A stretch of DNA of 64,000 nucleotides from Erysipelotrichaceae bacterium. Lineage in GTDB: Bacteria; Bacillota_I; Bacilli_A; RFN20; CAG-826. Within the stretch, counting starts at the first letter, position 1; every line of letters begins with the position of its first letter. The DNA is taken from positions 12,384-76,383 of the forward strand of contig DURD01000027.1 in NCBI GenBank assembly GCA_012837435.1. Reading direction: 5' to 3'. Made by a program: the position numbers and the translations under genes. The notes below the pieces were generated by a model. The model was not told the origin of the DNA. It did no database searches and saw only the letters and a program-made list of their open reading frames with translations. Positions 1 through 64,000 of this stretch are shown piece after piece.

Positions 1-1
1 A

Positions 2-1210
2 TTAGAGGTTTTATTAGTTAAAGATCAAGAACTAACTAAAAAGTGGCAGGAAGAAAAACAAGGGATTTTAGAAATTCAAAAGATTAAAGAACAGTTAGAA
101 AAAGCTCGTTTTGATTTAGAGGTGGCTTTATCGCAATCTCAGTTTGAAAAAGCGGGGGAACTCAAATATAAAACTATTCCAGAACTTGAAAATAAACTGC
201 ATAAACAAGATGTCGATAAAGAAGATAGAATGCTCTCCCAAGTGGTAGACGAGCATCAAATCAGCAAGATTATTTCTCGTATCACTAACATCCCTTTATC
301 TAAGATTGAAAAAGGCGATCGAGAAAAAGTTTTAGATTTAAAAAATACTTTAGCTAAGAGAGTCATCGGCCAAGATGAAGCTCTTACTTTAGTGAGCAAC
401 GCTATTCTCCGTCAACGCGCCGGTATCCAAAACCCTAATCGACCGATTGGTTCGTTTATGTTTTTAGGACCGACGGGAGTCGGTAAAACCGAAGTCGCGC
501 GAGCGCTGGCCGAAGCCTTATTCGATTCAGAGCATCATATTATTAGGATTGATATGTCGGAATATATGGAAAAGTTTTCCACTTCGCGACTGATTGGAGC
601 GCCTCCTGGATATGTCGGTTATGAAGAAGGGGGGCAACTAACCGAACAAGTAAGAAGAAAACCTTATTCCATCATCTTGTTTGATGAAATCGAAAAAGCC
701 CATCCCGAAGTCTTTAACTTGTTGTTGCAAATGTTAGATGATGGACGTTTAACCGATTCCCAAGGTCGGGTAGTCGATTTTAGAAATACCGTCATCATTA
801 TGACTAGCAATTTAGGGAGTGAATATTTGCTTACTGGAGAAAAGGAACAGGTTAGACAGTTATTGCATCAAACCTTTAAACCCGAATTTTTAAATCGCAT
901 TGATGAAATTATCTTTTTCAATCCGCTAGATAAAGAAACCCAAGGCAAGATTGTTGATAAGATGCTCAACGAACTAAAAGAGAGATTAAAAGAAAACTAT
1001 TACGAAGTTAACTTCACTGAAAATTTAAAAGAATACATTTTAGAAAATGCTTATTCTCCAACTTTTGGTGCTCGGCCGATTAAGAGGTTTATTCAAAATA
1101 AAGTGGAGACAGTTTTAGCCAATATGATTATCAGTCAAGAACTCCTCGCCGGACCGCATTATCTCGTGGACTGCGTCGAAGAGGAAGTGTTGGTTAGAAA
1201 AATTGACTAA
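2..1210 (+). CDS. clpB: ClpB chaperone, C-terminal part (5' end outside window)
   Basis: The frame is open from the window edge, so the ORF-track GTG at 122 is internal. Coiled-coil M-domain is followed by NBD2: Walker A GPTGVGKTE, Walker B ILFDEIEKAH, sensor-2 region RPEFLNRIDE. Confidence 0.9.
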   Translation, partial: LEVLLVKDQELTKKWQEEKQGILEIQKIKEQLEKARFDLEVALSQSQFEKAGELKYKTIPELENKLHKQDVDKEDRMLSQVVDEHQISKIISRITNIPLSKIEKGDREKVLDLKNTLAKRVIGQDEALTLVSNAILRQRAGIQNPNRPIGSFMFLGPTGVGKTEVARALAEALFDSEHHIIRIDMSEYMEKFSTSRLIGAPPGYVGYEEGGQLTEQVRRKPYSIILFDEIEKAHPEVFNLLLQMLDDGRLTDSQGRVVDFRNTVIIMTSNLGSEYLLTGEKEQVRQLLHQTFKPEFLNRIDEIIFFNPLDKETQGKIVDKMLNELKERLKENYYEVNFTENLKEYILENAYSPTFGARPIKRFIQNKVETVLANMIISQELLAGPHYLVDCVEEEVLVRKID

Positions 1211-1228
1211 TTCTATTTTAGAAAAACA

Positions 1229-1263
1229 AAATGCAGGTTTATAGAAAACGCCTGCATTTTTTA
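1229..1263 (+). terminator. Rho-independent terminator after clpB
   Basis: Stem AAATGCAGG (1229-1237) / CCTGCATTT (1251-1259), 13-nt loop, then a T-run. Confidence 0.7.
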
Positions 1264-1316
1264 TTTATCCAGAACTCTAGTTGAGGTAATCTAACTATAG
1301 AAAGGAAAGATAAGTT

Positions 1317-2246
1317 ATGGATTTATGGCTAATCATCTTAATCGCCGGGCTAGGGCTTATCGCTTTCTTTTTTATTGTTTTGTTCATCGTCTATCTTTTC
1401 GTTTTCTATTCTCCTTTACCAGGACAGATGAGCGATAAGAAATTTAAAAACTTACCGCAGAATGCCGGCTATGAAAAAATCTTTATCGAGATGATAACCG
1501 CGCTCATGGAAATACCTTACGAAGAGGCTTATATCAATTCTTTTGATAACTTAAAGTTGTACGCAAAAGTTTATAAAAACAAATCTTCTAACAAGGTAGC
1601 GATTCTTTGCCATGGTTTTCGAGCGACGGGTTATCGAGACTTCGCTGGTATCGCTAAAGGGCTCATTGATGAAGGACTTAACGTTATCCTCATCGATCAA
1701 AGAGCGCACGGCAAAAGCCAAGGTCATTCGATTACTTTTGGCATCAAAGAAGTTAAGGATGTTTTAGGTTGGATTAAATACGCTAGAAAAGAATTTGGGG
1801 AAGATAAACAAATAATCTTGATGGGTTTTTCGATGGGAGGCGCGACCGTCCTCAACCTCGCGAATAAGGTGAGAGATGACACCATCATCATCGCCGATAG
1901 CCCGTATTGCTCCCCGAGAGAAATAATGAAAACCAGTATTAAAAGTGTGAAGTTACCCGCTTCTATTTTGTATCCGATAGTTAATCTTTCTTCAATCGTG
2001 TTTGCGAGAACCAACTTAAACCAACTAGATGCTTATGAAGCGATAAAAAATACTAAATGTAAGATTTTAATTATTCACGGTACGAACGATAGAATTGTCC
2101 CCCATGTCTTAAGTCAAAAACTCGCAGAAACTTATAAAGAAAAAATAAAATACGAGTTATTTGAAGGAGCCAAACACGGGGTCTCTTATCTTCGGGATAT
2201 TGAAAGATATCAAAAAGTTGTTATAAACTTCGTTAATAAAGACTAG
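1317..2246 (+). CDS. Membrane-anchored alpha/beta hydrolase
   Basis: N-terminal TM helix; nucleophile elbow GFSMGG; later IIHGTNDRIVP and AKHG, as expected for the acid and His positions. Confidence 0.75.
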   Translation: MDLWLIILIAGLGLIAFFFIVLFIVYLFVFYSPLPGQMSDKKFKNLPQNAGYEKIFIEMITALMEIPYEEAYINSFDNLKLYAKVYKNKSSNKVAILCHGFRATGYRDFAGIAKGLIDEGLNVILIDQRAHGKSQGHSITFGIKEVKDVLGWIKYARKEFGEDKQIILMGFSMGGATVLNLANKVRDDTIIIADSPYCSPREIMKTSIKSVKLPASILYPIVNLSSIVFARTNLNQLDAYEAIKNTKCKILIIHGTNDRIVPHVLSQKLAETYKEKIKYELFEGAKHGVSYLRDIERYQKVVINFVNKD

Positions 2247-2278
2247 AATATATATGAACCCGAGGAGGGAAAACATAT

Positions 2279-3568
2279 ATGTATAAACCTAAAATGAAGT
2301 TAACTAAAGGACAGTTAGCTATTTTGCGTGGTGAGCACGGAGAAACTAAACAAAAGATGATGGAGACCATCGTCCGTTTCGGCGACATCTTTAATGCCCC
2401 TCGCTTAGTGAGAGTTACGCATAAAAAAGGACACCTCGTGACTTCCTTCGGCATTAATTTACTTAAACCTTTATACAAGACTATGGAAGAAATTAATGCG
2501 AACAACATCAAGGTGGAAGAGGGCTTTACTGCTGACCCTCGTCCTATTGACTATAAAAATGTTAAATGCAATCTATTAGAGAAATTGATATTTTCTAAAA
2601 TCATGTATGGGAAACAGAGCTATTATGAAGAGCAACTTCTTAAAGCCGGTCTCATCGATAAAGACGCTTTTACCTGTACCCCTTACTTAAAAGAAGTGGG
2701 CAATATTCCTAAAGAAGGCGATATCCTTTCTTGGGCGGAATCCAGCGCAGTGGTGTACGCTAATTCGGTATTGGGCGCTAGATGCAACCGCAATTCGGGA
2801 ATGATTGATTTATTTGGATCGATACTAGGCTATGTTCCTTTGTTTGGCCTACTAACTAATGAAGGGAGAAAAGCCACCTGGAGAATCATCGTTAAAACTT
2901 CTAAACTACCTGAGGCTCAAATATTGGGCAGTGCGATTGGAATGAAAGTTAGGGAAGAAGTGCCTTACGTTATTGGTTTAGATAAATTTTTAGGCGATGA
3001 AATTAACGAAGATGTCGAAGGATACCTAAAAGATTTTGGGGCCGCGACCGCCTCTAACGGTGCGGTAGGGTTGTTCCATATCGATAATCTCACTCCGGAA
3101 GCTAAAAGGATGGGCATGACTTTAATTAAACAAGAAGCCCAGGAATATATCATCGATGATCAAGAACTGGAAAGGGTATATAAATCTTATCCCGTCATTT
3201 GGAAGAAAAAAGATAAACCCGGTAATCTTGTCTTTATCGGTTGCCCTCATTTAACTATTAAACAAGTGAGAGATTGGTCTAATAAGATTATTAAAGGTTT
3301 AGAAGAAATCGGCCACAAGAAAGTAGTGGTGAGAACGATTATGACGACTTCTCCTTACGTTTTAAAAATCTTCAAGAACGAACCGTTGTACGAAGAAATT
3401 ATTTCTAGAGGGGTAAAGATTACGAGCATTTGTCCTTTGATGTACACCAATAACCCTTTAACTAAGTTGAGACGGATACTCACTAACTCTAATAAACTCA
3501 GGACTTATAGCCACGCTAAATACTTGAAAAACGAAGACATCCTAAACTTCGTGATTGGGAGGAAATAA
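2279..3568 (+). CDS. Aconitase X catalytic (large) subunit, DUF521 family
   Basis: 429 aa with a DUF521-like N-terminus (LTKGQLAILRGEHGE...). GAGGAGG RBS at 2262-2268. The small-subunit gene follows immediately. Confidence 0.7.
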   Translation: MYKPKMKLTKGQLAILRGEHGETKQKMMETIVRFGDIFNAPRLVRVTHKKGHLVTSFGINLLKPLYKTMEEINANNIKVEEGFTADPRPIDYKNVKCNLLEKLIFSKIMYGKQSYYEEQLLKAGLIDKDAFTCTPYLKEVGNIPKEGDILSWAESSAVVYANSVLGARCNRNSGMIDLFGSILGYVPLFGLLTNEGRKATWRIIVKTSKLPEAQILGSAIGMKVREEVPYVIGLDKFLGDEINEDVEGYLKDFGAATASNGAVGLFHIDNLTPEAKRMGMTLIKQEAQEYIIDDQELERVYKSYPVIWKKKDKPGNLVFIGCPHLTIKQVRDWSNKIIKGLEEIGHKKVVVRTIMTTSPYVLKIFKNEPLYEEIISRGVKITSICPLMYTNNPLTKLRRILTNSNKLRTYSHAKYLKNEDILNFVIGRK

Positions 3569-3570
3569 CT

Positions 3571-4011
3571 ATGAAAAAGTTTAAAGGCCGGGTCATCGCT
3601 GGAGGCCACTATAAAGGGGAAGCTATCGTTTCGCGTCAAGGGGTTAATACCCTCGCGACTTTTCAATCGAGCGCTTTAAAAAACTCTAAACAAGTTTTGG
3701 CTTCCGATCAGAATAACCCTGACATCTACGAAAAGAATATTACTGGTAAAGCCTTATGTTTACCTATCACTATCGGCTCTACCACTGGAGGGATGGTCAT
3801 TCAAACCGTTTGTCAAATGGGCATCGCTCCGGCTTGCTTCCTTTTCAGTGAACATATCGATTCTCTCGCCGCTTCAGGAATCGTCCTAGCCAAGGTCTGG
3901 GAAGAGAGCGATGTGATATGTATTGATAAATTAGGTGAGAAATTTCTTGAAACTATTAAAACAGGAGATATAATTGAGGTTAGAGAAGACGGCACAATTA
4001 CAATTCTGTGA
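3571..4011 (+). CDS. Aconitase X swivel (small) subunit, DUF126 family
   Basis: 146 aa; 2-nt gap after the large subunit; GSTTGG motif typical of the AcnX swivel domain. Confidence 0.65.
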   Translation: MKKFKGRVIAGGHYKGEAIVSRQGVNTLATFQSSALKNSKQVLASDQNNPDIYEKNITGKALCLPITIGSTTGGMVIQTVCQMGIAPACFLFSEHIDSLAASGIVLAKVWEESDVICIDKLGEKFLETIKTGDIIEVREDGTITIL

Positions 4012-4085
4012 TTGTCTAATCATGCTCCAAATCTGATATGCATCGTGATTTCCTTATCAAAAAATAGAACGACGCATGGACGAAG

Positions 4086-4118
4086 AAAGAGGCACTACCC
4101 CGTGCCTCTTTTTTTCTT
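4086..4118 (+). terminator. Rho-independent terminator
   Basis: Stem AAAGAGGCAC (4086-4095) / GTGCCTCTTT (4102-4111), 6-nt loop, long T-run. Confidence 0.75.
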
Positions 4119-4158
4119 TTCTTAGTCATTAAAAATTGCTTTAATTAGAATAGCCGAT

Positions 4159-4662
4159 ATGAAGAAGAGCAAACTAGATTTGACGTTCGCTATTATCTTT
4201 GTTGTTTTAGCTCTGCTCCTTAATAGCTATATCATTTATCACTCTTGTTTAAGCGGAGAAGAGAGCGGGGCCGTTTCTCGCGGAGTCACTAAAATACTTG
4301 AAAACATTATTAACGGGATTAGACCGGGAACAATTACCGAAACTAATTACGAGGCTTTTGTATTATTTGTTAGAAAAGGCCTCGGTCATTTTGGGGCATT
4401 TTTCTTAAGTGGCTTACTTACCTCTTCAGCGGTCTATTTTTGTCTAAAAGACTGGATTTGGTATAAAAACTACCTAACGATTTTAATTTCTTTTGGTGGA
4501 GGAATGATTTTAGCGAGCGTTACCGAGATAATTCAATTAAATGTCGCCGGTCGAAGTGGAGAACTGCTAGACGTCCTCCTCGATTTATCAGGATACGCCT
4601 TAGGAATGATTATCATCTTGGTCCCTCTTTTTATATTTTTAAAACGTTCATCTTTAAAATAA
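4159..4662 (+). CDS. VanZ-like integral membrane protein
   Basis: 167 aa, about 4 TM helices, GLGHFGAFFLSGLL motif resembling the VanZ family. Confidence 0.5.
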   Translation: MKKSKLDLTFAIIFVVLALLLNSYIIYHSCLSGEESGAVSRGVTKILENIINGIRPGTITETNYEAFVLFVRKGLGHFGAFFLSGLLTSSAVYFCLKDWIWYKNYLTILISFGGGMILASVTEIIQLNVAGRSGELLDVLLDLSGYALGMIIILVPLFIFLKRSSLK

Positions 4663-4728
4663 TAGAGTTTAATTCATTAACTTCTTTTGCCATTATGCTA
4701 TAAGTGTGGCAAAATATTACTACCAAAT

Positions 4729-6582
4729 ATGAAAAAGAAAGCGATTAGACGATTTGATTTAAATAAACCCTTCCATCCTTCCGATATCAAAGATTTAAGA
4801 GAAGAAGAACTAGAACTTTTAAGTGAAGATATTAGAAAAAATATCATCGAGAACTGCGCAAAAAATGGTGGCCATTTAGCGTCTTCTCTCGGGGCGACGG
4901 ACTTAATCGTCGCTCTGCATCATTACTTTGATTTACCGAAGGACAAGATAATTTTTGATGTTGGTCATCAGGCTTACGCCCATAAGATTTTATCGGGCCG
5001 GACATTAGAAAACTTAAGAAAGAAAAACGGAGTATCGGGCTTTCAAAAAAGAGAGGAATCAGTATTCGATCCTTATGAAGCGGGACACTCTTCCACCTCG
5101 ATCTCCGCGGCCATGGGGATGGCTCTTGCTAGAGACTTAAAAGGCGAATCCTATCAAGTGATCGCCGTGATTGGCGATAGCTCTTTTTCTAATGGGTTAG
5201 CTTTTGAAGCTTTAAACAATCTCGGGAGCTTTAAACATAAAGTGATCGTTATTATCAACGACAACAACCGTTCCATCGGTAAAGCCGTGGGCTCGACAAA
5301 CAACTATTTTGAAAAGTTTAGACTATCGAGAAGTTATTTAAATTTGCGTAAAAAATATCGAGCTCTTAAAAAGTATCGGGCCACGAGATGGTTTTATCGA
5401 CTCACCAGTGGCATTAAAAACTATTTTAAACGTCTATTTGTTAGAAAGAATCTCTTCTCTCTTTCGGATATCTATTTTATTTCCAATGTCGATGGGCATG
5501 ACTTTGGAGCCCTAGAAAGAGTTTTTGGCTACGCGGTTAACGCTCCTTCTAGTGTGGTGATTCACGTCACCACGACGAAAGGAAAAGGCTATGCACCCGC
5601 GGAAAAAGATGTGGTCGGTCATTGGCATGGCGTCGAACCTTTCGATATTAAAACCGGTAAACCTCTTAAAAAGCTCGATCCAAAATACACTTGTTGGAGT
5701 GGGGTCTATGCCGACTTACTTAAAGAAAAGATGGCTAGCGATCCCAAGATGGTGCTAATTAACCCTGCGACCATGGTGGGCAGTAAGATTGATGACTTGT
5801 TAGAGTCTTACCCTGATCGAGTGTTCGATGTCGGTATTTCGGAAGAGCATGGAGCGGTCTTTGCCGCGGGACTAGCCGCGAACGGCATCCATCCATACTA
5901 TTCTATCTATTCGACCTTCTTGCAGAGAAGTTACGATCAAGTCTCTCACGATATCGCTAGAATGGATTTAAATGTTACCTTACTCGTCGACCGGGTAGGC
6001 TTACCAGAAGAAGATGGAGAGACCCATGCTGGCATATATGACGTGGCCTATTTGATGTCGATACCTAACGTCGCTATCGCCATGGCTAAAGACCAAGTTG
6101 AAGCTAAAGAGCTCTTTGATTTTTCGATTAAATACGAGCATCCTCTAGCTATTCGTTACCCTCGGGGACAAACCCTTATCATGAATAATAAAAAAGTTAA
6201 AGCCCTTAAATTAGGGGAATGGAAGTTAGAAAATAAAGGAAAGGACATAGCGATAATTTCCTATGGTCCCATCGTCAATGAACTTCTGACTAACTATAAA
6301 GACTATACGATTATTAACGCGGTATTCTTAAGACCAATTGATGAACCATTACTGAGAACGTTAAAGGATTATTCTCATATCGTTATTTATGATATTTATG
6401 GCACCAAAGAGGGGTTTGCTTCTTTAGTCTTAAACGCCTTAAATGATTTAAATTACGAGGGTCGTCTCAGAGTTATGGCTCTTCCCAATAAGTTTATCGC
6501 TCATGGTAGTGCCGCGGAACAATTAAAAGACTGCCAATGCACGTTAGACGATTTAGATAAATTAGTGAAGAAATTAAAATGA
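4729..6582 (+). CDS. dxs: 1-deoxy-D-xylulose-5-phosphate synthase
   Basis: GGHLASSLGATDLIVALHH and the TPP-binding GDSSFSNG...NDN. The ATG at 4729 (MKKKAIRRFDLNKP) is preferred over the upstream TTG at 4687. The TGA stop overlaps the ispH ATG. Confidence 0.9.
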   Translation: MKKKAIRRFDLNKPFHPSDIKDLREEELELLSEDIRKNIIENCAKNGGHLASSLGATDLIVALHHYFDLPKDKIIFDVGHQAYAHKILSGRTLENLRKKNGVSGFQKREESVFDPYEAGHSSTSISAAMGMALARDLKGESYQVIAVIGDSSFSNGLAFEALNNLGSFKHKVIVIINDNNRSIGKAVGSTNNYFEKFRLSRSYLNLRKKYRALKKYRATRWFYRLTSGIKNYFKRLFVRKNLFSLSDIYFISNVDGHDFGALERVFGYAVNAPSSVVIHVTTTKGKGYAPAEKDVVGHWHGVEPFDIKTGKPLKKLDPKYTCWSGVYADLLKEKMASDPKMVLINPATMVGSKIDDLLESYPDRVFDVGISEEHGAVFAAGLAANGIHPYYSIYSTFLQRSYDQVSHDIARMDLNVTLLVDRVGLPEEDGETHAGIYDVAYLMSIPNVAIAMAKDQVEAKELFDFSIKYEHPLAIRYPRGQTLIMNNKKVKALKLGEWKLENKGKDIAIISYGPIVNELLTNYKDYTIINAVFLRPIDEPLLRTLKDYSHIVIYDIYGTKEGFASLVLNALNDLNYEGRLRVMALPNKFIAHGSAAEQLKDCQCTLDDLDKLVKKLK

Positions 6583-7448
6583 TTAAGTTATTAAAACCCA
6601 TCGGGCATTGTTATGGAGTGGTTAACGCCCTTAACATCGCGAAACAAACCGTCAAAGAATATCCTGATAAAACCATCTATGTTTTTGGTTTGCTCGTCCA
6701 TAACGAAGAAGTAAGAAAAGAACTAGATAGCTTAGGAATTATCACTCTAGACTTAAAAGGAATCGACCCGTTAGCGAGATTAAGAGAATTTAATCAAGAC
6801 GATGTCGTCATCTTTACTGCACATGGTCATCCCGATATTTATGAAAGCATTTTAAAAGAAAGAGGCGTGACGTTCATCGATTCTACTTGTAAGCGCGTGA
6901 AGGATTGCTTTAACATTATTAGAAAAGCTAATCATGTCATCTATATCGGTAAAAAAGATCATCCCGAAGCTAATGCGGCCTTGACGATGAACAATAATGT
7001 CTATTTCTATGATATTAATGAACCGTTTGACTATTCTAAGGTAAAAGCAAGCGACCCGTTAGTCATTAATCAAACAACCTTATCGTTTCTAGAACTAAAA
7101 AAAATTCATGAAGAAATAAAGAATAACATTCCTAATGCTATCATGGTTGATGAGATTTGTAACGCGACACTTTTACGGCAACAAGCTCTTTTAGCCTTAA
7201 ACGAGGAAGTCGATACCATTATTATCGTCGGCAGCAAGAAATCATCTAACACCATGAAATTATACGAATTAGCGGTAGCGTCCCACCCTAATAAACAGAT
7301 TTATCTATTTGAAAGCGTTCAAGATTGTATCGATAAGCCAATTAAGTATACTAACGCTGTTATCGCTAGTGGGACCTCCACCCCCATGAAGACTATTAAT
7401 CAAATTAAAGAATATCTAGAGAGGAATACCGGCTATGGAAAAAGATAA
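6579..7448 (+). CDS. ispH: 4-hydroxy-3-methylbut-2-enyl diphosphate reductase
   Basis: LytB-family motifs HNEEV, TAHGHP and SSNTMKL; ATGA overlap with dxs. Confidence 0.9.
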   Translation: MIKLLKPIGHCYGVVNALNIAKQTVKEYPDKTIYVFGLLVHNEEVRKELDSLGIITLDLKGIDPLARLREFNQDDVVIFTAHGHPDIYESILKERGVTFIDSTCKRVKDCFNIIRKANHVIYIGKKDHPEANAALTMNNNVYFYDINEPFDYSKVKASDPLVINQTTLSFLELKKIHEEIKNNIPNAIMVDEICNATLLRQQALLALNEEVDTIIIVGSKKSSNTMKLYELAVASHPNKQIYLFESVQDCIDKPIKYTNAVIASGTSTPMKTINQIKEYLERNTGYGKR

Positions 7449-8151
7449 AAAGCCTATAAACCACGTGGCCATCATTATGGACGGTAACGGCCGATGGGCT
7501 AAAAAAAGAGGCCTACCTAGGCATAAAGGCCACGAAGAGGGGTGTAAAAGGATTATTGAAATATTCGAGGCGGTAAAGGAAAATCACATCAAAGTGATGA
7601 CTTTATACGCTTTTTCAACGGAAAATTGGAACCGCCCTAAATTAGAAATCAAACAGTTATTCACTTATTTAGACAAATTCTTCAAAGATAATATCGATAA
7701 GTTCATGGAAGACGGTATCCGTGTGCAAGTAATGGGGGATATATCTCGCCTACCCGAGAAAACCCAGAAAGTGGTGAAAGAGGCGTTATTTAGAACGAAA
7801 GATAACGACAATTACGTTTTCAATATCGCCTTAAATTACGGAAGTCGGCAAGAAATCGTCAAAGCTACGAAAGAAATTGCGACATTAGTGAAAAATAATG
7901 AATTAGCGGTAAATGATATCGATGAAACTACAATTTCTAACCACTTATACACGGCAAATCTCCCCCCAATTGACCTAATGATTAGAACTAGCGGTGAGCA
8001 GCGGTTATCCAACTATCTTTTGTACCAATTAGCCTATTCGGAGTTTATTTTCACTCCCACGTACTGGCCAGATTTTAAAAAAGAGAATTTTGAGGAATGT
8101 TTGAAAGAATTCCGAAAAAGGGATAGAAGATATGGTAAAATTGAACAATAA
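7435..8151 (+). CDS. uppS: Undecaprenyl diphosphate synthase
   Basis: HVAIIMDGNGRWA and RTSGEQRLSN signature motifs. Confidence 0.92.
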   Translation: MEKDKKPINHVAIIMDGNGRWAKKRGLPRHKGHEEGCKRIIEIFEAVKENHIKVMTLYAFSTENWNRPKLEIKQLFTYLDKFFKDNIDKFMEDGIRVQVMGDISRLPEKTQKVVKEALFRTKDNDNYVFNIALNYGSRQEIVKATKEIATLVKNNELAVNDIDETTISNHLYTANLPPIDLMIRTSGEQRLSNYLLYQLAYSEFIFTPTYWPDFKKENFEECLKEFRKRDRRYGKIEQ

Positions 8152-8161
8152 TTTGAAGTCG

Positions 8162-8224
8162 CTCGTTTTGAAATCTCGCAAAAGTTATTAATTTTAAATT
8201 AATGCTCAAAACGAGGGCGTTTTT
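8162..8224 (+). terminator. Probable uppS terminator (long-loop hairpin)
   Basis: 10-bp stem CTCGTTTTGA (8162-8171) / TCAAAACGAG (8206-8215). The AT-palindromic loop is followed by GGCG and a T-run. Confidence 0.45.
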
Positions 8225-8273
8225 GCAAGTTTTACACTTTTAAGGCAAAAAATGTTTTTTTTATTTTATATAT

Positions 8274-8282
8274 TGATATAAT
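8274..8282 (+). promoter_or_regulatory. Extended -10 promoter element for the capsule operon
   Basis: TGaTATAAT at 8274-8282. No good -35 box is present, which is tolerated with an extended -10. Confidence 0.35.
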
Positions 8283-8335
8283 GTTCGTAGGAATTTTAAT
8301 TATTCAAATTAATTAAATCTCATCGTTATATTATG

Positions 8336-8415
8336 AAAAACAGCAAATTAAGAGTGTAGGAACCATTTCTACGCAGTGACTGAACTCACTGAATGTTATC
8401 TTATGGCTGTTTTTT
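8336..8415 (+). promoter_or_regulatory. Structured leader element (three-way junction ending in a U-tract)
   Basis: Closing helix AAAAACAGC (8336-8344) / GCTGTTTTT (8406-8414), extended by TAAGA/TCTTA. It encloses hairpins at 8354-8374 and 8374-8391, and a T-run follows. Confidence 0.45.
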
Positions 8416-8514
8416 AAAAAATAATAGTTGCCCCGTTTATTATTATCAATAAAATATATATGCGACAGGCGTTTGAAGTTCTTAAATTAGGAATGGAATT
8501 AGGAGAAAAAGGCT

Positions 8515-9282
8515 ATGGACGAAGAAAAACAAATCATTGAAGAAGAGAGTAGAGGCTTAACTTTTAAAGATATATTGTTCATCATACGTAAACACTGGAT
8601 TGCCATTGTTTGCTTTATTTTGTGTGGCGCCGCCGTCGGTCTTACCGTCGCTTTAGTGGAAGTCCCGACTTATCAATCGACAGGAACGATGCTCGTTTCT
8701 TACGAGAGCACAAGTCAAAATCTCACACAAGATTATACTTTCTCAAATTATATCTCTAACACTTTTGTCGTTTTCTTAAAAGAGAATATTGTCTTAGATA
8801 AAGTTTCCGAAAGAACGGATATCTCTGTTCAAGAATTAAGAGATAATTTATCGGTTTCTAACACCGCCTTGGTCATCAAAGTTTCTTACACTAATCACGA
8901 TCCTGAAGAAGCTAGGAGAGTAGTGGACGTCGTTATCAATACCGCTCAGGAAGTGGCGGACACTACTGAAAAAGTTCTTAATGAGGAGGGTGTTCTAGTA
9001 GATAAACCTGTCTATCACTTGCTATATGATAACTTGAAAGTTTTTAGTCCGCCCAAGGTAGGAACGAGAGTGTCTCACGTTTTAAGAAATACGGCGATTG
9101 GTTTTGGAGCCGGGGTAGGTGCCGCTTTCCTTTACGTCCTCATTAGACAAATGTTTGACAACACCTTTAAGTCTAGTGACGAAATTGAAAGAATTCTCAA
9201 CATTCCCGTTTTAGCCGGCATTCCTGAATATCAATTCGATGACGAAAAGAAAGGTGGAAAGAAAGGCGGTAAAAAAAGATGA
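8515..9282 (+). CDS. Wzz/CpsC-like chain-length determinant (BY-kinase transmembrane modulator)
   Basis: Two TM helices flank an extracytoplasmic domain. C-terminal PVLAGIP motif and a basic tail. The stop overlaps the next ATG. Confidence 0.8.
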   Translation: MDEEKQIIEEESRGLTFKDILFIIRKHWIAIVCFILCGAAVGLTVALVEVPTYQSTGTMLVSYESTSQNLTQDYTFSNYISNTFVVFLKENIVLDKVSERTDISVQELRDNLSVSNTALVIKVSYTNHDPEEARRVVDVVINTAQEVADTTEKVLNEEGVLVDKPVYHLLYDNLKVFSPPKVGTRVSHVLRNTAIGFGAGVGAAFLYVLIRQMFDNTFKSSDEIERILNIPVLAGIPEYQFDDEKKGGKKGGKKR

Positions 9283-10106
9283 ATTTATTTAAGAGATTCC
9301 GTTTCAATAAAAATATGAAATCGGTAATAAAAAACCCTAACTATCGAATCATTACTGTTGAGCAACCCTTGTCATTAGCCGCCGAGTCTTATCGTCGAAT
9401 TAAAACCTCATTAGAATTCGCTAATGTCGATAAACGTCCACAAGTCATCCAAGTCTGTTCCTCTATTCAAGGTGAAGGTAAGACAGTCACGGTTTTAAAT
9501 CTTGCGGCCACTTATGCCGAAGATGGAAAGAAAGTCATCGTTGTCGATCTCGACTTTAGAAGGCCAAAACTCCATCGTTCGTTTAAAATTGAAAACAAAA
9601 ATGGCATTACTGATGTCCTCGTCGGCAACGTTGGATTAGAAGAAGCTATCAAACACAGCGACAATGGTATCGACTGTTTGAATAGAGGGAGCAAAGTTCC
9701 TTACCCAACCACTATTTTAGGTAGTGAAAACATTAAAGAAGTTTTTAAAGTATTAAGAGCGAATTATGAATATATTATCGTAGATTGTCCTCCCATCCTC
9801 GCGGTGAGTGACGCGACCATTATTTCTAAACTTTGCGATGGCTGTATCTTTGTAGTCTCGCAATCAAAAACAGAAAAGAGCGTGGCTAAAGAAGCCGTCA
9901 AGGTGTTAAAAGATAACACTGTTAATATCTTAGGCTGTGTGTTCTCAAGCATTACCGCTAGAGGCAGTAACTACTATTCGAATAGGTATAGCTATTATTA
10001 TCAAAACTACTACGGTAAAGAAAATGATTCTCACGGTGTGAAGAACGGTAAAGACCAAAATGGAAACGCCGTGGAAGAATTAGAAGAGGGAGCCGATGAG
10101 GATTAA
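9279..10106 (+). CDS. CpsD-like bacterial tyrosine (BY) kinase
   Basis: Walker A GEGKT, Walker A' VVDLDFRRP, Walker B IIVDCPP. C-terminal Tyr cluster YYSNRYSYYYQNYY. Confidence 0.85.
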   Translation: MNLFKRFRFNKNMKSVIKNPNYRIITVEQPLSLAAESYRRIKTSLEFANVDKRPQVIQVCSSIQGEGKTVTVLNLAATYAEDGKKVIVVDLDFRRPKLHRSFKIENKNGITDVLVGNVGLEEAIKHSDNGIDCLNRGSKVPYPTTILGSENIKEVFKVLRANYEYIIVDCPPILAVSDATIISKLCDGCIFVVSQSKTEKSVAKEAVKVLKDNTVNILGCVFSSITARGSNYYSNRYSYYYQNYYGKENDSHGVKNGKDQNGNAVEELEEGADED

Positions 10107-10121
10107 AAAGGATTAATATTG

Positions 10122-10787
10122 ATGATCGATATTCACACTCACATAATCCCTAATGTGGATGATGGTTCTTCATCGATAGAACAGTCTCTAGAGATGATTA
10201 GACAAGAAATCAGTGTGGGGGTGAAAGAAATAGTTTGTACACCCCATCATATTTTGAATCGGTATGAAAAGAGCGTAGAAGAAATTAAAGAAAAGTTCGA
10301 ACAATTACAGCAAGCGGTAGAAGAAAATAAACTGCCAGTAAAGTTATATTTAGGTCAAGAGATTTATTACACGCCGCGTGAGGACATCCTCGCAAAGCTT
10401 GAAAACAAACAACTACTGACTCTAAACAACACCAACAGGGTCCTTCTCGAATTCTCGTTCACTCGAGAACCAGAAGACATTCAAGAAATTATCTATCACT
10501 TCAACATTAAAGGTTACAAAGTTATCGTCGCTCATGTTGAAAGATATGAATGGATAACCTTAGAAAAAGTCTACGCCTTAAAAAGCGAAGGCGCTCTCAT
10601 CCAAGTCAATAGCGGGGCTCTCGTGGGTCTCACCACGGGGAAAGAAAAAAGATTCGTGAAAAAATTATTAAAAAACGATCTCGTCGATATCATCGCTAGC
10701 GATATGCATTCCTTTAGGCCCTCCACCTTAGATAAGGCCCTAAAGATTACTAAAAGAAAAGACTTATTCAGTTTTAAACTCGACTAA
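10122..10787 (+). CDS. CpsB-like PHP-family protein-tyrosine phosphatase
   Basis: MIDIHTHIIPNVDDG, CTPH, AHVERY and ASDMH metal-binding motifs. Confidence 0.85.
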   Translation: MIDIHTHIIPNVDDGSSSIEQSLEMIRQEISVGVKEIVCTPHHILNRYEKSVEEIKEKFEQLQQAVEENKLPVKLYLGQEIYYTPREDILAKLENKQLLTLNNTNRVLLEFSFTREPEDIQEIIYHFNIKGYKVIVAHVERYEWITLEKVYALKSEGALIQVNSGALVGLTTGKEKRFVKKLLKNDLVDIIASDMHSFRPSTLDKALKITKRKDLFSFKLD

Positions 10788-10931
10788 GTCGCTCAGCCAA
10801 ACTTAATTAATTCTAGATTACTTGTTTGAAGCCTTAGGCACTGATAAAGGATTTAGATGCTATCTCTCTAACGATATTAAGGTTTAATATCTAATGACCG
10901 AGTATGCTTAAAATAAGGAATAACATTTATT

Positions 10932-11465
10932 ATGTACTACGTAGTTCAAGTTAAAACCGGAGATGAAGAAAAAACTATCGAGGCGATTAAAAGGCAACTA
11001 GGAAATAAAAAGGGCTTCGATGTTTTCGCACCGTACCGTAAAGTGCTAAGAAAATATCGCGGTGTTCAAAGAGAAGTTATTCAAAGATGTTTTCCTGGTT
11101 ATATCTTCGTGGAGACCGATCAACCCAAAGAGTTATTTTTTACTTTGTTCTTTACTCCTAAATATACGAAGATGTTAGGTCGAGAAGGTTTAACATATAA
11201 ATTTGTTCCTTTAAATAAAGATGAAGCGCGGATGATTGATATCTTATATAGCAAGAACAGCAATAGAGTTACAGAGATTAGCAACATCGAAGTCGAAGTG
11301 GGACAAAAGATTAAAGTTTTAGATGGTCCTCTTTCTGGCTTAGAAACCCAAATTAAGAAAGTAAATTTACATAAAAGAACAGTGACAGTTTCGTTTATGA
11401 TGTGCGGCAGACTAGTGGACGCTGATGTATCTATCAACATCATTACCGACATTATCAATAAATAA
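10932..11465 (+). CDS. NusG-family paralog (LoaP/UpxY-like specialised antiterminator)
   Basis: 177 aa. NGN-like N-terminus (MYYVVQVKTGDEEK...GYIFVE) plus a KOW-like GQKIKVLDGPLSGLETQIKKV. It lies inside the polysaccharide locus. Confidence 0.7.
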   Translation: MYYVVQVKTGDEEKTIEAIKRQLGNKKGFDVFAPYRKVLRKYRGVQREVIQRCFPGYIFVETDQPKELFFTLFFTPKYTKMLGREGLTYKFVPLNKDEARMIDILYSKNSNRVTEISNIEVEVGQKIKVLDGPLSGLETQIKKVNLHKRTVTVSFMMCGRLVDADVSINIITDIINK

Positions 11466-11477
11466 CATTCAGACATT

Positions 11478-13418
11478 ATGTCCAAAAGAGTTAAAGTTAA
11501 AAAATATCTATCTAACGTATCGATTAGATGGGCTCTAGTTTTTTATGACGTTTTGGTCTTTACCGCGGTCATGGCTCTAGCCCTAGTTCCGTATATGTAT
11601 TTAGAGCCAGAAATTGTTAATTATGATTGGCTCGATATCTTATGGCATTATCTAATCGGTTTAGGTTCGCTTTTATTAGGTAGATTATTATTTCACGTTT
11701 ATGGTCAAATCTGGCGATATGGTGGGGTCGGTTCATTTTTGAGATTGATACTGGCCGATACCGCGGCTTTGATACTATATTACGTTTTGCAATTAGTTAT
11801 TCCGGGCGTTGCAACTTTTAAATTTTTTGTCATCCTCGGACTTTTTGCCATCGATTTAGTCGTCATTCTGACTTTGAGAATGATGTATCGTTTCCTTTAT
11901 AAGAAACTTAATAGAAAAACTAAATTTGGTAGTTTCTTGACAAAAGCTATTAACTTTTTGGGCCGCTGCGATTGGTCTTTAGACGAAGGCAATTTTGGGA
12001 ACAAAATTAAAATCGCTATCTTAGGCGCGGGACGTTTAGGTACAAGTTTAGCCGAAGAATTATTAAACAATCCTAGCTCTTCTTATGAACCCGTTTGCTT
12101 TATCGATGCGGATAAAGAAAAGTTGGGTCGAGAAGTATATGGTAAAGAAGTATTAGAAAATAACGGAAACGCCATTAATCGATTGAAAAATGAATTCGGT
12201 GTTCAAGAAGTAGTATTTGCTCTCCCTTATCGAGACGATATTGATAGAAAAGGCTTATACGATAAATATAAAGCCGCGGGATTTAAGATTAAGTCCTATG
12301 ACTATCCGTCAATGCAGACCACGGGTAGAGGCAAGAGATCATTAAGAGATTTTGATGTGGAAGAATTATTGTTTAGAAAAGAACAAGAAGTCATCACAGA
12401 AGAAACAATCAACTATTATAAAGATAAAGTAGTTTTAATCACTGGTGGTGGGGGTTCGATAGGCGGAGAGTTATCTCGACAAATCGCCAGCATGGAACCT
12501 AAACAACTGGTGTTATTAGATATATATGAAAATGGGGTCTATGACATCCAACAAGAATTAAAGATTACCTATAATCACAAAATCAATTTGCAAATAGAAA
12601 TATGTTCCGTCACTAATTATGACGCTCTAGAAAGAGTATTTAAAACCTATAAACCCAATATCGTCATTATGGCGGCTGCGCATAAGCACGTCCCCCTCAT
12701 GGAACATAATGTCTGTGAAGCCATTGATAACAACGTCTTCGGGACTTTAAATACCGTGCTTCTCTCAGAAAAATATAAAGCCGATAGAGTACACATGGTC
12801 TCAACCGATAAAGCGGTTAATCCCACGAACGTCATGGGGGCCACGAAGAGAATGTGCGAGATGATTGTTTTAAATCACGCCGCTAGAAAGCAACATACTA
12901 CTTTCTCCGCGACGAGATTTGGTAACGTCCTTGGTAGTGCTGGTTCAGTAATACCCCTATTTAAAATGCAAATCGCTAATGGAGGTCCTGTAACCGTTAC
13001 TGATAAGAGAATCGTTAGATACTTCATGACTATACCAGAAGCCTCACAATTAGTGCTCCACTCAGTGACCATCGCTAAGAACGGCGAACTGATGGTATTA
13101 GATATGGGTCAACCCGTTAAGATCTATGAACTGGCGGTTAACATTATTAAACTCTCAGGCTTTGAACCAGGAAAAGACATCGAAATTAAAGAAACGGGAT
13201 TAAGACCAGGCGAGAAACTGTATGAAGAAATACTGACTAAATCAGAAACTCTAAAAAGCACCAAAAATAAGAAAATCTTTATTGAGAAAGATAAACCAAT
13301 CACTGACAGAGAGTTAGAAGAAAAACTAAACAAATTAAAAGAGGCTGTCGTTTCTAGAGACAATAAAATCGGTATTAAAGCACTACTAGAGTGTGTTCCC
13401 ACATACAAAGAATTATGA
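11478..13418 (+). CDS. CapD/PglF-like membrane-bound UDP-sugar 4,6-dehydratase
   Basis: N-terminal TM helices; Rossmann ITGGGGSIG; STDKAVNPTNVMGATKR catalytic region. Confidence 0.85.
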   Translation: MSKRVKVKKYLSNVSIRWALVFYDVLVFTAVMALALVPYMYLEPEIVNYDWLDILWHYLIGLGSLLLGRLLFHVYGQIWRYGGVGSFLRLILADTAALILYYVLQLVIPGVATFKFFVILGLFAIDLVVILTLRMMYRFLYKKLNRKTKFGSFLTKAINFLGRCDWSLDEGNFGNKIKIAILGAGRLGTSLAEELLNNPSSSYEPVCFIDADKEKLGREVYGKEVLENNGNAINRLKNEFGVQEVVFALPYRDDIDRKGLYDKYKAAGFKIKSYDYPSMQTTGRGKRSLRDFDVEELLFRKEQEVITEETINYYKDKVVLITGGGGSIGGELSRQIASMEPKQLVLLDIYENGVYDIQQELKITYNHKINLQIEICSVTNYDALERVFKTYKPNIVIMAAAHKHVPLMEHNVCEAIDNNVFGTLNTVLLSEKYKADRVHMVSTDKAVNPTNVMGATKRMCEMIVLNHAARKQHTTFSATRFGNVLGSAGSVIPLFKMQIANGGPVTVTDKRIVRYFMTIPEASQLVLHSVTIAKNGELMVLDMGQPVKIYELAVNIIKLSGFEPGKDIEIKETGLRPGEKLYEEILTKSETLKSTKNKKIFIEKDKPITDRELEEKLNKLKEAVVSRDNKIGIKALLECVPTYKEL

Positions 13419-13464
13419 TAAATGTCTAATCATAGAGCAAGTCAAGGTCAAATAATTATGTAGA

Positions 13465-13495
13465 AAACGCTCAATGATTATTCGAGCGTTTTTTT
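13465..13495 (+). terminator. Rho-independent terminator after the capD-like gene
   Basis: Stem AAACGCTC (13465-13472) / GAGCGTTT (13484-13491), 11-nt loop, T-run. Confidence 0.7.
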
Positions 13496-13534
13496 CAAAT
13501 GCTAAGATGAACATATATTAAAAAGGAGCATTTT

Positions 13535-14206
13535 ATGAATTACTTAATAGTAGTAGCACATCCTGATGATGAAGTTTTGGGGGCAGGAGCAACAATAAAC
13601 AAGTTAATTAAAGAAGGACATAACGTTGCAATAGCCACTATGTCTAGCAGCGCTTCTGCTCGGTCGGGTATTTCTGATACTTTAATTGAGGATAGAGCAA
13701 GAGCTTATAAAATTTTGGGTATAGATAAGACATATAGTGCTGATTTTCCTAATATTAAAATGAATACTGTCCCGCACTTAGACCTAGTTAAATTTATCGA
13801 AAATTGCATTGAGGATTTCAGAGCCGATGTTGTAATCACTCATCATCCGGCAGACTTAAACAATGATCATGTTCAGACTTCATACGCCGTTCAAGCCGCA
13901 TCAAGACTTTTTCAGAGAAAAGAAGGATTTACTGTTTTAAAAGAACTAATGTATATGGAAGTTCCCTCTTCCACAGAATGGAGCCTCGACTCTTCAATTA
14001 ATCGTTTTGTGCCAAACTATTTTGTAGAAATTGGCGAGGAAGGCGTGAAAACAAAATTAGAGGCTGCAAAAGCATACAAAGGCATTATGAGACCTTACCC
14101 GCACCCTAGGAGTACTGAATTTATAAAAAGTCTTGCGGCATATAGAGGCTCCCAAGCTGGTTGCAATTACGCTGAGGCTTTTGAATGCGTGTTTAGGAGA
14201 ATGTGA
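13535..14206 (+). CDS. PIG-L/LmbE-family deacetylase
   Basis: AHPDDEVLGAG and HPADLNNDH zinc-site motifs. AAAGGAG RBS upstream. Confidence 0.75.
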   Translation: MNYLIVVAHPDDEVLGAGATINKLIKEGHNVAIATMSSSASARSGISDTLIEDRARAYKILGIDKTYSADFPNIKMNTVPHLDLVKFIENCIEDFRADVVITHHPADLNNDHVQTSYAVQAASRLFQRKEGFTVLKELMYMEVPSSTEWSLDSSINRFVPNYFVEIGEEGVKTKLEAAKAYKGIMRPYPHPRSTEFIKSLAAYRGSQAGCNYAEAFECVFRRM

Positions 14207-14211
14207 TATAG

Positions 14212-14883
14212 GTGTACAAATTTTTTAAACGACTATTTGATATCCTTCTTTCTTTTTTCGGAATAATATTATCATCACCAATTTGGATTTTGACGATTAT
14301 TGGAATACTCATCAGTGATTTTGGTCCAATTTTTTACGTTGCTAATAGAATAGGAAAAGACAACAAAGAATTCAAAATGTATAAATTTCGATCAATGAGA
14401 ACGTTGAAAGAAAAGGAAGAGGGCAGTGAGTCGTCACTTCGGCCTGAAACTAATAGAATTTTTCCTTGGGGCAAAGTTATTAGAAAATTGAAAATTGATG
14501 AATTACCTCAACTTTTTAATATTCTGAATGGAACAATGTCCATTGTTGGGCCTCGCCCCGTAGCAAAAGATCAATTTGAAATTTTTAGAACTGGAAAATA
14601 TGAAAAAACCAAGACAGTAAGACCTGGTTTGACTGGCCCAGCGGCCTTGTATGATTACATATATGGTGATAAATTTGAGGATTCAAATGTTGAAGAATAC
14701 GAAGAAAAAGTCCTTCCAACAAGAAAAGAATTAGAACTAGTTTATGTTAAAAAAATAGGTTTCTTTTTCGATGCTTGGATATTTTTTGAAACTGCATGGT
14801 GTGTTATTTGTAAGATCTTCGGAAAAAAAAACAAAAGATTATTAAAGAAGTTAATCAAAATGGCTGAGGAGAACAATGAATGA
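14212..14883 (+). CDS. Small initiating phosphoglycosyl transferase (bacterial sugar transferase family)
   Basis: GTG start. FKRLFDILLS N-terminal reentrant helix, KFRSM, DELPQLFNILNGTMSIVGPRP. Confidence 0.85.
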   Translation: MYKFFKRLFDILLSFFGIILSSPIWILTIIGILISDFGPIFYVANRIGKDNKEFKMYKFRSMRTLKEKEEGSESSLRPETNRIFPWGKVIRKLKIDELPQLFNILNGTMSIVGPRPVAKDQFEIFRTGKYEKTKTVRPGLTGPAALYDYIYGDKFEDSNVEEYEEKVLPTRKELELVYVKKIGFFFDAWIFFETAWCVICKIFGKKNKRLLKKLIKMAEENNE

Positions 14884-15707
14884 AAATATTAGTTACTGGC
14901 GCAGCTGGGATGATTGGTAGTCATCTAGTCAAGTCTCTTAAGAAAAGAGGGTACAAAGTAATAGGTTTGGACATTAGAGAGGCTGAAGAAGTATTTGTTT
15001 GTGATTTGGGAAAAAAAGAAAAATTAGAAAAAATTGTCAAAAATAAAAAAATGGATAGAATAATTCATCTTGCTGCTTTAGCTCATGCAGTGAGTGGAAA
15101 AAAATATACTAGAAAAATGTACGAATATTCAAATATAGAATGTGCAAAAAATGTTTTTAATGTTGCTAGAGATAATAAAATTCCAGTTCTTTTTATTAGT
15201 ACTGTTGATGTGTTTGGGTTTCAAAAAGGTATCGTAGATACTCAAACGGAATGTCGCCCAATTACTATCTATGGCAAAACCAAGTATGAGGCCGAGCAAC
15301 TATTAAGAAACAGCGGCGCAAATTATACTATTTTCAGATTATCACCAGTTTATTCGGAAGACGAAAAAAGAGATATCCAAAAAAGAATTTATCTCAGATA
15401 TCCTAATTGGGCATATCAAATTGGAAAAAATACTCAGTATGAAGTCTTGCATTTAGATAAAGCAATCGAAGAAATGATTAAGTGGTGCGGTTCTAAACCA
15501 AAAAATGAGATACGCATTATCAAGGACGAACAGCCAATGAATAGTGTCGACTATATAGAGAAAGAAAAAACTCTAGGAAAAGCAAAGCATGTTGTGAAAA
15601 TCCCAAGATGGTTAGCAACACTAGGATATGTTGTTCTTAGAATTACTGGTAAAAACAAGTATACTTTTTTATTGAATAAGGCAATTAATCCATTAAGAAG
15701 CGAATAA
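14880..15707 (+). CDS. NAD-dependent epimerase/dehydratase (SDR)
   Basis: VTGAAGMIGSHL Rossmann motif and YGKTK (YxxxK). Confidence 0.7.
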   Translation: MKILVTGAAGMIGSHLVKSLKKRGYKVIGLDIREAEEVFVCDLGKKEKLEKIVKNKKMDRIIHLAALAHAVSGKKYTRKMYEYSNIECAKNVFNVARDNKIPVLFISTVDVFGFQKGIVDTQTECRPITIYGKTKYEAEQLLRNSGANYTIFRLSPVYSEDEKRDIQKRIYLRYPNWAYQIGKNTQYEVLHLDKAIEEMIKWCGSKPKNEIRIIKDEQPMNSVDYIEKEKTLGKAKHVVKIPRWLATLGYVVLRITGKNKYTFLLNKAINPLRSE

Positions 15708-15793
15708 TGTGCGACAAGAGTGCTTTAACTCATCCTACTCCCGTAGATTGATGCGAATTTAATTGTTTTTAGTTAAAAGTTATTTGAAAAACG

Positions 15794-16960
15794 ATGTCAA
15801 AAAATATTATCTATAAAGGATTGAGAATACTCATAGCAGAAGGCCGAGCTCGTCAATGCTTGCCTTTGATTCGTTCTTTTAAAAAACAGGGATGCATCGT
15901 TGCTGCATTATGTCGTTCTAAACTTGATGTAGCATATGCATCTCGTTATACTGACAAGCGTATTATTGGGGTTTGCGATGACGAAAAAGAAGAAGAAACT
16001 ACTTCTCAAATTCGCAATCTTCTCAAAACAGGCGAATACGATATTGTCGTCCCGACCACAGATTTCATCGCACGTATTCTTTCAAAAAACAAAATTGAAT
16101 TTAGCAAATATGCAAAGATTGCTTCTAATGATTGGGAGATTTTTCAGTTGGCTGGTGACAAAAGCAAAACAATGGAAATATGTATGAAAAACGATATCCC
16201 ATGCCCCTCCACACTATTGGATGTCAAATGCTTGGAAGACATTTTGAATTCTACGATTGCGTTCCCAATCGTTATGAAACCAAAAGTAGGGTTCGGTGCT
16301 ATTGGTTTTAAAGTTGTAAAATCAAAAGAAGAAATGATAAAACTTTCACCATTAATACACGACTATGGCTCTTACGTATTTCAAGAGTATATTCCTCAAA
16401 CTGATATTCAGTATGAATGTGCAATGTTTATTGACAACGATAATAATGTAAAAACTTCTGTCGTATTCAGTAAAAATAGATGGTTTCCAATCAGTGGAGG
16501 TTCGAGTACCTTAAATATAACAGTTGATAGGCCAGATATAATTGAAAGCTGTAAAAAATTATTACAGTTGATAAACTGGAGGGGTGCTGCTGATGTTGAT
16601 TTTATACAAGACCCTAGAGATGGAATTGCGAAAATTATGGAAATAAATCCACGTGTTTCTGGAAGTGTTAAGATTACTTTTGACGCAGGTACGGATCAAG
16701 GGTTGCAAATGATTCAATTGTTGTTAGGTAATGATGTTACAGATTTTAACAAATATGAATATGGTAGACGTCTTCGTTGTTCTCAAACTGATTTGCTTTG
16801 GTTTATTAAATCTCCAAATAGATTTAAAAGCAAACCGTCGTGGTTTAGTAATTATAAAACTCGTGACCAAATTTTTTATTGGTCTGATCCTTGGCCATAT
16901 TTTGCATTTAGTCTCTCAGGATTGTTTCGGTATAAAAGGGAGATGAAAAAGAGAAGCTAA
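15794..16960 (+). CDS. ATP-grasp ligase
   Basis: MKPKVGFGAIGF, FQEYIP and MEINPR motifs of the ATP-grasp fold. Confidence 0.7.
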   Translation: MSKNIIYKGLRILIAEGRARQCLPLIRSFKKQGCIVAALCRSKLDVAYASRYTDKRIIGVCDDEKEEETTSQIRNLLKTGEYDIVVPTTDFIARILSKNKIEFSKYAKIASNDWEIFQLAGDKSKTMEICMKNDIPCPSTLLDVKCLEDILNSTIAFPIVMKPKVGFGAIGFKVVKSKEEMIKLSPLIHDYGSYVFQEYIPQTDIQYECAMFIDNDNNVKTSVVFSKNRWFPISGGSSTLNITVDRPDIIESCKKLLQLINWRGAADVDFIQDPRDGIAKIMEINPRVSGSVKITFDAGTDQGLQMIQLLLGNDVTDFNKYEYGRRLRCSQTDLLWFIKSPNRFKSKPSWFSNYKTRDQIFYWSDPWPYFAFSLSGLFRYKREMKKRS

Positions 16961-17072
16961 TTGTAAAAATATTTAAGGATTGTAGTAAGAAAACAAAGAC
17001 ACCCTTGGAGGAAAAATTGAAAAAGTCTTCAAAATTTATTACGAATTCTGTATAGCAGAGAAGGAAAACATT

Positions 17073-18275
17073 ATGAAAATAGTGGTCGCAGGAGCAGGAT
17101 ATGTTGGCTTATCAATAGCGGTATTATTATCGCAAAACCATCATGTTGAATTGGTGGACGTTATTCCTAAAAAGGTAGACAAAATTAATAATAGGATTAG
17201 TCCCATTCAAGATGAATATATTGAAAAATATTTTAAAGAAAACAAACTCAACTTATTAGCGACGCTAGACAGCACATCTGCCTATAAGGATGCTGATTTT
17301 ATTGTTATTGCAACACCTACTAACTACGATTCCAAAAAGAATTTTTTTGATACTTCTTTAGTGGAACAAGTTATTGAATTAGTGTTATCAGTGAATCCAA
17401 CTGCAATGATGGTTATCAAATCTACAGTACCTGTTGGATACACTAAATTAATTAGAGAAAAATATCGTACGAACAACATCATGTTTAGTCCTGAATTTTT
17501 AAGAGAATCTAAAGCCTTAGAAGATAATTTGTATCCATCCCGCATTATTGTGGGATGCGAAAAAGATCAAACGGAAAAAGCCAAACAATTCGGAGAGCTA
17601 CTAAAAGAAGGCGCCATCAAGAAAGATGTACCTATTTTAATTATGGGATTAACAGAAGCTGAAGCGGTTAAACTATTTGCCAATACGTATTTGGCGCTAC
17701 GTGTCAGTTATTTTAATGAATTAGACACATATGCTGAAAGCAAAGGACTAGATACCAAATCAATTATTGAAGGTGTTTGTTTAGATCCAAGAATTGGCAC
17801 ACATTACAATAACCCATCGTTTGGTTATGGCGGATATTGTTTGCCGAAAGATACTAAACAATTAAGAGCTAATTTTGATAATGTTCCAGAAAATTTAATA
17901 AGTGCAATTATTGAATCCAATAGAACGAGAAAAGATTTTATCACAGATAGAGTTTTGAGTATGGCAAATTTTACAGAAGATAATGCAAAAAACATTACCA
18001 TTGGAGTATATAGATTAACGATGAAAACTGGTAGTGACAATTTTAGATCTTCCTCCATCCAAGGAATTATGAAAAGAATCAAAGCCAAGGGTGTAGAAGT
18101 TATCATCTATGAACCAATATTAGAAGACGGGAGTGAGTTTTTTGGAAGTGTAGTTGTGAACGATTTTGGTGTATTCAAGAAGAGAAGTGATGCGATTATA
18201 ACCAATAGATATGATAGTAAACTTGATGCTGTTAAAAATAAGGTTTATACTAGAGATTTGTTCAGGAGAGATTAA
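17073..18275 (+). CDS. ugd: UDP-glucose 6-dehydrogenase
   Basis: GAGYVGLS Rossmann motif and the catalytic GGYCLPKD. Confidence 0.9.
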
Positions 18276-18291
18276 AACAAGGAGCAAAGAA

Positions 18292-18774
18292 ATGAAAGAA
18301 AAAATACTAAAACTTATTGAGAATAATTCTCGTTTATCAACATCTGACATTGCTAAATTGCTTGGTGAACAAGAAAAGGATGTAATAACTGCAATTGGTG
18401 AATTAGAAGCCGGTAAAATTATATGTGGTTATAACACTATCATTAATTGGGACAAAGTAGTTGAAGAAAAGTGTAATGCTCTTATTGAAGTAAAAGCCTC
18501 TCCTCAAAGGGGCGTTGGATTTGATGCCATCGCATCGAGAATATCCAGATATGATGAAGTTGACTCTGTGTATTTGATATCTGGTGGATTTGACTTTTTG
18601 GTACAAATTAAAGGAAAATCAATGAAAGAAGTCTCTTCTTTTGTATTTGATAAGTTATCAACTTTAGATCAAATCCAATCAACTGCAACACATTTTGTAC
18701 TCAAAAAATACAAAGACCACGGAGTATTTATAGAAGAAAAACCAAAAAATAAAAGAGAAAATATCATTCTATGA
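18292..18774 (+). CDS. Lrp/AsnC-family transcriptional regulator
   Basis: The ATG at 18292 follows an AAGGAG RBS; the ORF-track start at 18211 overlaps ugd. HTH LSTSDIAKLLG plus a C-terminal RAM-like domain. Confidence 0.8.
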   Translation: MKEKILKLIENNSRLSTSDIAKLLGEQEKDVITAIGELEAGKIICGYNTIINWDKVVEEKCNALIEVKASPQRGVGFDAIASRISRYDEVDSVYLISGGFDFLVQIKGKSMKEVSSFVFDKLSTLDQIQSTATHFVLKKYKDHGVFIEEKPKNKRENIIL

Positions 18775-19925
18775 GAGATTTTACTTCTGACAGAATAAAA
18801 GCAATAAAACCATCTGGAATAAGAAAATTCTTTGAAATTGCATCTACCATTGAAGATTGTGTTTCGTTGGGGGTAGGCGAGCCTGATTTTGACACGCCTT
18901 GGCACATTACCGAAGAAGGAATCTATGCTTTAGAAAAAGGCAAGACTTTCTATACATCGAATTCAGGACTACCTGAACTGAGAGAAGAAATTTCCAAATG
19001 GAATAAAAGAAAATACAATCTAAATTATTCAAAAGATGAAATAGTTGTTACAGTGGGTGGATCAGAGGCAATAGACATAGCGTTACGCTGCTGTATCAAT
19101 CCTAGTGATGAAGTAATTATTTTAGAACCTTGTTACGTTTGCTATGAACCTGACATTATTTTAGCGGGCGGTATAGTTAATAAAATTCAATTGAAGAGCG
19201 AAAACGAATTTAAAATTGCACCAGAGGAACTAGAATCTGCAATTACTCCAAAAACTAAAATAGTAATTATGAATTATCCTAATAATCCAACAGGAGCAAT
19301 TATGGAAAAAAAAGATTTAGAAAAAATTGCTGAAGTAATAATTAAACACGACTTGTTAGTCATTTCGGATGAAATATATAGTGAACTGACATACTCTAAC
19401 AATCATGTATCTATAGGTAGTTTGCCAAATATGAGAGAAAGAACCATTGTCATTAATGGTTTTAGCAAAGCCTATTCAATGACTGGGTGGAGATTAGGTT
19501 ATGTTATGGCAGATAAAGCAATTATGGAACAGATGAAAAAAATTCATCAATTTGTGATTATGTGTGCTCCAACAATTAGTCAATATGCAGCCATTGAAGC
19601 ATTGAAAAATGGTGACAAAGACATTGAAATGATGAAAGAACAATACGATGGAAGAAGAAGATATTTCTTATCGGAATTAGATAGATTAGGAATACCTTGC
19701 TTTGAACCAAAAGGTGCGTTTTATTTATTTCCAGATATTAGAAAATTTGGAATGACAAGCGAGGTCTTCGCTACTGATTTATTGAACAAACAACGTGTCG
19801 TAGTGGTGCCTGGTACTGCTTTTGGTGATAATGGTGAAGGATTTGTAAGAATTAGTTATGCATATTCTCTAAATGCTCTTAAAGAGGCCATCAAGAGAAT
19901 TGAACAATATATAACCAATTTGTAA
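18771..19925 (+). CDS. Class I/II PLP-dependent aminotransferase
   Basis: NPTG and SKAYSMTGWRLGY (PLP lysine). ATGA overlap with the AsnC-family gene. Confidence 0.85.
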   Translation: MRDFTSDRIKAIKPSGIRKFFEIASTIEDCVSLGVGEPDFDTPWHITEEGIYALEKGKTFYTSNSGLPELREEISKWNKRKYNLNYSKDEIVVTVGGSEAIDIALRCCINPSDEVIILEPCYVCYEPDIILAGGIVNKIQLKSENEFKIAPEELESAITPKTKIVIMNYPNNPTGAIMEKKDLEKIAEVIIKHDLLVISDEIYSELTYSNNHVSIGSLPNMRERTIVINGFSKAYSMTGWRLGYVMADKAIMEQMKKIHQFVIMCAPTISQYAAIEALKNGDKDIEMMKEQYDGRRRYFLSELDRLGIPCFEPKGAFYLFPDIRKFGMTSEVFATDLLNKQRVVVVPGTAFGDNGEGFVRISYAYSLNALKEAIKRIEQYITNL

Positions 19926-20131
19926 ATTGCTATGACACTTAACATCAGTGGTCTGTTTCAATGGACTGCATTTTTAGGTAAAAGTTAAGACAGTAGTAAA
20001 AATCTTACAGTTCTCCAAGTCATTTATATTCAATAGCAAGGCGCAGAGTAAGTGCTATACTATAGTTTAGAAAGGATAAGTTGCTCGGTTGCCAAACTGA
20101 GTTTGGCTGAAGGCAACGGTGCAAATATGTT

Positions 20132-20587
20132 ATGAAGAAACAAATCAAAATTTGTCTTACTTCCGCAGCAGGCGGACATTTTGAGCAATTAACTTGTTTA
20201 AAACCACTGTTAGATATATATGATGGGTTTGTGGTAACTGCTAAAACTAATGTTGATGTGAAAGCAGATTATTTTGTTACTCATACTGGAATTGGAGGCA
20301 AACACCGACTAATAAAAACATTTAAATTATTTAGAGAAGTAGGCAAAATACTCAAGAAAGAAAAACCAGATGTCATAATTACAACTGGAACTTATATTTC
20401 TTTACCATTCATGGTTTATGCAAAACTTCACAAGAAAAAGTTTATATACATAGAGACATTTGCACGAATTACAAATACAACTAGAGCTGGTAAATTTATG
20501 TACAAATATGCTGATTTGTTTATTTATCAATGGGAACCTCTTAAGGCGTTTTATCCCAAAGGTGTCTATGGAGGAAGCATATACTAA
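20132..20587 (+). CDS. Alg14-like glycosyltransferase membrane-anchoring subunit (PssD/Cps14F type)
   Basis: 151 aa, SAAGGHFEQL motif, immediately followed by an Alg13-like gene. Confidence 0.7.
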   Translation: MKKQIKICLTSAAGGHFEQLTCLKPLLDIYDGFVVTAKTNVDVKADYFVTHTGIGGKHRLIKTFKLFREVGKILKKEKPDVIITTGTYISLPFMVYAKLHKKKFIYIETFARITNTTRAGKFMYKYADLFIYQWEPLKAFYPKGVYGGSIY

Positions 20588-20588
20588 T

Positions 20589-21083
20589 ATGATTTTTGTT
20601 TGCTGTGGAACTCAAATGTACCAATTTGACAGATTACTAATACAGTTGGATATCTTAGTTGAAAATGGCATTATCAACGAAGAAATATTTGCCCAAATAG
20701 GTACGTCCAATTATATTCCAAAACACTACAAATTCGAGAAATTTATTTCTCACGACAAATTTGATGAATTGAGGAGAAAAGCTTCCATTATAATTTCTCA
20801 TGGTGGAACAGGGGCTTTAATTGGAGCATCGAAACTTGGAAAAAATATTATTGCAGTCCCTAGGTTAGCTAAATTTGGGGAACATATAGACGATCATCAA
20901 TTGCAAATTGTTGATTTTCTTGATAAGCAAGGCTATATCCGTTCTGTTGTTGATATAGAAAAATTAGGAGAGACTATTATCGAGGCAACAAACAAACCAA
21001 TAACAAAGAAATATGATAGAGAATCAAATGTCTTGAACATCATAATATCTTACATAGAAAAACTCGACAATGAAGAAATATGA
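20589..21083 (+). CDS. Alg13-like glycosyltransferase catalytic subunit (GT28 C-terminal domain; PssE/Cps14G type)
   Basis: The ATG at 20589 (MIFVCCGTQMYQFDRLL) follows the upstream stop directly. HGGTGAL motif. The ORF-track start at 20460 is an artefactual extension. Confidence 0.75.
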   Translation: MIFVCCGTQMYQFDRLLIQLDILVENGIINEEIFAQIGTSNYIPKHYKFEKFISHDKFDELRRKASIIISHGGTGALIGASKLGKNIIAVPRLAKFGEHIDDHQLQIVDFLDKQGYIRSVVDIEKLGETIIEATNKPITKKYDRESNVLNIIISYIEKLDNEEI

Positions 21084-21952
21084 AGACAACAGTTAAAAAA
21101 ATACTACTATTCCCATTGAACTTGATATATTCTGTTAGTCCTAAACTAGCATTAAAAATATTATTTAGAATAAAAAATGGATATAAATTAAATTTTTCTA
21201 ATCCTAAGACTTACAACGAAAAATTACAATGGATTAAAATTAATTACAAAAACAGAATTCTTCCTAAATTAGTAGATAAATTTGCTGTTAGAAAATATAT
21301 TTCAGAAAAATGCCCTGAGTTGTTAAATGATTTATTGTGGGAAGGGTTTGATGCAAAAAAAATTCCGTGGGAAGAACTACCAAACAAGTTTGTCATTAAA
21401 GTTACTCATGGATCTGGCTTTAATATAATTTGTACTGACAAAACAAAACTTGTTTTTAAAAAATGTGAAAAAAAACTAAATCGCTGGCTCAAAGAAAAAT
21501 TTTTAAAATGTTATGGAGAATGGTTTTATGGTGTTGAGAAACCAAGAATAATTATTGAAAAATTTCTTGATGATGGAAGCGGAAAGGCTCCGGTGGATTA
21601 CAAAGTATTATGCTTTTCGGGAAAACCATACTACATCATTGTTGATACCAATCGTTTTGAGAACCACAAGAGAAACGTATATGATTTAGATTGGAATTTG
21701 CTTGATAATGTAACAATGGATTTTCCCAATGATAAAAAAATAGAAAAGCCTAAAGAATTATCCAGAATGTTATATTATTCCGAACTCCTATCTCAAGGAT
21801 TTCCTCATGTCAGGGTTGATTTATACATTGTTAAACAAAAAATCTATTTTGGAGAATTGACTTTTACAAACGGTGCTGGATTTGATCGAATTTTGCCGAG
21901 ACAATTTGATTTAGAGTTAGGCAGTCTTTTGCAACTGCCCGAAGATAAATGA
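21080..21952 (+). CDS. TupA-like ATP-grasp amidoligase
   Basis: NEKLQWIKINY, FVIKVTHGSGFN, DYKVLCFSG and VRVDLY...IYFGELTF match my recollection of the TupA-like ATP-grasp family. Confidence 0.65.
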   Translation: MKTTVKKILLFPLNLIYSVSPKLALKILFRIKNGYKLNFSNPKTYNEKLQWIKINYKNRILPKLVDKFAVRKYISEKCPELLNDLLWEGFDAKKIPWEELPNKFVIKVTHGSGFNIICTDKTKLVFKKCEKKLNRWLKEKFLKCYGEWFYGVEKPRIIIEKFLDDGSGKAPVDYKVLCFSGKPYYIIVDTNRFENHKRNVYDLDWNLLDNVTMDFPNDKKIEKPKELSRMLYYSELLSQGFPHVRVDLYIVKQKIYFGELTFTNGAGFDRILPRQFDLELGSLLQLPEDK

Positions 21953-21956
21953 GACT

Positions 21957-22913
21957 ATGAAAAAAATATCAATAATCATTCCTTGCTATAATTGTGGTGA
22001 ATTCATTCGCGAAACCATTTGTTCAGTAATGAGCGAAAATAACAATAATTTCGAATTAATACTAATTAATGATGGTTCAACTGATAATACTCAAGACATA
22101 CTCGATGAAATTTCGAAGAACAATATTGGTTTGAAAATAATCATATTTTCTCAAGAAAATAAAGGAGTAAGCCATGCTAGAAACAAAGGAATTGAACTAT
22201 CTTCAGGCGAAATAATCGTTTTTTTAGATTCGGATGATATTTTTTCTTTCGGGTATATAGAATACTTGCAAAAATTATTTGAAGACAATGACTTAGACGT
22301 TGTTTGTTGCTATAGAACGAATAGTAGAAACACGTTGTTTAGATATGACAGAGAAACTGTTGTTGGAAAATATGTAAAGCCTGTCGAGTTACTTAAAGAG
22401 TACACATATTCGAAAAGAAATATTGTTTTTCCATGTTTTTCTTACAAAAGCAGTGTTATAAAAAATAATAACTTGTTATTTTCTACAGATTTGCGATATG
22501 GAGAAGATTGGGAGTTTGTTACTAAGGCGCTGTCTCATTGCAATAAAGGATATCAGATAAAGGAAAAAACTTACTGGTATAGAGTATCAGCAAAGTCGGC
22601 ATCGAGAAAAATTACATGGCATCAAACGGATGTGATTGAAGCAGCAAAAAGAAGTTCGGATTATCTTTTGTTGAGAAATAATGAATTTGCGGAAGAGTTT
22701 TCAATATATATGTATAGTAGAAGCCTGTTTTCTGTTTTACATCGTTTCGCATCTTCAAACCAAAACATTTTGTATTGGAAATTGATTAAAGAATATGACG
22801 TTCGCAATTCAATGAACATTATCTTGAAAAGCTCGTCATTTGATTGGAAAACTAAACTCGCAGCATTTGTCTTTATTGTTAGTCCAAAATTATTCTATAG
22901 GGTAGTTAAATAA
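21957..22913 (+). CDS. Family 2 glycosyltransferase
   Basis: IIIPCYNCGEFI, NDGSTDNT and DSDD motifs. Confidence 0.85.
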   Translation: MKKISIIIPCYNCGEFIRETICSVMSENNNNFELILINDGSTDNTQDILDEISKNNIGLKIIIFSQENKGVSHARNKGIELSSGEIIVFLDSDDIFSFGYIEYLQKLFEDNDLDVVCCYRTNSRNTLFRYDRETVVGKYVKPVELLKEYTYSKRNIVFPCFSYKSSVIKNNNLLFSTDLRYGEDWEFVTKALSHCNKGYQIKEKTYWYRVSAKSASRKITWHQTDVIEAAKRSSDYLLLRNNEFAEEFSIYMYSRSLFSVLHRFASSNQNILYWKLIKEYDVRNSMNIILKSSSFDWKTKLAAFVFIVSPKLFYRVVK

Positions 22914-23038
22914 ACATGAAAAGCGGAAATGAACTATTTGTCATATTGAGAAAATTATACTTTTTTGTCTCGTCACATCAAACCAAAGATCTAAATATAT
23001 AAAAAGGCATAAAAAGTTATTTCGCCACATAGGAAATA

Positions 23039-23470
23039 ATGTTCGATGGCAACCTTGCATATTCCCCATCCGAACCAGAGTTAATCTCAATAGGGAACAA
23101 CGTATGGATTACTCAAAATGTTTCTTTTATTACCCATGACCAAACAAGAAATATGTTGAATTTGAAATATGGCGTGGAATTATTCAAACAATATTTTGGT
23201 TGTATTCAAATCGGTGATAGTTGCATGGTTGGTGCAAAGTCTATCATTCTACCAAACGTACGGATTGGTGATAATATAATTATTGGTGCTGGATCTATTG
23301 TGACAAAAGACGTTCCTTCAAACACCGTTGTTGCTGAAGTGTCTGCAAAGCCTATTTGTGATTTTGAGACTTTTGCCAACAAAAGACGCCAAAACAAGGG
23401 CACAACAAGCCCAAAAGAATTATGGAATATTTTTTTAGAAAAAAAGGTTATGAATTATAAGGAGATATAG
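23039..23470 (+). CDS. Hexapeptide-repeat O-acetyltransferase, probably 5'-damaged
   Basis: LbH repeats IGDSCMVGAKSIILPNVRIGDNIIIGAGSIV. The product is only 143 aa. The same frame upstream has stops at 23000 and 23030, preceded by a 28-codon ORF starting at 22916. Confidence 0.6.
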   Translation: MFDGNLAYSPSEPELISIGNNVWITQNVSFITHDQTRNMLNLKYGVELFKQYFGCIQIGDSCMVGAKSIILPNVRIGDNIIIGAGSIVTKDVPSNTVVAEVSAKPICDFETFANKRRQNKGTTSPKELWNIFLEKKVMNYKEI

Positions 23471-23481
23471 TAACGAGACGC

Positions 23482-24687
23482 ATGGACGATATAGTATTTC
23501 TTTCAAGAATTATTCCTGAACATATGAATGAAGTAAAGTTGAACAGAAAAAATACAATGACAGAATCTGGGGAAGCTTTGATGTGGAAAATTATCCGTGG
23601 TTTGGACGCTAATTTAAATCATCCAATTACTCTTATGAATTATTTACCAGTACAATCATATCCGAAAAATTATAACAAACCATTTATTAAGCGATCAATC
23701 TTTTCTCATGCACTAGGAGCTGTCGATATTAATCTCCCTTTCAATAATGTCCAATACATTAAAAGATTATTTATGGGACGTTCTTTGCAAAAAGAAATAA
23801 AAAAATGGGCATCGAAAAAAACAAATCATAGAAAAATACTTATCAGTTATAGTATGTATCCAGAGACTATGAGAGCTATGAAAGTTGCCAAGCGAATTGA
23901 TTCTAAAATTACAACTTGTGTTATCGTTGCCGATTTACCTCAATATACAATTTTGACAAACAAGATAAGTTTTTCTTCTAGAATTTATTTGAGCTGGTTG
24001 AAAAAAAATACATTTAATAAGCTATTGTATATTGATAAATTTGTTCTTTTGACCGAATTTATGTCGGAAAAATTAGTTTCCAATCAAGAATATATTGTTA
24101 TGGAGGGCATATCAACAAATTTTAATCAAAATGTTGTTGGCGATAAAAGGGAAAAAAATATTGTGTATGCAGGCACTCTGAACGAAAAGTTTGGGATTAA
24201 GCATCTTGTCGATGCCTTTTCAAAAGTTCAATCCGAAGAATATAAATTGGTCATTTGTGGCATGGGAGATTCAGAGGACTATATAAAAATGCAATCAAAC
24301 AAAGATTCGAGAATTGTATTTTTAGGTCAATTAGAAAGAATGAAAGCTTTAGAAGTGATATCTACTGCATCGATTATTGTCAATCCGAGATTTGAAAAGG
24401 AAGAGTATACAAAATATAGTTTTCCATCTAAAAACCTCGAAGCATTATCTTCTGGGATTCCTTTCATTGCATATAAGTTAGCAGGTATACCTGAAGAATA
24501 TGATAGTTATATTGTTTATCCAAAAAACGAATCTACTGATGCTTTGACTGATACCATACAAGAAGTGATAAATAATTACGACTATTACTGTGATAGGGCA
24601 AAGAAGGCTGAAGAATGGGTTTCGAAGGAAAAAAATGAAAAAAAACAAGGAAAAAGGATTTTGGATTTGATATATGAAAAAAAATAA
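23482..24687 (+). CDS. GT4-type (group 1) glycosyltransferase
   Basis: C-terminal GT-B region with PSKNLEALSSGIPFIAY (EX7E-like). Confidence 0.7.
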   Translation: MDDIVFLSRIIPEHMNEVKLNRKNTMTESGEALMWKIIRGLDANLNHPITLMNYLPVQSYPKNYNKPFIKRSIFSHALGAVDINLPFNNVQYIKRLFMGRSLQKEIKKWASKKTNHRKILISYSMYPETMRAMKVAKRIDSKITTCVIVADLPQYTILTNKISFSSRIYLSWLKKNTFNKLLYIDKFVLLTEFMSEKLVSNQEYIVMEGISTNFNQNVVGDKREKNIVYAGTLNEKFGIKHLVDAFSKVQSEEYKLVICGMGDSEDYIKMQSNKDSRIVFLGQLERMKALEVISTASIIVNPRFEKEEYTKYSFPSKNLEALSSGIPFIAYKLAGIPEEYDSYIVYPKNESTDALTDTIQEVINNYDYYCDRAKKAEEWVSKEKNEKKQGKRILDLIYEKK

Positions 24688-25924
24688 CGACAAGCTTAAA
24701 AATATAATCTGTTATGTTTTAGTCTTTTCCTATTTATATTTTTCACATGATACGTTGTTGTTTGGAACAAACATCGCGGAGCAATTTATTTTGGTAAGAA
24801 AAGTAGTGCCTTTTTTGACTTTGCTTTTAATTTTATTAATTTTTCATAGAGATTTGGTTTTTACCTACAAAAATATATTCTTCTTAGCTTTGCTCCTTTT
24901 TTTACCAATTGTTTCGTGTTTGGTTAATGCCGAAGAATACCCCAATTATTTGTATAGATTTATTATTATTTTGAATGCAGGTTTACTTGCACTTCTTGAC
25001 AAAAAATACGATGTTGCAGATAAATTCATTAAGGTAATGGTTTTTCTTACTACATGGTCATTAATTACTTTTGTTTTATTTAATGTTTCTCCAAGTTTTG
25101 TCTCAATGTTGCCCCGTTTTGTGAATACCTCTAACAATTATTTTGCTACAACGATTTTTTCCTCCACACCAATTAATCAAAACGTACTATATGGATTTTC
25201 GCGAAATCATGGAATTTTTCGAGAGCCGGGTGTTTTCATGATATTCTTAATTGCAAGTCTTCTTTTTGAATTTAAAAAAACAGGAAAACCAAAACATAGC
25301 AGAATTGTTATTTTTATTTTGGGGCTCTTGTCAACAGGGTCAAGTGCAGGATTGATATCTCTAGTTTTAGTTTTAGTTTATTTGATTTTGTTTAAATTGG
25401 AGTTAAAGCATAAGATGATTTTGTCTATGGTAGTTTTGGTTACGGGCATATTCGCCTATCGATATTTTGGTGAAAGTGCAGTAGCGGCAAAACTTACATA
25501 TGGTTCAAATTCATATGGTTCGTTCTACACACGCTTTATGTCTCTGACTAAAAATCTAAAAATAGCCTTCGAAAATCCATTGTTTGGTTATGGTAGATAT
25601 CGGTTGTATGGAACACAGTTAGCTGCTGATAGAATATACTCAGCAACAGACAATACCAATACATTATTAATAGGTTTTGCTGCATATGGTTTGTTGTTTG
25701 GTTTTGTAACACTTATAGGATTGTTAAAATATTCAGCAATAAATGAGAAGAACATTTTTTCTGCAGTACTAATCTTTTTGATTCTCTTTTTAACCTTTTC
25801 TAATGAGGACATGGGGCAAAATGTGATTTACTATTATATCGTTTTTATAGGTTTGTACTCCAAGTGGAGAATCAACAAAACACAAACCAGTTACAGATAC
25901 AAGAATAAATACAATGAAACATAA
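24674..25924 (+). CDS. Wzy-like polysaccharide polymerase (O-antigen ligase/polymerase family)
   Basis: 416 aa with about 10-12 TM helices and one larger loop, located inside the capsule cassette. Confidence 0.6.
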   Translation: MKKNNDKLKNIICYVLVFSYLYFSHDTLLFGTNIAEQFILVRKVVPFLTLLLILLIFHRDLVFTYKNIFFLALLLFLPIVSCLVNAEEYPNYLYRFIIILNAGLLALLDKKYDVADKFIKVMVFLTTWSLITFVLFNVSPSFVSMLPRFVNTSNNYFATTIFSSTPINQNVLYGFSRNHGIFREPGVFMIFLIASLLFEFKKTGKPKHSRIVIFILGLLSTGSSAGLISLVLVLVYLILFKLELKHKMILSMVVLVTGIFAYRYFGESAVAAKLTYGSNSYGSFYTRFMSLTKNLKIAFENPLFGYGRYRLYGTQLAADRIYSATDNTNTLLIGFAAYGLLFGFVTLIGLLKYSAINEKNIFSAVLIFLILFLTFSNEDMGQNVIYYYIVFIGLYSKWRINKTQTSYRYKNKYNET

Positions 25925-27137
25925 AATCTTAGCTATTAATTTGGGAAATTTTGGCAGTACCGGTGCTATTATGCGTGAAATAAGGAATTTTGCCACTAAA
26001 ACCGGAGAATTTCAAATATACAATTGCTATCCACTATCAAAATATAATCTTAAAATTGAGTCGGACGATATTGTTATATGTGGAGACATCTATAGGAGAA
26101 TTTCTCAACGATTAGGATGGTTAACTGGATTTAACAGTTGTTTTGCATTTTTTTCTACTATAAAACTCATAAAAAAAATTAAAAAAATCAAACCAGATAT
26201 CATTCATTTGCATAATATCCACGGCGGGTATGTTAATATCAAAATGCTATTTAATTTTTTCAAGAAAAATCAAACTAAAATTGTTTGGACGCTACATGAT
26301 TGTTGGAGCTTCACAGGCGGATGCCCTTCTTTTTCTATGATTAAGTGTGAAAAATGGAAAACTCAGTGCAATAATTGTCCCCAACTGAATATTTATCCAG
26401 CTTCGTTAATAGACAACACAAGGTACATGTATTCATTGAAGAAAAAGCTTTTTAATTCAATTTCAAATTCAAATATTGTATACATAGCCCCATCTGTATG
26501 GTTATCGAAACTGTTTAAAAGGTCGTTTTTGAAAAAAAATACTATTCAGATTATTAACAACGGAATTAATTTAAATATATTTAGACCAAAAGAATCTTCC
26601 TTTAGAAAAATGTATAATTTGGAGAATAAATTTATTATTTTGGGGATTGCTTTTGATTGGGGATCGAGAAAAGGATTTGATGTATTTATAGAATTGAGAA
26701 AACAATTAGAGTTTGATAATTTTGCTATTGTTTTAGTTGGAACTAATGACGACCTAGATAAGAACCTGCCAAAAGGCATCATATCCATACATAGGACAAA
26801 GAACCAAAATGAATTAGTGGATGTATATTCAGCCTGTGATTTGTTCCTAAATCCAACAAGGGAAGATAATTTTCCAACTGTTAACATAGAAGCCTTGGCT
26901 TGTGGCGCCCCAGTTATAACGTTTCGTACGGGCGGAAGTCCTGAGATTGTAGATGAAAAAACAGGAGTGGTTGTCGATTGTGATGATATTGAAACCTTAA
27001 GAAAAGAGATAATATACATCTACAACAACAGACCTTATTCAAAGAAAGCCTGTGTGGATAGAGCAAAAAAATTCGATATGAATGACAAAATGCAAGAGTA
27101 TATAGATTTGTACAAGAAAATATGTTTGCAAAAATAG
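25914..27137 (+). CDS. GT4-type (group 1) glycosyltransferase
   Basis: EDNFPTVNIEALACGAPVI (EX7E) motif. Confidence 0.8.
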   Translation: MKHKILAINLGNFGSTGAIMREIRNFATKTGEFQIYNCYPLSKYNLKIESDDIVICGDIYRRISQRLGWLTGFNSCFAFFSTIKLIKKIKKIKPDIIHLHNIHGGYVNIKMLFNFFKKNQTKIVWTLHDCWSFTGGCPSFSMIKCEKWKTQCNNCPQLNIYPASLIDNTRYMYSLKKKLFNSISNSNIVYIAPSVWLSKLFKRSFLKKNTIQIINNGINLNIFRPKESSFRKMYNLENKFIILGIAFDWGSRKGFDVFIELRKQLEFDNFAIVLVGTNDDLDKNLPKGIISIHRTKNQNELVDVYSACDLFLNPTREDNFPTVNIEALACGAPVITFRTGGSPEIVDEKTGVVVDCDDIETLRKEIIYIYNNRPYSKKACVDRAKKFDMNDKMQEYIDLYKKICLQK

Positions 27138-27159
27138 AAAATGAAAAGGAGGAGTTAAT

Positions 27160-28194
27160 ATGAGTCTTTTTACTGGTAAAGTATTACTGATTACTGGCGG
27201 TACTGGATCTTTTGGATATACGGTACTTAAAAGATTTATCAATACTGACATTAAGGAAATTAGAATTTTTTCGAGAGATGAAAAGAAGCAAGATGATTTG
27301 CGTCACGAATTGCAAATTAAATATGGGGAGGCATTTAATAAAGTTAAATTTTATATTGGCGATGTTAGGTGCTTAGAAAGTTGCAAAGAAGCAATGCATG
27401 ATGTTAATTTAGTATTTCATGCTGCTGCCTTAAAACAAGTTCCTTCTTGCGAATTCTTTCCTATGGAAGCCGTGAAAACAAATATTATAGGGACAGACAA
27501 CGTTCTAACAGCTGCTATTGAAGAAGAAGTTGAAACCGTCGTTTGTTTATCCACGGATAAAGCGGCATATCCCATAAACGCAATGGGAATTTCCAAAGCC
27601 ATGGGAGAGAAAATAGCGGTTGCAAAGTCTAGAAATTCAAAGAAAACTAAGATTTGTTGTACTCGATACGGAAACGTTATGTGCTCTCGTGGCTCGGTTA
27701 TCCCGCTTTGGATTGATCAGATTAAAGCAGGAGAACCTATAACTGTTACAGAACCAACAATGACTAGATTTATTATGAGCTTGGATGAAGCGCTAAATTT
27801 AGTTTTGTTTGCTTTTGAACACGGACAAAATGGTGATATTCTCGTTCAAAAGGCACCTGCGACTACTATTATGACTCAAGCTGAAGCTGTATGTGAACTT
27901 TTTGGAGGAAACAAAGACGAAATAAAAATTATAGGCATTAGGCACGGAGAAAAATTATATGAAACGCTTTTGACAAACGAAGAATGCTCGCGTGCGATTG
28001 ACATGGGTAATTTTTATAGGGTCCCAGCTGATAATCGTGGTTTGAATTACGACATATATTTTAGAAAAGGTAATCAAAGCAGAAACCCCTTGACTGAATT
28101 TAGTTCTCGAAATACTAGATTATTGTCTCTTGAAGAAACAAAATCAAAGATTGCTTCGTTGGAGTATGTCCAAAAAAGACTATCGAACAAATAA
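27160..28194 (+). CDS. fnlA: UDP-GlcNAc 4,6-dehydratase/5-epimerase (FnlA/CapE type)
   Basis: ITGGTGSFG. STDKAAYPINAMGISKA carries Met in place of the SDR Tyr, as in CapE. AGGAGG RBS. Confidence 0.85.
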   Translation: MSLFTGKVLLITGGTGSFGYTVLKRFINTDIKEIRIFSRDEKKQDDLRHELQIKYGEAFNKVKFYIGDVRCLESCKEAMHDVNLVFHAAALKQVPSCEFFPMEAVKTNIIGTDNVLTAAIEEEVETVVCLSTDKAAYPINAMGISKAMGEKIAVAKSRNSKKTKICCTRYGNVMCSRGSVIPLWIDQIKAGEPITVTEPTMTRFIMSLDEALNLVLFAFEHGQNGDILVQKAPATTIMTQAEAVCELFGGNKDEIKIIGIRHGEKLYETLLTNEECSRAIDMGNFYRVPADNRGLNYDIYFRKGNQSRNPLTEFSSRNTRLLSLEETKSKIASLEYVQKRLSNK

Positions 28195-28219
28195 CAAGTA
28201 TCAATTGAAGGATGTTTGC

Positions 28220-29308
28220 ATGAATTTTATAGAATTAATTAAAGTTCCAATCAGACCCATAAGAAAGTTTTTTTTAGATTATGTTCTAAAATACAAGACG
28301 GAGAAAGAAATTAAAAAAGGAATCACCAGTTCAAGAAAAAAGATTTACTATATTGGTATTCCAGCACACGCAAATTTAGGCGATTTAGCTCAAGGCATGT
28401 GCATAAGAAGATGGCTAAAAAAGAATTATCCTGAATACTATATTGTTGAAATTGAAACTAACGCCTTGGTAAACACACATCTATCATTAATAAACAGATT
28501 AAAAAATGTGTTCAACAATGAAAGAGATTTTGTTGTATTTCAGAGCGGTTACACAACTACAGATCTTGGTGGACATGCTGATTTAATGCATCAAGCGGTG
28601 ATGAAAGCATTACCAAATGCGCGGATTCTTATGATGCCACAAACTATTTTTTTTAAAACAGAAGAAAGAAAAATGCTTTGCTCTAAAATTTATAATGCAC
28701 AAAAAAACATGCTTTTTTTGGCCAGAGACAGTGTTTCTTATAGTTCTGCAAAAGAAATGTTTCCGGACATAGCGGTTAAATGCTTTCCTGATATTGTTAC
28801 GACACTGATTGGCTATTTTAATTCCAAAAGAAGTAGAGAGGGTATTTGTTTTTGTTTAAGAAATGATAAGGAAAAATTTTTTTCAGATGAGGAACTTCAA
28901 GTCCTAATAGATAGATGCAAAGAAATTGGACGTGTGAATAGAGTAGATACCACAAAGAAGAAAAAAAGAAAAGCAGTAAAGAATGCAGAAAAGTATATTT
29001 TTTTAGAAATCGAAGAATACTCTAAATACAAATTAATGATAACTGATAGGTATCACGGAACAATCTTCTCTCTTGTCGCAGGGACACCGGTGATTGTAAT
29101 TAGAACCACCGATCATAAAGTAACAACAGGTGCAGAGTGGTTCAAAGGCATTTACGATAATCATGTTTTTTTAGCAAAAAATTTAAAAGACGCCTACGAA
29201 ATAGCAAAATCAATTTATGCAAGAGCAGAATATCCTGCTTTGATGCCTTTTTTTGAGAAAGAGTATTACGACAAATTACCCAAGTTATTCGAGGAGACAA
29301 CCAAATAG
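28220..29308 (+). CDS. Polysaccharide pyruvyl transferase
   Basis: ITDRYHGTIFSLVAGTPVIVI motif. The ATG at 28220 is preferred because the ORF-track start at 28130 overlaps fnlA. Confidence 0.75.
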   Translation: MNFIELIKVPIRPIRKFFLDYVLKYKTEKEIKKGITSSRKKIYYIGIPAHANLGDLAQGMCIRRWLKKNYPEYYIVEIETNALVNTHLSLINRLKNVFNNERDFVVFQSGYTTTDLGGHADLMHQAVMKALPNARILMMPQTIFFKTEERKMLCSKIYNAQKNMLFLARDSVSYSSAKEMFPDIAVKCFPDIVTTLIGYFNSKRSREGICFCLRNDKEKFFSDEELQVLIDRCKEIGRVNRVDTTKKKKRKAVKNAEKYIFLEIEEYSKYKLMITDRYHGTIFSLVAGTPVIVIRTTDHKVTTGAEWFKGIYDNHVFLAKNLKDAYEIAKSIYARAEYPALMPFFEKEYYDKLPKLFEETTK

Positions 29309-30467
29309 TGAATTTAGTTTGTGAATTAGAAAAATGCACCGGATGTGGAATGTGTTCAAATGTCTGCCCAAAGAATGCAATAGAAATGAGTGAGGGAGAG
29401 CGAGGCTTTGTTTATCCAAAAATCGATAAAAACCTTTGTATCGAATGCAATTTATGTCGCAACAAGTGCCCCTCGAATGTTTTTCAAGCAACAGAAACGA
29501 ATGTGAAAAAAGTCTATGTTTCTTGGAACAAGGATAAAAAAATAAGAAAAAATTCAAGTTCAGGGGGTATTTTTACTGAAATTGCCAAAAAAATAATTGA
29601 GCAAGGCGGTGTAGTGTGTGGTGTTGCTTGGAACGAAGAATTTCATCCACATCATATTTTAGTTAATAGGACAAAAGACATTTCTAAACTTCAAGGATCA
29701 AAATATTCCCAATCAATAACTGGCGACATTTACAAGTTGATAAAAGAAAAACTTGACAAGGGAATTTTGATTTTGTTTTCTGGAACACCATGTCAAAATG
29801 CAGCGTTGAAAAGTTTTCTTGGAAAAAATTATCAGAATTTATATAGTATTGATTTAGTTTGCCATGGTGTTCCTTCTAATAAGATGCTTGATAATTACTT
29901 ATTTCTTTTTGAAAAAGATATTCAAAATGTGAGATTAAGACATAAAGACCCGTTCTGGGATTATTCTTTTGTCAGAATTGATTTCAAAGATGGTACTAAA
30001 TATCAAAAATTAACTATCGAGGACGATTATTTTAATCTTTTTAACGTCGGCTTCACGTTAAGAAATAGCTGTCATAACTGCCAATATGCGAACACGAACA
30101 GAAAAGGCGATATCCGTTAGCAGATTTTTGGGGTTACAGTGCTCACAACTTTAAGACAAGAAATTTTAACAAAGGAACGAGTTGCGTTTTAATAAATTCT
30201 GAAAAAGGTGAGCAATTGTTTGATTTAATTAAAAACAATATTTTCTTTGAAGAATCATCTCTCGAAAAAGCTAAGCAAGGTAATAGATGCTTGAACGAAC
30301 CGTTCAAGATTGAAAAAAATAAACTTGACGCTTTTTGGAGTGACTATGACAAAGGAATGAGTGTCCGTGATTTAAATAAAAAATATTGCGCTAAAACATT
30401 TCGCCTTCCAAAACATTTGTGGCTAAAAAGAATATACCACAAGTATAAGTGGATTTTTAAAAAATGA
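29308..30467 (+). pseudogene. FrhB/FdhB-like (coenzyme F420 hydrogenase beta-type) 4Fe-4S protein, frameshifted
   Basis: Two ferredoxin CxxCxxCxxxCP motifs, FSGTPCQ and DLVCHGVPS. Frame 1 stops at TAG 30118-30120 straight after GDI. The family motif continues as LADFWGY in the -1 frame from 30117, which is open from 30078 to 30467. Confidence 0.7.
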
Positions 30468-31969
30468 AAGAAAATTCAAGAACAAAAAATGCCTTATTGA
30501 ATATTATATTTGGTTATATTGCCCAAATTGGAATCTTAGTCCTTTCATTTGTCGGCAGAAAGATTTTTTTGAATTATTTATCCGCGGATTATTTAGGAAT
30601 TAATGGTCTCTACTCAAATATATTAACGATTCTTTCTCTTGCCGAGTTAGGTTTAGATACTGCAGCAGTATACTCATTGTACAAACCAGTTGCTGAGCGC
30701 GATAATGCAACTATAGTTTCGTTATTGAAATTTTTTAAAAAGATATATTACGTTCTTGCTTTTGGAATTCTAGTTTTAGGCCTTTGTTTTGTTCCGTTTC
30801 TGAAATTTTTGATTAGAAGCGACCTTAACCAAAACGATTTAATAATTTACTATGTTTTGTTTCTAATAAATACTGTAGCCTCATATTTCGTAGCTCATAA
30901 AGTAGCGTTGCTATCAGCGTTTCAACAACAGCGAATTCAAAAAATTGTTACGTTGATTTCTAATATAATACTTCAAATCATGCATATTGTTGTGTTAGTT
31001 ATATGGAAAAACTTTTATTTTTATATAATTGCGACGATATGTTCAACATTCTTAACAAACATAATTTTAAGTATAACATGCTCTAAAATTCATCCTGAGA
31101 TTTTTAATTGTACAAAAATTGTTAAGGTTGACAAAAAACCTATAGTAGAACGCATTAAATCAACCTTTCTATATAAAATTGGAGCAGTTTTGATAAATAA
31201 TACAGATAATATTTTGATTTCTGTTATGGTCAGTACCGTTGCCGTTGGTTATTATTCAAACTATCTAGCTGTCATATCAGGCTTGCAAGGCTTTTTGGCT
31301 ATAATAACAACTTCAATGGTCTCTGGAATTGGAAATTTAGCTGTGAAAGGGAATGAAAAAGATCAAGCAAGGTTGTTTGATATAATGTTGTTGTTCTATC
31401 ACATGATTGGAGCACTTGGATTGATTGGTTTTTCATTGTTGTTCAATAATCTTATTACAATCTGGCTTGGGTCTGAATACTTGTTTGATGAAAAGACGGT
31501 CTTTATCATTGCTTTCAATTTCTACATTTCCACTGTTATTTCCCCTGTTTGGATGTTTAGAGAAGCAAACGGAATGTTTGAAAAGGTAAAATATATTTTG
31601 CTCATCAGAGCACTATTAAACTTAATATTATCAATTTTGCTTGGAAAATTATGGGGAGTTTTTGGAATTTTATTTGCAACTACAATCAGTTTATTTCTCA
31701 CCAATTTTTGGATTGAGCCAATAATTTTGTGCAAAGATATTCTGAGAAGAAAGCAAAGCGATTATTGGTTAAAACAGTTAAAATATGCTCTAATTTCAGC
31801 AGTAGCGTTTATTTTGTGCTATTTAGCTATTTTTAAACTTGGAGACTCGCTCCTATGGCTAATAACAAAAGCTCTTATAATCTGTCTTATCACTTTCACT
31901 TTATTCGTCTTGATGAATTATAAGACTGATGAATTGATAGGAATAAAAAGTTATATAATAAAAAAGTAA
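30464..31969 (+). CDS. wzx: Wzx-type polysaccharide flippase (MOP superfamily)
   Basis: 501 aa with about 12-14 TM helices and a typical polysaccharide-biosynthesis-protein N-terminus. Confidence 0.8.
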   Translation: MKENSRTKNALLNIIFGYIAQIGILVLSFVGRKIFLNYLSADYLGINGLYSNILTILSLAELGLDTAAVYSLYKPVAERDNATIVSLLKFFKKIYYVLAFGILVLGLCFVPFLKFLIRSDLNQNDLIIYYVLFLINTVASYFVAHKVALLSAFQQQRIQKIVTLISNIILQIMHIVVLVIWKNFYFYIIATICSTFLTNIILSITCSKIHPEIFNCTKIVKVDKKPIVERIKSTFLYKIGAVLINNTDNILISVMVSTVAVGYYSNYLAVISGLQGFLAIITTSMVSGIGNLAVKGNEKDQARLFDIMLLFYHMIGALGLIGFSLLFNNLITIWLGSEYLFDEKTVFIIAFNFYISTVISPVWMFREANGMFEKVKYILLIRALLNLILSILLGKLWGVFGILFATTISLFLTNFWIEPIILCKDILRRKQSDYWLKQLKYALISAVAFILCYLAIFKLGDSLLWLITKALIICLITFTLFVLMNYKTDELIGIKSYIIKK

Positions 31970-32049
31970 TCGGTAATGTTAGATTGTAATATAACTTTAT
32001 TGAAAGAATCGGTAATTGACAGCTACCGTATTGGAGGAAACTATATACC

Positions 32050-33213
32050 ATGAGTTTTTATTGGAAAAATAATGATAAGTTAAAATTATTAATCGTTGCA
32101 GGAACACGTCCTGAGATTATCAGATTAGCGGAAGTAATGAAAAGATGCAGAGAGTATTTTGATACTTGTGTTTGTTATACCAATCAAAATTACGATCCTA
32201 ATTTATCAACAGTATTTTGGGAAGATTTAGAATTAGGTGGGCCAGATGTTTTACTACAAGTTGTAGGCAAAGATTTAGGCGAGACGTGTGGCAATATTAT
32301 CGCTCAAACATATGAGTTGATGATGGATTTAAAACCAGAGGCTTTATTAGTGTTAGGTGACACTAATTCTTGTTTAAGTGCAATATCGGCGAAAAGACTG
32401 CATATCCCAATATTCCATATGGAAGCTGGTAACAGATGCAAAGATGAATGTTTGCCAGAAGAAACAAATAGAAGAATAGTGGATATCATTTCTGATGTTA
32501 ATCTTCCTTATAGCGAAGCCGCTAGAAGATACTTAATTGAAATGGGTTTTCCAAAAGAAAGGACGTTTGTTACTGGCTCTCCAATGACGGAGGTCTTAAC
32601 TAAAAATCTAGATAAAATTAAGAAGAGCAAAATATTAGAAAAATTAGGTTTAAAAAAAGGCAAATATATCTTGCTGAGTGCTCATCGAGAAGAAAATCTT
32701 GATACTGAAAAGAACTTCAATAATTTGTTCAACGCTATTAATGCACTAGCAAAAAAATATAATGTGCCAATTTTATATTCTTGTCATCCGCGCAGCAAAA
32801 AGAAATTAGAAGAAACTGGTTTTGTTTTAGATTCAAGAGTAAGAGTAAATGTTCCTCTTAACTTCTCTGATTACAATAATTTACAGATGAATTCTCTAGC
32901 AGTTATATCTGATAGTGGAACATTACCAGAAGAAAGCTCGTTTTATATTTCTATTGGTTCACCCATTGCGGCAGTATGTATTAGAACATCAACGGAACGT
33001 CCTGAAGCTATCGAAGCGGGTGATTTTATTATCGCGGGCATCACTGAAAAAGAACTACTACAAGCTACGGATATGGCTATATCAATGATTAAGAATAATG
33101 TGATTGGTAAACCATGCCCTGATTACGTAGATTTAAATGTTTCTATGAAGGTTGTAAGAATCATCCAATCCTTTACAAATATCGTCAACAGGATGGTTTG
33201 GAGAAAAGATTAA
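32050..33213 (+). CDS. fnlC: UDP-N-acetylglucosamine 2-epimerase, non-hydrolysing (FnlC/CapG type)
   Basis: GTRPEIIRL and HMEAGNR motifs. The TAATG stop overlaps the next start. Confidence 0.85.
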   Translation: MSFYWKNNDKLKLLIVAGTRPEIIRLAEVMKRCREYFDTCVCYTNQNYDPNLSTVFWEDLELGGPDVLLQVVGKDLGETCGNIIAQTYELMMDLKPEALLVLGDTNSCLSAISAKRLHIPIFHMEAGNRCKDECLPEETNRRIVDIISDVNLPYSEAARRYLIEMGFPKERTFVTGSPMTEVLTKNLDKIKKSKILEKLGLKKGKYILLSAHREENLDTEKNFNNLFNAINALAKKYNVPILYSCHPRSKKKLEETGFVLDSRVRVNVPLNFSDYNNLQMNSLAVISDSGTLPEESSFYISIGSPIAAVCIRTSTERPEAIEAGDFIIAGITEKELLQATDMAISMIKNNVIGKPCPDYVDLNVSMKVVRIIQSFTNIVNRMVWRKD

Positions 33214-34415
33214 TGAAAATCTTAGTAACTGGCGCTAAAGGGATGGTTGGTACCTCTCTAGTTAACAATCTAATAGCGATAAGAGATGGTAAAAATAAAA
33301 CTAGACCTAATATTTCTATCGAACAAGTTTATGAATACGATAGAAACAACACTCTTGATGAATTAGACAACTTCTGCAAAGATTGTGATTTTGTTTTCAA
33401 TTTAGCGGGTGTCAACAGGCCAGAAAACCAAGATGACTTTATGAAAGGTAATTTTGGTTTTGCATCGACACTATTAGATTTATTAAAGAAACATAATAAT
33501 AAAGCATCCGTTATGTTATCTTCTTCTATTCAAGCTACTCTGGCAGGTAGATTTGGTAATAGTGAATATGGAAGAAGCAAAAAAGCAGGTGAAGACCTCT
33601 TTTTTAAATACGCTAAAGAAACAGGAGTTAAAGTAGCGGTTTATCGCTTCCCTAATCTGATGGGTCATAGTAAACCTAATTACAATAGTGCAGTTTCAAC
33701 TTTTTGTTGGGCAATAGCAAATAATCAAGAATTTACTGTTAATGATCGGTCTACACAATTAGAACTACTCTATATCGATGATTTAGTGGAAGGGATGTTT
33801 GATTTATTAGAAGGCAAAGAACAACATTGTGAGTTTGATGGTGTTGAAACCATTCTCAAAGAAGACGGAAAGTATTGTTGTGTTTCCGTTACCCATAAAG
33901 TCACATTAGGCGAAATAGTGGACCTTCTTAAGGAATTTAAAGAACAACCAAATTCACTATTAATGCCTAAGATGCCTAAAGGTAGTTTTGCTAAGAAACT
34001 ATTTTCTTTATATTTAACGTATTTACCTAAAGATAAATTTAGATATCCATTAAAGATGAATGTTGATGAAAGAGGTTCATTTACAGAAATAATGCGTACA
34101 CTTGAGTGTGGGCAAGTTTCTGTAAATATATCTAAACCAGGTGTTACTAAAGGCAATCACTGGCATAATTCTAAATGGGAACAATTCATCGTTGTTTCGG
34201 GACACGGACTAATACAGCAAAGAAATATAAACACGGATGAATTTGTGGAGTTTGAAGTATCAGGAGATAAATTAGAAGTCGTCTATATGATTCCAGGATG
34301 GACTCATAATATTATCAATCTCCGCTTAGATGCAGATCTTGTTACAGTTATGATTTCTAATGAAGTGTTTGATAAAGATAAACCGGATACGTTTTATAGA
34401 ATAGTCCACTTGTAA
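33213..34415 (+). CDS. fnlB: FnlB/CapF-type bifunctional reductase/epimerase (SDR + cupin)
   Basis: VTGAKGMVGTSL Rossmann N-domain. C-terminal cupin KPGVTKGNHWHNSKWEQF. Start taken at MKILVTG (33213). Confidence 0.8.
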   Translation: MKILVTGAKGMVGTSLVNNLIAIRDGKNKTRPNISIEQVYEYDRNNTLDELDNFCKDCDFVFNLAGVNRPENQDDFMKGNFGFASTLLDLLKKHNNKASVMLSSSIQATLAGRFGNSEYGRSKKAGEDLFFKYAKETGVKVAVYRFPNLMGHSKPNYNSAVSTFCWAIANNQEFTVNDRSTQLELLYIDDLVEGMFDLLEGKEQHCEFDGVETILKEDGKYCCVSVTHKVTLGEIVDLLKEFKEQPNSLLMPKMPKGSFAKKLFSLYLTYLPKDKFRYPLKMNVDERGSFTEIMRTLECGQVSVNISKPGVTKGNHWHNSKWEQFIVVSGHGLIQQRNINTDEFVEFEVSGDKLEVVYMIPGWTHNIINLRLDADLVTVMISNEVFDKDKPDTFYRIVHL

Positions 34416-34454
34416 CGCTATATAAAAATACAAAATTTTACAATAAAAAATCAG

Positions 34455-34487
34455 AAACCTCTCGCACACCATCGCGAGAGGTTTTTT
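34455..34487 (+). terminator. Strong Rho-independent terminator closing the capsule locus
   Basis: 11-bp stem AAACCTCTCGC (34455-34465) / GCGAGAGGTTT (34474-34484), 8-nt loop, T-run. Confidence 0.8.
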
Positions 34488-34631
34488 CAAAAAAGAACAT
34501 TGTTTTCTAAACTCATATAAATTAATATGACAATGTAAATACTTATACAAAGTTCCTTGATGAATTATTAAATTGATTTTTGCTAATTAAGAGACATTTT
34601 GTCCATTAAGAGATTCTAATTATAAAAGTTT

Positions 34632-34660
34632 TTGATGTAATCAATTATCTTAAAATAATG
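34632..34660 (+). promoter_or_regulatory. Candidate sigma-70-type promoter of the ATPase-protease cassette
   Basis: TTGATG (34632-34637), a 16-17 nt spacer, then AATAAT/ATAATG (34654-34660). Confidence 0.3.
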
Positions 34661-34725
34661 CGGTATGTCTAAAAATTCTTGTGTTTGTCCCAGTGTTTTT
34701 ATATTATGTAATCGAGGGTTATGTT

Positions 34726-35763
34726 ATGAAGAAAAAAAACGTATTGAATTTAATCAGATATCATTCTGAAAAAAATGATTTACAGTTCAATAATGAAGCT
34801 ATGGAAATTGCCCGATATTTCGATAGGATTGGAGACTATCAATTGTCTGAATACATTATGGCGTTAATAACTAATACAAACACTTTTGTGCCTCAGAATG
34901 AATCTTTTGAGGGATCCTTCTTTAAGCGGGTAGAGCTAAACAATAATCCTCTTCCTTTGCCTAAATCGATTGCAAATGATGTTTTGGGAATTATCAATGC
35001 AATTAATCACAAAGTAGGAGTAAATAAGTTTTTATTTCAAGGTGCTCCAGGAACAGGCAAAACTGAAACAGTTAAGCACATAGCAAGATTATTAGAACGT
35101 CAATTATACATGATTGAGTTTAGTGCATTGGTGGATAGCAAACTTGGTCAAACTGCAAAAAACATGACTTCTATGTTTGATGAAATAAATAAATTACCAA
35201 ATCCCCAAAACATTGTTATTTTATTTGATGAATTAGACGCTATTGCAATGGATAGAATTAACATTAACGACCTAAGAGAAATGGGACGTGTAACATCTAC
35301 ATTGCTCAAAGAACTAGACAAACTAAATGAGGACATTGTATTAATAGCTACCACAAATCTATATGATAAGTTTGACAAAGCATTAATTAGAAGATTTGAT
35401 TCAGTTATAGATTTCAACAGATATTCTAGAGAAGATTTGATTGAGATTTCAGAATCAATTTTTCATAGTCTAGTAAAGAAATTTAAAAACGTTAGTAGAG
35501 AAACGAGGTTGTTAAAGAAAATCATTAATCAAATGGAAACGATACCTTATCCAGGCGATTTAAATAATCTCATTAAAACATCACTGGCATTTAGTGATCC
35601 TAATGATGAATACGATTACTTAAGAAGGCTAATAAAAAACATATCGCCTAAAAGTAATGAATTATCGCCAAAGAATCTTAGCGAAAAAGGTTTTACAGTG
35701 AGAGAAATTGAAATACTCAGTGGCATATCTAAAAGTAAAGTCGCTAGAGAATTGAAGGGGTAA
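34726..35763 (+). CDS. Classic AAA+ ATPase with C-terminal HTH (IetA-like)
   Basis: The ATG at 34726 follows a GAGGG RBS. Walker A GAPGTGKT, Walker B ILFDELD, sensor-1 ATTN, RRFD arginine region. The C-terminal GFTVREIEILSGISKSKVAREL looks like an HTH. Confidence 0.8.
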   Translation: MKKKNVLNLIRYHSEKNDLQFNNEAMEIARYFDRIGDYQLSEYIMALITNTNTFVPQNESFEGSFFKRVELNNNPLPLPKSIANDVLGIINAINHKVGVNKFLFQGAPGTGKTETVKHIARLLERQLYMIEFSALVDSKLGQTAKNMTSMFDEINKLPNPQNIVILFDELDAIAMDRININDLREMGRVTSTLLKELDKLNEDIVLIATTNLYDKFDKALIRRFDSVIDFNRYSREDLIEISESIFHSLVKKFKNVSRETRLLKKIINQMETIPYPGDLNNLIKTSLAFSDPNDEYDYLRRLIKNISPKSNELSPKNLSEKGFTVREIEILSGISKSKVARELKG

Positions 35764-35769
35764 AATAAA

Positions 35770-38007
35770 ATGAATGAACTATTGCATTTAAAAGGACATT
35801 TTACTCAAAAATCACGACCAGGTGGCATTGGATCTCCGCAACTTAGAGGAGGCGCTCGCGTTAGTGTTGATGATCTAAAAAAACTCTATGATGACTTATC
35901 GAAAATGTTGTCTTTTTGGTCTGAAAATAAATTGTTTGATGGTGCACTAGTTAGTGCATATTACAATAAGGTCGCAGCAAAGAGCAATAGAATATCAGCT
36001 CTTTTATCAAGTGGTTCGAAAACCTCAGAAGAAACCATAGTGGGTGCAAGATTTTCTGATGACAAAGAAGGAAAACATATTATTACTCACTTTGTATCAC
36101 TCAAAGCTATTGAAAATTCAATGGTTTTTTTATCTGAAACTAGCCACATTTTAGAAAAGGAGTTTGGAGGTTCCATCATTGCTTCGGCATTTAATGAAAA
36201 AAATAACATAAATCGTATTAATTTTAAAAAATATAATATTTCAAAAACAAATTTCCAAAAAGTAATTGTCGACTCATCCTATATAGAAAAGTTCGATGTT
36301 CAATATAATAAGTTTGATTTAGATAAAAAATCGGTAATAACAGTATATGAGACTAATAGGGATATTAGAGAAGTTCTCAAAAGTTTGGGAATTGAAGTTT
36401 TTGATAACAAAATTATAGATAACACAACAATTTTGCTCGAGAGAGAACAAATAGAGAGCTTAATAGATAAAGCGCCATTTTTAATAGCGATGGCAACTGA
36501 AGATTTATCAAAAATAATGCCTTTCAAATCTAGTGAAACAAAAAACCAGTATGAAGCTTACATACCTCCACCAACTAACGAACCAATTGTTGGGGTGATT
36601 GATACATTATTTTTTAAAGATGTGTATTTTTCAGAATGGGTTGAATATCACCGGATTCTTGATAAAAATATTGAGGCCCACCCAGAGGATTATTCACACG
36701 GAACTGCTGTATCATCAATTATTGTCGATGGACCCGCTTTGAATCCAGATTTAGAGGATGGATGTGGAAGATTCAGAGTAAGACATTTTGGTGTGTCCAC
36801 TGGTGGTAAATTTAGTTCCTTTTCAATTATTAAATCGATTAAAGAAATTGTAAAAAATAACAAAGATATTAAAGTATGGAATTTGTCTTTAGGATCTGCT
36901 GATGAGGTTAATAAGAATTTCATTTCTTTAGAAGGATCTGTCTTGGATCAACTTCAATACGAAAATGATGTAATTTTTGTTGTTTCTGCTACAAATCAAA
37001 GTGCTAAAGAACCCCTAAAAAAGATAGGGTCTCCAGCAGATTCCATTAATTCTGTTGTCGTTAGTTCGGTTGGTAAAAATAATCGCCCAGCACCTTATTC
37101 AAGAAAAGGAATAGTGCTGTCATTTTTCACAAAACCTGATGTTGGTTATTATGGTGGCGTTTGTCCAGAATACATCAATGTATGTGAACCGTTGGGACTA
37201 ACAAAGGTAGGTGGCAGTTCTTACGCAGCCCCCTGGATATCTAGAAAACTAGCGTACCTTATTAATATTTTAGGTTTTAACAAAGAAATAGCGAAAGCGT
37301 TATTGATTGATGCGGCTATGGGATGGAATCCTAAAAAATATTACAAGAATCTAGCTCTTGTTGGGCACGGAATAGTTCCGACACATATCAATGACATTAT
37401 TTATTCTCCAAAAGATGAAATTAAATTTGTTGTATCCGGTATTTCTGAAAAATATGATACGTACAGTTACAAATTTCCTGTGCCTCTTAATAATAACAAG
37501 TACCCATATTTGGCTAAAGCAACATTGTGTTATTTTCCAAAATGTTCTAGAAATCAAGGTGTTGATTATACAAATACTGAACTAGATTTGTATTTTGGCA
37601 GGATAGATGGAAACTTAATTAAATCGCTTGATAATAATAGGCAAAGCACCGATGACGATGGTGACATACCACATTATATTACCGAAAAATTTGCCCGTAA
37701 AGAATTTCGAAAATGGGATAATGTCAAGCATATTCAAGATGAAATAAAAGGCAGAATCGCCGCTAGAAAATCCTATGATTATAAGTTGTGGGGTATGTCT
37801 GTAAAAAGAAAAGAACGTTTAGCAAGCAAAGATGGAGTAGGTATTAGATTTGGAGTAGTAGTAACTTTAAAAGAAATTAATGGTGTCAATAGAATTGATG
37901 ATTTTATTCAACTATGTAACTTAAGTGGCTGGTTAGTAAATAAAGTTGATGTACAAACTAAAATCGATATATACCAAAAATCTTACGAAGATATTGAATT
38001 TGAATAA
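35770..38007 (+). CDS. Cytoplasmic S8 (subtilisin-family) serine peptidase with large N- and C-terminal extensions (IetS-like)
   Basis: D-H-S triad in canonical order: VGVIDT, HGTAVSS, (NLSLGS), GGSSYAAPW. No signal peptide. 6-nt gap after the ATPase gene. Confidence 0.85.
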   Translation: MNELLHLKGHFTQKSRPGGIGSPQLRGGARVSVDDLKKLYDDLSKMLSFWSENKLFDGALVSAYYNKVAAKSNRISALLSSGSKTSEETIVGARFSDDKEGKHIITHFVSLKAIENSMVFLSETSHILEKEFGGSIIASAFNEKNNINRINFKKYNISKTNFQKVIVDSSYIEKFDVQYNKFDLDKKSVITVYETNRDIREVLKSLGIEVFDNKIIDNTTILLEREQIESLIDKAPFLIAMATEDLSKIMPFKSSETKNQYEAYIPPPTNEPIVGVIDTLFFKDVYFSEWVEYHRILDKNIEAHPEDYSHGTAVSSIIVDGPALNPDLEDGCGRFRVRHFGVSTGGKFSSFSIIKSIKEIVKNNKDIKVWNLSLGSADEVNKNFISLEGSVLDQLQYENDVIFVVSATNQSAKEPLKKIGSPADSINSVVVSSVGKNNRPAPYSRKGIVLSFFTKPDVGYYGGVCPEYINVCEPLGLTKVGGSSYAAPWISRKLAYLINILGFNKEIAKALLIDAAMGWNPKKYYKNLALVGHGIVPTHINDIIYSPKDEIKFVVSGISEKYDTYSYKFPVPLNNNKYPYLAKATLCYFPKCSRNQGVDYTNTELDLYFGRIDGNLIKSLDNNRQSTDDDGDIPHYITEKFARKEFRKWDNVKHIQDEIKGRIAARKSYDYKLWGMSVKRKERLASKDGVGIRFGVVVTLKEINGVNRIDDFIQLCNLSGWLVNKVDVQTKIDIYQKSYEDIEFE

Positions 38008-38023
38008 AAAAGGAGAAGAAAAT

Positions 38024-38173
38024 ATGGTTAGAAAAATAAGATCTGACGCTACCGTTGGCATTGTTGAAAAAACTCGTGGCCTTCCACCAGGCACCATAAG
38101 AAATAAAAATGGTAGAGACACTCGAAGTGATAAAACAGTAAAAACCATTCGAAAAGAATCGGGCAAAAAATAG
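38024..38173 (+). CDS. 49-aa highly basic protein with an internal RSDxTV repeat
   Basis: AAAGGAG RBS (38009-38015) lies 8 nt before the ATG at 38024, 16 nt after the peptidase stop. Sequence: MVRKIRSDATVGIVEKTRGLPPGTIRNKNGRDTRSDKTVKTIRKESGKK. Confidence 0.5.
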   Translation: MVRKIRSDATVGIVEKTRGLPPGTIRNKNGRDTRSDKTVKTIRKESGKK

Positions 38174-38367
38174 TTCTCTTGGCAATTTATAACTGGATAA
38201 AAGTTTAAAACTCAGAAGCAAATTGTTCGAAGCAAAAGCGCTTTTGAATAATGTGGTTCGTTTTACCTTAATTAATTATTAACAATTTACTTAGGAATGA
38301 TGCGAAACAACAAACAACAACAATTTTAGTAGACGACAATAAAATGTAAAAGGGAGGATATTTGTTT

Positions 38368-40296
38368 ATGGCATTATTTGATAGAAACAGCATAATCGGA
38401 TCAGAGTACGATTGGTTTAAAGATAAATTAGATCCAAGTTTTTCAATAGATGATGGACCAGAATCAAAAGTTATTTTTGGCTATAATGGCATCGGAAAAA
38501 CAACAATATTTAAATGTCTAAAAGAATTAAACAATAGTCTCGTTGATTTTTTAGATTATGACGAAGTTAAAGATTCCGTAAAGAAACAAAAAACAAATTT
38601 AACTATTGCAACAAACATCACTCAAATCGAAGAGATAAAAACAGAAATAGATAATCTAAAAACTTCGGTTGATTTAAAAAAAATCATTAATGAAAAAATT
38701 GGAATTACAAATGCTACTACTGCAAAAAAATTCGGAAGTAGAATTCAAGAAGTTCAAAAAGATGGAACTTTTGATGGATTTAAAAAGACGCAATCAGAAA
38801 TTGGTGAGGTAGAAAATCTTGTGGGAGACATTTCTCCCAAAGTCTTTTTTGAGATTCAGGAAGAATTATCTTCTGTGGTTGACGCAAAAGATGAATTAGA
38901 AAAAGAGAAGAAAAGACTTCTTTTTGCAGCGCTAGAAAACATAAACGAAACGCTAGATTCTAACGATAACGTTTGTCCTGTTTGTAATAGTCACATCGCT
39001 GATATTAAACAAGTGGTTCAAGATAAGATGAATTCATTAAGTAAGGTTAAATCAGATTTAATTTTGAAACTAAAAAAGTCAAACTATAGTGTAGATTCAA
39101 ATAAAATTAAGGAATTGGCGGAGGCATATGAATTAGTTAGCAATGACGATGATTTAAAAGCTGAATACATAGTATGTGGCGGCCTTTCATCTAATTATCC
39201 TGATATAACGAATAATCATAACAAAATCACAAAATCGAAATCGCAATTATCTGTTTTATTGGAACAGGCTGAAGACAGTTTTCGAAATGTTCAAAAAGTT
39301 ATTGATTTTCTAAAATCTGATTTAGAAAAATATTTTCATGTTGAACCAAAAAATGTTAAAACAGATTCTGAAAATTATTCTTTTTCCATTAAGTTTCCGA
39401 GAGAGACAAAAACTTACAGCACTGGTGAACTTAACTTAATTTGTTTTCTATTTAAGATGTATTCGTTCATAGGTAGCGATAAAACTACTATGATTTTTGA
39501 TGATCCAGTGTCAAGTTTAGACTTTATAAATCATTACAAAATTGCTTACGAGATTGTAAAAAATGCTAAGCCAAAAAAGACTATGGTAGTGTTGACGCAC
39601 TCCGTGGAGTTAATCAACTCAATTAATTCGCAGCATAAAGGATTTTTCAAATTTTACTATTTAGAAGAACGCAAGGGTACTTTAAGTATTCAAGAAATCT
39701 CCAAATCATACACGATAAAAGAGAATCCCAATATCATTACGTTAGACAATTTGCCTGAAATTAGTCAATTTAATGGGTTAATTGAAGCGCTTAAACGCAG
39801 AGAAACAAAGTCACAGAGGGATGGGAATTCGCTATATAAGTTGTTTCATTATACTGTAGAAGCTCAGCATCTCGACAATGATTTTTCAAAATTTTCTAAC
39901 CATAGTTTAATTAATTTAATTGACAGTTTCAAAGGATTTTCTGGTTCTGATTTTTTCACAAATTCAGCAGAAAAGATTATTCACCTAGTGGCACTTAGAG
40001 TATGGCTTGAAAAAAAGCTCTATGATTTAATACCTAGTGAAAGCAAAGATCTTAAGGATGAATTTTTATCAACTGATTCGCTTGGTGGAAAAATAAATCT
40101 CCTTTTGCCTCTTGATAAACTACCGTTAATTTCAACTCAGAGTGGCTTGAGTCGAGATGCTCTAATGAGCAAAAAAGTAATGTTAAATCAAAATATGCAT
40201 TACGATAGTCAAATAATGCCTTTTGCATACGCAATTAATTTATCATTTGATATGATTGAAGAGGAGATTGGGGAATTCAAGAAGTTGTTGCCATAA
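38368..40296 (+). CDS. ABC/SMC-like ATPase with coiled-coil insert and CxxC zinc hook (AAA_13; RloC/PrrC-like)
   Basis: GGGAGG RBS. Walker A GYNGIGKTT, a roughly 300-aa coiled-coil-like insert carrying CPVCNS, signature-like YSTGELNL, Walker B MIFDDPVSSLD, H-loop LTHS. The C-terminal region has RVWLE ... NQNMH. Confidence 0.6.
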   Translation: MALFDRNSIIGSEYDWFKDKLDPSFSIDDGPESKVIFGYNGIGKTTIFKCLKELNNSLVDFLDYDEVKDSVKKQKTNLTIATNITQIEEIKTEIDNLKTSVDLKKIINEKIGITNATTAKKFGSRIQEVQKDGTFDGFKKTQSEIGEVENLVGDISPKVFFEIQEELSSVVDAKDELEKEKKRLLFAALENINETLDSNDNVCPVCNSHIADIKQVVQDKMNSLSKVKSDLILKLKKSNYSVDSNKIKELAEAYELVSNDDDLKAEYIVCGGLSSNYPDITNNHNKITKSKSQLSVLLEQAEDSFRNVQKVIDFLKSDLEKYFHVEPKNVKTDSENYSFSIKFPRETKTYSTGELNLICFLFKMYSFIGSDKTTMIFDDPVSSLDFINHYKIAYEIVKNAKPKKTMVVLTHSVELINSINSQHKGFFKFYYLEERKGTLSIQEISKSYTIKENPNIITLDNLPEISQFNGLIEALKRRETKSQRDGNSLYKLFHYTVEAQHLDNDFSKFSNHSLINLIDSFKGFSGSDFFTNSAEKIIHLVALRVWLEKKLYDLIPSESKDLKDEFLSTDSLGGKINLLLPLDKLPLISTQSGLSRDALMSKKVMLNQNMHYDSQIMPFAYAINLSFDMIEEEIGEFKKLLP

Positions 40297-40834
40297 TGTT
40301 TTACAGAAAGACATAATCGATTTTGAATTCGTGCGATGAATTAACACTTAACAAGATTATCTAACTTTAAAGATTCAAGAGCTAGTGAAATAAAACATTC
40401 AATGTACATTAAGAAAAATATTAAATTACTTAAAAACATGCCGGTAAAGTTTTTATAAAGGTTTGAATAATTTTTTGTTTCGGTGTTCTTTTCTAGCCTT
40501 GGGGAGGAAGCAAAAAAGGATGAAATTATGATTGTTTTTAGTGGGGCTCAAATAGTTTTATTGTTGAAAGAATGTAGGAGCATTTTTTCGAACTTTTGTG
40601 TTTTCAGCCATAGTGGATTCACAAATTTATCAAAAATATTAATCACATTTTTATTGTTGAAATGAAAACAAGAATAACTATATCCCTTTACGTATAACTT
40701 TTATCAGCTCTAGGAAGACGCTATCAAGAATTAGATAAAATGCTTATAACCGTTAGAAGTGGAAGATTAAAAAGATCGGATCGACCGCGGCTAGTTACAT
40801 TAAAAACGCATAGAATAAAAAGTATTATATTTAA

Positions 40835-40900
40835 GAAACAAAGTAGGCAATTCGTCAATCATTGAATGATTGAAAAAGCCGAGCCTTTGTTTCTTTTTTT
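40835..40900 (+). terminator. Orphan compound hairpin terminator
   Basis: Outer 10-bp stem AGAAACAAAG (40835-40844) / CTTTGTTTCT (40885-40894). Inner 9-bp inverted repeat TCAATCATT/AATGATTGA (40855-40873). T7 run follows. Confidence 0.55.
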
Positions 40901-40940
40901 ATGGTGCAATATTAAAACATTTTGATAAGATAATAGTTAT

Positions 40941-42284
40941 ATGAAATTAAGTATTATTATCCCTTGTTATAATGAAGCTAAAGATATTGCTAAAAATGTG
41001 GATATCGTTAAAGAATATCTTTCTATTCATAACATTGAACATGAACTAATTCTTGTCAACGATGGTAGCAAAGATAACACTAAAGAAATAATAGAATCTA
41101 TTCCTGATGTTACCGCTTTATCGTATGAACCGAATAGGGGCAAAGGAGGAGCGGTCAAATACGGAATAGAACAGGCGACTGGCGATTATGTTTTATTCAT
41201 GGATGCGGATTTATCGACAGATTTATCCGCGATAGAAAAAGTTATAGAACTCATTCCTTCCTATGACTTTATTTTAGGTTCAAGACATGCGAAAGGGAGT
41301 GTTATCAAAAAGAAACAACCTTTACTGAGAGTCTTTATCGGTTGGGGTTGTCGAGTCATCGTCAATATGATGTTCCGTTTAAAGCTTAAAGATACTCAAT
41401 GTGGTTTTAAAGCGATAAGAACGGAAGTGGCTAAAAAGATTGTTTCTAAACAATTAATCAATGACTTTGCTTTTGATGTTGAATATATCTATATCGCTAA
41501 ACTAAACAAGATATCCATGTATGAACTAGGTATTACCTGGTCCGATGATCGAGATAGTAAAGTCTCTCCTTTTAGATCATCTGTCAAGTTCTTTAAAGAT
41601 TTAGCTTTTATTAAAAGGAATAAGAAATATTATCCTTTTGATAGTCAGGAACAAGTTAACACTCATTCTGGTAAGGGTGTCGTAGTGTTAATGGTTTCTT
41701 TAATCATTATTCTAGTCGCAGTCTTTATCGCTTTCTTGTTCGTTCAACATAATGAAGACAATACTCAAAGTAGCCAATCCGATAATCTAATTAATGAAAC
41801 AATCAATAATAAGTTTATCGATGTGGTTAATGACCAAATCGAAGCGGATGGTTTTGCTATCGATAATATAAAAACCATTAGTGCAGCTTTTATCACTGAT
41901 AACTATCCCACTAATTTCAGTTTAAATATCGCTTGTCATAGCGAAGATAATGTCTATATCTATAAACTCATAGATTATCCTTATCTTAACGATAACGATG
42001 ATACTGCGATTGAATATTTATTAAACAATAATGAACTCGATTTAAATCAAGGTGTGATTTTAACAAAATATTCATTAGATAAAGAAGTTAGAGATGATAA
42101 TAAAATATATAAATACATAACTTACAACAATAAATTCAGTGGTTATTACCTTAATAACAACGTCTATCAAATATACTTTAATCTTCCGTATGTAGATGAT
42201 AATAATCTATTCCAAAACCCCGCTAGTTTTAATGTTGATCAAGATAATCAGCTATATAGTTATTATTCTTACCTTAATCAATAA
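40941..42284 (+). CDS. GT2 polyprenyl-phosphate glycosyltransferase-like enzyme fused to a TM helix and an N/D/Y-rich C-terminal domain
   Basis: IIIPCYNEA, NDGSKDNT and DADLSTD motifs. TM helix VVVLMVSLIIILVAVFIAFLFV, then about 185 aa with no recognisable motif. Confidence 0.8.
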   Translation: MKLSIIIPCYNEAKDIAKNVDIVKEYLSIHNIEHELILVNDGSKDNTKEIIESIPDVTALSYEPNRGKGGAVKYGIEQATGDYVLFMDADLSTDLSAIEKVIELIPSYDFILGSRHAKGSVIKKKQPLLRVFIGWGCRVIVNMMFRLKLKDTQCGFKAIRTEVAKKIVSKQLINDFAFDVEYIYIAKLNKISMYELGITWSDDRDSKVSPFRSSVKFFKDLAFIKRNKKYYPFDSQEQVNTHSGKGVVVLMVSLIIILVAVFIAFLFVQHNEDNTQSSQSDNLINETINNKFIDVVNDQIEADGFAIDNIKTISAAFITDNYPTNFSLNIACHSEDNVYIYKLIDYPYLNDNDDTAIEYLLNNNELDLNQGVILTKYSLDKEVRDDNKIYKYITYNNKFSGYYLNNNVYQIYFNLPYVDDNNLFQNPASFNVDQDNQLYSYYSYLNQ

Positions 42285-42407
42285 CGCTTATTAATTAAAA
42301 GCTATACATATTCATATGGTAATTTTTTATATCATTAATTTTAGAGCCTAAAAACAATAATAATTAAGAATATAAACAAAAAATATGTCTATAAACTTAA
42401 AAATGTA

Positions 42408-42436
42408 TTGCATATAGATTATTTAATGTCCATAAT
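42408..42436 (+). promoter_or_regulatory. Candidate promoter of the ATPase/TOPRIM-like pair
   Basis: TTGCAT (42408-42413), 17-nt spacer, CATAAT (42431-42436). GGAGAGG RBS at 42443-42449. Confidence 0.4.
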
Positions 42437-42459
42437 ATATTTGGAGAGGTAAGGGCACA

Positions 42460-43596
42460 ATGAAACTACTAAAGTTAAAAGTTTTAAGCGACTATAAAAT
42501 GTTGAAAAAGGGATTTGAGATTAATTTTTTAACTAAAACAAGAGTGAATAAAAATTCTGATAATGATGATCTAATTGAATTAGAACCAGGTTTTTATTAT
42601 CCAGTAGAAACGGCATTCGTCGGAAAGAATTCTTCTGGCAAAACAACGACACTATCTTTTATTAGAACGGTTATGTATTTTTTGCGTTCTGGTAGAATCA
42701 GTTCTGATTTTCTTATTGAACAATTCAAATTTTCTTTTGAATGCTTATTTTACTATGATAAAACAATCTACAAGTATTATGGCGAATTTGAAAAAAATGA
42801 ATTAGTAAATAGAGATTACTTAATTATCAAAGATGAAATGTTGCAAAAGGCTATCTATAGGAAAAATTACACAAAAGATTTGAGTAATGCAAATTTTAAG
42901 AAAGATGAGCAGTTTGTTCCTAATATTAACGGAGATACATCCAGTATTTCAAAAAAACGCTTAATTGATTTTTCTATTTCGATTGACACTCTTGAAGGAG
43001 ATGAAACAAGCTTATTCATTATCGGTAATCGCATTGATGAAATTTATGGAAAAGAAGTCTTTAAAACTCTGATTAATATGTTCGACGACAGCATTGAATA
43101 CATCAAAAAAACAAAGGGAAATAATGATAACGCAGAATGTATTTTTAAACGTATCAATAAACCAGAAAAATATGTTGATTTTTCTTACCTAAGAAATCAT
43201 TTATCAGCGGGTACCTATCGCGGTCTTTACTTATTCGCCGCTTCAATTTTGGCTTTTAATTATGGGGGCACCATTTTAATTGATGAAATTGAAAGGAGTT
43301 TTAACAAGAATTTAATCGAAAATTTATTCATGCTATTTAGAGATAAACGCATCAATAAAAAAGGGGCATCCATTATCTATTCAACCCATTATGCTGAACT
43401 GCTGGATACTAGTGATAGATGTGATAACATCAACGTACTTCATAGAAATGGTGATTCTATTACCGTGAACAACATGCATTCCAGTTATAAAGTGAGAACG
43501 GATTTATCTAAATCTAGTCAGTTCGAGCAAAATGCTTTTGATAATCACATTAATTACGAAAAATTAATGGATTTGAGGAGAAATCTTATCAAATGA
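42460..43596 (+). CDS. ABC-type (AAA_21-like) ATPase
   Basis: Walker A GKNSSGKTT, signature-like LSAGTYRG, Walker B ILIDEIERSF, H-loop STHYAE. Confidence 0.75.
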   Translation: MKLLKLKVLSDYKMLKKGFEINFLTKTRVNKNSDNDDLIELEPGFYYPVETAFVGKNSSGKTTTLSFIRTVMYFLRSGRISSDFLIEQFKFSFECLFYYDKTIYKYYGEFEKNELVNRDYLIIKDEMLQKAIYRKNYTKDLSNANFKKDEQFVPNINGDTSSISKKRLIDFSISIDTLEGDETSLFIIGNRIDEIYGKEVFKTLINMFDDSIEYIKKTKGNNDNAECIFKRINKPEKYVDFSYLRNHLSAGTYRGLYLFAASILAFNYGGTILIDEIERSFNKNLIENLFMLFRDKRINKKGASIIYSTHYAELLDTSDRCDNINVLHRNGDSITVNNMHSSYKVRTDLSKSSQFEQNAFDNHINYEKLMDLRRNLIK

Positions 43597-44099
43597 AAAT
43601 AATCTTAGCGTGTGAAGGTCAAACGGAAGTATATCTGCTCGAGAATTTGATTAATAGAGGATATTTACATTTTGGAAACGATTTACTTTTGGATAAACCA
43701 ATCAAGCTAAGACAATTAAAAGAAATTGAATCTATCATTAATACTCTTCCAATAGATGAATACATTGATATTTATCGTATCGGAGATACTCTGAAAGAAA
43801 AATTAAGTAAAAAAGGCTTTGAACTTCGTGAAAAACACATCAAAGAGATAAAAATCTGTACAAAAACTGAAATTGAGATTCTCGTGATTATTAACGAAAA
43901 TCTTTTGGATGAGTATGAGAAAAATAAGAATACTATAAAACCCAAACAATTTATTAAACAACACATTAAAAATTTTGATCCAAAAGAATATTTTGATAAA
44001 CACGATATGTATCCCGCTATTTGTGAGTACAAAAGAATTAAACAACATAAAAAAGATGAGTGGTGTTTAAAAGACTTAATCGATAAATTTTCTAAATGA
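43593..44099 (+). CDS. Small RloB/DUF4276-like (TOPRIM-related) partner protein
   Basis: ATGA overlap with the ATPase gene. The N-terminal MKIILACEGQTEVYLLENL resembles the EGxTE start of the RloB/DUF4276 families, with a later TEIEILVII. The assignment is tentative. Confidence 0.45.
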   Translation: MKIILACEGQTEVYLLENLINRGYLHFGNDLLLDKPIKLRQLKEIESIINTLPIDEYIDIYRIGDTLKEKLSKKGFELREKHIKEIKICTKTEIEILVIINENLLDEYEKNKNTIKPKQFIKQHIKNFDPKEYFDKHDMYPAICEYKRIKQHKKDEWCLKDLIDKFSK

Positions 44100-44215
44100 A
44101 TTGATTTTTTTAAAATGCTAAACAAGGCGTTTTATAAAATTCCAAGTTTTAATAAGAAGGGAAAGAGAAGAAATTATTAAATTAATTCTTTATTTCGTTT
44201 TACCGTTTTGGTAAA

Positions 44216-44593
44216 ATGAATTATCAAAATCATCCTATGAAAATATCGTATCGAAATAAGAAAGATGAAAAATTATGTAACAACACTAAAACCGCTATTA
44301 AGAAAATGGGAAAGGAAGTGGCTTACAAATTAGCGGACCTACTAAACTTAATTGAATCATTTCCAAATCTTAAAAGTTTATGGGGAATGCCTCAATACCG
44401 CTTGCATGCACTTAAGGGTAATCGCCAACATCAATATTCGCTTGTTATTAGTAAATCAAGTGGATGGAGATTAATAGTGTATCCGCTTGATGAAGATGGA
44501 AATTTTTTGAAAGCTGGTAATAAGGAAATGGAAATGCTAGCAAAAGCGGTCAATGTGGAAATTGTGGAGGTCAGTAATCATTATGAGGAATAA
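44216..44593 (+). CDS. HigB-like (plasmid-killer/RelE-fold) toxin
   Basis: YRLHALKGNRQHQYSLVISKSSGWRLIV resembles the HigB signature (L.G....qySirin..wRi.F), and the protein ends in ...IVEVSNHYEE. The true start may be the ATG at 44237. Confidence 0.6.
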   Translation: MNYQNHPMKISYRNKKDEKLCNNTKTAIKKMGKEVAYKLADLLNLIESFPNLKSLWGMPQYRLHALKGNRQHQYSLVISKSSGWRLIVYPLDEDGNFLKAGNKEMEMLAKAVNVEIVEVSNHYEE

Positions 44594-45668
44594 AGAAGGA
44601 AGAGTAGTCAATCATCCCGGTGTCTATTTAAAAGACGCAATGGAAGAACTGGGTTTAAACCAATCTGAATTTGCCTTGAGAACCGGGTTATCAACTAAAA
44701 ACGTTTCAACTCTTGTCAATGGGGAAAGCGATATTACTTTTGATGTTGCTGTCAGACTTGCCGCATTTTTTAATAACGAAGTAGAAGGGTGGATTAATTT
44801 GCAAACAAAATACAACTTATACAAATATAGAGAAAAAAGAGAAAAAGAACTTGAAGAAGAATGGCGAATTGTCCAAATGTTTAACAAAGAATTTTTATCC
44901 AAATGTTGCAATGTTACCATCAATAATGAAAATAAAGAAAAAACGATTAGTGAGATGAGAAATGTTTTTAGGGTTGGAACTCTACAAGCACTAAAAAAAG
45001 ATGATATGTATGCATTTTGTAAAACTAGCGTCAAAAAAGACATTGATGAAAAAACGATTATTCTAAGAAATGCTTGGATATCTATCGCAGAAACAGTTGC
45101 TAGAGATATAAAGTGTTCTACTTTTGATAAAGACAAAATTATTAGTGAAGTACCATTTTTGAGAAGTTTGACATTAAAAAGACCAGAAGAATTTCAGCCA
45201 TTATTAAAATCATTCCTAGCTAGTGCTGGAGTTAAACTCGTTATTTTACCTTATTTATCTAATAGCAACGTCAGTGGTGTGACAAAATGGATGAGAGATG
45301 ATAATAGTGTCATGGTCGCGATTAATGACTGTGGGAAAGTAGCTGATAGAATATGGTTTTCAATTTTTCATGAACTGGGTCACGCTATTAGGAACCACAA
45401 GCGTCATTTAACAATATCTTACGAAAAAAATAAGATTGAGGATGAAGATGAAAAGGCTGCTAATAAGTTTGCTCAAGATAGTTTGATTGATCCTATAGCA
45501 TATAGTGATTTTGTAGCTAAACGACATTTTGATTTGAGCAGTATCGATCGTTTTGCCGAGCAACAAGGAGTTGCGGATTTTATCGTTATTGGAAGACTTA
45601 AGAAAGATAAAATTTTAGGTTGGACACAATATCAAAACAGGATAGTTAAATATTCTGTAGTGAATTGA
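44583..45668 (+). CDS. HigA-type XRE HTH fused to an ImmA/IrrE (COG2856) zinc metallopeptidase
   Basis: The ATG at 44583 overlaps the toxin stop. HTH HPGVYLKDAMEELGLNQSEFALRTGLSTKNVSTLVNG. HEXXH motif HELGHA in the C-terminal domain. Confidence 0.8.
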   Translation: MRNKEGRVVNHPGVYLKDAMEELGLNQSEFALRTGLSTKNVSTLVNGESDITFDVAVRLAAFFNNEVEGWINLQTKYNLYKYREKREKELEEEWRIVQMFNKEFLSKCCNVTINNENKEKTISEMRNVFRVGTLQALKKDDMYAFCKTSVKKDIDEKTIILRNAWISIAETVARDIKCSTFDKDKIISEVPFLRSLTLKRPEEFQPLLKSFLASAGVKLVILPYLSNSNVSGVTKWMRDDNSVMVAINDCGKVADRIWFSIFHELGHAIRNHKRHLTISYEKNKIEDEDEKAANKFAQDSLIDPIAYSDFVAKRHFDLSSIDRFAEQQGVADFIVIGRLKKDKILGWTQYQNRIVKYSVVN

Positions 45669-45875
45669 TGATTCATCATCCCATGAACGCTTATAAAATA
45701 CATCTCAAATATTTAGGTAACAACCATATATCTATAAAAAATACAAAATGTATATTACTTTAAGAATTCGATACATTTTTAATTCTTAATAATTTAAGTG
45801 GAACATAACCTATATTTGTGGTAAACTTCTACTGATTAGATAATAAACTCAGTTATAATTAGAGAGGGTATATAA

Positions 45876-46199
45876 ATGCGAATCCAATTTACAGTAACCG
45901 AAGATGAACTAAAGCAATTGACTAAAAAGGCTATGGAGGGAAATTATCCTAGTGTTAGTGAATATTGTAAGTGTAGCAGCTTAAATAAAAATACAAGCTA
46001 CGTTAAGCTATACAATAATCTACTAGAGAAAATAGGGAGATTACCTAAAAACAGCGAATTTGTTTTACGAGATATCATCGCAACCCCACCAGCATTAATT
46101 GGTAGATGGTTTTATGAGAATGTTAAAAACGGACGAGTTAAAAATCTTGAACACATAGGAAAAGACGAAGGTGGAGTAGAAAAATATAGAAAGTTATAG
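45876..46199 (+). CDS. Small protein, possibly DUF1413-like
   Basis: AGAGAGGG RBS. 107 aa. The C-terminal LIGRWFYENVKNGRVKNLEHIGKDEGGVEKYRK resembles my recollection of DUF1413. Confidence 0.4.
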   Translation: MRIQFTVTEDELKQLTKKAMEGNYPSVSEYCKCSSLNKNTSYVKLYNNLLEKIGRLPKNSEFVLRDIIATPPALIGRWFYENVKNGRVKNLEHIGKDEGGVEKYRKL

Positions 46200-46210
46200 G
46201 TAATTTGACT

Positions 46211-47224
46211 ATGGAAAATAATTTTTATAATGAAATAAAAAGCATATTGATAAATGCAAGAAACAAAGTTTATACTACAGCTAATTTTGCTATGGTTGAG
46301 GCATATTGGAATATAGGTAAAAAAATCATCGAGGAACAGAGCGGCAAGGATACCGCAGAATATGGACAAGGATTAATTAAAGAATTATCGAAGCAAATGA
46401 CCAAAGACTTCGGTAAAGGATTTACAGTTACAAATTTAAAATACATGCGTCAATTTTATCTCACATTTCCAAATGGTCACGCACTGCGTGGCGAATTGAG
46501 CTGGACACATTATCGCAGTTTGATACGTGTAGAAAATGAAAACGCAAGAAACTTTTATTTAGAAGAAGCCATAAAATCTAATTGGAGTACGAGACAACTT
46601 GACAGACAGATAAACAGTTTTTTCTATGAAAGACTCTTATCAAGCCAAAATAAAGAAGAGGTGTCAAAAGAGATACTGAAACTGGAGAAAAGTAAGACAC
46701 CGGAAGACATCATAAGAGATCCGTACGTGTTGGAGTTTTTAGGTTTAGAGCCAAATACCGATTTTTATGAAAGTGATTTGGAACAAGCTTTAATAACTCA
46801 TTTGCAGAAGTTTCTTCTAGAATTAGGCAGAGGATTTTCCTTTGTTGCAAGGCAGAAAAGATTCACATTTGACGGGAGGCATTTCAGAATTGACCTCGTT
46901 TTCTATAACTATATTTTAAAATGCTTTGTTTTAATAGATTTGAAGATTGGAGATTTAACACACCAAGATTTAGGACAAATGCAGATGTATATTCATTATT
47001 ACGAAAGAGAAATGATGAATGAAGGAGACAATCCGCCGATAGGAATTATCTTATGTGCTGATAAAAGTGATTTGGTTGTTAAATACACTTTACCTAAAGA
47101 TGAAAAACAAATATTTGCATCCAAATATAAATTATATCTGCCAAGTGAAGAAGAACTATTGAATGAATTAAATAAAGAGTATTTATCAATGGAAAGGTAT
47201 ATTGATAAGAAAAAAAGAAAATGA
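46211..47224 (+). CDS. YhcG/DUF1016 PD-(D/E)xK nuclease-family protein
   Basis: DUF1016-type N-terminus (NARNKVYTTANFAMVEAYWNIGKKI). C-terminal nuclease core RIDLVFYN...FVLIDLKIG...GQMQMY. Confidence 0.8.
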   Translation: MENNFYNEIKSILINARNKVYTTANFAMVEAYWNIGKKIIEEQSGKDTAEYGQGLIKELSKQMTKDFGKGFTVTNLKYMRQFYLTFPNGHALRGELSWTHYRSLIRVENENARNFYLEEAIKSNWSTRQLDRQINSFFYERLLSSQNKEEVSKEILKLEKSKTPEDIIRDPYVLEFLGLEPNTDFYESDLEQALITHLQKFLLELGRGFSFVARQKRFTFDGRHFRIDLVFYNYILKCFVLIDLKIGDLTHQDLGQMQMYIHYYEREMMNEGDNPPIGIILCADKSDLVVKYTLPKDEKQIFASKYKLYLPSEEELLNELNKEYLSMERYIDKKKRK

Positions 47225-47293
47225 TTGAGTAGTAAATTCGGTCCACGCAACCCCATCGAAAATGGTTTGACAAACTGATAATATTTGAGTCAG

Positions 47294-47323
47294 AGCGATT
47301 AGGAAAAGTCCCAATCGCTTTTT
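47294..47323 (+). terminator. Rho-independent terminator
   Basis: Stem AGCGATT (47294-47300) / AATCGCT (47313-47319), 12-nt loop, T-run. Confidence 0.6.
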
Positions 47324-47461
47324 AATTGCACGAAAAATGGAGAAAACAATATCTAAGAAAATAAAAAAAGAAACAAACTTTCCCACCAAAGATCGCTTTA
47401 CCTCTTACCCCTGAATGAGACAAATTAATGGCGTGCATAAACAAATTAATTAACATTTTTA

Positions 47462-47489
47462 TTGTGGAAGTTTTAATATACGCTATAAT
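47462..47489 (+). promoter_or_regulatory. Candidate promoter of the orphan ATPase
   Basis: TTGTGG (47462-47467), 16-nt spacer, TATAAT (47484-47489). AAGAGGGA RBS at 47524-47531. Confidence 0.35.
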
Positions 47490-47537
47490 GTATTTGTTCA
47501 AAAAACTTGAACTAATATAAAATAAGAGGGAAGAAAT

Positions 47538-48656
47538 ATGGCAGTTTTAACAATTGAATTTGATAACTTTCTTTGTTTCGACAACTTTGTAGCGGATTTT
47601 ACCTATCCTAAAAAATTGGTCAATAGTTCTTTAAAAAACGAATGTTTGAAAAAATTTCCAAATATAAGGGTCAGGAAGGCAAATATCATCATAGGTTCTA
47701 ATGCTTCTGGCAAGACGTCTTTTGGTCGAGCGATATGGCATGTTTTCATGTTCTTGAAAAATAAAGAAGCAATTAAGATTACGAGCTTGATAAAAAACGT
47801 GAATAAAGATACAAACATCTTAATGGATTATATTGATGCTGATGGTCTTTTTTCTCGTATTGAAATTTTGGCAAAGGCGAACAATCAAGGAATTGATGTC
47901 AAAATAAGACAACTGGAAGCAAAACCTAACGATACATATGAAATGCTAGTTAAGAGATTGCCAAACGATGTATTGTTCGAGAATTACATCGTCGCATTAG
48001 AAAAAATAATTCCTCTTGGGTGGAATTTTGTTTTTCCTTCTATCGAAAGCGGTGGTTTTGAACTCATTTATTGTGATTTTATAAAAGAAGAAGAGAAACC
48101 TCTTTTTTGCAAAATATTTAAAAATGTCTTAATTATTATGGATGTTTCAATTAAAACGGTGTATCCATCCAACGAAGTTGAAAATTCATATATCATAGTT
48201 TTTGTCGATAATACCAAAATTCATATTTCTCATGGTGATAAAATTAATGAAATAAAAAAACTTTCGTCTGGGACTAAATATGCCGCTAACATTGCGCAAA
48301 TTTTATTTTGCATTTCTAAGTATAAAAATGGTTTTTATTTTGTGGATGAACAATTTTCGTATGTCAATTCAGACATAGAAATTGCTTGTTTGTCAAAAAT
48401 GATTTCTCTGTTAGGCGACAGCGAACAACTGTTCTTTACCACTCATAATACGGAAATATTGAATCTTAATCTCCCCATACATTCTTTCAATTTCCTAGTT
48501 AAAGAAAAAAATGAAGATGGTGTGCAAATTAAGTGGCTCAACGCTTCTCAATTTGAAAAAAGAAATAACGTGAGAATAAAAAATCTTTACGATAACAATT
48601 ATTTTGACATTAGTCCGAATGTTAACCCGATTTTTGACATTGGAGAAAGTTGTTGA
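47538..48656 (+). CDS. Orphan ABC-type (AAA_21-like) ATPase
   Basis: Walker A GSNASGKTS, signature-like LSSGTKYA, Walker B-like YFVDEQFSY, H-loop TTHNTE. Same size and motif order as the 42460 ATPase. Confidence 0.7.
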   Translation: MAVLTIEFDNFLCFDNFVADFTYPKKLVNSSLKNECLKKFPNIRVRKANIIIGSNASGKTSFGRAIWHVFMFLKNKEAIKITSLIKNVNKDTNILMDYIDADGLFSRIEILAKANNQGIDVKIRQLEAKPNDTYEMLVKRLPNDVLFENYIVALEKIIPLGWNFVFPSIESGGFELIYCDFIKEEEKPLFCKIFKNVLIIMDVSIKTVYPSNEVENSYIIVFVDNTKIHISHGDKINEIKKLSSGTKYAANIAQILFCISKYKNGFYFVDEQFSYVNSDIEIACLSKMISLLGDSEQLFFTTHNTEILNLNLPIHSFNFLVKEKNEDGVQIKWLNASQFEKRNNVRIKNLYDNNYFDISPNVNPIFDIGESC

Positions 48657-48735
48657 TGGATACAAAAACAATAGCAAAGTAATAAAAATAAAAGATAATT
48701 CACATCTCTTTGATATAATATAAAACGTAAAAGTT

Positions 48736-49965
48736 ATGAAAAAATATATTGCTAAAAGAAGCGAACAAGGGATATCTAAAACCGATATCATCGCTATTAA
48801 CAGTAAAGCTAAACAAGATGCACTAAATGGCAATCAAGTCATCAATGCTTCTATCGGTACTTTTTTAGAAGATGATAAAACACTAGGTTTTTTATCTATG
48901 GTTAAAGAAGCACTAAGTGAACACATTAATGATTCTTTAGGCTATCCTAGCAGTTTAGGAGATCCCCAGTATCTTAAAGGTATCATGAACTATGTTTTTG
49001 AAGATAAGTTAGAGACCATTAATAAGTTATATCATCCCTTTATTGGAGCCACGCTAGGGGGAACCGGCGCTATTTCTTTATCTCTTAATTTATTTTTAGA
49101 AGAAGGCGAAGCAGTTCTTTTACCTAATATCATGTGGTCAAATTATAAATTGGTTGCCACTAAAGCCAAAGTTAAATATCTGACATATGAGATGTTTAAT
49201 GAAGATAATAAATTTAATATTGCTTCCGTTAAAGAAACCATCAAAAAAGCATTTAGCGAACATCGCCGTGCTGTTTTAATCATCAATGATCCATGTCAAA
49301 ACCCCACAGGTTATTGCATGGATAAACAAGAGTACGATGATTTATTTACGATGTTAAACGAAGAAGGTAAAAACGGTCAGTTAATTGTCTTATTCGATAT
49401 CGCTTATATTTCTTTTTTAAATATCAATGATGGCCGTTGTCCTCTTATTGATAAATTGTGTGAAGGTAATACTTCTTTCTTATCTCTAATCGCTTTTTCC
49501 ACTTCTAAAACATTAGGGACTTATGGTTTAAGAATGGGGGCTTTAATTGCTCTAGTGGATAGCGAAGAAGAAAAAGAACAACTATCTAATAGTTTTTATG
49601 CCTTAGCTAGAGGCACTTATAGTGTGCCAGTAGGAAGCGCCCAAGCAGCGATTGCTAACTTATTTAATGATCCTAATAAAATTAATCAGCTGCACACTGA
49701 AATTAAAAGAAATTCCGACCTGATGTATAACCGCAGTAAACTCTTACTTAAATATTTAGATAAATACGACATCGACCATTATCCATACAAATGCGGTTTC
49801 TTTGTGACACTGAAAGTGGAAGACGCTTACGGACTAGCGGAGAAGCTAGAAAAAGAACATATGTATGTCGTTCCGATGAACAACCATTCGGTTAGAATTG
49901 CTTTGTCTGGCTTAAACGACGAAGAAATCGTTACTTTGATAACTAAGATAAAAGAATTAATTTAA
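48736..49965 (+). CDS. Class I/II PLP aminotransferase (aspartate/aromatic type)
   Basis: NPTGY and FSTSKTLGTYGLRMG (PLP lysine). Composition is core-like. Confidence 0.8.
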   Translation: MKKYIAKRSEQGISKTDIIAINSKAKQDALNGNQVINASIGTFLEDDKTLGFLSMVKEALSEHINDSLGYPSSLGDPQYLKGIMNYVFEDKLETINKLYHPFIGATLGGTGAISLSLNLFLEEGEAVLLPNIMWSNYKLVATKAKVKYLTYEMFNEDNKFNIASVKETIKKAFSEHRRAVLIINDPCQNPTGYCMDKQEYDDLFTMLNEEGKNGQLIVLFDIAYISFLNINDGRCPLIDKLCEGNTSFLSLIAFSTSKTLGTYGLRMGALIALVDSEEEKEQLSNSFYALARGTYSVPVGSAQAAIANLFNDPNKINQLHTEIKRNSDLMYNRSKLLLKYLDKYDIDHYPYKCGFFVTLKVEDAYGLAEKLEKEHMYVVPMNNHSVRIALSGLNDEEIVTLITKIKELI

Positions 49966-50034
49966 TTTTTTGGAATCTCAAAATATTTAAGCGGCTTTTC
50001 GATGTCGAATTTATATCTATAAAAAAAGATTGAA

Positions 50035-50056
50035 GACGACAAATGTGTCGTTTTTT
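50035..50056 (+). terminator. Small Rho-independent terminator
   Basis: Stem GACGACA (50035-50041) / TGTCGTT (50046-50052), 4-nt loop, T-run. Confidence 0.5.
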
Positions 50057-50135
50057 CACTATGTGTTGACACGCTTAAAAAAGAAACTGGTGTGTCTATT
50101 TTAAGGTTATCAACACAAAGTAGATAATTAAAAAA

Positions 50136-50227
50136 TGCAAAATATGGAATGAAACACTTGCAAAATATGGAATAAAATGTCTGCAAAATATGGAATGAAA
50201 CACTTGCAAAATATGGAATTGAGTTAT
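50136..50227. repeat. Four head-to-tail 23-bp direct repeats (core TGCAAAATATGGAAT)
   Basis: Units start at 50136, 50159, 50182 and 50205. Units 1 and 3 are identical (TGCAAAATATGGAATGAAACACT). Units 2 and 4 share the 15-nt core. Confidence 0.95.
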
Positions 50228-50232
50228 ATAAT
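50204..50232 (+). promoter_or_regulatory. Candidate promoter embedded in the last repeat
   Basis: TTGCAA (50204-50209), 17-nt spacer, TATAAT (50227-50232). Confidence 0.4.
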
Positions 50233-50251
50233 TCACTTGAGAATGATGAAT

Positions 50252-51514
50252 ATGACGAATATTAACTATCGAAAAAGATTAATTGAATCAAGAATTAAAA
50301 AGACAATGGGTTTCAGTGGTGGCGTAGTTATTGAGGGCGCCAAATGGGTCGGTAAATCAACTACCGCTAGTCTTTTTGCCAATACTATAGTAAAACTACA
50401 AAACCCAATAATTAGAGAAAAATATAAAGCCCTTGCAACCATTTCAAAAGAAAAAGTGCTGGAAGGTGAAAAACCTATTTTGTTTGACGAATGGCAAGAT
50501 GTTCCTGAAATATGGGATTTTATTCGGATTGATATCGATGAATATAATCATAAGGGAACCTATCTTCTAACGGGGTCAACAAGAAAACAAAACGTAAAAA
50601 CATCCCATACAGGAACAGGAAGAATTAACTCTGTTTATATGAGGCCGATGAGTCTATATGAAAGCGGTGAGTCTAATGGAAAGGTATCGCTAAATGATTT
50701 GTTTAATCATCCCGATAATATCCCCTCTATTTCCATGTCTACGATAAGCATTGATGAGATGGCAAAGCTAATTTGCAGAGGCGGATGGCCAGGAAGTCTC
50801 GATTTAGAAGAAGACTTCCAATTTGAGCTTCCCAAACATCTTTTAAAAAGCATTATCGAAAAAGACTCTGATGAAGTTGATGGAATATCTAAAGATAAAG
50901 AAAAATTAGCAAAAATTGTTAGAAGTTATGCCAGAAACATCTCTACCTTAGCAACAAATTCAACAATCTTTAAAGATCAATCATCTGAGGAAATAGTAAG
51001 TTTCAAAACCTTTGATACTTATGTGAACGCTCTAAAAAGATTGTTTATTGTAGAAGATGTTTTGCCGTGGTCTCCGAGCATTAGAAGTTCTTCAAGACTT
51101 AGAAAAGGTAGCAAAAGACAATTCGTAGATCCTAGTATTGCCGCTGCTGCTTTAGATATTTCTCCTAAGAAATTATTAAATGATTTTAAAACCTTTGGTT
51201 TTTTATTTGAATCAATTGTTACACGAGATGTCAGAATTTATTCAGAAGAAATTGGTGGTAAAGTTTATCATTACAATGATTCAACGGGATTGGAAGTCGA
51301 TTTAATTGTTGAATTAAGAGATGGTTCATGGGGAGGTATTGAAGTTAAGCTAGGTAGTAATGAATTAGATAAAGCGAGCGCTCATCTATTAAAACTAGCG
51401 GATATTTCTGAAGTTAAACCCTCATTTCTAATGATAGTGACTAATACTGAGATGGCCTATCAAAGAAAAGAAGATGGCATTTATGTTGTACCTCTTGGTT
51501 GTCTAGGGGCTTAA
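50252..51514 (+). CDS. AAA_14/DUF4143-family ATPase
   Basis: Walker A GAKWVGKST, Walker B ILFDEWQ, and a C-terminal DUF4143-like region. The start is moved to ATG 50252 because the ORF-track 5' end (50177) is made of the tandem repeats. Confidence 0.7.
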   Translation: MTNINYRKRLIESRIKKTMGFSGGVVIEGAKWVGKSTTASLFANTIVKLQNPIIREKYKALATISKEKVLEGEKPILFDEWQDVPEIWDFIRIDIDEYNHKGTYLLTGSTRKQNVKTSHTGTGRINSVYMRPMSLYESGESNGKVSLNDLFNHPDNIPSISMSTISIDEMAKLICRGGWPGSLDLEEDFQFELPKHLLKSIIEKDSDEVDGISKDKEKLAKIVRSYARNISTLATNSTIFKDQSSEEIVSFKTFDTYVNALKRLFIVEDVLPWSPSIRSSSRLRKGSKRQFVDPSIAAAALDISPKKLLNDFKTFGFLFESIVTRDVRIYSEEIGGKVYHYNDSTGLEVDLIVELRDGSWGGIEVKLGSNELDKASAHLLKLADISEVKPSFLMIVTNTEMAYQRKEDGIYVVPLGCLGA

Positions 51515-51602
51515 ATTAAATAGCAGGCTTGTAACACAATAAAGTTTTTTCATATTTACTGTCAATATGTTATGATTTTTCTAGTATAAGAAGGTTACAT
51601 TT

Positions 51603-52949
51603 ATGTATAAGAGTGATTATTTAAATCGGGTATTAGAACAGACAAAAAACACTTATCCTGAACAAAAAGAATTTGTCCAAGCGGTAGAGGAGTTTTTAGA
51701 TTCTATGGATTTTTTAGTTTCTAAAGATCCTAAGATTGAAGGGAACGCTATTCTTGAACGTCTCATCGTTCCCGAAAGAATTATTCAATTTAGAGTCCCA
51801 TGGGTCGATGATAATAACAAGATTAGAGTCAATACTGGTTATAGAGTACAATTCAACTCTGCGATCGGTCCCTATAAAGGGGGCATTAGATTCGATAAGT
51901 CGGTTAATTTATCGATTCTTAAATTCTTAGCTTTCGAACAGACATTTAAGAATTCTTTAACCGGTTTACCTATGGGAGGCGCAAAAGGCGGAAGCGACTT
52001 TGATCCGAGAGGTAAGAGCGACAAAGAAGTCATGAGATTTTGTCAATCCTTCATGGCCGAATTATATCGCCATATTGGCCCTCACACTGATATTCCCGCG
52101 GGAGATTTAGGGGTAGGTGCTAGAGAGATTGGTTATATGTTTGGTTATTATAAAAAACTAAAAAACGAATGGAGTGGGGTTTTTACTGGTAAAGGTTTAT
52201 CTTATGGGGGCTCTTTATATCGCCCAGAAGCCACTGGCTTTGGTTTATTGTATTTTACCGAAGAAATGCTAAAAACGTATTTTAAAAGCGATATTAAGGG
52301 TAAACGGGTGTTAATCTCGGGAAGTGGTAAAGTCGGCTCTATGGCGGCCTTAAAGGCCAAAGAATTAGGGGCCATTATTGTCGGCATGTCCGACATCAAT
52401 GGCTGTGTCGTAGATCCTAATGGTTTAGAGGTTGAAGAGATTCTTAATTTAGCCAAAGCTAAAGGTGAATTCGTCAATGAATATATTAAAAAATATCCAG
52501 ATGTTAAATATAGCAAAGTCGCGAGAGACTTATGGAAAACCCCTTGCGATATTGCTTTACCATGCGCCACCCAAGGAGAAATTAATTTAGATAACGCTAA
52601 AGAATTAAAAGAAGGGGGTTGTTATCTACTTGTGGAAGGCGCTAATATGCCGTGTGATTTAGAAGCCATTAGATTCTTTAATGAAAACGATATTATCTTT
52701 TCTTCTGGCAAAGCCTCCAATGCTGGAGGAGTCGCCGTATCGGGATTAGAAATGGCTCAAAACGCTACTTTCTCATCTTGGAGCAAAGAAGAAGTTGATG
52801 AAAAGTTGCGCAAAATCATGAAGAACATCTTTAATGAGTGCTATCAAACTGCGTGTCAGTATGGTCAACCGAAGAATTTAGCTTTAGGCGCGAATATCGC
52901 CGGATTCTTAAAAGTCTATGAAGCGATGCTCGCTCAAGGAATTGTTTAA
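51603..52949 (+). CDS. gdhA: NADP-specific glutamate dehydrogenase
   Basis: Catalytic GGAKGG motif, dinucleotide fold GSGKVG, 448 aa. Confidence 0.92.
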   Translation: MYKSDYLNRVLEQTKNTYPEQKEFVQAVEEFLDSMDFLVSKDPKIEGNAILERLIVPERIIQFRVPWVDDNNKIRVNTGYRVQFNSAIGPYKGGIRFDKSVNLSILKFLAFEQTFKNSLTGLPMGGAKGGSDFDPRGKSDKEVMRFCQSFMAELYRHIGPHTDIPAGDLGVGAREIGYMFGYYKKLKNEWSGVFTGKGLSYGGSLYRPEATGFGLLYFTEEMLKTYFKSDIKGKRVLISGSGKVGSMAALKAKELGAIIVGMSDINGCVVDPNGLEVEEILNLAKAKGEFVNEYIKKYPDVKYSKVARDLWKTPCDIALPCATQGEINLDNAKELKEGGCYLLVEGANMPCDLEAIRFFNENDIIFSSGKASNAGGVAVSGLEMAQNATFSSWSKEEVDEKLRKIMKNIFNECYQTACQYGQPKNLALGANIAGFLKVYEAMLAQGIV

Positions 52950-53016
52950 GGCGCTTCAAACTTTAGGGGGGACTGATTGATTAAAAATCCTCCAAAGTTA
53001 AAGGGGGACCATAATA

Positions 53017-53046
53017 GGTCGGAATTATAATTTTCCGGCCTTTTTT
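53017..53046 (+). terminator. Rho-independent terminator after gdhA
   Basis: Stem GGTCGGAA (53017-53024) / TTCCGGCC (53033-53040) with one G-U pair, 8-nt loop, T6. Confidence 0.65.
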
Positions 53047-53357
53047 ACCCTAGGTAGATGGGAGCAGGCATGCTTACTTATTATTTTGTTTTCAAGTCAT
53101 ATAATTCTAGAAGAACACATTGAATTAACAAAAAGGGTATCGAAAGTTCTGCAAAGTGCTTAAAGAAGAACAGTGGTGTTTCTTATAAGTCATATTTCTT
53201 ATCCGATATTGATTTGTTTGTTGGTTTAATCGTTGTTGATTCCAAGACTTATTAATAATTTTTATTAAATATAGCGCAGCATTAATACAAAACTCCTGAA
53301 TTATGGAGTTGCAAATACAAAATTGCCTTGATAGGTTTTAAAGTAGTGGGATCAATT

Positions 53358-53501
53358 ATGTGGCCATTTAAAAAGAAGACAAAGAAAACCAAAGAATCCA
53401 AAAGCAAAAAGAAGAGAAGATGGAGCCAACCAAGAGAAGAACACAATTTTGATGAACATCTATCGGATGAAGAATTTTTTGAGATTATGGAGGACGACTG
53501 A
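53358..53501 (+). CDS. Possible 47-aa charge-dipole peptide
   Basis: Not in the ORF track. Sequence MWPFKKKTKKTKESKSKKKRRWSQPREEHNFDEHLSDEEFFEIMEDD. The only RBS candidate is a weak GTGGGA. Confidence 0.2.
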   Translation: MWPFKKKTKKTKESKSKKKRRWSQPREEHNFDEHLSDEEFFEIMEDD

Positions 53502-53656
53502 TATTGATAAATATGCTGATTTAGCTGAATACTTAAAACGTGAAAACAGAATTTAATTTAAGAATTCACATCTTTTTCGAAATACGAAATTATTAGTTGC
53601 AATAGTGCTTACTAAACTATACAATGTAAGCACAAATACAACAAGAGAAAAAGACT

Positions 53657-54250
53657 ATGGATTATGTAAAACAAATAAAAGAGATAATGAAAAAGACTGG
53701 GGGATTCGTTACAAGTAAAGAAGTAAGGGATTCTAATATTCCTACGATATATCTGACGCGAATGGTGGAAACAGGTGAGATCATTCGAGCGGATAGAGGA
53801 ATATACATTCTCCCTGATGGAGACTACGATGAATATTACTTTTTTCACAAAAGATATAAAGTCGCCATATTTTCCTATGCATCGGCTTTGTACCTTCATC
53901 AATTTACGGATATAATCCCCGAAGAGATCGAAATTACAGTATATAAAGGTTATAATCCTCATCGGATAAGCGGAAAGGTAAGAGTCCGCTATGTCACAAA
54001 AGCAATTTATAATTTGGGAGTTACACAATGTAAAACTGTCTTTGGAAATACGGTAAAAGTCTATGATTTGGAAAGAACAATTTGCGATTTAGTTAAAAAT
54101 AGAAACGAAATAGAGACAGAACTGTTTTCTAAAACCATCAATAAATATGTTCGTGATAAAAACAAGGATTTGAATAAGCTCTACGAGTATTCTAAGAAGA
54201 TGAAGATATACGAAAAAGTAAAAGAAATTTTGGAGATTGTTTATGAATAA
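53657..54250 (+). CDS. AbiEi-family type IV antitoxin (wHTH)
   Basis: N-terminal GGFVTSKEVRDSNIPTIYLTRMVETGEIIRADRGIY is typical of AbiEi. It overlaps the downstream toxin gene. Confidence 0.8.
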   Translation: MDYVKQIKEIMKKTGGFVTSKEVRDSNIPTIYLTRMVETGEIIRADRGIYILPDGDYDEYYFFHKRYKVAIFSYASALYLHQFTDIIPEEIEITVYKGYNPHRISGKVRVRYVTKAIYNLGVTQCKTVFGNTVKVYDLERTICDLVKNRNEIETELFSKTINKYVRDKNKDLNKLYEYSKKMKIYEKVKEILEIVYE

Positions 54251-55076
54251 AGGCAAGTTAAGAGCAAAATGCCAAAAAATATCAAAAGAAACAGGGCTTA
54301 GTTTTAATTCGATACAGACACATTATTTTTTAGAAAGCATTTTAGAAAAAATAGCAGAAAGCGACGAGAATGAAAATTTTATTTTCAAAGGTGGGTTTTT
54401 ACTTGCAAATGTAATTGGAATCAGACAAAGAAGCACAGTGGATATTGATTTTCTTATAAGAAGATTCTCACTTACAAAAGAAAATATAGAGCAAAGATTT
54501 AAAAGAATTCTTCAGACTGGAAATGACAATGGGATTACTTACGAAATTCAAAAGATTGAAGAAATCCATAAAGAAGATGAATACGGCGGGTTTAGAATTG
54601 AGATTCTTTGCAGATTGGAAAACATAAGGCAGATTATTCCACTCGATATAGCGACAGGCGATCCGATTACTCCAAATGAAATATCTTACAAATACAAAAG
54701 CATTTTTAGCGATAAAGTTTTTGAGATTTGTGCCTATAACATAGAAACAACGCTTGCCGAGAAGATCCAAACAGTCTATCAAAGAGGAGTGTTCAACAGC
54801 AGAAGTAAGGATTTTTATGATATTTATGTCATATATCATCTGAAGAAAGACGAAATAGACTTTAGAAATCTAAAGAAAGCGTGCCAAAATACATTCAAGC
54901 ATAGAAACACAGATTTTAACATAGATAGTATTCTTGATGTGTTACAAAACTTAAAAGATGAGCAAGACCTTAAAACACGATGGAAAAGTTATCAAAAACG
55001 ATTTACCTACGCAGAAAAAGTTAGTTTTGACGATGTGATAAATACGGCGATAGAACTTATAGAAAACATAAGATAA
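54243..55076 (+). CDS. AbiEii/AbiGii nucleotidyltransferase toxin (DUF1814)
   Basis: FKGGFLLANVIGIRQRSTVDIDF (GG...S.DID NTase motif). 8-nt overlap with the AbiEi gene. Confidence 0.85.
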   Translation: MNKGKLRAKCQKISKETGLSFNSIQTHYFLESILEKIAESDENENFIFKGGFLLANVIGIRQRSTVDIDFLIRRFSLTKENIEQRFKRILQTGNDNGITYEIQKIEEIHKEDEYGGFRIEILCRLENIRQIIPLDIATGDPITPNEISYKYKSIFSDKVFEICAYNIETTLAEKIQTVYQRGVFNSRSKDFYDIYVIYHLKKDEIDFRNLKKACQNTFKHRNTDFNIDSILDVLQNLKDEQDLKTRWKSYQKRFTYAEKVSFDDVINTAIELIENIR

Positions 55077-55340
55077 TCCCCATAACCTAAATAAATTTCT
55101 AACAAAATTACCTCTTACAACTTCTAACCTCATAAAGAATCATAGATGGGTGTGGTTTTATTTTTGTTTCACATTCAAGTTAACTTTGATGTAAAGTAAA
55201 ATTAATAAAAAATTGTTGGTAGTATATAATATAAAATATTATAAAACTTTATCTATGCTTTTAAGTAAACTTTTGATTACATTTATTGTTGCAAAAGGAT
55301 AAGGAAGTATTCTATTATAATGCAAAATGAGGAAATTGGT

Positions 55341-56978
55341 ATGACTATTGGTGAAAAGATTACCCATCTAAGAATCGTTAACAACATCTCGCAAGAAGAA
55401 TTAGCCGCTATTTTGAAGATTTCTCGACAATCTCTCTCTAAATGGGAAAACGATGACGTTTCCCCTTCTTTAGATAAAGTTAGAGAATTATGTTCTTTAT
55501 TCAAAGTAAGCGCCGATGAACTAATCGATGATAATATCGTTATCCATAAAGGAAGAAGAATTGAACTACCAGATGAAAACATTAAGACCAAATACTTTGG
55601 TACTGATGGATTTAGAGGAGAAGCTAACGAATCGTTAAACTCCGACCGCGCTTATAAAATCGGTCGTTTCCTCGGTTGGTTTTATAGCAATCCCAAATAC
55701 ACTATGCAAAAGGAAGACTATCGACCAAAGATTGTTATCGGTAAGGATACGAGAAGATCTTCTTATATGCTCGAATACGCAGTGGCAGCGGGAGCCGCCT
55801 CCAGCGGAGCGGACGTCGAACTTTTACACGTTACTACCACGCCATCGGTCAGTTATATCGTGCGACAAGATTGTTTCGATTGTGGGGTAATGATTACCGC
55901 ATCTCATAATCCCTTCTATGATAATGGCATTAAGATTATCAATAGCCATGGAGAAAAGATTGAAGATGGGATCGCCTATCTAGCGGAAGCTTATCTAGAA
56001 GGCGACTTTAAAACGTTAGAAATTGAGGGCGAGGATTTACCTTTTGCTAAAAGAGAAAACATCGGCACGATTAACGATTATTCCTCTGGTAGAAATAGAT
56101 ATATCGGTTATTTAATCTCCTTAGCTAAACATAGCATGAAGAAATTAAAAATTGGTTTAGATACCGCGAATGGCGCTGCTTGGATGATCGCTAAATCAGT
56201 CTTTGAAGCTTTGGGCGCACAAGTGTTTATCATTAACAATAAACCCAATGGCTTAAACATTAACTTAAATGCCGGTAGCACCCATATTCAGGAATTCTCA
56301 AAATTTGTCGAACAAAATAAGTTGGATGTCGGCTTTGCGTTTGATGGCGACGCCGATCGATGTATCGCCGTAGATGAAAACGGTAAAGTAGTCGATGGCG
56401 ATAAGATTTTGTATCTTTTAGCTAACAAGCTAAAACGCGAAGACGTGTTAGAAAAAGATACAGTGGTGGCGACGGTCATGTCTAATTCTGGTTTAGAGAA
56501 AGCTTTAAAACAAATCGGTGTCGAGATGGTTAGAACTCAAGTAGGCGATCGATTTGTCTTTGAAAAGATGATGGAAGAGGGATATGTTCTCGGAGGAGAA
56601 CAATCGGGACATATCATCATTAGAAAATACGCTACAACAGGGGACGGCATGTTGACAGCAATTATGATTGCTGAAGAGATGCTCGAACAAAAAGAAACAT
56701 TATCAAAACTCGTTTCACCTGTTAAAGTATTCCCCCAAGTACTGAAAAGTGTCCGCGTCACCGATAAAAACGCGGTAATGGATGATAAAGTCGTCTTAGC
56801 GAGATTTGAAGAAATAAATAAAGAAATTAGCGATAACGGAAGAGCCTTATTAAGACAATCTGGCACGGAACCAGTTGTGAGAATTATGGTGGAAAATTCT
56901 ACTTTAGAAAAATGCAACGAATATATCGATCGCATTTATAACGTCATCAAGAAAAGAGGTTATGTGTTAAGTGAGTAA
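55341..56978 (+). CDS. glmM: XRE-family HTH fused to phosphoglucosamine mutase
   Basis: GAGGA RBS at 55329-55333. N-terminal IGEKITHLRIVNNISQEELAAILKISRQSLSKWENDD, about 30 aa of linker, then KYFGTDGFRGEAN, TASHNPFYDNGIK, FDGDADR and GEQSGH. Confidence 0.85.
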   Translation: MTIGEKITHLRIVNNISQEELAAILKISRQSLSKWENDDVSPSLDKVRELCSLFKVSADELIDDNIVIHKGRRIELPDENIKTKYFGTDGFRGEANESLNSDRAYKIGRFLGWFYSNPKYTMQKEDYRPKIVIGKDTRRSSYMLEYAVAAGAASSGADVELLHVTTTPSVSYIVRQDCFDCGVMITASHNPFYDNGIKIINSHGEKIEDGIAYLAEAYLEGDFKTLEIEGEDLPFAKRENIGTINDYSSGRNRYIGYLISLAKHSMKKLKIGLDTANGAAWMIAKSVFEALGAQVFIINNKPNGLNINLNAGSTHIQEFSKFVEQNKLDVGFAFDGDADRCIAVDENGKVVDGDKILYLLANKLKREDVLEKDTVVATVMSNSGLEKALKQIGVEMVRTQVGDRFVFEKMMEEGYVLGGEQSGHIIIRKYATTGDGMLTAIMIAEEMLEQKETLSKLVSPVKVFPQVLKSVRVTDKNAVMDDKVVLARFEEINKEISDNGRALLRQSGTEPVVRIMVENSTLEKCNEYIDRIYNVIKKRGYVLSE

Positions 56979-57642
56979 ATTAGTAGTTAAGACTAACGAG
57001 TTATTCGATTTAAGTGACTCTTTACTAAAAGACTATTTTGCTGAGACAACTTACCCTTGGGAAATAGTGTCTCATATTAAGTCAATTATTAATGAACTAT
57101 TAGAAAAAGGTATTCCTGGTTATCATCTTTTAAAAGAAGGGGTTCTCGTCGGCGAAAATGTCAGTGTGGCCTCAACCGCGACCATCATCGCTCCAGCGAT
57201 TATCGGAAAGAATACTGAAATTAGACCGGGAGCCTATCTTAGAGGCGATGTCATCGTCGGTGAAAACTGCATTTTGGGTAATTCCTGTGAATTTAAAAAC
57301 TGCATTCTTTTAAATCATGTACAAGCACCACACTTCAACTATGTGGGTGATTCTATCTTAGGCAACCATGCCCATTTAGGTGCAGGAGTCATCTGCTCTA
57401 ACCTAAGAAGCGATTGGCAAGAAGTGGTTGTGCGTGGAGAACAAGAATATCAAACCGGTTTAAAAAAGCTCGGCGCGGTACTAGGGGATTATAGTGACAT
57501 CGGTTGTCAAAGTGTCCTCAATCCTGGAACAGTCATCGGACCACATACACAAGTTTATCCATTGAGTATGGTAAGAGGTGTGGTTCCAGAAAAGAGCGTT
57601 TATAAATGTAAAGATAATATTATCGAAAAGGAAACTAGGTAA
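56971..57642 (+). CDS. Stand-alone left-handed beta-helix acetyltransferase resembling the GlmU C-terminal domain
   Basis: GTG start overlaps the glmM stop. HFNYVGDSILGNHAHLGAGVICSNL resembles the GlmU HLSYLGD..IG..NIGAGTIT region. No nucleotidyltransferase domain is present. Confidence 0.6.
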   Translation: MSKLVVKTNELFDLSDSLLKDYFAETTYPWEIVSHIKSIINELLEKGIPGYHLLKEGVLVGENVSVASTATIIAPAIIGKNTEIRPGAYLRGDVIVGENCILGNSCEFKNCILLNHVQAPHFNYVGDSILGNHAHLGAGVICSNLRSDWQEVVVRGEQEYQTGLKKLGAVLGDYSDIGCQSVLNPGTVIGPHTQVYPLSMVRGVVPEKSVYKCKDNIIEKETR

Positions 57643-57647
57643 TAAAT

Positions 57648-58400
57648 ATGAAAGTCATCATTGGGGATCGAAGTAAAATCAGCTCTTTAATCGCGGATAT
57701 CGTAATCGAACAAGTCAACGCTAAACCGAATAGCGTTTTAGGCTTTGCGACGGGTACCTCTCCTTTAGAAGTCTATGCTTGTATGGCAAAAGCTCATCAA
57801 GAAGGAAGAGTGTCTTTTAAGTCTGTTATTTCTTTTAATCTCGATGAATATATCGGTTTAAATGGAAAACACATTCAATCATACCGTTATTATATGGATG
57901 ATAATTTATTCAATCATATCGATATCGATAAAAAGAATACCTATGTACCTAAAGGGGTGGGACATTATAAGGCTTACGCTAGTAAGTACGATGAAAAAAT
58001 CGCTTCTTACGGAGGGATTGATTTACAAATTCTAGGGATTGGCAGCGATGGACATATCGCTTTTAATGAACCTGGAACCTCCTTTGATTCTTTAACACAT
58101 GTCACGGATTTAATGGAAATGACGATTAAAGATAACGCCCGTCTATTTAAAGACATTCGCGAAGTGCCCACTAAAGCGATAACTATGGGTATCAAGAGCA
58201 TCATGAACGCTAGAAGGATCGTTCTTATCGCCACTGGCAAAAGTAAAGCTCAAGCCATCTATAATCTAATCAATGGTCCCATCACCGAAGAAGTCCCTTG
58301 CTCTATTTTAAGAAGACATCCGAATTGCACAATCTATGTCGATGATGAAGCTTATAGTTTAGTTAAAGAAGAAAGATTATTGAACGGAAAGGGAATATAA
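57648..58400 (+). CDS. nagB: Glucosamine-6-phosphate deaminase
   Basis: GFATGTSP and LGIGSDGHIAFNEP motifs. Confidence 0.9.
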   Translation: MKVIIGDRSKISSLIADIVIEQVNAKPNSVLGFATGTSPLEVYACMAKAHQEGRVSFKSVISFNLDEYIGLNGKHIQSYRYYMDDNLFNHIDIDKKNTYVPKGVGHYKAYASKYDEKIASYGGIDLQILGIGSDGHIAFNEPGTSFDSLTHVTDLMEMTIKDNARLFKDIREVPTKAITMGIKSIMNARRIVLIATGKSKAQAIYNLINGPITEEVPCSILRRHPNCTIYVDDEAYSLVKEERLLNGKGI

Positions 58401-58415
58401 TTGAGAGGATATTCT

Positions 58416-58450
58416 AAAAGTAGACGCATACAAACGCAGTCTACTTTTTT
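58416..58450. terminator. Terminator between convergent genes
   Basis: Stem AAAAGTAGAC (58416-58425) / GTCTACTTTT (58439-58448), flanked by an A-run and a T-run. Confidence 0.7.
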
Positions 58451-58461
58451 AATCGTGCTTT

Positions 58462-58887
58462 TTACTCATTTGCAAGAAGTACTTTTAAATAATCTAGGGT
58501 GGGCTGCTCTATTAAAGCGCTTAATAAGAAACCAAAAGTACTGAGAACTTCGCTTTCATTTATCAAGCCATAGGAAGCATAGTGCAGTTCCAGATAGTTT
58601 TTATCATTGATATCGGTGATATAGGCTTTAAACCAAGGATTAGTTTCATTAAAACCATTGATTAAAAACAATTTATCCGTGGTTTTATCCATTTCATCGA
58701 AGGTTAAAAATAAATGCATAGTTCCACTGTCGTAGACTATGAGACGACAATAAAAAGGATTGGCAAAATAATCCTTAGCCACAATCGTGGAATGAACGAT
58801 AAGGGAGTCTTTCTTTTCCTCTTGAACTTGTAGGCCAATTTTTTCGCCTAGTTTTAATAACTTCTCTTTTAGCAATAGGATATTCAT
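58462..58887 (-). CDS. Hypothetical cytoplasmic protein
   Basis: 141-aa ORF on the minus strand with coding-like composition. I recognise no motif. Confidence 0.45.
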   Translation of the reverse strand: MNILLLKEKLLKLGEKIGLQVQEEKKDSLIVHSTIVAKDYFANPFYCRLIVYDSGTMHLFLTFDEMDKTTDKLFLINGFNETNPWFKAYITDINDKNYLELHYASYGLINESEVLSTFGFLLSALIEQPTLDYLKVLLANE

Positions 58888-58977
58888 ATTTTTATCTCCG
58901 AAATAGCGAAAATATTATAGCACGTTTCTTTATTGTTCTTTATTAGAATAATCGACATTATTTTTTGATTAATAAGT

Positions 58978-60063
58978 TCATTCGACCGCTAACTTCAACA
59001 AATTTTCAGCGCTTAACAAATTATCGATATCTTCTTTGTTATCGAGGACTAAGTCCTTAGTTTTTTTGTAGAACAAATTGATTATTTCATCGGTGTATGT
59101 TCTAGCGTACCGATAATCTTTTTCAGTTTTTCCTTCGAGATTTTCTTCTAATAAGATAATTAGGCACCTTCTTAAAAGAGCCAATAAAGAAGTTTCGAGC
59201 CAACAATCGATATTTCTATCTATTTTTTTGAGAGAGACAAATAAAGATAAACCTTCTTCAGCGTTATGCCATAAGTCGGCGAATATATAATCATACTTAT
59301 CTTTTTTATGGTTTATCTTTAAGTAATTAATCGCATCATCTTTGATGATGTTAATTTTATTTTTATTAGGGAAACAAGGAAAAATCATCTCGTTAAATAA
59401 TGAAATGATGTTTTGATCTTTTTCGATAATGGTAATGCTTTTAACATTATCTTTGAGAGATAACATATAAGGAACATAACCCATTCCTAAACCTAAGACT
59501 AAAACCTCGCCGTGTCCTTTTTCGATTGGCGATTTCATGGTTTCTATCTCATTAGGATTAAGCGACATCCAAACATTATCATCTTGGGTAAGCGCTAAAT
59601 AGGAAAAAGGAACATCAAAATAGCCAATCGCTGAAAATTCTTGATACTTTTCATTGACGCTAATTTCATCATAGGCAAATAACTGATAGGGTTCATAAGT
59701 TAGTCTTTTTAGAGCATAGGAACCATTTTTACCTTCTTTAGTATGGGCTTTAACAAAGGGATTATTTAAATAGTCGTTAGGATCTAACTTTTTAAGATTG
59801 TTCAAAAAATATAGTTCCATGATATTTTGATTGTCTTCATTTTGGTCATCCAATTTATAAAAATCATATAAAAGCTCTATCAGAGCCTCGTTTTCAGTTT
59901 TACCTTCTAAGAGATATAATTCCATGTCATTTTTATCAAAAATATCGACATAACTAAACGCCGTCCATAACATGTCCGCGACATTGATATTGAGGTTGTT
60001 GGTATCAACGATTTTCTTTATTTCATCTTGGCAATTTATAATCACATTTATATTTAAACACAA
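58978..60063 (-). CDS. Spermidine-synthase-like SAM-dependent methyltransferase-fold protein
   Basis: GEVLVLGLGMGY (SAM-binding motif I), ITIIEKD and DYIFADLW. The TTG start is uncertain. Confidence 0.5.
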   Translation of the reverse strand: MCLNINVIINCQDEIKKIVDTNNLNINVADMLWTAFSYVDIFDKNDMELYLLEGKTENEALIELLYDFYKLDDQNEDNQNIMELYFLNNLKKLDPNDYLNNPFVKAHTKEGKNGSYALKRLTYEPYQLFAYDEISVNEKYQEFSAIGYFDVPFSYLALTQDDNVWMSLNPNEIETMKSPIEKGHGEVLVLGLGMGYVPYMLSLKDNVKSITIIEKDQNIISLFNEMIFPCFPNKNKINIIKDDAINYLKINHKKDKYDYIFADLWHNAEEGLSLFVSLKKIDRNIDCWLETSLLALLRRCLIILLEENLEGKTEKDYRYARTYTDEIINLFYKKTKDLVLDNKEDIDNLLSAENLLKLAVE

Positions 60064-60143
60064 TCGAAACGATTTGTTTATTTTTGTTTAGTATGTCATC
60101 ATAAAACAGTATTATATTAATAGATAATTCTGAGGTACTTGAT

Positions 60144-61829
60144 ATGAAAAAGTTGCTTAAATCTTTAATCATTATTCTAGTGATTTTCGTGGTGATACCC
60201 TTCGCATTAATTTACGGTTTCCTTTACGATTCCAGTAAAATGAAGGTCACTTATGACGCGAACTTTTCACAAGAAAAGTGGGCGGAAGCTCTAGTGGTCG
60301 ACTCTTTAGACGATACGGTGGAAGATGAAAAGGTTAAATTTTCAATCACTGAAGAAGAAATTAACAATTTCATTTATTCAGCGATTAAAGATAATGCCGA
60401 GATTAAAAAATATCTCACTCAACTAGCGCTAGATGTTCGAGAGAATGACTATCTCATCTCGGCTTCTGGTAAACTCGCCGTTTTTGAAACGCGCGCTAAA
60501 CTGAGCGTTCAGTTGTCAAGAGAAATAGTTGTCAGCCAAAGCGGCGAAAAAGAAGCTTTAGTCATGACCATTAAAAATCTAACCGTGGGACGTTTAACGA
60601 AGTTAAAAGAAGTTATCATGTTTTTTGTCACTCAACTAATCAACAATCAAACGATGGATAGCTTAACTCAAGAATTCAATATCCATTTTGATTTAAAACA
60701 ATCTCGCATGTTTATCTATATGGATGATTTGATGAGCCTCATCAATCAAACCGCTTCGGATGAAGGGGGAATGAGCGATTTCTATTTCGCTTTTCTCAAT
60801 GACTTTATCAGCAAAAATTTAGTCAACATCGATTTTTATAGCGATGAATCTTTAACGGTAGAAGTCAATTTAGAAAGACTGACGGGTAACGATTATGGTG
60901 AAGGCGACCATGTTTATTATCCGATGAACTATGAAGATACTTTGACTAAGCTTAAGATTGAGGGAGTGGATAAAAAGTTATCTCTGGAAGTTATAAAAGA
61001 AGCCCTCTTAGTTTTAATGAACGAAGGCTCAATCGATAAAGACCAATGCTTCGATGTCAGTGAATATCTATTCAATGGTCATAAAGGTGATGCAGTATCA
61101 AATAACGCTCCAGCGTGTTCTTTAGCAAGCATCGGTATCAATAACAAAGAAACCTACCCAGGTTTCAACCTCATCCCCGAGACTTCATTAGAAGATATCA
61201 TCACCAACTCTCTAACTTCATTTGAAAATTATAATGTCACCGATGATAGTTTTGATATCGCCCAGATTAGCGAAGCGGATATCAACACTGTTATCAAAGC
61301 CCAAGATATTCTCGGTAATAAATTTTTCTTATCGAGAGAAGTCGAAGAAAATCAAAACAAACTCAGCTATATCGCTCTTGATAATGTCTATATCAATTTG
61401 ACCGCGACCGAAGCCTTTTTAAGTGTAGGCTTAAATCTCAATGGCTTAGAAACCATCATCACTTTCACGATGATGATCGATGAAAATAATGAGGATCCAC
61501 AAAAACTTGTCTACAACATCATCAGCGTTTATTTTGGCGAATCTCTATATAACATCACCGTTTCGCAAGAAACAAGAGAGTTCTTATTTAGAATACTCGC
61601 TGAGGCGGTCAGCGATGGAGCGTTTAGCTTTTCAGAAGATGGTAAGATGACTATTTCTTTAGATTCCTTTATCAATGCGGCCATCAATAATGTCGATACT
61701 GGCAATCCTGTTTACGATGCGATGTATCGAAATTTCTTACAAAACAATGCCGATTTCTCGATCAGCGTAGTTGGCACGGATGCCGCGGCTAATTCGACAG
61801 TGAAAGTTACCGCTACTCGCAGAATTTAA
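60144..61829 (+). CDS. Membrane-anchored extracytoplasmic protein of unknown function
   Basis: N-terminal TM/signal anchor LLKSLIIILVIFVVIPFALIYGF followed by 530 aa of acidic ectodomain. Confidence 0.55.
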   Translation: MKKLLKSLIIILVIFVVIPFALIYGFLYDSSKMKVTYDANFSQEKWAEALVVDSLDDTVEDEKVKFSITEEEINNFIYSAIKDNAEIKKYLTQLALDVRENDYLISASGKLAVFETRAKLSVQLSREIVVSQSGEKEALVMTIKNLTVGRLTKLKEVIMFFVTQLINNQTMDSLTQEFNIHFDLKQSRMFIYMDDLMSLINQTASDEGGMSDFYFAFLNDFISKNLVNIDFYSDESLTVEVNLERLTGNDYGEGDHVYYPMNYEDTLTKLKIEGVDKKLSLEVIKEALLVLMNEGSIDKDQCFDVSEYLFNGHKGDAVSNNAPACSLASIGINNKETYPGFNLIPETSLEDIITNSLTSFENYNVTDDSFDIAQISEADINTVIKAQDILGNKFFLSREVEENQNKLSYIALDNVYINLTATEAFLSVGLNLNGLETIITFTMMIDENNEDPQKLVYNIISVYFGESLYNITVSQETREFLFRILAEAVSDGAFSFSEDGKMTISLDSFINAAINNVDTGNPVYDAMYRNFLQNNADFSISVVGTDAAANSTVKVTATRRI

Positions 61830-61974
61830 TTATTAGTGAAGTAATATTAACATTAGGTAATTTTTCAGCGTATTAAGCATTTGAATATTAATTTTAGTGA
61901 GTTCAACTCTAATCGACGGTTATTCATTTTTTAGATTATAGTTTTTATTAAATGTTAAAATAGATGATGTTAAG

Positions 61975-63138
61975 ATGCGTTCAATAAAAATTATGAAAAA
62001 ATGTTCTATTATTGTGCTTTCAATTTTTATTTTAGTAAATTGTTCTAGTATTAAAGTCGAAGATAGCAAAGCAACTTCTAATCAATCACCATCGACGATT
62101 TCTAGTGTTGATGAACAAAGCAGTAGGGGCAACGACGTTACTAATTCTAGTCAATTCAGTGGAGTTTTTTCTCAAGTTGAATCTAGCGAAACCATCAATG
62201 CAGTTTTTAATTTTGCTTTAGAATACCAATTAAAAGTTCCTGATTCCGATCTTTCTTATAATGTTCTTTGGACAGGTTATGATTTATGCAATAAGTTCGG
62301 TCCAACGATAACTAAACAACACCGTTTCTTTACCTATTTAACCCGCTATCGAGAAAATCAGAATTCCTTTTGGTTGCTATATTTGCCCAAAAGCGATATC
62401 AGCGAAGCGGGTGACTGGCTTACTAGTTATAAGGAAAACTATGGGAGAGATTCAAAAAACTATCATTTTGCCGAAGAAGAAAATGTCATCGATGGAAAAT
62501 TTCTCCTTTATGCCCAAAAGAATAACCTCGTTAATTTTAGTGTTTATTACACCAACGACTTGTCGCTAGTACCGTTTACCATTTTAAATCAACAACTCGT
62601 CGTGTGTTTACAGGTAAAGACAATAGTAATTGAAGAAAACGTTAGCCTCGGAATAAAAATTAATAAGGACGTTGATGTTTTAAGAAGATTTGAATTAGTT
62701 TATAACGAAGAAACCAAAAAATTAGAGCAGTATGTATTTGCTTTTCCTGAAAAGTCTAATGTGCTTTATGTCGACGATATATTTTCTTATCAAGGTAAAA
62801 GAATCGAAGCTTATCCTAGCGAATTTGAAAACATTGAGTACTGTTATTGCCCTTTGATGGGATTAGAAGGAAGTGGACTTCATAAGACCGTAAGAGCTAA
62901 TATTATCGACGAAAAAATAATTTTACCTAGATATGTTTACTACGATGGAGAATTCATCGATCTCTTGGATTCTAATTCAGATTTATTTTTTGTAGAGGAC
63001 GTTTATCGCGAATTTAAAGATTTGTTTTTAGAGGCTTATTTATATGACTATGAATATTCTCAGGGATTATACCAATACGCTGCTTTTGATTATGAAAAAG
63101 TCGATTCAATCATTAAAGAAATAGGAGGAACATTATGA
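61975..63138 (+). CDS. Putative lipoprotein
   Basis: Signal peptide with lipobox-like ILVNC followed by a Ser-rich linker. Confidence 0.6.
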   Translation: MRSIKIMKKCSIIVLSIFILVNCSSIKVEDSKATSNQSPSTISSVDEQSSRGNDVTNSSQFSGVFSQVESSETINAVFNFALEYQLKVPDSDLSYNVLWTGYDLCNKFGPTITKQHRFFTYLTRYRENQNSFWLLYLPKSDISEAGDWLTSYKENYGRDSKNYHFAEEENVIDGKFLLYAQKNNLVNFSVYYTNDLSLVPFTILNQQLVVCLQVKTIVIEENVSLGIKINKDVDVLRRFELVYNEETKKLEQYVFAFPEKSNVLYVDDIFSYQGKRIEAYPSEFENIEYCYCPLMGLEGSGLHKTVRANIIDEKIILPRYVYYDGEFIDLLDSNSDLFFVEDVYREFKDLFLEAYLYDYEYSQGLYQYAAFDYEKVDSIIKEIGGTL

Positions 63139-64000
63139 TTTATATCTCGCTTTTGTTTTTATTTTCTAGTTGCTTATCTTTAGTTAACGTGCCCTCTATC
63201 GACACTTGTAACATCATTCGGAAAAGCAATTCTAATCCTGGAATCGCTAATTATATGACAGAAAATGTTTTCGAGACTGATTTTGTTTCGACATCAGTGG
63301 GTTATTAAATTCGCTCAACAATGACCGGATTGAGTATTTTCAAAATTTATTTGATTATTCTCCCACAAATTCTTATTTTTCATGTGGATATGTTTCCTTC
63401 ATTCAATACCTATGTTACTACGATTGTTTTTTTAATGACTCTATTGTTCCTGAAAACTATGAAAAAAACCAAGGGAACGCATCTTCGCTTGCTCTGGCTA
63501 GGTCTATTTCGCCTGGCGTACTCAAACAATCATATCCAGGAACATCACCCGAATTATACACCTTCATTCTAAATAATATGGATAGTGATTACCAAATGAA
63601 GCTCATGTATATCGTAAATGAATCCATGCAGAATAGCCAAAGCAATTATAGTTGTTCGATAGGAATGTGGGATTACTATCGTATTGTCAATACTATTTCC
63701 GCTTTTGATAACACTTCTTTCGATTATGTATGCGTGCAAGACTTTGGCTACGATGCAGAGCCGACTGATCCAAATGTAGTTATGTGGTTTGATTCTTATG
63801 TAAAGTCAGAGATTGATAATGGAAAGCCGGTTATGCTTCATATTGCTTCATATGATCCCAGTAACGGGAACTATAATAATTACCATTCCGTTGTTGCATA
63901 TTACTACGATAGCAATGGCATACATGCTAATTTTGGGTGGGGTTAAAATTCTACAGACGTAGTAATTGGGAGTGGTTATCAAATAACGGAGGCTGGAACA
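63135..64000 (+). pseudogene. Papain-fold cysteine peptidase-like lipoprotein gene, interrupted (runs to the window edge)
   Basis: AGGAGG RBS. The signal peptide/lipobox (LFLFSSC) is in the frame starting 63135, which stops at 63306-63308. The frame that is open from 63281 continues with a Cys motif (NSYFSCGYVSF), a His motif (YHSVVAYYYD) and NFGWG. An in-frame TAA follows at 63944, and the same frame stays open beyond it. Confidence 0.5.

Follow-up and report, generated by a model that had tools for sequence, protein, structure and literature searches.

The genes ietA and ietS, found in the 64,000-nt stretch of Erysipelotrichaceae DNA analysed here (the window), probably form an IetAS-type toxin-antitoxin module, most likely an abortive-infection phage defence, in which the helix-turn-helix (HTH) domain of IetA may act on the module's own promoter. 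The roles of toxin and antitoxin, the need for protease activity and abortive infection on a phage trigger would apply here by analogy with published work on homologues. New in this analysis was a conserved pair of promoter repeats at a spacing of 20–21 nt. The features of the locus are listed in Table 1.

Table 1. Features of the ietAS locus (nucleotide positions refer to the window, aa positions to the protein)
Feature	Position	Strand	Description
Terminator-like hairpin	34455–34484		12-bp stem with 6 G-C pairs, G+C-rich; T runs on both flanks
Promoter direct repeat, copy 1	34666–34672	+	TGTCTAA; 2 mismatches to TGTCCCA consensus; 20 nt upstream of copy 2
Promoter direct repeat, copy 2	34686–34692	+	TGTCCCA, perfect; between -35 and -10 regions; candidate operator half-site
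Putative -10 box	34700–34705	+	TATATT; by reading the sequence; promoter predicted
Putative ribosome-binding site	34714–34718	+	GAGGG; by reading the sequence
ietA	34726–35763	+	AAA+ ATPase, 345 aa
IetA three-helix N-domain	aa 3–49		
IetA flexible linker	aa 51–62		
IetA classic-clade AAA+ core			Walker A K112, Walker B D168/E169, sensor-1 N211, R222/R223
IetA C-terminal three-helix HTH	aa ~315–344 (nt 35668–35757)	+	
ietS	35770–38007	+	S8 subtilase, 745 aa; 6 nt after ietA
IetS N-terminal region	aa 1–250		Final part propeptide-like
IetS low-confidence linker	aa 252–258		
IetS catalytic domain	aa ~268–530		D278, H310, N409, S484
IetS C-terminal beta-sandwich	aa ~545–745		Invariant K648-W649 motif
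orf49	38024–38173	+	49-aa basic protein; 16 nt past ietS stop; AAGGAG ribosome-binding site

In the PADLOC profile library, IetA had its best match in the IetA profile PDLC02196 (E 7e-40, residues 5–344 on profile positions 6–369 of 374), followed by three more IetA models (E 5e-31 to 2e-21). The best match of IetS was PDLC02197 (E 4e-63, residues 194–733), and six further IetS models matched as well. Pfam AAA was found on residues 103–231 of IetA (E 1e-26) and Pfam Peptidase_S8 on residues 271–520 of IetS (E 1e-28), and phrog_3757 and phrog_3964 matched IetA and IetS, respectively, at full length (E 8e-73 and 1e-125). With both profiles found, an intact triad in IetS and adjacent co-directional genes with ietA first, the locus had the profile-level features of an IetAS pair in the broad sense of PADLOC. 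The pairing proposed in a preliminary description of this DNA was thus borne out by the PADLOC and Pfam profiles, the conserved gene order, a cytoplasmic protease with an intact triad and a dense defence island; the two open reading frames 6 nt apart behind a hairpin lay where that description had placed them, and every motif that it quoted was found in the translations. The scores against NCBIfam IteA NF042959 (115.9 bits, cut-off 510) and IteS NF042956 (163.1 bits, cut-off 900) fell far under the cut-offs, so the pair belongs to a divergent clade apart from the one carrying the IteA/IteS names.

This clade had matches in at least 587 species genomes, from Bacillota, Mollicutes, Fusobacteriota, Pasteurellaceae, Campylobacter and Saccharibacteria. 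It was highly uniform, and its distribution was patchy, with horizontal spread over many phyla at ~50–60% identity and copies also on plasmids and phages. ietA lay directly 5′ of ietS in 77 of 80 species-level loci, with 8–24 nt between the aligned segments; of the other three, one (L082) was aligned in part with ietA still first and two were cut off. The IetAS described by Gao et al. 2020 (PADLOC ietAS; DefenseFinder Gao_Iet) shares the order of an AAA+ gene followed by an S8 gene, and both of its proteins are likewise built of three parts, with a C-terminal HTH on IetA and N- and C-terminal extensions on IetS. It differs in sequence, the window pair being ~24% identical to proteobacterial IetAS pairs, and in a clade-specific insert of the window IetS at ~aa 128–176. 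Within IetAS, the window pair belongs to a large Gram-positive branch, of which it is an unexceptional representative.

The genes 5′ of the hairpin matched Pfam Polysacc_synt, Epimerase_2 and Epimerase/Polysacc_synt_C, indicating a polysaccharide operon, which the terminator-like hairpin would close while insulating the ietAS promoter. The ATG of ietA was preceded 8 nt upstream by GAGGG and was the same start in all homologues; an alternative start, GTG at 34681, lay in the same frame. The locus had been called an AT-rich islet. Its G+C content (0.30–0.34) was indeed slightly lower than at the window start (~0.37), but it did not stand out from the adjoining 20 kb (0.29–0.36).

In IetA, the motifs GAPGTGKT, ILFDELD, ATTN and RRFD were located at aa 106, 165, 208 and 222. 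Walker A and B, sensor-1 and R222/R223 were invariant in an alignment of six divergent pairs, and a pore-loop-like K-L-G motif (S138, L140, G141) was invariant in the clade alignment. The AlphaFold2 model (pLDDT 84) gave Rpt, Rix7, TRIP13, katanin, FtsH, Vps4 and p97 as best Foldseek matches, that is, generic AAA+ proteins only, and no solved IetA was found; TRIP13 was also among the PADLOC matches. A profile of the N-domain had no significant match in Pfam and PDB, and an MIT/TPR-like nature of this domain is conjectural.

The C-terminal tail of IetA (GFTVREIEILSGISKSKVAREL, aa 322–343) was noted earlier as HTH-like. Three helices were modelled there by AlphaFold2 (block pLDDT 79–91), and a tail profile matched the HTH protein 2x48 in PDB (E 1.3e-5), so that the tail, as modelled, is an HTH fold. 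Pfam HTH_23 matched 14 of 24 IetA tails, and Pfam HTH families stayed below threshold. The tail was nearly invariant (GFTvREIEiLTGvSKSQVsRELK) and the linker preceding it variable. It could be aligned in all five other IetA clades compared, including that annotated by NCBI as “anti-phage ATPase IteA”, and it fell within the PADLOC IetA profile. These results ruled out the tail as the mark of a distinct variant, as which it had been put forward.

The triad motifs of IetS, VGVIDT (D278), HGTAVSS (H310) and GGSSYAAPW (S484), started at aa 274, 310 and 481, and D278, H310, N409 and S484 were invariant in an alignment of six clades. The Kyte-Doolittle mean was at most 1.14 in every 19-residue window of IetA and IetS and neither N-terminus was hydrophobic, indicating that both proteins lack a signal peptide or membrane segment; judged by hydropathy, the signal peptide or anchor of a secreted subtilase was absent from IetS. 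A complete triad without signal peptide, as first read, therefore held. The extensions beyond the Pfam domain (~270 N-terminal and ~225 C-terminal residues without Pfam assignment), singled out at that time, were present family-wide and are no special feature of this protease. Profiles of the two regions gave nothing below E 0.05 against solved structures. With the AlphaFold2 model (pLDDT 83, pTM 0.84), Foldseek found generic subtilases only and no solved IetS. Its best matches, over ~480–560 columns, were pro-subtilisins with a C-terminal beta-domain, e.g. the pro-form ProN-Tk-SP (3afg, 552 columns), KP-43, kexin/furin (Kex2) and PCSK9, and giant-virus subtilases annotated with I9 matched as well. 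The model suggests that IetS consists of a propeptide-like module, an S8 core and a beta-sandwich; the propeptide-like reading comes from global Foldseek alignments without residue ranges, and such a module might be autoinhibitory. Those pro-subtilisins are secreted and processed, whereas IetS appears cytoplasmic and has an extra N-terminal domain of ~180 aa.

Of 77 related loci, 76 had a GTCCC core upstream of ietA. In 69 of the 77 there were two such cores, spaced by 20 nt in 35 loci and by 21 nt in 34, and their placement with respect to the -10 box was fixed. The TGTCCC repeats bracketed the -35 box in the related promoters, and a -10 box of the TGnTATAAT type began 4–6 nt past copy 2 in homologues. 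The 7-mers TGGGACA and GGGACAA occurred in 73 of the 77 loci, compared with at most 31 in shuffled sequences. When 1.16 Mb was searched for exact TGTCCC pairs at 20–21 nt, 58 of the 59 found were just upstream of ietA. In a Macrococcus clade, both the recognition helix and the repeat (TTTTTCATTA) were different, the 20-nt spacing being unchanged. A Mesomycoplasma hyorhinis pair (IetA 48% and IetS 45% identical to the window proteins) was without TGTCCC repeats and its tail had diverged. No exact repeat was found at two proteobacterial loci. Three of six outgroup loci had exact repeats, 7 nt or longer, spaced by 20–21 nt; these words were short and AT-rich, so chance is a possible source of them.

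From these sequences we infer that the paired TGTCCC repeats are a candidate operator for the HTH of IetA, which would give autorepression. Since copy 1 is degenerate in the window (TGTCTA), repression may be weaker there. The DNA binder could instead be the N-terminal region of IetS. For IetAS in general, there is about an even chance that the AAA+ antitoxin is also a sequence-specific DNA binder whose HTH sits on two direct repeats, separated by two helical turns, across its own promoter, with TGTCCC as the word here and other words in other clades. Type II antitoxins are an analogue, having a DNA-binding domain that acts on their own promoter, although type II systems do not usually have an HTH fused to an AAA+ antitoxin. 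No mention of the IetA HTH or of the promoter repeats was found in the accessible IetAS literature.

Genes resembling PDC-S06, AbiLi (twice) and PD-Lambda-2_B, as well as PDC-S02 and PDC-S01 genes, were found in the window within a span of 17 kb. Next to the pair, the gene at 38362–40296 had PDC-S06 and AAA_21 matches and would encode an ABC/SMC-like ATPase. The downstream genes had been thought to make the system a distinct variant. In a tblastn search of 85 related loci, the 644-aa ATPase and its AbiLii-like partner were found at none and GT2 and AbiLi at one each; the small downstream ORF also scored zero, its query being too short for that test. As components of the system the downstream genes were thus rejected; they are defence genes in their own right within a 17-kb island. 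Neighbours of homologous pairs included type I restriction enzymes, AbiEi/Eii, a CBASS cyclase, DRT2, TIR proteins and serine recombinases, the last being commonest (7 of 132 neighbour proteins); these families are a description by count and not an enrichment over a background set. Some “mad3” matches among the neighbours were probably ABC transporters.

The founding member of the family, IetA/IetS of pTiC58, is a serine-protease toxin with an AAA-ATPase antitoxin; the pair is carried by a plasmid of an alphaproteobacterium and was described in connection with stability and incompatibility. The study of Yamamoto et al. 2009 (J Bacteriol 191:4656) reportedly found protease activity essential and ATP binding important. 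An Agrobacterium homologue was 22–23% identical to the window pair. The preliminary description held that neither the trigger nor what the ATPase does was known, which is outdated. In homologues, IetS acts as the toxin and IetA as its antitoxin, with protease activity required (PMC13069673), and in Mycoplasma mycoides TA132/133 (JCVISYN2_0132/_0133), the 353-aa product, an AAA ATPase, was shown by experiment to be the antitoxin and the 757-aa product, an S8 protease, the toxin, loss of the antitoxin being lethal (PMC6755753, PMC8562856). That pair, for which no defence role is reported, resembles the present one in size and gene order, and its host range among Mollicutes and relatives of Erysipelotrichia is also shared. 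E. coli and Bacillus cereus homologues confer phage protection through abortive infection (PMC13069673; bioRxiv 10.1101/2022.08.27.505566), and the trigger of the B. cereus m1293 system is YosG of SPbeta (bioRxiv 10.1101/2022.08.27.505566). The N-terminus of the m1293 IetA differed from that of the window IetA, compared over the first ~500 nt only. The ietHAS system (Liu-DS4) shares the IetA-IetS core and needs the protease for defence; its ietA mutants could not be made and its SNF2-family helicase gene is essential (PMC13069673). No SNF2-type helicase was found next to the window pair, which sets it apart from ietHAS. TRIP13-HORMA of CBASS is an analogue and not a relative, in which an AAA+ remodeller holds an immune effector off; no HORMA or cyclase partner accompanied the window pair.

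By the mechanism proposed, an unrestrained IetS, as a cytoplasmic subtilase, would degrade cellular or phage proteins and growth would stop. IetA, encoded just upstream on the same transcript, would hold IetS inactive in an ATP-dependent manner, probably neutralising it by binding or by continual remodelling. The C-terminal HTH of IetA, on the paired repeats around the -35 box, would let the antitoxin repress its own operon in a type II-like fashion. On infection, a phage product would upset the balance of IetA and IetS, and the freed protease would bring about cell death or arrest before phage is made.

The pair might instead be mainly an addiction module that stabilises the island or a mobile element by post-segregational killing, phage defence being absent or incidental. 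According to the papers that cite its first description (PMC13069673, PMC6755753), ietAS of pTiC58 was first known as a plasmid-stabilising toxin-antitoxin pair; close relatives lie on plasmids beside ParA/ParB (L002) or RepB (L100), serine recombinases lead the neighbour count, and the Mycoplasma pair is a chromosomal toxin-antitoxin without known phage link (PMC8562856). This reading is nevertheless distinctly unlikely for the window pair, given the phage protection by the E. coli and B. cereus homologues and surroundings of defence genes with no recombinase or replication gene nearby; addiction and defence are moreover mutually compatible. It is very improbable that the two proteins work together as an ATP-dependent protease, an unfoldase feeding a peptidase as in Lon or ClpXP, for ordinary protein turnover or a specific regulatory cleavage. 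A classic-clade AAA+ protein with a fold closest to proteasomal Rpt subunits and FtsH, its invariant K-L-G motif and the tight coupling of the two genes would suit such a machine, but homologues behave in the opposite way to an obligate unfoldase-peptidase machine, their peptidase being lethal by itself and neutralised by the ATPase (PMC6755753, PMC8562856, PMC13069673), and the setting in defence and mobile-element DNA together with the patchy spread over many phyla makes a housekeeping role a poor fit.

A third alternative, a three-gene unit of ietA, ietS and orf49 in the sub-clade with orf49 as modulator, e.g. a second antitoxin or a trigger adaptor, is unlikely, if less far-fetched. The same 49-aa gene, with a strong ribosome-binding site, followed the ietS stop by 16–18 nt in all three closest lineages (17–18 nt in L086 and L088, whose IetS were 77% and 74% identical to that of the window), and the genes further downstream differed and were unrelated. 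Selection on the gene was strongly purifying, with 12 synonymous and no non-synonymous codon differences between L086 and L088; against the window the numbers were 14–15 and 5. On the other hand, orf49 was absent after ietS at loci where IetS was at most 59% identical. Members of its family also stand apart from ietAS, in Paracholeplasma 5′ of a type I restriction system and in Clostridia within elements rich in recombinases, sometimes as two copies. Searches of Pfam, NCBIfam, PHROGs and PADLOC gave no match for orf49, which is perhaps an accessory gene in the closest sub-clade only.

IetAS is a validated defence system and the window locus brings no new architecture. The uniformity of its clade exposed two features of the family, the antitoxin HTH and the paired promoter repeat. 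If the two interact, they would offer a simple handle on the control of protease expression and release, and the cis-element signature could help to annotate ietAS operons and the start codons in them more accurately. IetAS would then be an AAA+-based toxin-antitoxin system with transcriptional feedback, and DNA-bound IetA hexamers might sense phage-induced changes in DNA or transcription.

The ATPase gene ietA and the S8 subtilase gene ietS (see table) were both present as the preliminary description had them, and each motif quoted there was found at its given place in IetA or IetS. ATG 34726 was preferred as the ietA start because GAGGG lay 8 nt upstream and homologues all started MKK... at the matching position. 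As had been described, a strong hairpin with T runs lay between the pair and an upstream polysaccharide operon (Polysacc_synt, Epimerase_2 and Epimerase/Polysacc_synt_C genes); the G+C content did fall at the supposed “AT-rich islet”, but only slightly. Pfam detected AAA (IetA residues 103–231) and Peptidase_S8 (IetS residues 271–520) and nothing else. A hydropathy scan of both proteins revealed no hydrophobic N-terminus or membrane-like segment, in agreement with the claimed absence of a signal peptide from the S8 protein.

The proposed IetAS-type pairing was borne out by PADLOC, whose top models were PDLC02196 for IetA (E 7e-40, residues 5–344) and PDLC02197 for IetS (E 4e-63, residues 194–733). 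Two functionally unannotated PHROGs families, phrog_3757 (IetA, E 8e-73) and phrog_3964 (IetS, E 1e-125), were closer than the PADLOC models and matched over full length, indicating that the pair is carried by phages and prophages too. Scores against the NCBIfam equivalogs IteA (116 bits vs a cut-off of 510) and IteS (163 vs 900) were far under the cut-offs, and direct alignments gave 22–26% identity to pairs of Acidovorax (annotated iteA/iteS), Dongshaea, Agrobacterium and an E. coli phage. On these sequence comparisons, the window pair is IetAS in the broad sense, of a clade apart from the proteobacterial one.

According to a review passage in PMC13069673, IetAS came to light as a toxin-antitoxin pair that stabilises plasmids, the protease being the toxin and the ATPase its antitoxin; the same paper states that defence requires protease activity, that an ietA-mutant construct was unobtainable and that the anti-phage mechanism “remains unknown”. 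In a minimal Mycoplasma cell, knockout of AAA ATPase _0132 was lethal unless S8 peptidase _0133 was also deleted (PMC6755753), and this 353-aa/757-aa pair, like homologues of three other mycoplasmas, was confirmed to work as a toxin-antitoxin module (PMC8562856). In B. cereus m1293 the system acts by abortive infection and becomes toxic once SPbeta YosG is expressed (bioRxiv 10.1101/2022.08.27.505566). Thus the earlier view that ATPase role and trigger were unknown was partly outdated, since the antitoxin role and the YosG trigger have been published.

Features of the ietAS region (window coordinates unless a related locus, L-number, is named)
Feature	Position	Strand	Remarks
Terminator-like hairpin	34455-34484		
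Promoter repeat, copy 1	34666-34672	+	TGTCTAA, two mismatches
Promoter repeat, copy 2	34686-34692	+	TGTCCCA, perfect
ietA	34726-35763	+	AAA+ ATPase
ietS	35770-38007	+	S8 subtilase; 6-nt gap after ietA
orf49	38024-38173	+	49-aa basic protein; 16 nt past ietS stop; AAGGAG ribosome-binding site
644-aa ABC/SMC-like ATPase	38362-40296	+	PDC-S06 (PADLOC candidate single-gene system), E 1e-14; weaker PtuA, LmuB
GT2 glycosyltransferase	40941-42284	+	predicted membrane segment; ~200-aa C-terminal extension rich in Asn and Tyr
AbiLi/AriA-like AAA_21 ATPase 1	42460-43596	+	E 5e-27
168-aa AbiLii-like partner	43593-44099	+	4-nt overlap with ATPase 1, as in AbiLi/AbiLii pairs; no family match
Small “toxin of TA system” protein	44216-44593	+	phrog_3066, E 4e-10
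371-aa HTH_3 + Peptidase_M78 protein	44553-45668	+	PD-Lambda-2_B, E 3e-23; overlaps phrog_3066 gene
YhcG/DUF1016 PD-(D/E)xK nuclease	46205-47224	+	PDC-S02, E 6e-149
AbiLi/AriA-like AAA_21 ATPase 2	47538-48656	+	E 2e-20
AAA_14 + DUF4143 ATPase	50177-51514	+	PDC-S01, E 1e-61
orf49 relative, L086	3802-3951		
orf49 relative, L088	8247-8396		
orf49 relative, L090	5001-5147		
orf49 relatives, L092-L098			

In the AlphaFold2 model, IetA comprised a three-helix N-domain (aa 3–49; no significant profile match), a disordered linker (51–62), the AAA+ core and a C-terminal helix-turn-helix (HTH). Top Foldseek matches were all remodellers of the classic clade: proteasomal Rpt subunits, Rix7, TRIP13, katanin, FtsH, Vps4, p97, spastin and Msp1. 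Walker A (G106...K112-T113), Walker B (D168-E169), sensor-1 (T210-N211), R222-R223 and a pore-loop-like S138/L140/G141 were invariant in the cross-clade alignment. The tail formed three helices of good confidence (315–320, 325–332 and 336–344), its profile matched HTH protein 2x48 (E 1.3e-5), SpoIIID and Xre-type regulators, and 14 of 24 tails matched Pfam HTH_23 below threshold. The modelled helices and profile matches together indicated that the HTH is real. As a mark of a distinct variant it was rejected: the pattern F(T/S)xxxLxxxxGxSxxxI aligned C-terminally in all five other IetA clades, and the PADLOC IetA profile extends through the tail.

For 77 loci, the 250 nt upstream of ietA were compared. 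Of these loci, 73 contained the 7-mers TGGGACA and GGGACAA (reverse complement of TTGTCCCA), whereas no 7-mer exceeded 31 in shuffled sets. A GTCCC core was present at least once in 76 loci; 69 had two coding-strand copies, whose spacing was always 20 nt (in 35) or 21 nt (in 34). The layout was TTTGTCCCAAA, ~9 nt often with TTGAC, TTTGTCCC(A/G), 4–6 nt and TGnTATAAT, copy 2 typically lying 33–59 nt ahead of the start codon. Over 1.16 Mb of loci, 58 of the 59 exact-TGTCCC pairs spaced by 20–21 nt were just upstream of ietA. The remaining intergenic sequence was not conserved and the hosts came from several phyla, indicating that element and cassette move together. The IetA HTH was the only recognisable DNA-binding domain of the cassette, and its putative recognition helix (SKSQVSRELK) was almost invariant across these loci. 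We infer from these sequences that IetA would repress its own promoter through the repeats.

In a pair from a Macrococcus plasmid (IetA 48% identical, tail GISISTLSREVK), a different repeat, TTTTTCATTA, occurred twice at 20-nt spacing; proteobacterial-type loci of a Dongshaea plasmid and an E. coli phage had short repeats 20–21 nt apart, possibly by chance, and the M. hyorhinis locus had neither TGTCCC nor the conserved tail. The sole TGTCCC pair with 20–21-nt spacing that was not upstream of ietA was in Rodentibacter rarus (L046, ~5327, − strand), ~600 nt downstream of ietS on the opposite strand, perhaps as a remnant or as a second promoter under regulation. Some database ietA calls (L088 4782–5993; proteins P0151, 420 aa, and P0233, 400 aa) were overlong by 50–75 residues, as they begin at an in-frame start farther upstream and take in the promoter and repeats; the TGTCCC repeats could mark the true start.

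Foldseek was run on the IetS model (pLDDT 83, pTM 0.84), and the top matches were subtilases whose solved structures are pro-forms, carry a C-terminal beta-domain, or both. ProN-Tk-SP aligned over 552 columns (507-residue target); others were KP-43, unprocessed pro-subtilisin E, Kex2, PCSK9 and S1P. Further matches were giant-virus proteins annotated “Peptidase inhibitor I9”, a 683-aa Caudovirales protein and, faintly, jelly-roll capsid proteins. These alignments give no residue ranges, and domain limits were taken from a secondary-structure trace. In the model, IetS would consist of an N-terminal domain without recognised fold (aa ~1–180), a propeptide-like beta-alpha-beta-alpha-beta unit (~185–245), a low-confidence linker (252–258), the S8 core and a beta-sandwich (~545–745). 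Profiles of the N- and C-terminal extensions found nothing in the PDB by sequence. Both extensions aligned in all clades compared, with Y588, Y600, E639, K648 and W649 among the invariant residues, and were therefore discarded as a variant trait.

The extra downstream genes had also been put forward as part of a variant. The 644-aa ATPase and the 168-aa AbiLii-like partner occurred in none of 85 related loci, and the GT2 and AbiLi-like ATPase genes in one each; these genes were thus independent neighbours and not system components. From its gene content, window 34.5–51.5 kb is a defence island, and housekeeping genes restart downstream at glutamate dehydrogenase. The phrog_3066 and HTH_3/Peptidase_M78 genes look like another defence or toxin-antitoxin module. 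An aminotransferase gene lay between the PDC-S02 nuclease and the PDC-S01 ATPase. Surrounded by defence genes, the GT2 gene stood isolated 6.5 kb downstream of the polysaccharide operon; a surface-polysaccharide locus may have been the insertion site of the defence genes. In 33 related loci, the two ORFs closest to the pair on either side (132 proteins) included type I restriction enzymes, AbiEi/AbiEii, a CBASS cyclase, DRT2, DolB, several PDC candidates, TIR proteins and serine recombinases, kinds of genes that fit surroundings of defence or mobile-element type.

In the two closest lineages, L086 and L088, orf49 followed ietS, and DNA similarity ended at its stop codon; beyond it lay a type I restriction system in L086, and an HTH_3 gene and a 727-aa gene in L088. 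Between these lineages orf49 had 12 synonymous and no non-synonymous codon changes (IetS 86% identical), indicating a real gene under strong purifying selection. It was absent after ietS from loci with IetS ≤59% identical. Its unannotated family (386 clusters at 90% identity, 171 representatives at 50%) also occurred without ietAS: in Paracholeplasma brassicae it preceded a type I restriction system, and in Clostridia it lay within recombinase/RNase_T/DUF1294 elements. A functional third component of the system is an improbable role for orf49.

The exact window proteins came from an Erysipelotrichaceae metagenome-assembled genome. Among the best 120 matches listed for each protein, most were full length (a few calls were partial or over-extended), typically ~742–747 aa for IetS and ~345 aa for IetA, with 53–82% identity. 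Scanning one genome per species gave at least 587 confirmed loci, in Bacillota, Mollicutes, Fusobacteriota, Pasteurellaceae, Gilliamella, Campylobacter concisus, Saccharibacteria and one Bacteroidota genome. In 77 of 80 kept loci ietA was immediately 5′ of ietS, with aligned segments 8–24 nt apart; of the others, L082 aligned only partly and two were ended by contig edges. Near-identical architecture at 50–55% identity was seen in distant phyla, including episymbiotic Saccharibacteria (L076, L077 and L082), C. concisus (L084), Pasteurellaceae (L021 and L046) and Butyricimonas (L014), which points to wide horizontal transfer of cassette and promoter element. Five Streptococcus mitis group loci (L059, L069, L072, L075 and L080) shared the same two ORFs after ietS (~10295–12279), which may mark an insertion site that is fixed or a companion specific to the lineage.

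Judged by sequence, the locus is typical of its clade, a very large and divergent one of Gram-positive type within the known IetAS toxin-antitoxin/abortive-infection system. It is not a new variant, as the HTH tail and protease extensions are family-wide and the downstream genes unrelated. What the analysis adds concerns the family as a whole: a conserved HTH, paired repeats in the promoter and a propeptide-like reading of the protease, which offer concrete starting points for experiments on the system.

Follow-up and report, generated by a model that had tools for sequence, protein, structure and literature searches.

The window analysed here is a 64,000-nucleotide stretch of DNA from an Erysipelotrichaceae bacterium. 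It contains a complete gene for a protein with an ABC ATPase head, a helical insert that carries a putative zinc hook, and a C-terminal domain that is presumed to be an effector. The features of this locus are as follows.

38350..38357, plus strand: Shine-Dalgarno sequence AAGGGAGG, read from the sequence, with ATG 38368 lying 10 nt downstream
38368..40296, plus strand: complete coding sequence, 642 aa and a stop (643 codons), from translation
38368..38616, plus strand: ABC ATPase head, N-terminal lobe (aa 1-83), from AF2 strands and helices at pLDDT ~90 and from hhalign
38479..38505, plus strand: Walker A or P-loop GYNGIGKTT (aa 38-46), N40 and K44 invariant in 128 relatives
38617..39336, plus strand: helical insert (aa 84-323), with arms of ~112 and ~111 aa on either side of the hook, from AF2 DSSP
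38974..38985, plus strand: C-P-V-C putative zinc hook (aa 203-206; VCPVCNS 202-208), from conservation and RloC alignment
39337..39699, plus strand: ABC ATPase head, C-terminal lobe (aa 324-444), from hhalign to RloC and the PADLOC PrrC model on relatives
39415..39429, plus strand: ABC signature variant YSTGE (aa 350-354; YSTGELNL 350-357), of the SxGE type, from conservation
39487..39522, plus strand: Walker B and D-loop TMIFDDPVSSLD (aa 374-385; MIFDDPVSSLD 375-385), D378, D379 and D385 invariant
39592..39603, plus strand: H-loop LTHS (aa 409-412), T410 96% and H411 94% conserved
39700..40293, plus strand: family-specific all-alpha C-terminal domain (aa 445-642), presumed effector, domain model at pLDDT 86.5 and pTM 0.84
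39847..39849, plus strand: invariant His494 (FHY motif), in 128/128 relatives
39973..40011, plus strand: long-helix motif K536 ... L-R544-V-W-L-E548-K (RVWLE 544-548), in helix 529-553
40171..40212, plus strand: K602-K603-V-M-L-N607-Q-x-x-H611-Y-x-S614-Q615 (NQNMH 607-611), from conservation

The reading frame is well defined: the strand opposite the coding sequence at 38368-40296 is riddled with stops, and an identical protein has been called on five metagenome contigs. An alternative start called by the program, TTG 38362, is too near the Shine-Dalgarno sequence AAGGGAGG. A scan for promoters and terminators around the gene found fewer promoter-like sites than in shuffles. All of the motifs that had been picked out in an earlier sequence-only reading of this DNA were located in the translation of 38368-40296. 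That reading gave a length of 643 aa, which counts the stop codon of a correctly identified open reading frame whose product has 642, and it described an Asn-x2-His motif in which both residues are present at a spacing of Asn-x3-His (N607-x3-H611).

Conservation was assessed in a set of 128 full-length relatives that are 27-55% identical. Among them, residues N40, K44, C203, C206, S351, D378, D379, and D385 of the head and hook are 100% conserved, and G353 (99%) and E354 (98%) of the signature are nearly so. Profile comparison by hhalign matched the region of the signature, Walker B, and H-loop to RloC with P = 2.1e-10 at 30% identity, and the Walker A region with P = 2.8e-5; together with the hook, these matches are all collinear. 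In PrrC, the residues essential to the NTPase are a Lys, a Thr, an Asp-Asp pair, and a Thr-His pair, the latter (T250/H251) within the H-loop TTHS (PMC3025547), and counterparts of every one of them are present in the target family.

Searches with family models point in the same direction. The Pfam model AAA_13 scored above its gathering threshold in 7 of the 10 relatives scanned; no AAA_13 match at E <= 1 came from the window protein, whose AAA_21 score of 25.4 bits falls just under the threshold of 27. Scans of the window protein against Pfam, NCBIfam, and PADLOC returned this sub-threshold AAA_21 match, generic ABC-transporter tails, and a partial match to PADLOC PDC-S06 (1.4e-14, aa 143-415 only), and partial PDC-S06 matches to the target and its relatives lie between E = 1e-14 and 1e-18. 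The PADLOC PrrC model did not match the window protein at E <= 1, and in relatives it aligns to aa 373-443 only, from Walker B to the H-loop (profile positions 170-242 of 372), with E ~1e-8. Searches of PDB sequences with the protein and with the family profile matched only ABC heads. By these sequence criteria, the N-terminal ~445 aa are an ABC ATPase of the PrrC/RloC clade (AAA_13, PDC-S06). When the whole AF2 model was submitted to Foldseek, the best matches were the heads of SMC, cohesin, condensin, and Rad50 proteins, at E = 4e-6 to 1e-3, and AriA of the PARIS system was also among the matches; TM-scores are low (~0.2), and the matches reflect the generic ABC head alone. The possibility had been raised that the best matches would be SMC/RecF-type repair proteins, and this describes the fold-level matches of the head and not the sequence families to which the protein is related.

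The two lobes of the head are separated by an insert that AF2 predicts to be helical over nearly its whole length, with a non-helical stretch at its mid-point (aa 196-212). In relatives, positions 270-500 of the AAA_13 profile align to this insert. The putative hook lies within the non-helical stretch, and its proline (P204) is conserved in 96% of the 128 relatives alongside the two invariant cysteines. The CxxC aligns with the CPFC hook of RloC (P = 0.008 by hhalign), and profile searching gave weak matches, specific to this region, to two structures of the Rad50 hook (1l8d, E = 0.17; 5gox, E = 0.36). The tetrapeptide CPVC is the same as that in the Rad50 hook of P. furiosus. A predicted structure had been proposed as a check for an antiparallel coiled coil with an apical CxxC; the AF2 model provides the helical insert and the non-helical CxxC apex, and from these we infer antiparallel packing of the arms and zinc binding.

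The C-terminal domain has seven invariant or nearly invariant polar residues. Across the 128 relatives, H494, R544, E548, and N607 are 100% conserved, and H611 (99%), K536 (99%), and K603 (98%) are nearly invariant. In the AF2 model, N607 ends helix 596-607 and H611 is within a low-confidence loop (609-616, pLDDT below 50). Every invariant residue in the domain is polar or charged (His, Lys, Arg, Glu, Asn), a pattern that is typical of a catalytic site and not of a scaffold. Comparisons with known families were negative: 31 members of the domain scanned against Pfam at E <= 10 gave neither HEPN nor any other family, PADLOC models did not match it, a profile of the domain matched nothing among PDB sequences, and the domain model had no Foldseek match in the PDB (best E = 2.1, with no entry of the four-helix HEPN fold) or in BFVD (best E = 0.76). 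The Rx4-6H motif of HEPN domains, in which a polar residue follows the Arg, is absent, since positions -5 to -7 of H611 are L606, M605, and V604, and no invariant basic residue lies nearer than K603, at -8.

The sequence-only reading had suggested that this domain might be an anticodon nuclease (ACNase) of the PrrC/RloC type. The published ACNase motif of RloC is Arg-X3-Glu-X36-52-His, with a Ser often preceding the His (PMC2610378), and the essential residues of PrrC are H295/H315...R320-x3-E324...R349...N352-x3-H356 (PMC3025547). The order H...R-x3-E-K...K...N-x3-H in the target parallels the order of essential residue types in PrrC. E548 and H611 are separated by 62 residues (by ~54 in the subgroup with the smallest spacing), compared with the published 36-52, and H611 has no Ser immediately before it. 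Profiles for hhalign were built from diverse PrrC and RloC sets, a first, narrow PrrC profile (Neff ~2) having been uninformative. The RloC-type proteins came from among the low-scoring matches when plasmids were searched by tblastn, and a Rhizobium sequence was left out of the RloC query, as MAFFT misplaced R-x3-E in the four-sequence RloC alignment. With these profiles, the C-terminal domain compared with the PrrC/RloC nuclease domains gave non-significant values of P = 0.085-0.44, against P = 7e-4 to 2.6e-3 for the control comparison between the PrrC and RloC nuclease domains. Two of the runs (against PrrC, and against PrrC with RloC) paired ALRVWLEK of the target with LRNLYEK, non-significantly, and an enlarged test paired another motif, KLFHY of the target with KvFHYfSH of RloC.

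Other searches left the families apart. The AAA_13, PADLOC PrrC, and PDC-S06 models all end at the ATPase head in the target family; for example, AAA_13 matches in relatives end at profile position 580-617, before positions 620-690. In controls, AAA_13 and the PADLOC PrrC model take in the nuclease domain of PrrC, as they do for two of the four RloC-type proteins, the PADLOC PrrC model covers the full length of genuine PrrC (9.4e-147), and PDC-S06 models match genuine RloC-type proteins over the full profile (E = 1e-136 to 1e-236). An exhaustive HMM search with the C-terminal domain retrieved no PrrC or RloC, and when the RloC domain served as the query instead, no member of the target family came up. 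A PrrC profile search of a 5.8e9 database listed, among its best 120 matches, only close PrrC orthologues and no RloC, and the link between the PrrC and RloC nuclease domains was itself first made by manual adjustment (PMC2610378). The PNxxRRxxE and K/R-x6-SH blocks present in 52 RloC-type domains are absent from the target domain. Thus the searches with AAA_13 and RloC/PrrC profiles that the sequence-only reading called for do match the head (AAA_13 in relatives), and none reaches the C-terminal domain. Its Rad50-like, RloC-like layout is upheld by the clade of the head, the collinear hhalign matches, and the CxxC hook; an ACNase-type C-terminus is not, with all models ending at the head and hhalign P >= 0.085. 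Domain alignment and retention of catalytic residues gave divided answers: the domain does not align with ACNases, and it retains invariant R, E, N, and H residues in the order of PrrC. A relation to the known tRNA-cutting domain is therefore not supported by any statistical test on these sequences.

The distribution of the family provides further context. An initial set of 62 full-length homologue clusters was found, and an exhaustive HMM search of 1.84e9 representatives showed that the C-terminal domain is confined to one architecture and is carried by 149 clusters at 50% identity. These ~150 clusters are almost all metagenomic, with uncultured anaerobes and gut bacteria as their main sources. 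An origin of the family in plasmids or phages was rejected, as it has no members among 72,556 plasmids and 50,697 phages. The neighbours of the gene in the window include IetA/IetS, AbiLi-like, PD-Lambda-2_B-like, and PDC-S02 genes, and the neighbourhood is a defence island. Type I restriction-modification (R-M) genes had been noted as absent from the window, and the searches made here agree: no HsdM/S/R domain was found in 20 open reading frames, including the largest, and HsdS/M/R fragments from eight prr loci gave only noise in tblastn (all E >= 0.099). The genes next to relatives include those for AbiE and AbiH, a reverse transcriptase, HNH and HipA, a methylase together with MutH, PIN, recombinases, and a relaxase, and no partner gene is conserved across nine contexts. 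IetAS was rejected as a functional partner, being absent from every other context, and a 49-aa upstream open reading frame was rejected as a partner or antitoxin, as it is not found near homologues. The gene recurs inside variable defence and mobile islands without a fixed partner.

Taken as a whole, these observations are best explained if the protein is a stand-alone, single-gene defence protein of the abortive-infection type that works in the manner of RloC and whose effector domain is either of another kind or diverged beyond recognition, an interpretation to which we give an even chance of being right. RloC is known to respond to DNA damage or DNA ends and to changes in the nucleotide pool. 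Mutants of the RloC triad are no longer toxic and reach protein levels about 10-fold higher, and mutants of its hook are hyperactive. In the mechanism that we envisage, two protomers would pair through NTP-dependent, head-to-tail engagement of their heads and through a Zn2+ shared at their hooks, and head and hook would hold the C-terminal domain silent until a phage-induced cue switches the protein on. The C-terminal domain would then act as a toxic enzyme, most probably a metal-independent RNase with His/His acid-base catalysis supported by Arg, Lys, Asn, and Glu, for which tRNA anticodon loops are a possible substrate; translation would be halted and the infection aborted. A nucleotide-gated toxic RNase is our best guess as a mechanistic reading of the family. 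As for the origin of the domain, its fold may be that of a new toxin or nuclease, with no relation to HEPN or to any solved structure, grafted on to an RloC-type zinc-hook ATPase switch; we would put this at somewhat under an even chance. If true, one gene would make up a new abortive-infection system, its Rad50-like sensor governing a new catalytic chemistry or a new cellular target.

The strongest competitor, which we consider unlikely, is that the protein is a true but highly diverged PrrC/RloC anticodon nuclease, with a C-terminal domain that is homologous to the (HEPN-type) ACNase domain and would, like RloC, cleave tRNA in the anticodon loop; insertions would have lengthened its Glu-to-His spacing, and a Lys would stand in place of the motif Arg. 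The RloC-clade remainder of the protein and its collinearity with RloC fit such descent, as do the invariant R544-x3-E548-K and N607-x3-H611 in PrrC order and the pairing of ALRVWLEK with the LRNLYEK of PrrC in the best local alignments. Furthermore, the PrrC and RloC nuclease domains are only marginally similar to each other, and the PDB holds no PrrC or RloC structure, so that the negative Foldseek result is compatible with a fold of this type. However, no profile comparison fell below P = 0.085 and the enlarged one paired a different motif, the AAA_13 and PADLOC PrrC models never extend past the head in the target family, and reciprocal HMM searches leave the families unconnected. The long spacing (62, ~54 at minimum, against 36-52) and the lack of both Ser-His and Rx4-6H also count against it.

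Rather less probable is that the C-terminal domain is a non-catalytic sensor or adaptor that would bind DNA ends, a nucleotide, or some protein of the phage, in a protein that would be an SMC/AriA-like ATPase sensor whose toxicity or effector function acts in trans, or through ATP depletion or DNA clamping. Defence sensors with an ABC ATPase and no nuclease of their own are known, one of the Foldseek matches being AriA of PARIS, and the domain resembles no enzyme; yet nine different contexts yielded no conserved partner gene, and invariant His, Lys, Arg, Glu, and Asn fit catalysis and not a binding surface that co-evolves with phage targets. A housekeeping ATPase of the Rad50/SbcC/SMC type, acting in DNA repair or chromosome maintenance, is very improbable: the Foldseek matches to SMC, cohesin, condensin, and Rad50 heads and the zinc-hook-like CPVC would suit it, but TM ~0.2 denotes a generic ABC head only, there is no Mre11/SbcD or kleisin partner nearby, the arms are short (~110 aa each), an extra 200-aa C-terminal domain is present that Rad50 and SbcC lack (PMC2610378), and the family occurs rarely and patchily, with 149 clusters among 1.84e9 representatives, and is located in defence and mobile islands.

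The interpretation as a single-gene defence protein with an RloC-like switch is of wider interest. RloC and PrrC are the classic NTPase-gated tRNA 'suicide' nucleases. In the present family, the sensor of RloC (head and zinc hook) appears to be retained with a C-terminal module that is different or unrecognisably diverged, and it would therefore amount to a natural domain-swap experiment on a Rad50-like switch controlling a toxic effector. The family may bring to light an RNase active site of a new type, composed of His/His/Arg/Glu/Asn/Lys. It also represents a compact, partner-free defence candidate with ~150 clusters, which current annotation tools overlook or tag only as partial PDC-S06.

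Similarities to known systems are of several degrees. The HEPN-ABC fusions of the APECO1_4465-like and ERFG_01251-like families (PMC3710099), compared here by description, also have a C-terminal alpha-helical domain and a location in mobile or defence islands, whereas the target has no Rx4-6H, no Pfam HEPN match, and no structural match to a solved HEPN. In HEPN dimers, the two domains build a composite site. AriA (PARIS), AbiLi, PtuA (Septu), and LmuB (Lamassu) give weak PADLOC or Foldseek matches at the level of the head and follow the same broad principle, with an ATPase sensor governing a toxic effector; their effectors are separate proteins (AriB, AbiLii, PtuB, and LmuA), whereas the candidate effector of the target is fused and has no conserved partner. 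Rad50, SbcC, and T4 gp46 share the split ABC head with a helical arm, the CPVC hook, and the head matches in Foldseek. The target differs from Rad50/SbcC in its much shorter arms (~110 aa each), the lack of an Mre11/SbcD partner, and the defence-island context, and an extra C-terminal domain of ~200 aa is absent from Rad50 and SbcC (PMC2610378).

Among the anticodon nucleases the resemblance is closer. The target and PrrC have in common the clade of the ABC head, an identical DDPVSSLD, an SxGE-type signature (SKGEE in PrrC), the succession of essential residue types towards the C-terminus, and the spacing of N352-x3-H356, which equals that of N607-x3-H611. PrrC is the tRNA-Lys anticodon nuclease of the prr locus. 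It differs in its size (~370-440 aa) and lack of a coiled-coil or hook insert, which is 240 aa in the target; in its context, since hsdS and hsdR/M flank eight of eight diverse plasmid prrC genes and no R-M genes were found in the window; and in its PrrC box and LARP motifs (KYGDSNKSFSY, FTEDLFYWDNDL), which are absent from the target translation. The PrrC model, moreover, does not align a nuclease domain in the target.

RloC is a Zn-responsive anticodon nuclease (COG4694 / AAA_13) that excises the wobble nucleotide and has a DNA-dependent ATPase, and PADLOC PDC-S06, itself a computational candidate, is in effect the RloC family. At 642 aa the target is smaller than RloC (728-877 aa), and its arms have lost about a third of the length of those of RloC; the PDC-S06, AAA_13, and PrrC models reach only aa ~120-460 of the target family, and the C-terminal domain has no significant similarity. 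In other respects the two are alike: each is a stand-alone gene, occasionally with R-M genes nearby, and encodes an SxGE signature (SEGEK in RloC), a DDP(V/I)SSLD D-loop, a TH H-loop, a split head whose helical insert bears C-P-x-C at its centre, and a further domain C-terminal to that head.

The target gene at 38368-40296 on the plus strand is an intact open reading frame of 642 codons and a stop, with a ribosome-binding site, AAGGGAGG, located 10 nt before its ATG and a closed opposite strand that holds no open frame. The observation that the sequence-only reading made here is confirmed, and each of the strings that it quoted (GYNGIGKTT, CPVCNS, YSTGELNL, MIFDDPVSSLD, LTHS, RVWLE and NQNMH) is found in the translation; two details need correcting, as the protein has 642 rather than 643 residues and the spacing given as Asn-x2-His is Asn-x3-His. 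A search of 5.8e9 proteins identified 62 clusters of 620-690 aa that align with the target from end to end at 27-55% identity; nearly all derive from metagenomes, the few named sources being Cloacimonetes, Bacilli and Acholeplasma MAGs. No family members were found in 72,556 plasmids or 50,697 phage genomes. When 128 full-length representatives were aligned, 100% conservation was observed for N40 and K44 (Walker A), C203 and C206, S351 (signature), D378, D379 and D385 (Walker B and D-loop), and H494, R544, E548 and N607, followed by H611 and K536 (99% each), K603 (98%) and H411 of the H-loop (94%).

AlphaFold2, given the family alignment, modelled the whole protein with confidence (pLDDT 88.9, pTM 0.75), the H611 loop at 609-616 being the only segment with pLDDT <50. 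The model divides the protein as follows.

aa 1-83: N-lobe of the ABC head
aa 84-323: helical insert, almost all helix
aa 196-212: sole long non-helical stretch of the insert, which holds CPVC
aa 324-444: C-lobe of the ABC head
aa 445-642: all-alpha C-terminal domain

Where a coiled coil with an apical CxxC had been proposed, the model supplies the helical insert, with CPVC at the mid-point between arms of ~112 and ~111 residues; these arms would pack antiparallel, and the invariant residues may cluster in three dimensions.

Several comparisons address the N-terminal 445 residues. In Pfam, the target matches AAA_21 below threshold and gives no match to AAA_13, which is above its gathering threshold in seven of ten scanned relatives (top score 54.7 bits, threshold 36). 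The PADLOC candidate system PDC-S06 matches the target at 1.4e-14 and relatives down to 8e-18, and matches to PDC-S06 and the PADLOC PrrC model always lie over the insert and second head lobe. Profile-profile comparison of the family with RloC gave three collinear matches: the strongest (P = 2e-10, 30% identity) spans the signature, Walker B and H-loop, and the others cover Walker A (P = 3e-5) and the hook (P = 0.008). PrrC and RloC have the SxGE signature and DDPVSSLD D-loop in common with the family. The whole model resembles SMC, Rad50 and AriA heads at the fold level, and likeness of the family profile to Rad50 hook structures is weak and region-specific (1l8d, E = 0.17; 5gox, E = 0.36). 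Together, these family, profile-profile and fold-level matches of head and hook support the ‘Rad50-like layout described for RloC’, and on sequence grounds the target is an RloC-like zinc-hook ABC ATPase.

For comparators, the published EcoPrrC peptide KYGDSNKSFSY (PMC3025547) was back-translated and a genome collection scanned, giving 40 PrrC-encoding loci, identified as such by the PADLOC PrrC model (9.4e-147) and by source names that include ‘anticodon nuclease’. A PrrC tblastn against plasmids returned a varied set of PrrC proteins, as distant as 30% identity, each fetched example sitting between hsdS and hsdR/M. Its weak tail contained four stand-alone proteins of 728-877 aa (L059-L062) that have CPFC, CEFC or CVLC at the centre and motifs of the MRNILEYYF...INRHSH type at the C-terminus; by sequence these are textbook RloC-type proteins. 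Their end-to-end matches to PDC-S06 models (E = 1e-136 to 1e-236) mean that PDC-S06 amounts to the RloC family; the PADLOC outputs obtained here contained no RloC-named model.

These comparators served as controls for the suggestion that the C-terminus is of the anticodon nuclease (ACNase) type, which no test supported. In genuine PrrC the AAA_13 alignment reaches residue 360 (profile <=687 of 713), catalytic motifs included. Among the four RloC-type proteins, the PADLOC PrrC model spans the nuclease domain in L059 and L062 (profile up to 347-355 of 372) and ends at the ATPase head in L060 and L061. In the target family, AAA_13 alignments end at profile 580-617, short of the nuclease part, and the PrrC model covers Walker B to H-loop only. 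With hhalign, PrrC and RloC nuclease domains matched each other at P = 2.6e-3 (four RloC sequences, both motifs correctly paired by eye) and 7e-4 (52 sequences), whereas the target domain gave no significant match to PrrC/RloC nuclease domains with 31 target sequences (P = 0.25, 0.44 and 0.11) or 128 (P = 0.085 and 0.27). Motif pairing was inconsistent: two runs set ALRVWLEK against LRNLYEK, and another set KLFHY against RloC KvFHYfSH.

The isolated domain gave no family at E <= 10 in Pfam, all HEPN families included, nothing at E <= 10 among PDB sequences, and no RloC or PrrC model match in PADLOC. When its profile was run by hmmsearch exhaustively against 1.84e9 representatives, it found only 149 proteins, essentially all of 620-700 aa with the target architecture or fragments thereof, and the reverse search with an RloC domain profile returned RloC-type fragments only. 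Longer carriers are P0159 (839 aa), P0147 (717 aa) and P0154 (701 aa); P0159 has ~165 additional residues beyond the domain, so further architectures exist in the family. The domain was also modelled confidently by itself (pLDDT 86.5, pTM 0.84), and Foldseek matched this model to nothing in the PDB (best E = 2.1) or BFVD (best E = 0.76). This excludes a likeness to solved HEPN folds; the PrrC/RloC variant, with no structure deposited in the PDB, stays outside that exclusion.

The window is part of a low-GC metagenome contig (JGI 3300002898), and polysaccharide-synthesis genes lie among those of its defence island, in the following order.

34681-38007: IetA (AAA+ ATPase) and IetS (S8 subtilase), a complete defence pair directly upstream of the target (PADLOC 7.7e-40 and 3.7e-63)
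38024-38173: very basic 49-aa ORF, MVRKIRSDATVGIVEKTRGLPPGTIRNKNGRDTRSDKTVKTIRKESGKK, with a strong AAGGAG ribosome-binding site, starting 17 nt past the ietS stop
38368-40296, plus strand: target
40297-42284: non-coding gap of 644 bp, then a GT2 glycosyltransferase amid defence genes
42460-44099: AbiLi-like AAA_21 ATPase (PADLOC 4.9e-27), with a 4-nt overlap with a 168-aa ORF
44216-45668: HTH and M78 peptidase protein, PD-Lambda-2_B-like (3.2e-23)
46205-48656: island stretch with PDC-S02 (DUF1016/YhcG nuclease; 6e-149)
47538-48656: AAA_21/SMC_N-type ATPase
50177-51514: AAA_14 and DUF4143 ATPase

The glycosyltransferase indicates that the island either alternates with genes of a surface-polysaccharide locus or is an insertion in it. 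The 49-aa ORF, which has no family match and does not occur beside target homologues, could belong to the IetAS operon. The 168-aa ORF matches nothing in Pfam or PADLOC, and may be the unrecognised partner in a two-gene AbiL-like system. An overlapping 125-aa ORF without matches precedes the HTH-M78 protein. Further along, a single ORF at 55320-56978 joins an N-terminal HTH_3 (aa 11-70) to a complete phosphoglucomutase, either an unusual fusion or an upstream-start-codon artefact. The window holds no tRNA genes and, as previously stated, no type I R-M genes, either in the ORFs scanned or by HsdS/M/R fragment search.

Eight other members adjoin AbiE (twice), AbiH (twice), a reverse transcriptase, HNH, HipA, a methylase with MutH, PIN, recombinases and a relaxase, and no partner gene is conserved across the nine contexts. 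The second-closest homologue, P0003 (53% identity; contig L067, 702-7621), has a DUF2130 protein 18 nt downstream and a type I HsdM ~3.7 kb downstream, the only R-M proximity among them, and P0044 (contig L066) is alone, inserted in an rml/ABC2 polysaccharide locus. An AbiEi(DUF6088)/AbiEii toxin-antitoxin pair lies just upstream of a member in two unrelated contigs, L004 (P0024) and L009 (P0031), and may be a recurrent island neighbourhood; the pair also occurs near a Rhizobium RloC-type gene (L060).

The original interpretation was half right: the RloC-like zinc-hook ABC ATPase stands, and membership of RloC and PrrC fails at the defining nuclease domain. The target is best regarded as a stand-alone candidate defence protein of the RloC kind, whose C-terminal domain is specific to the family and probably catalytic. 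The only invariant residue types of this domain are His, Lys, Arg, Glu, Lys, Asn and His. The two histidines could provide acid-base catalysis, with Arg, Lys and Asn contacting phosphate, a set that would fit a metal-independent RNase. Since the invariant set is what such an enzyme would need, an NTPase-gated toxic RNase, possibly a tRNase, is kept as the most likely mechanism, by analogy and conservation pattern rather than demonstrated homology. PDC-S06 and RloC-like proteins are already known, and it is the mechanism of the target that we infer; the finding would be more notable should its C-terminal domain turn out to have a new nuclease fold. Compared with the HEPN motif Rx4-6H (PMC3710099), the target lacks this pattern because its invariant basic residue is at -8, and against the published RloC signature, R-x3-E-x36-52-(S)H (PMC2610378), it reads R-x3-E-x62-H with the Ser missing. 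Its order H...R-x3-E-K...K...N-x3-H is the order of the essential residues of PrrC, H295/H315, R320, E324, R349, N352 and H356 (PMC3025547).
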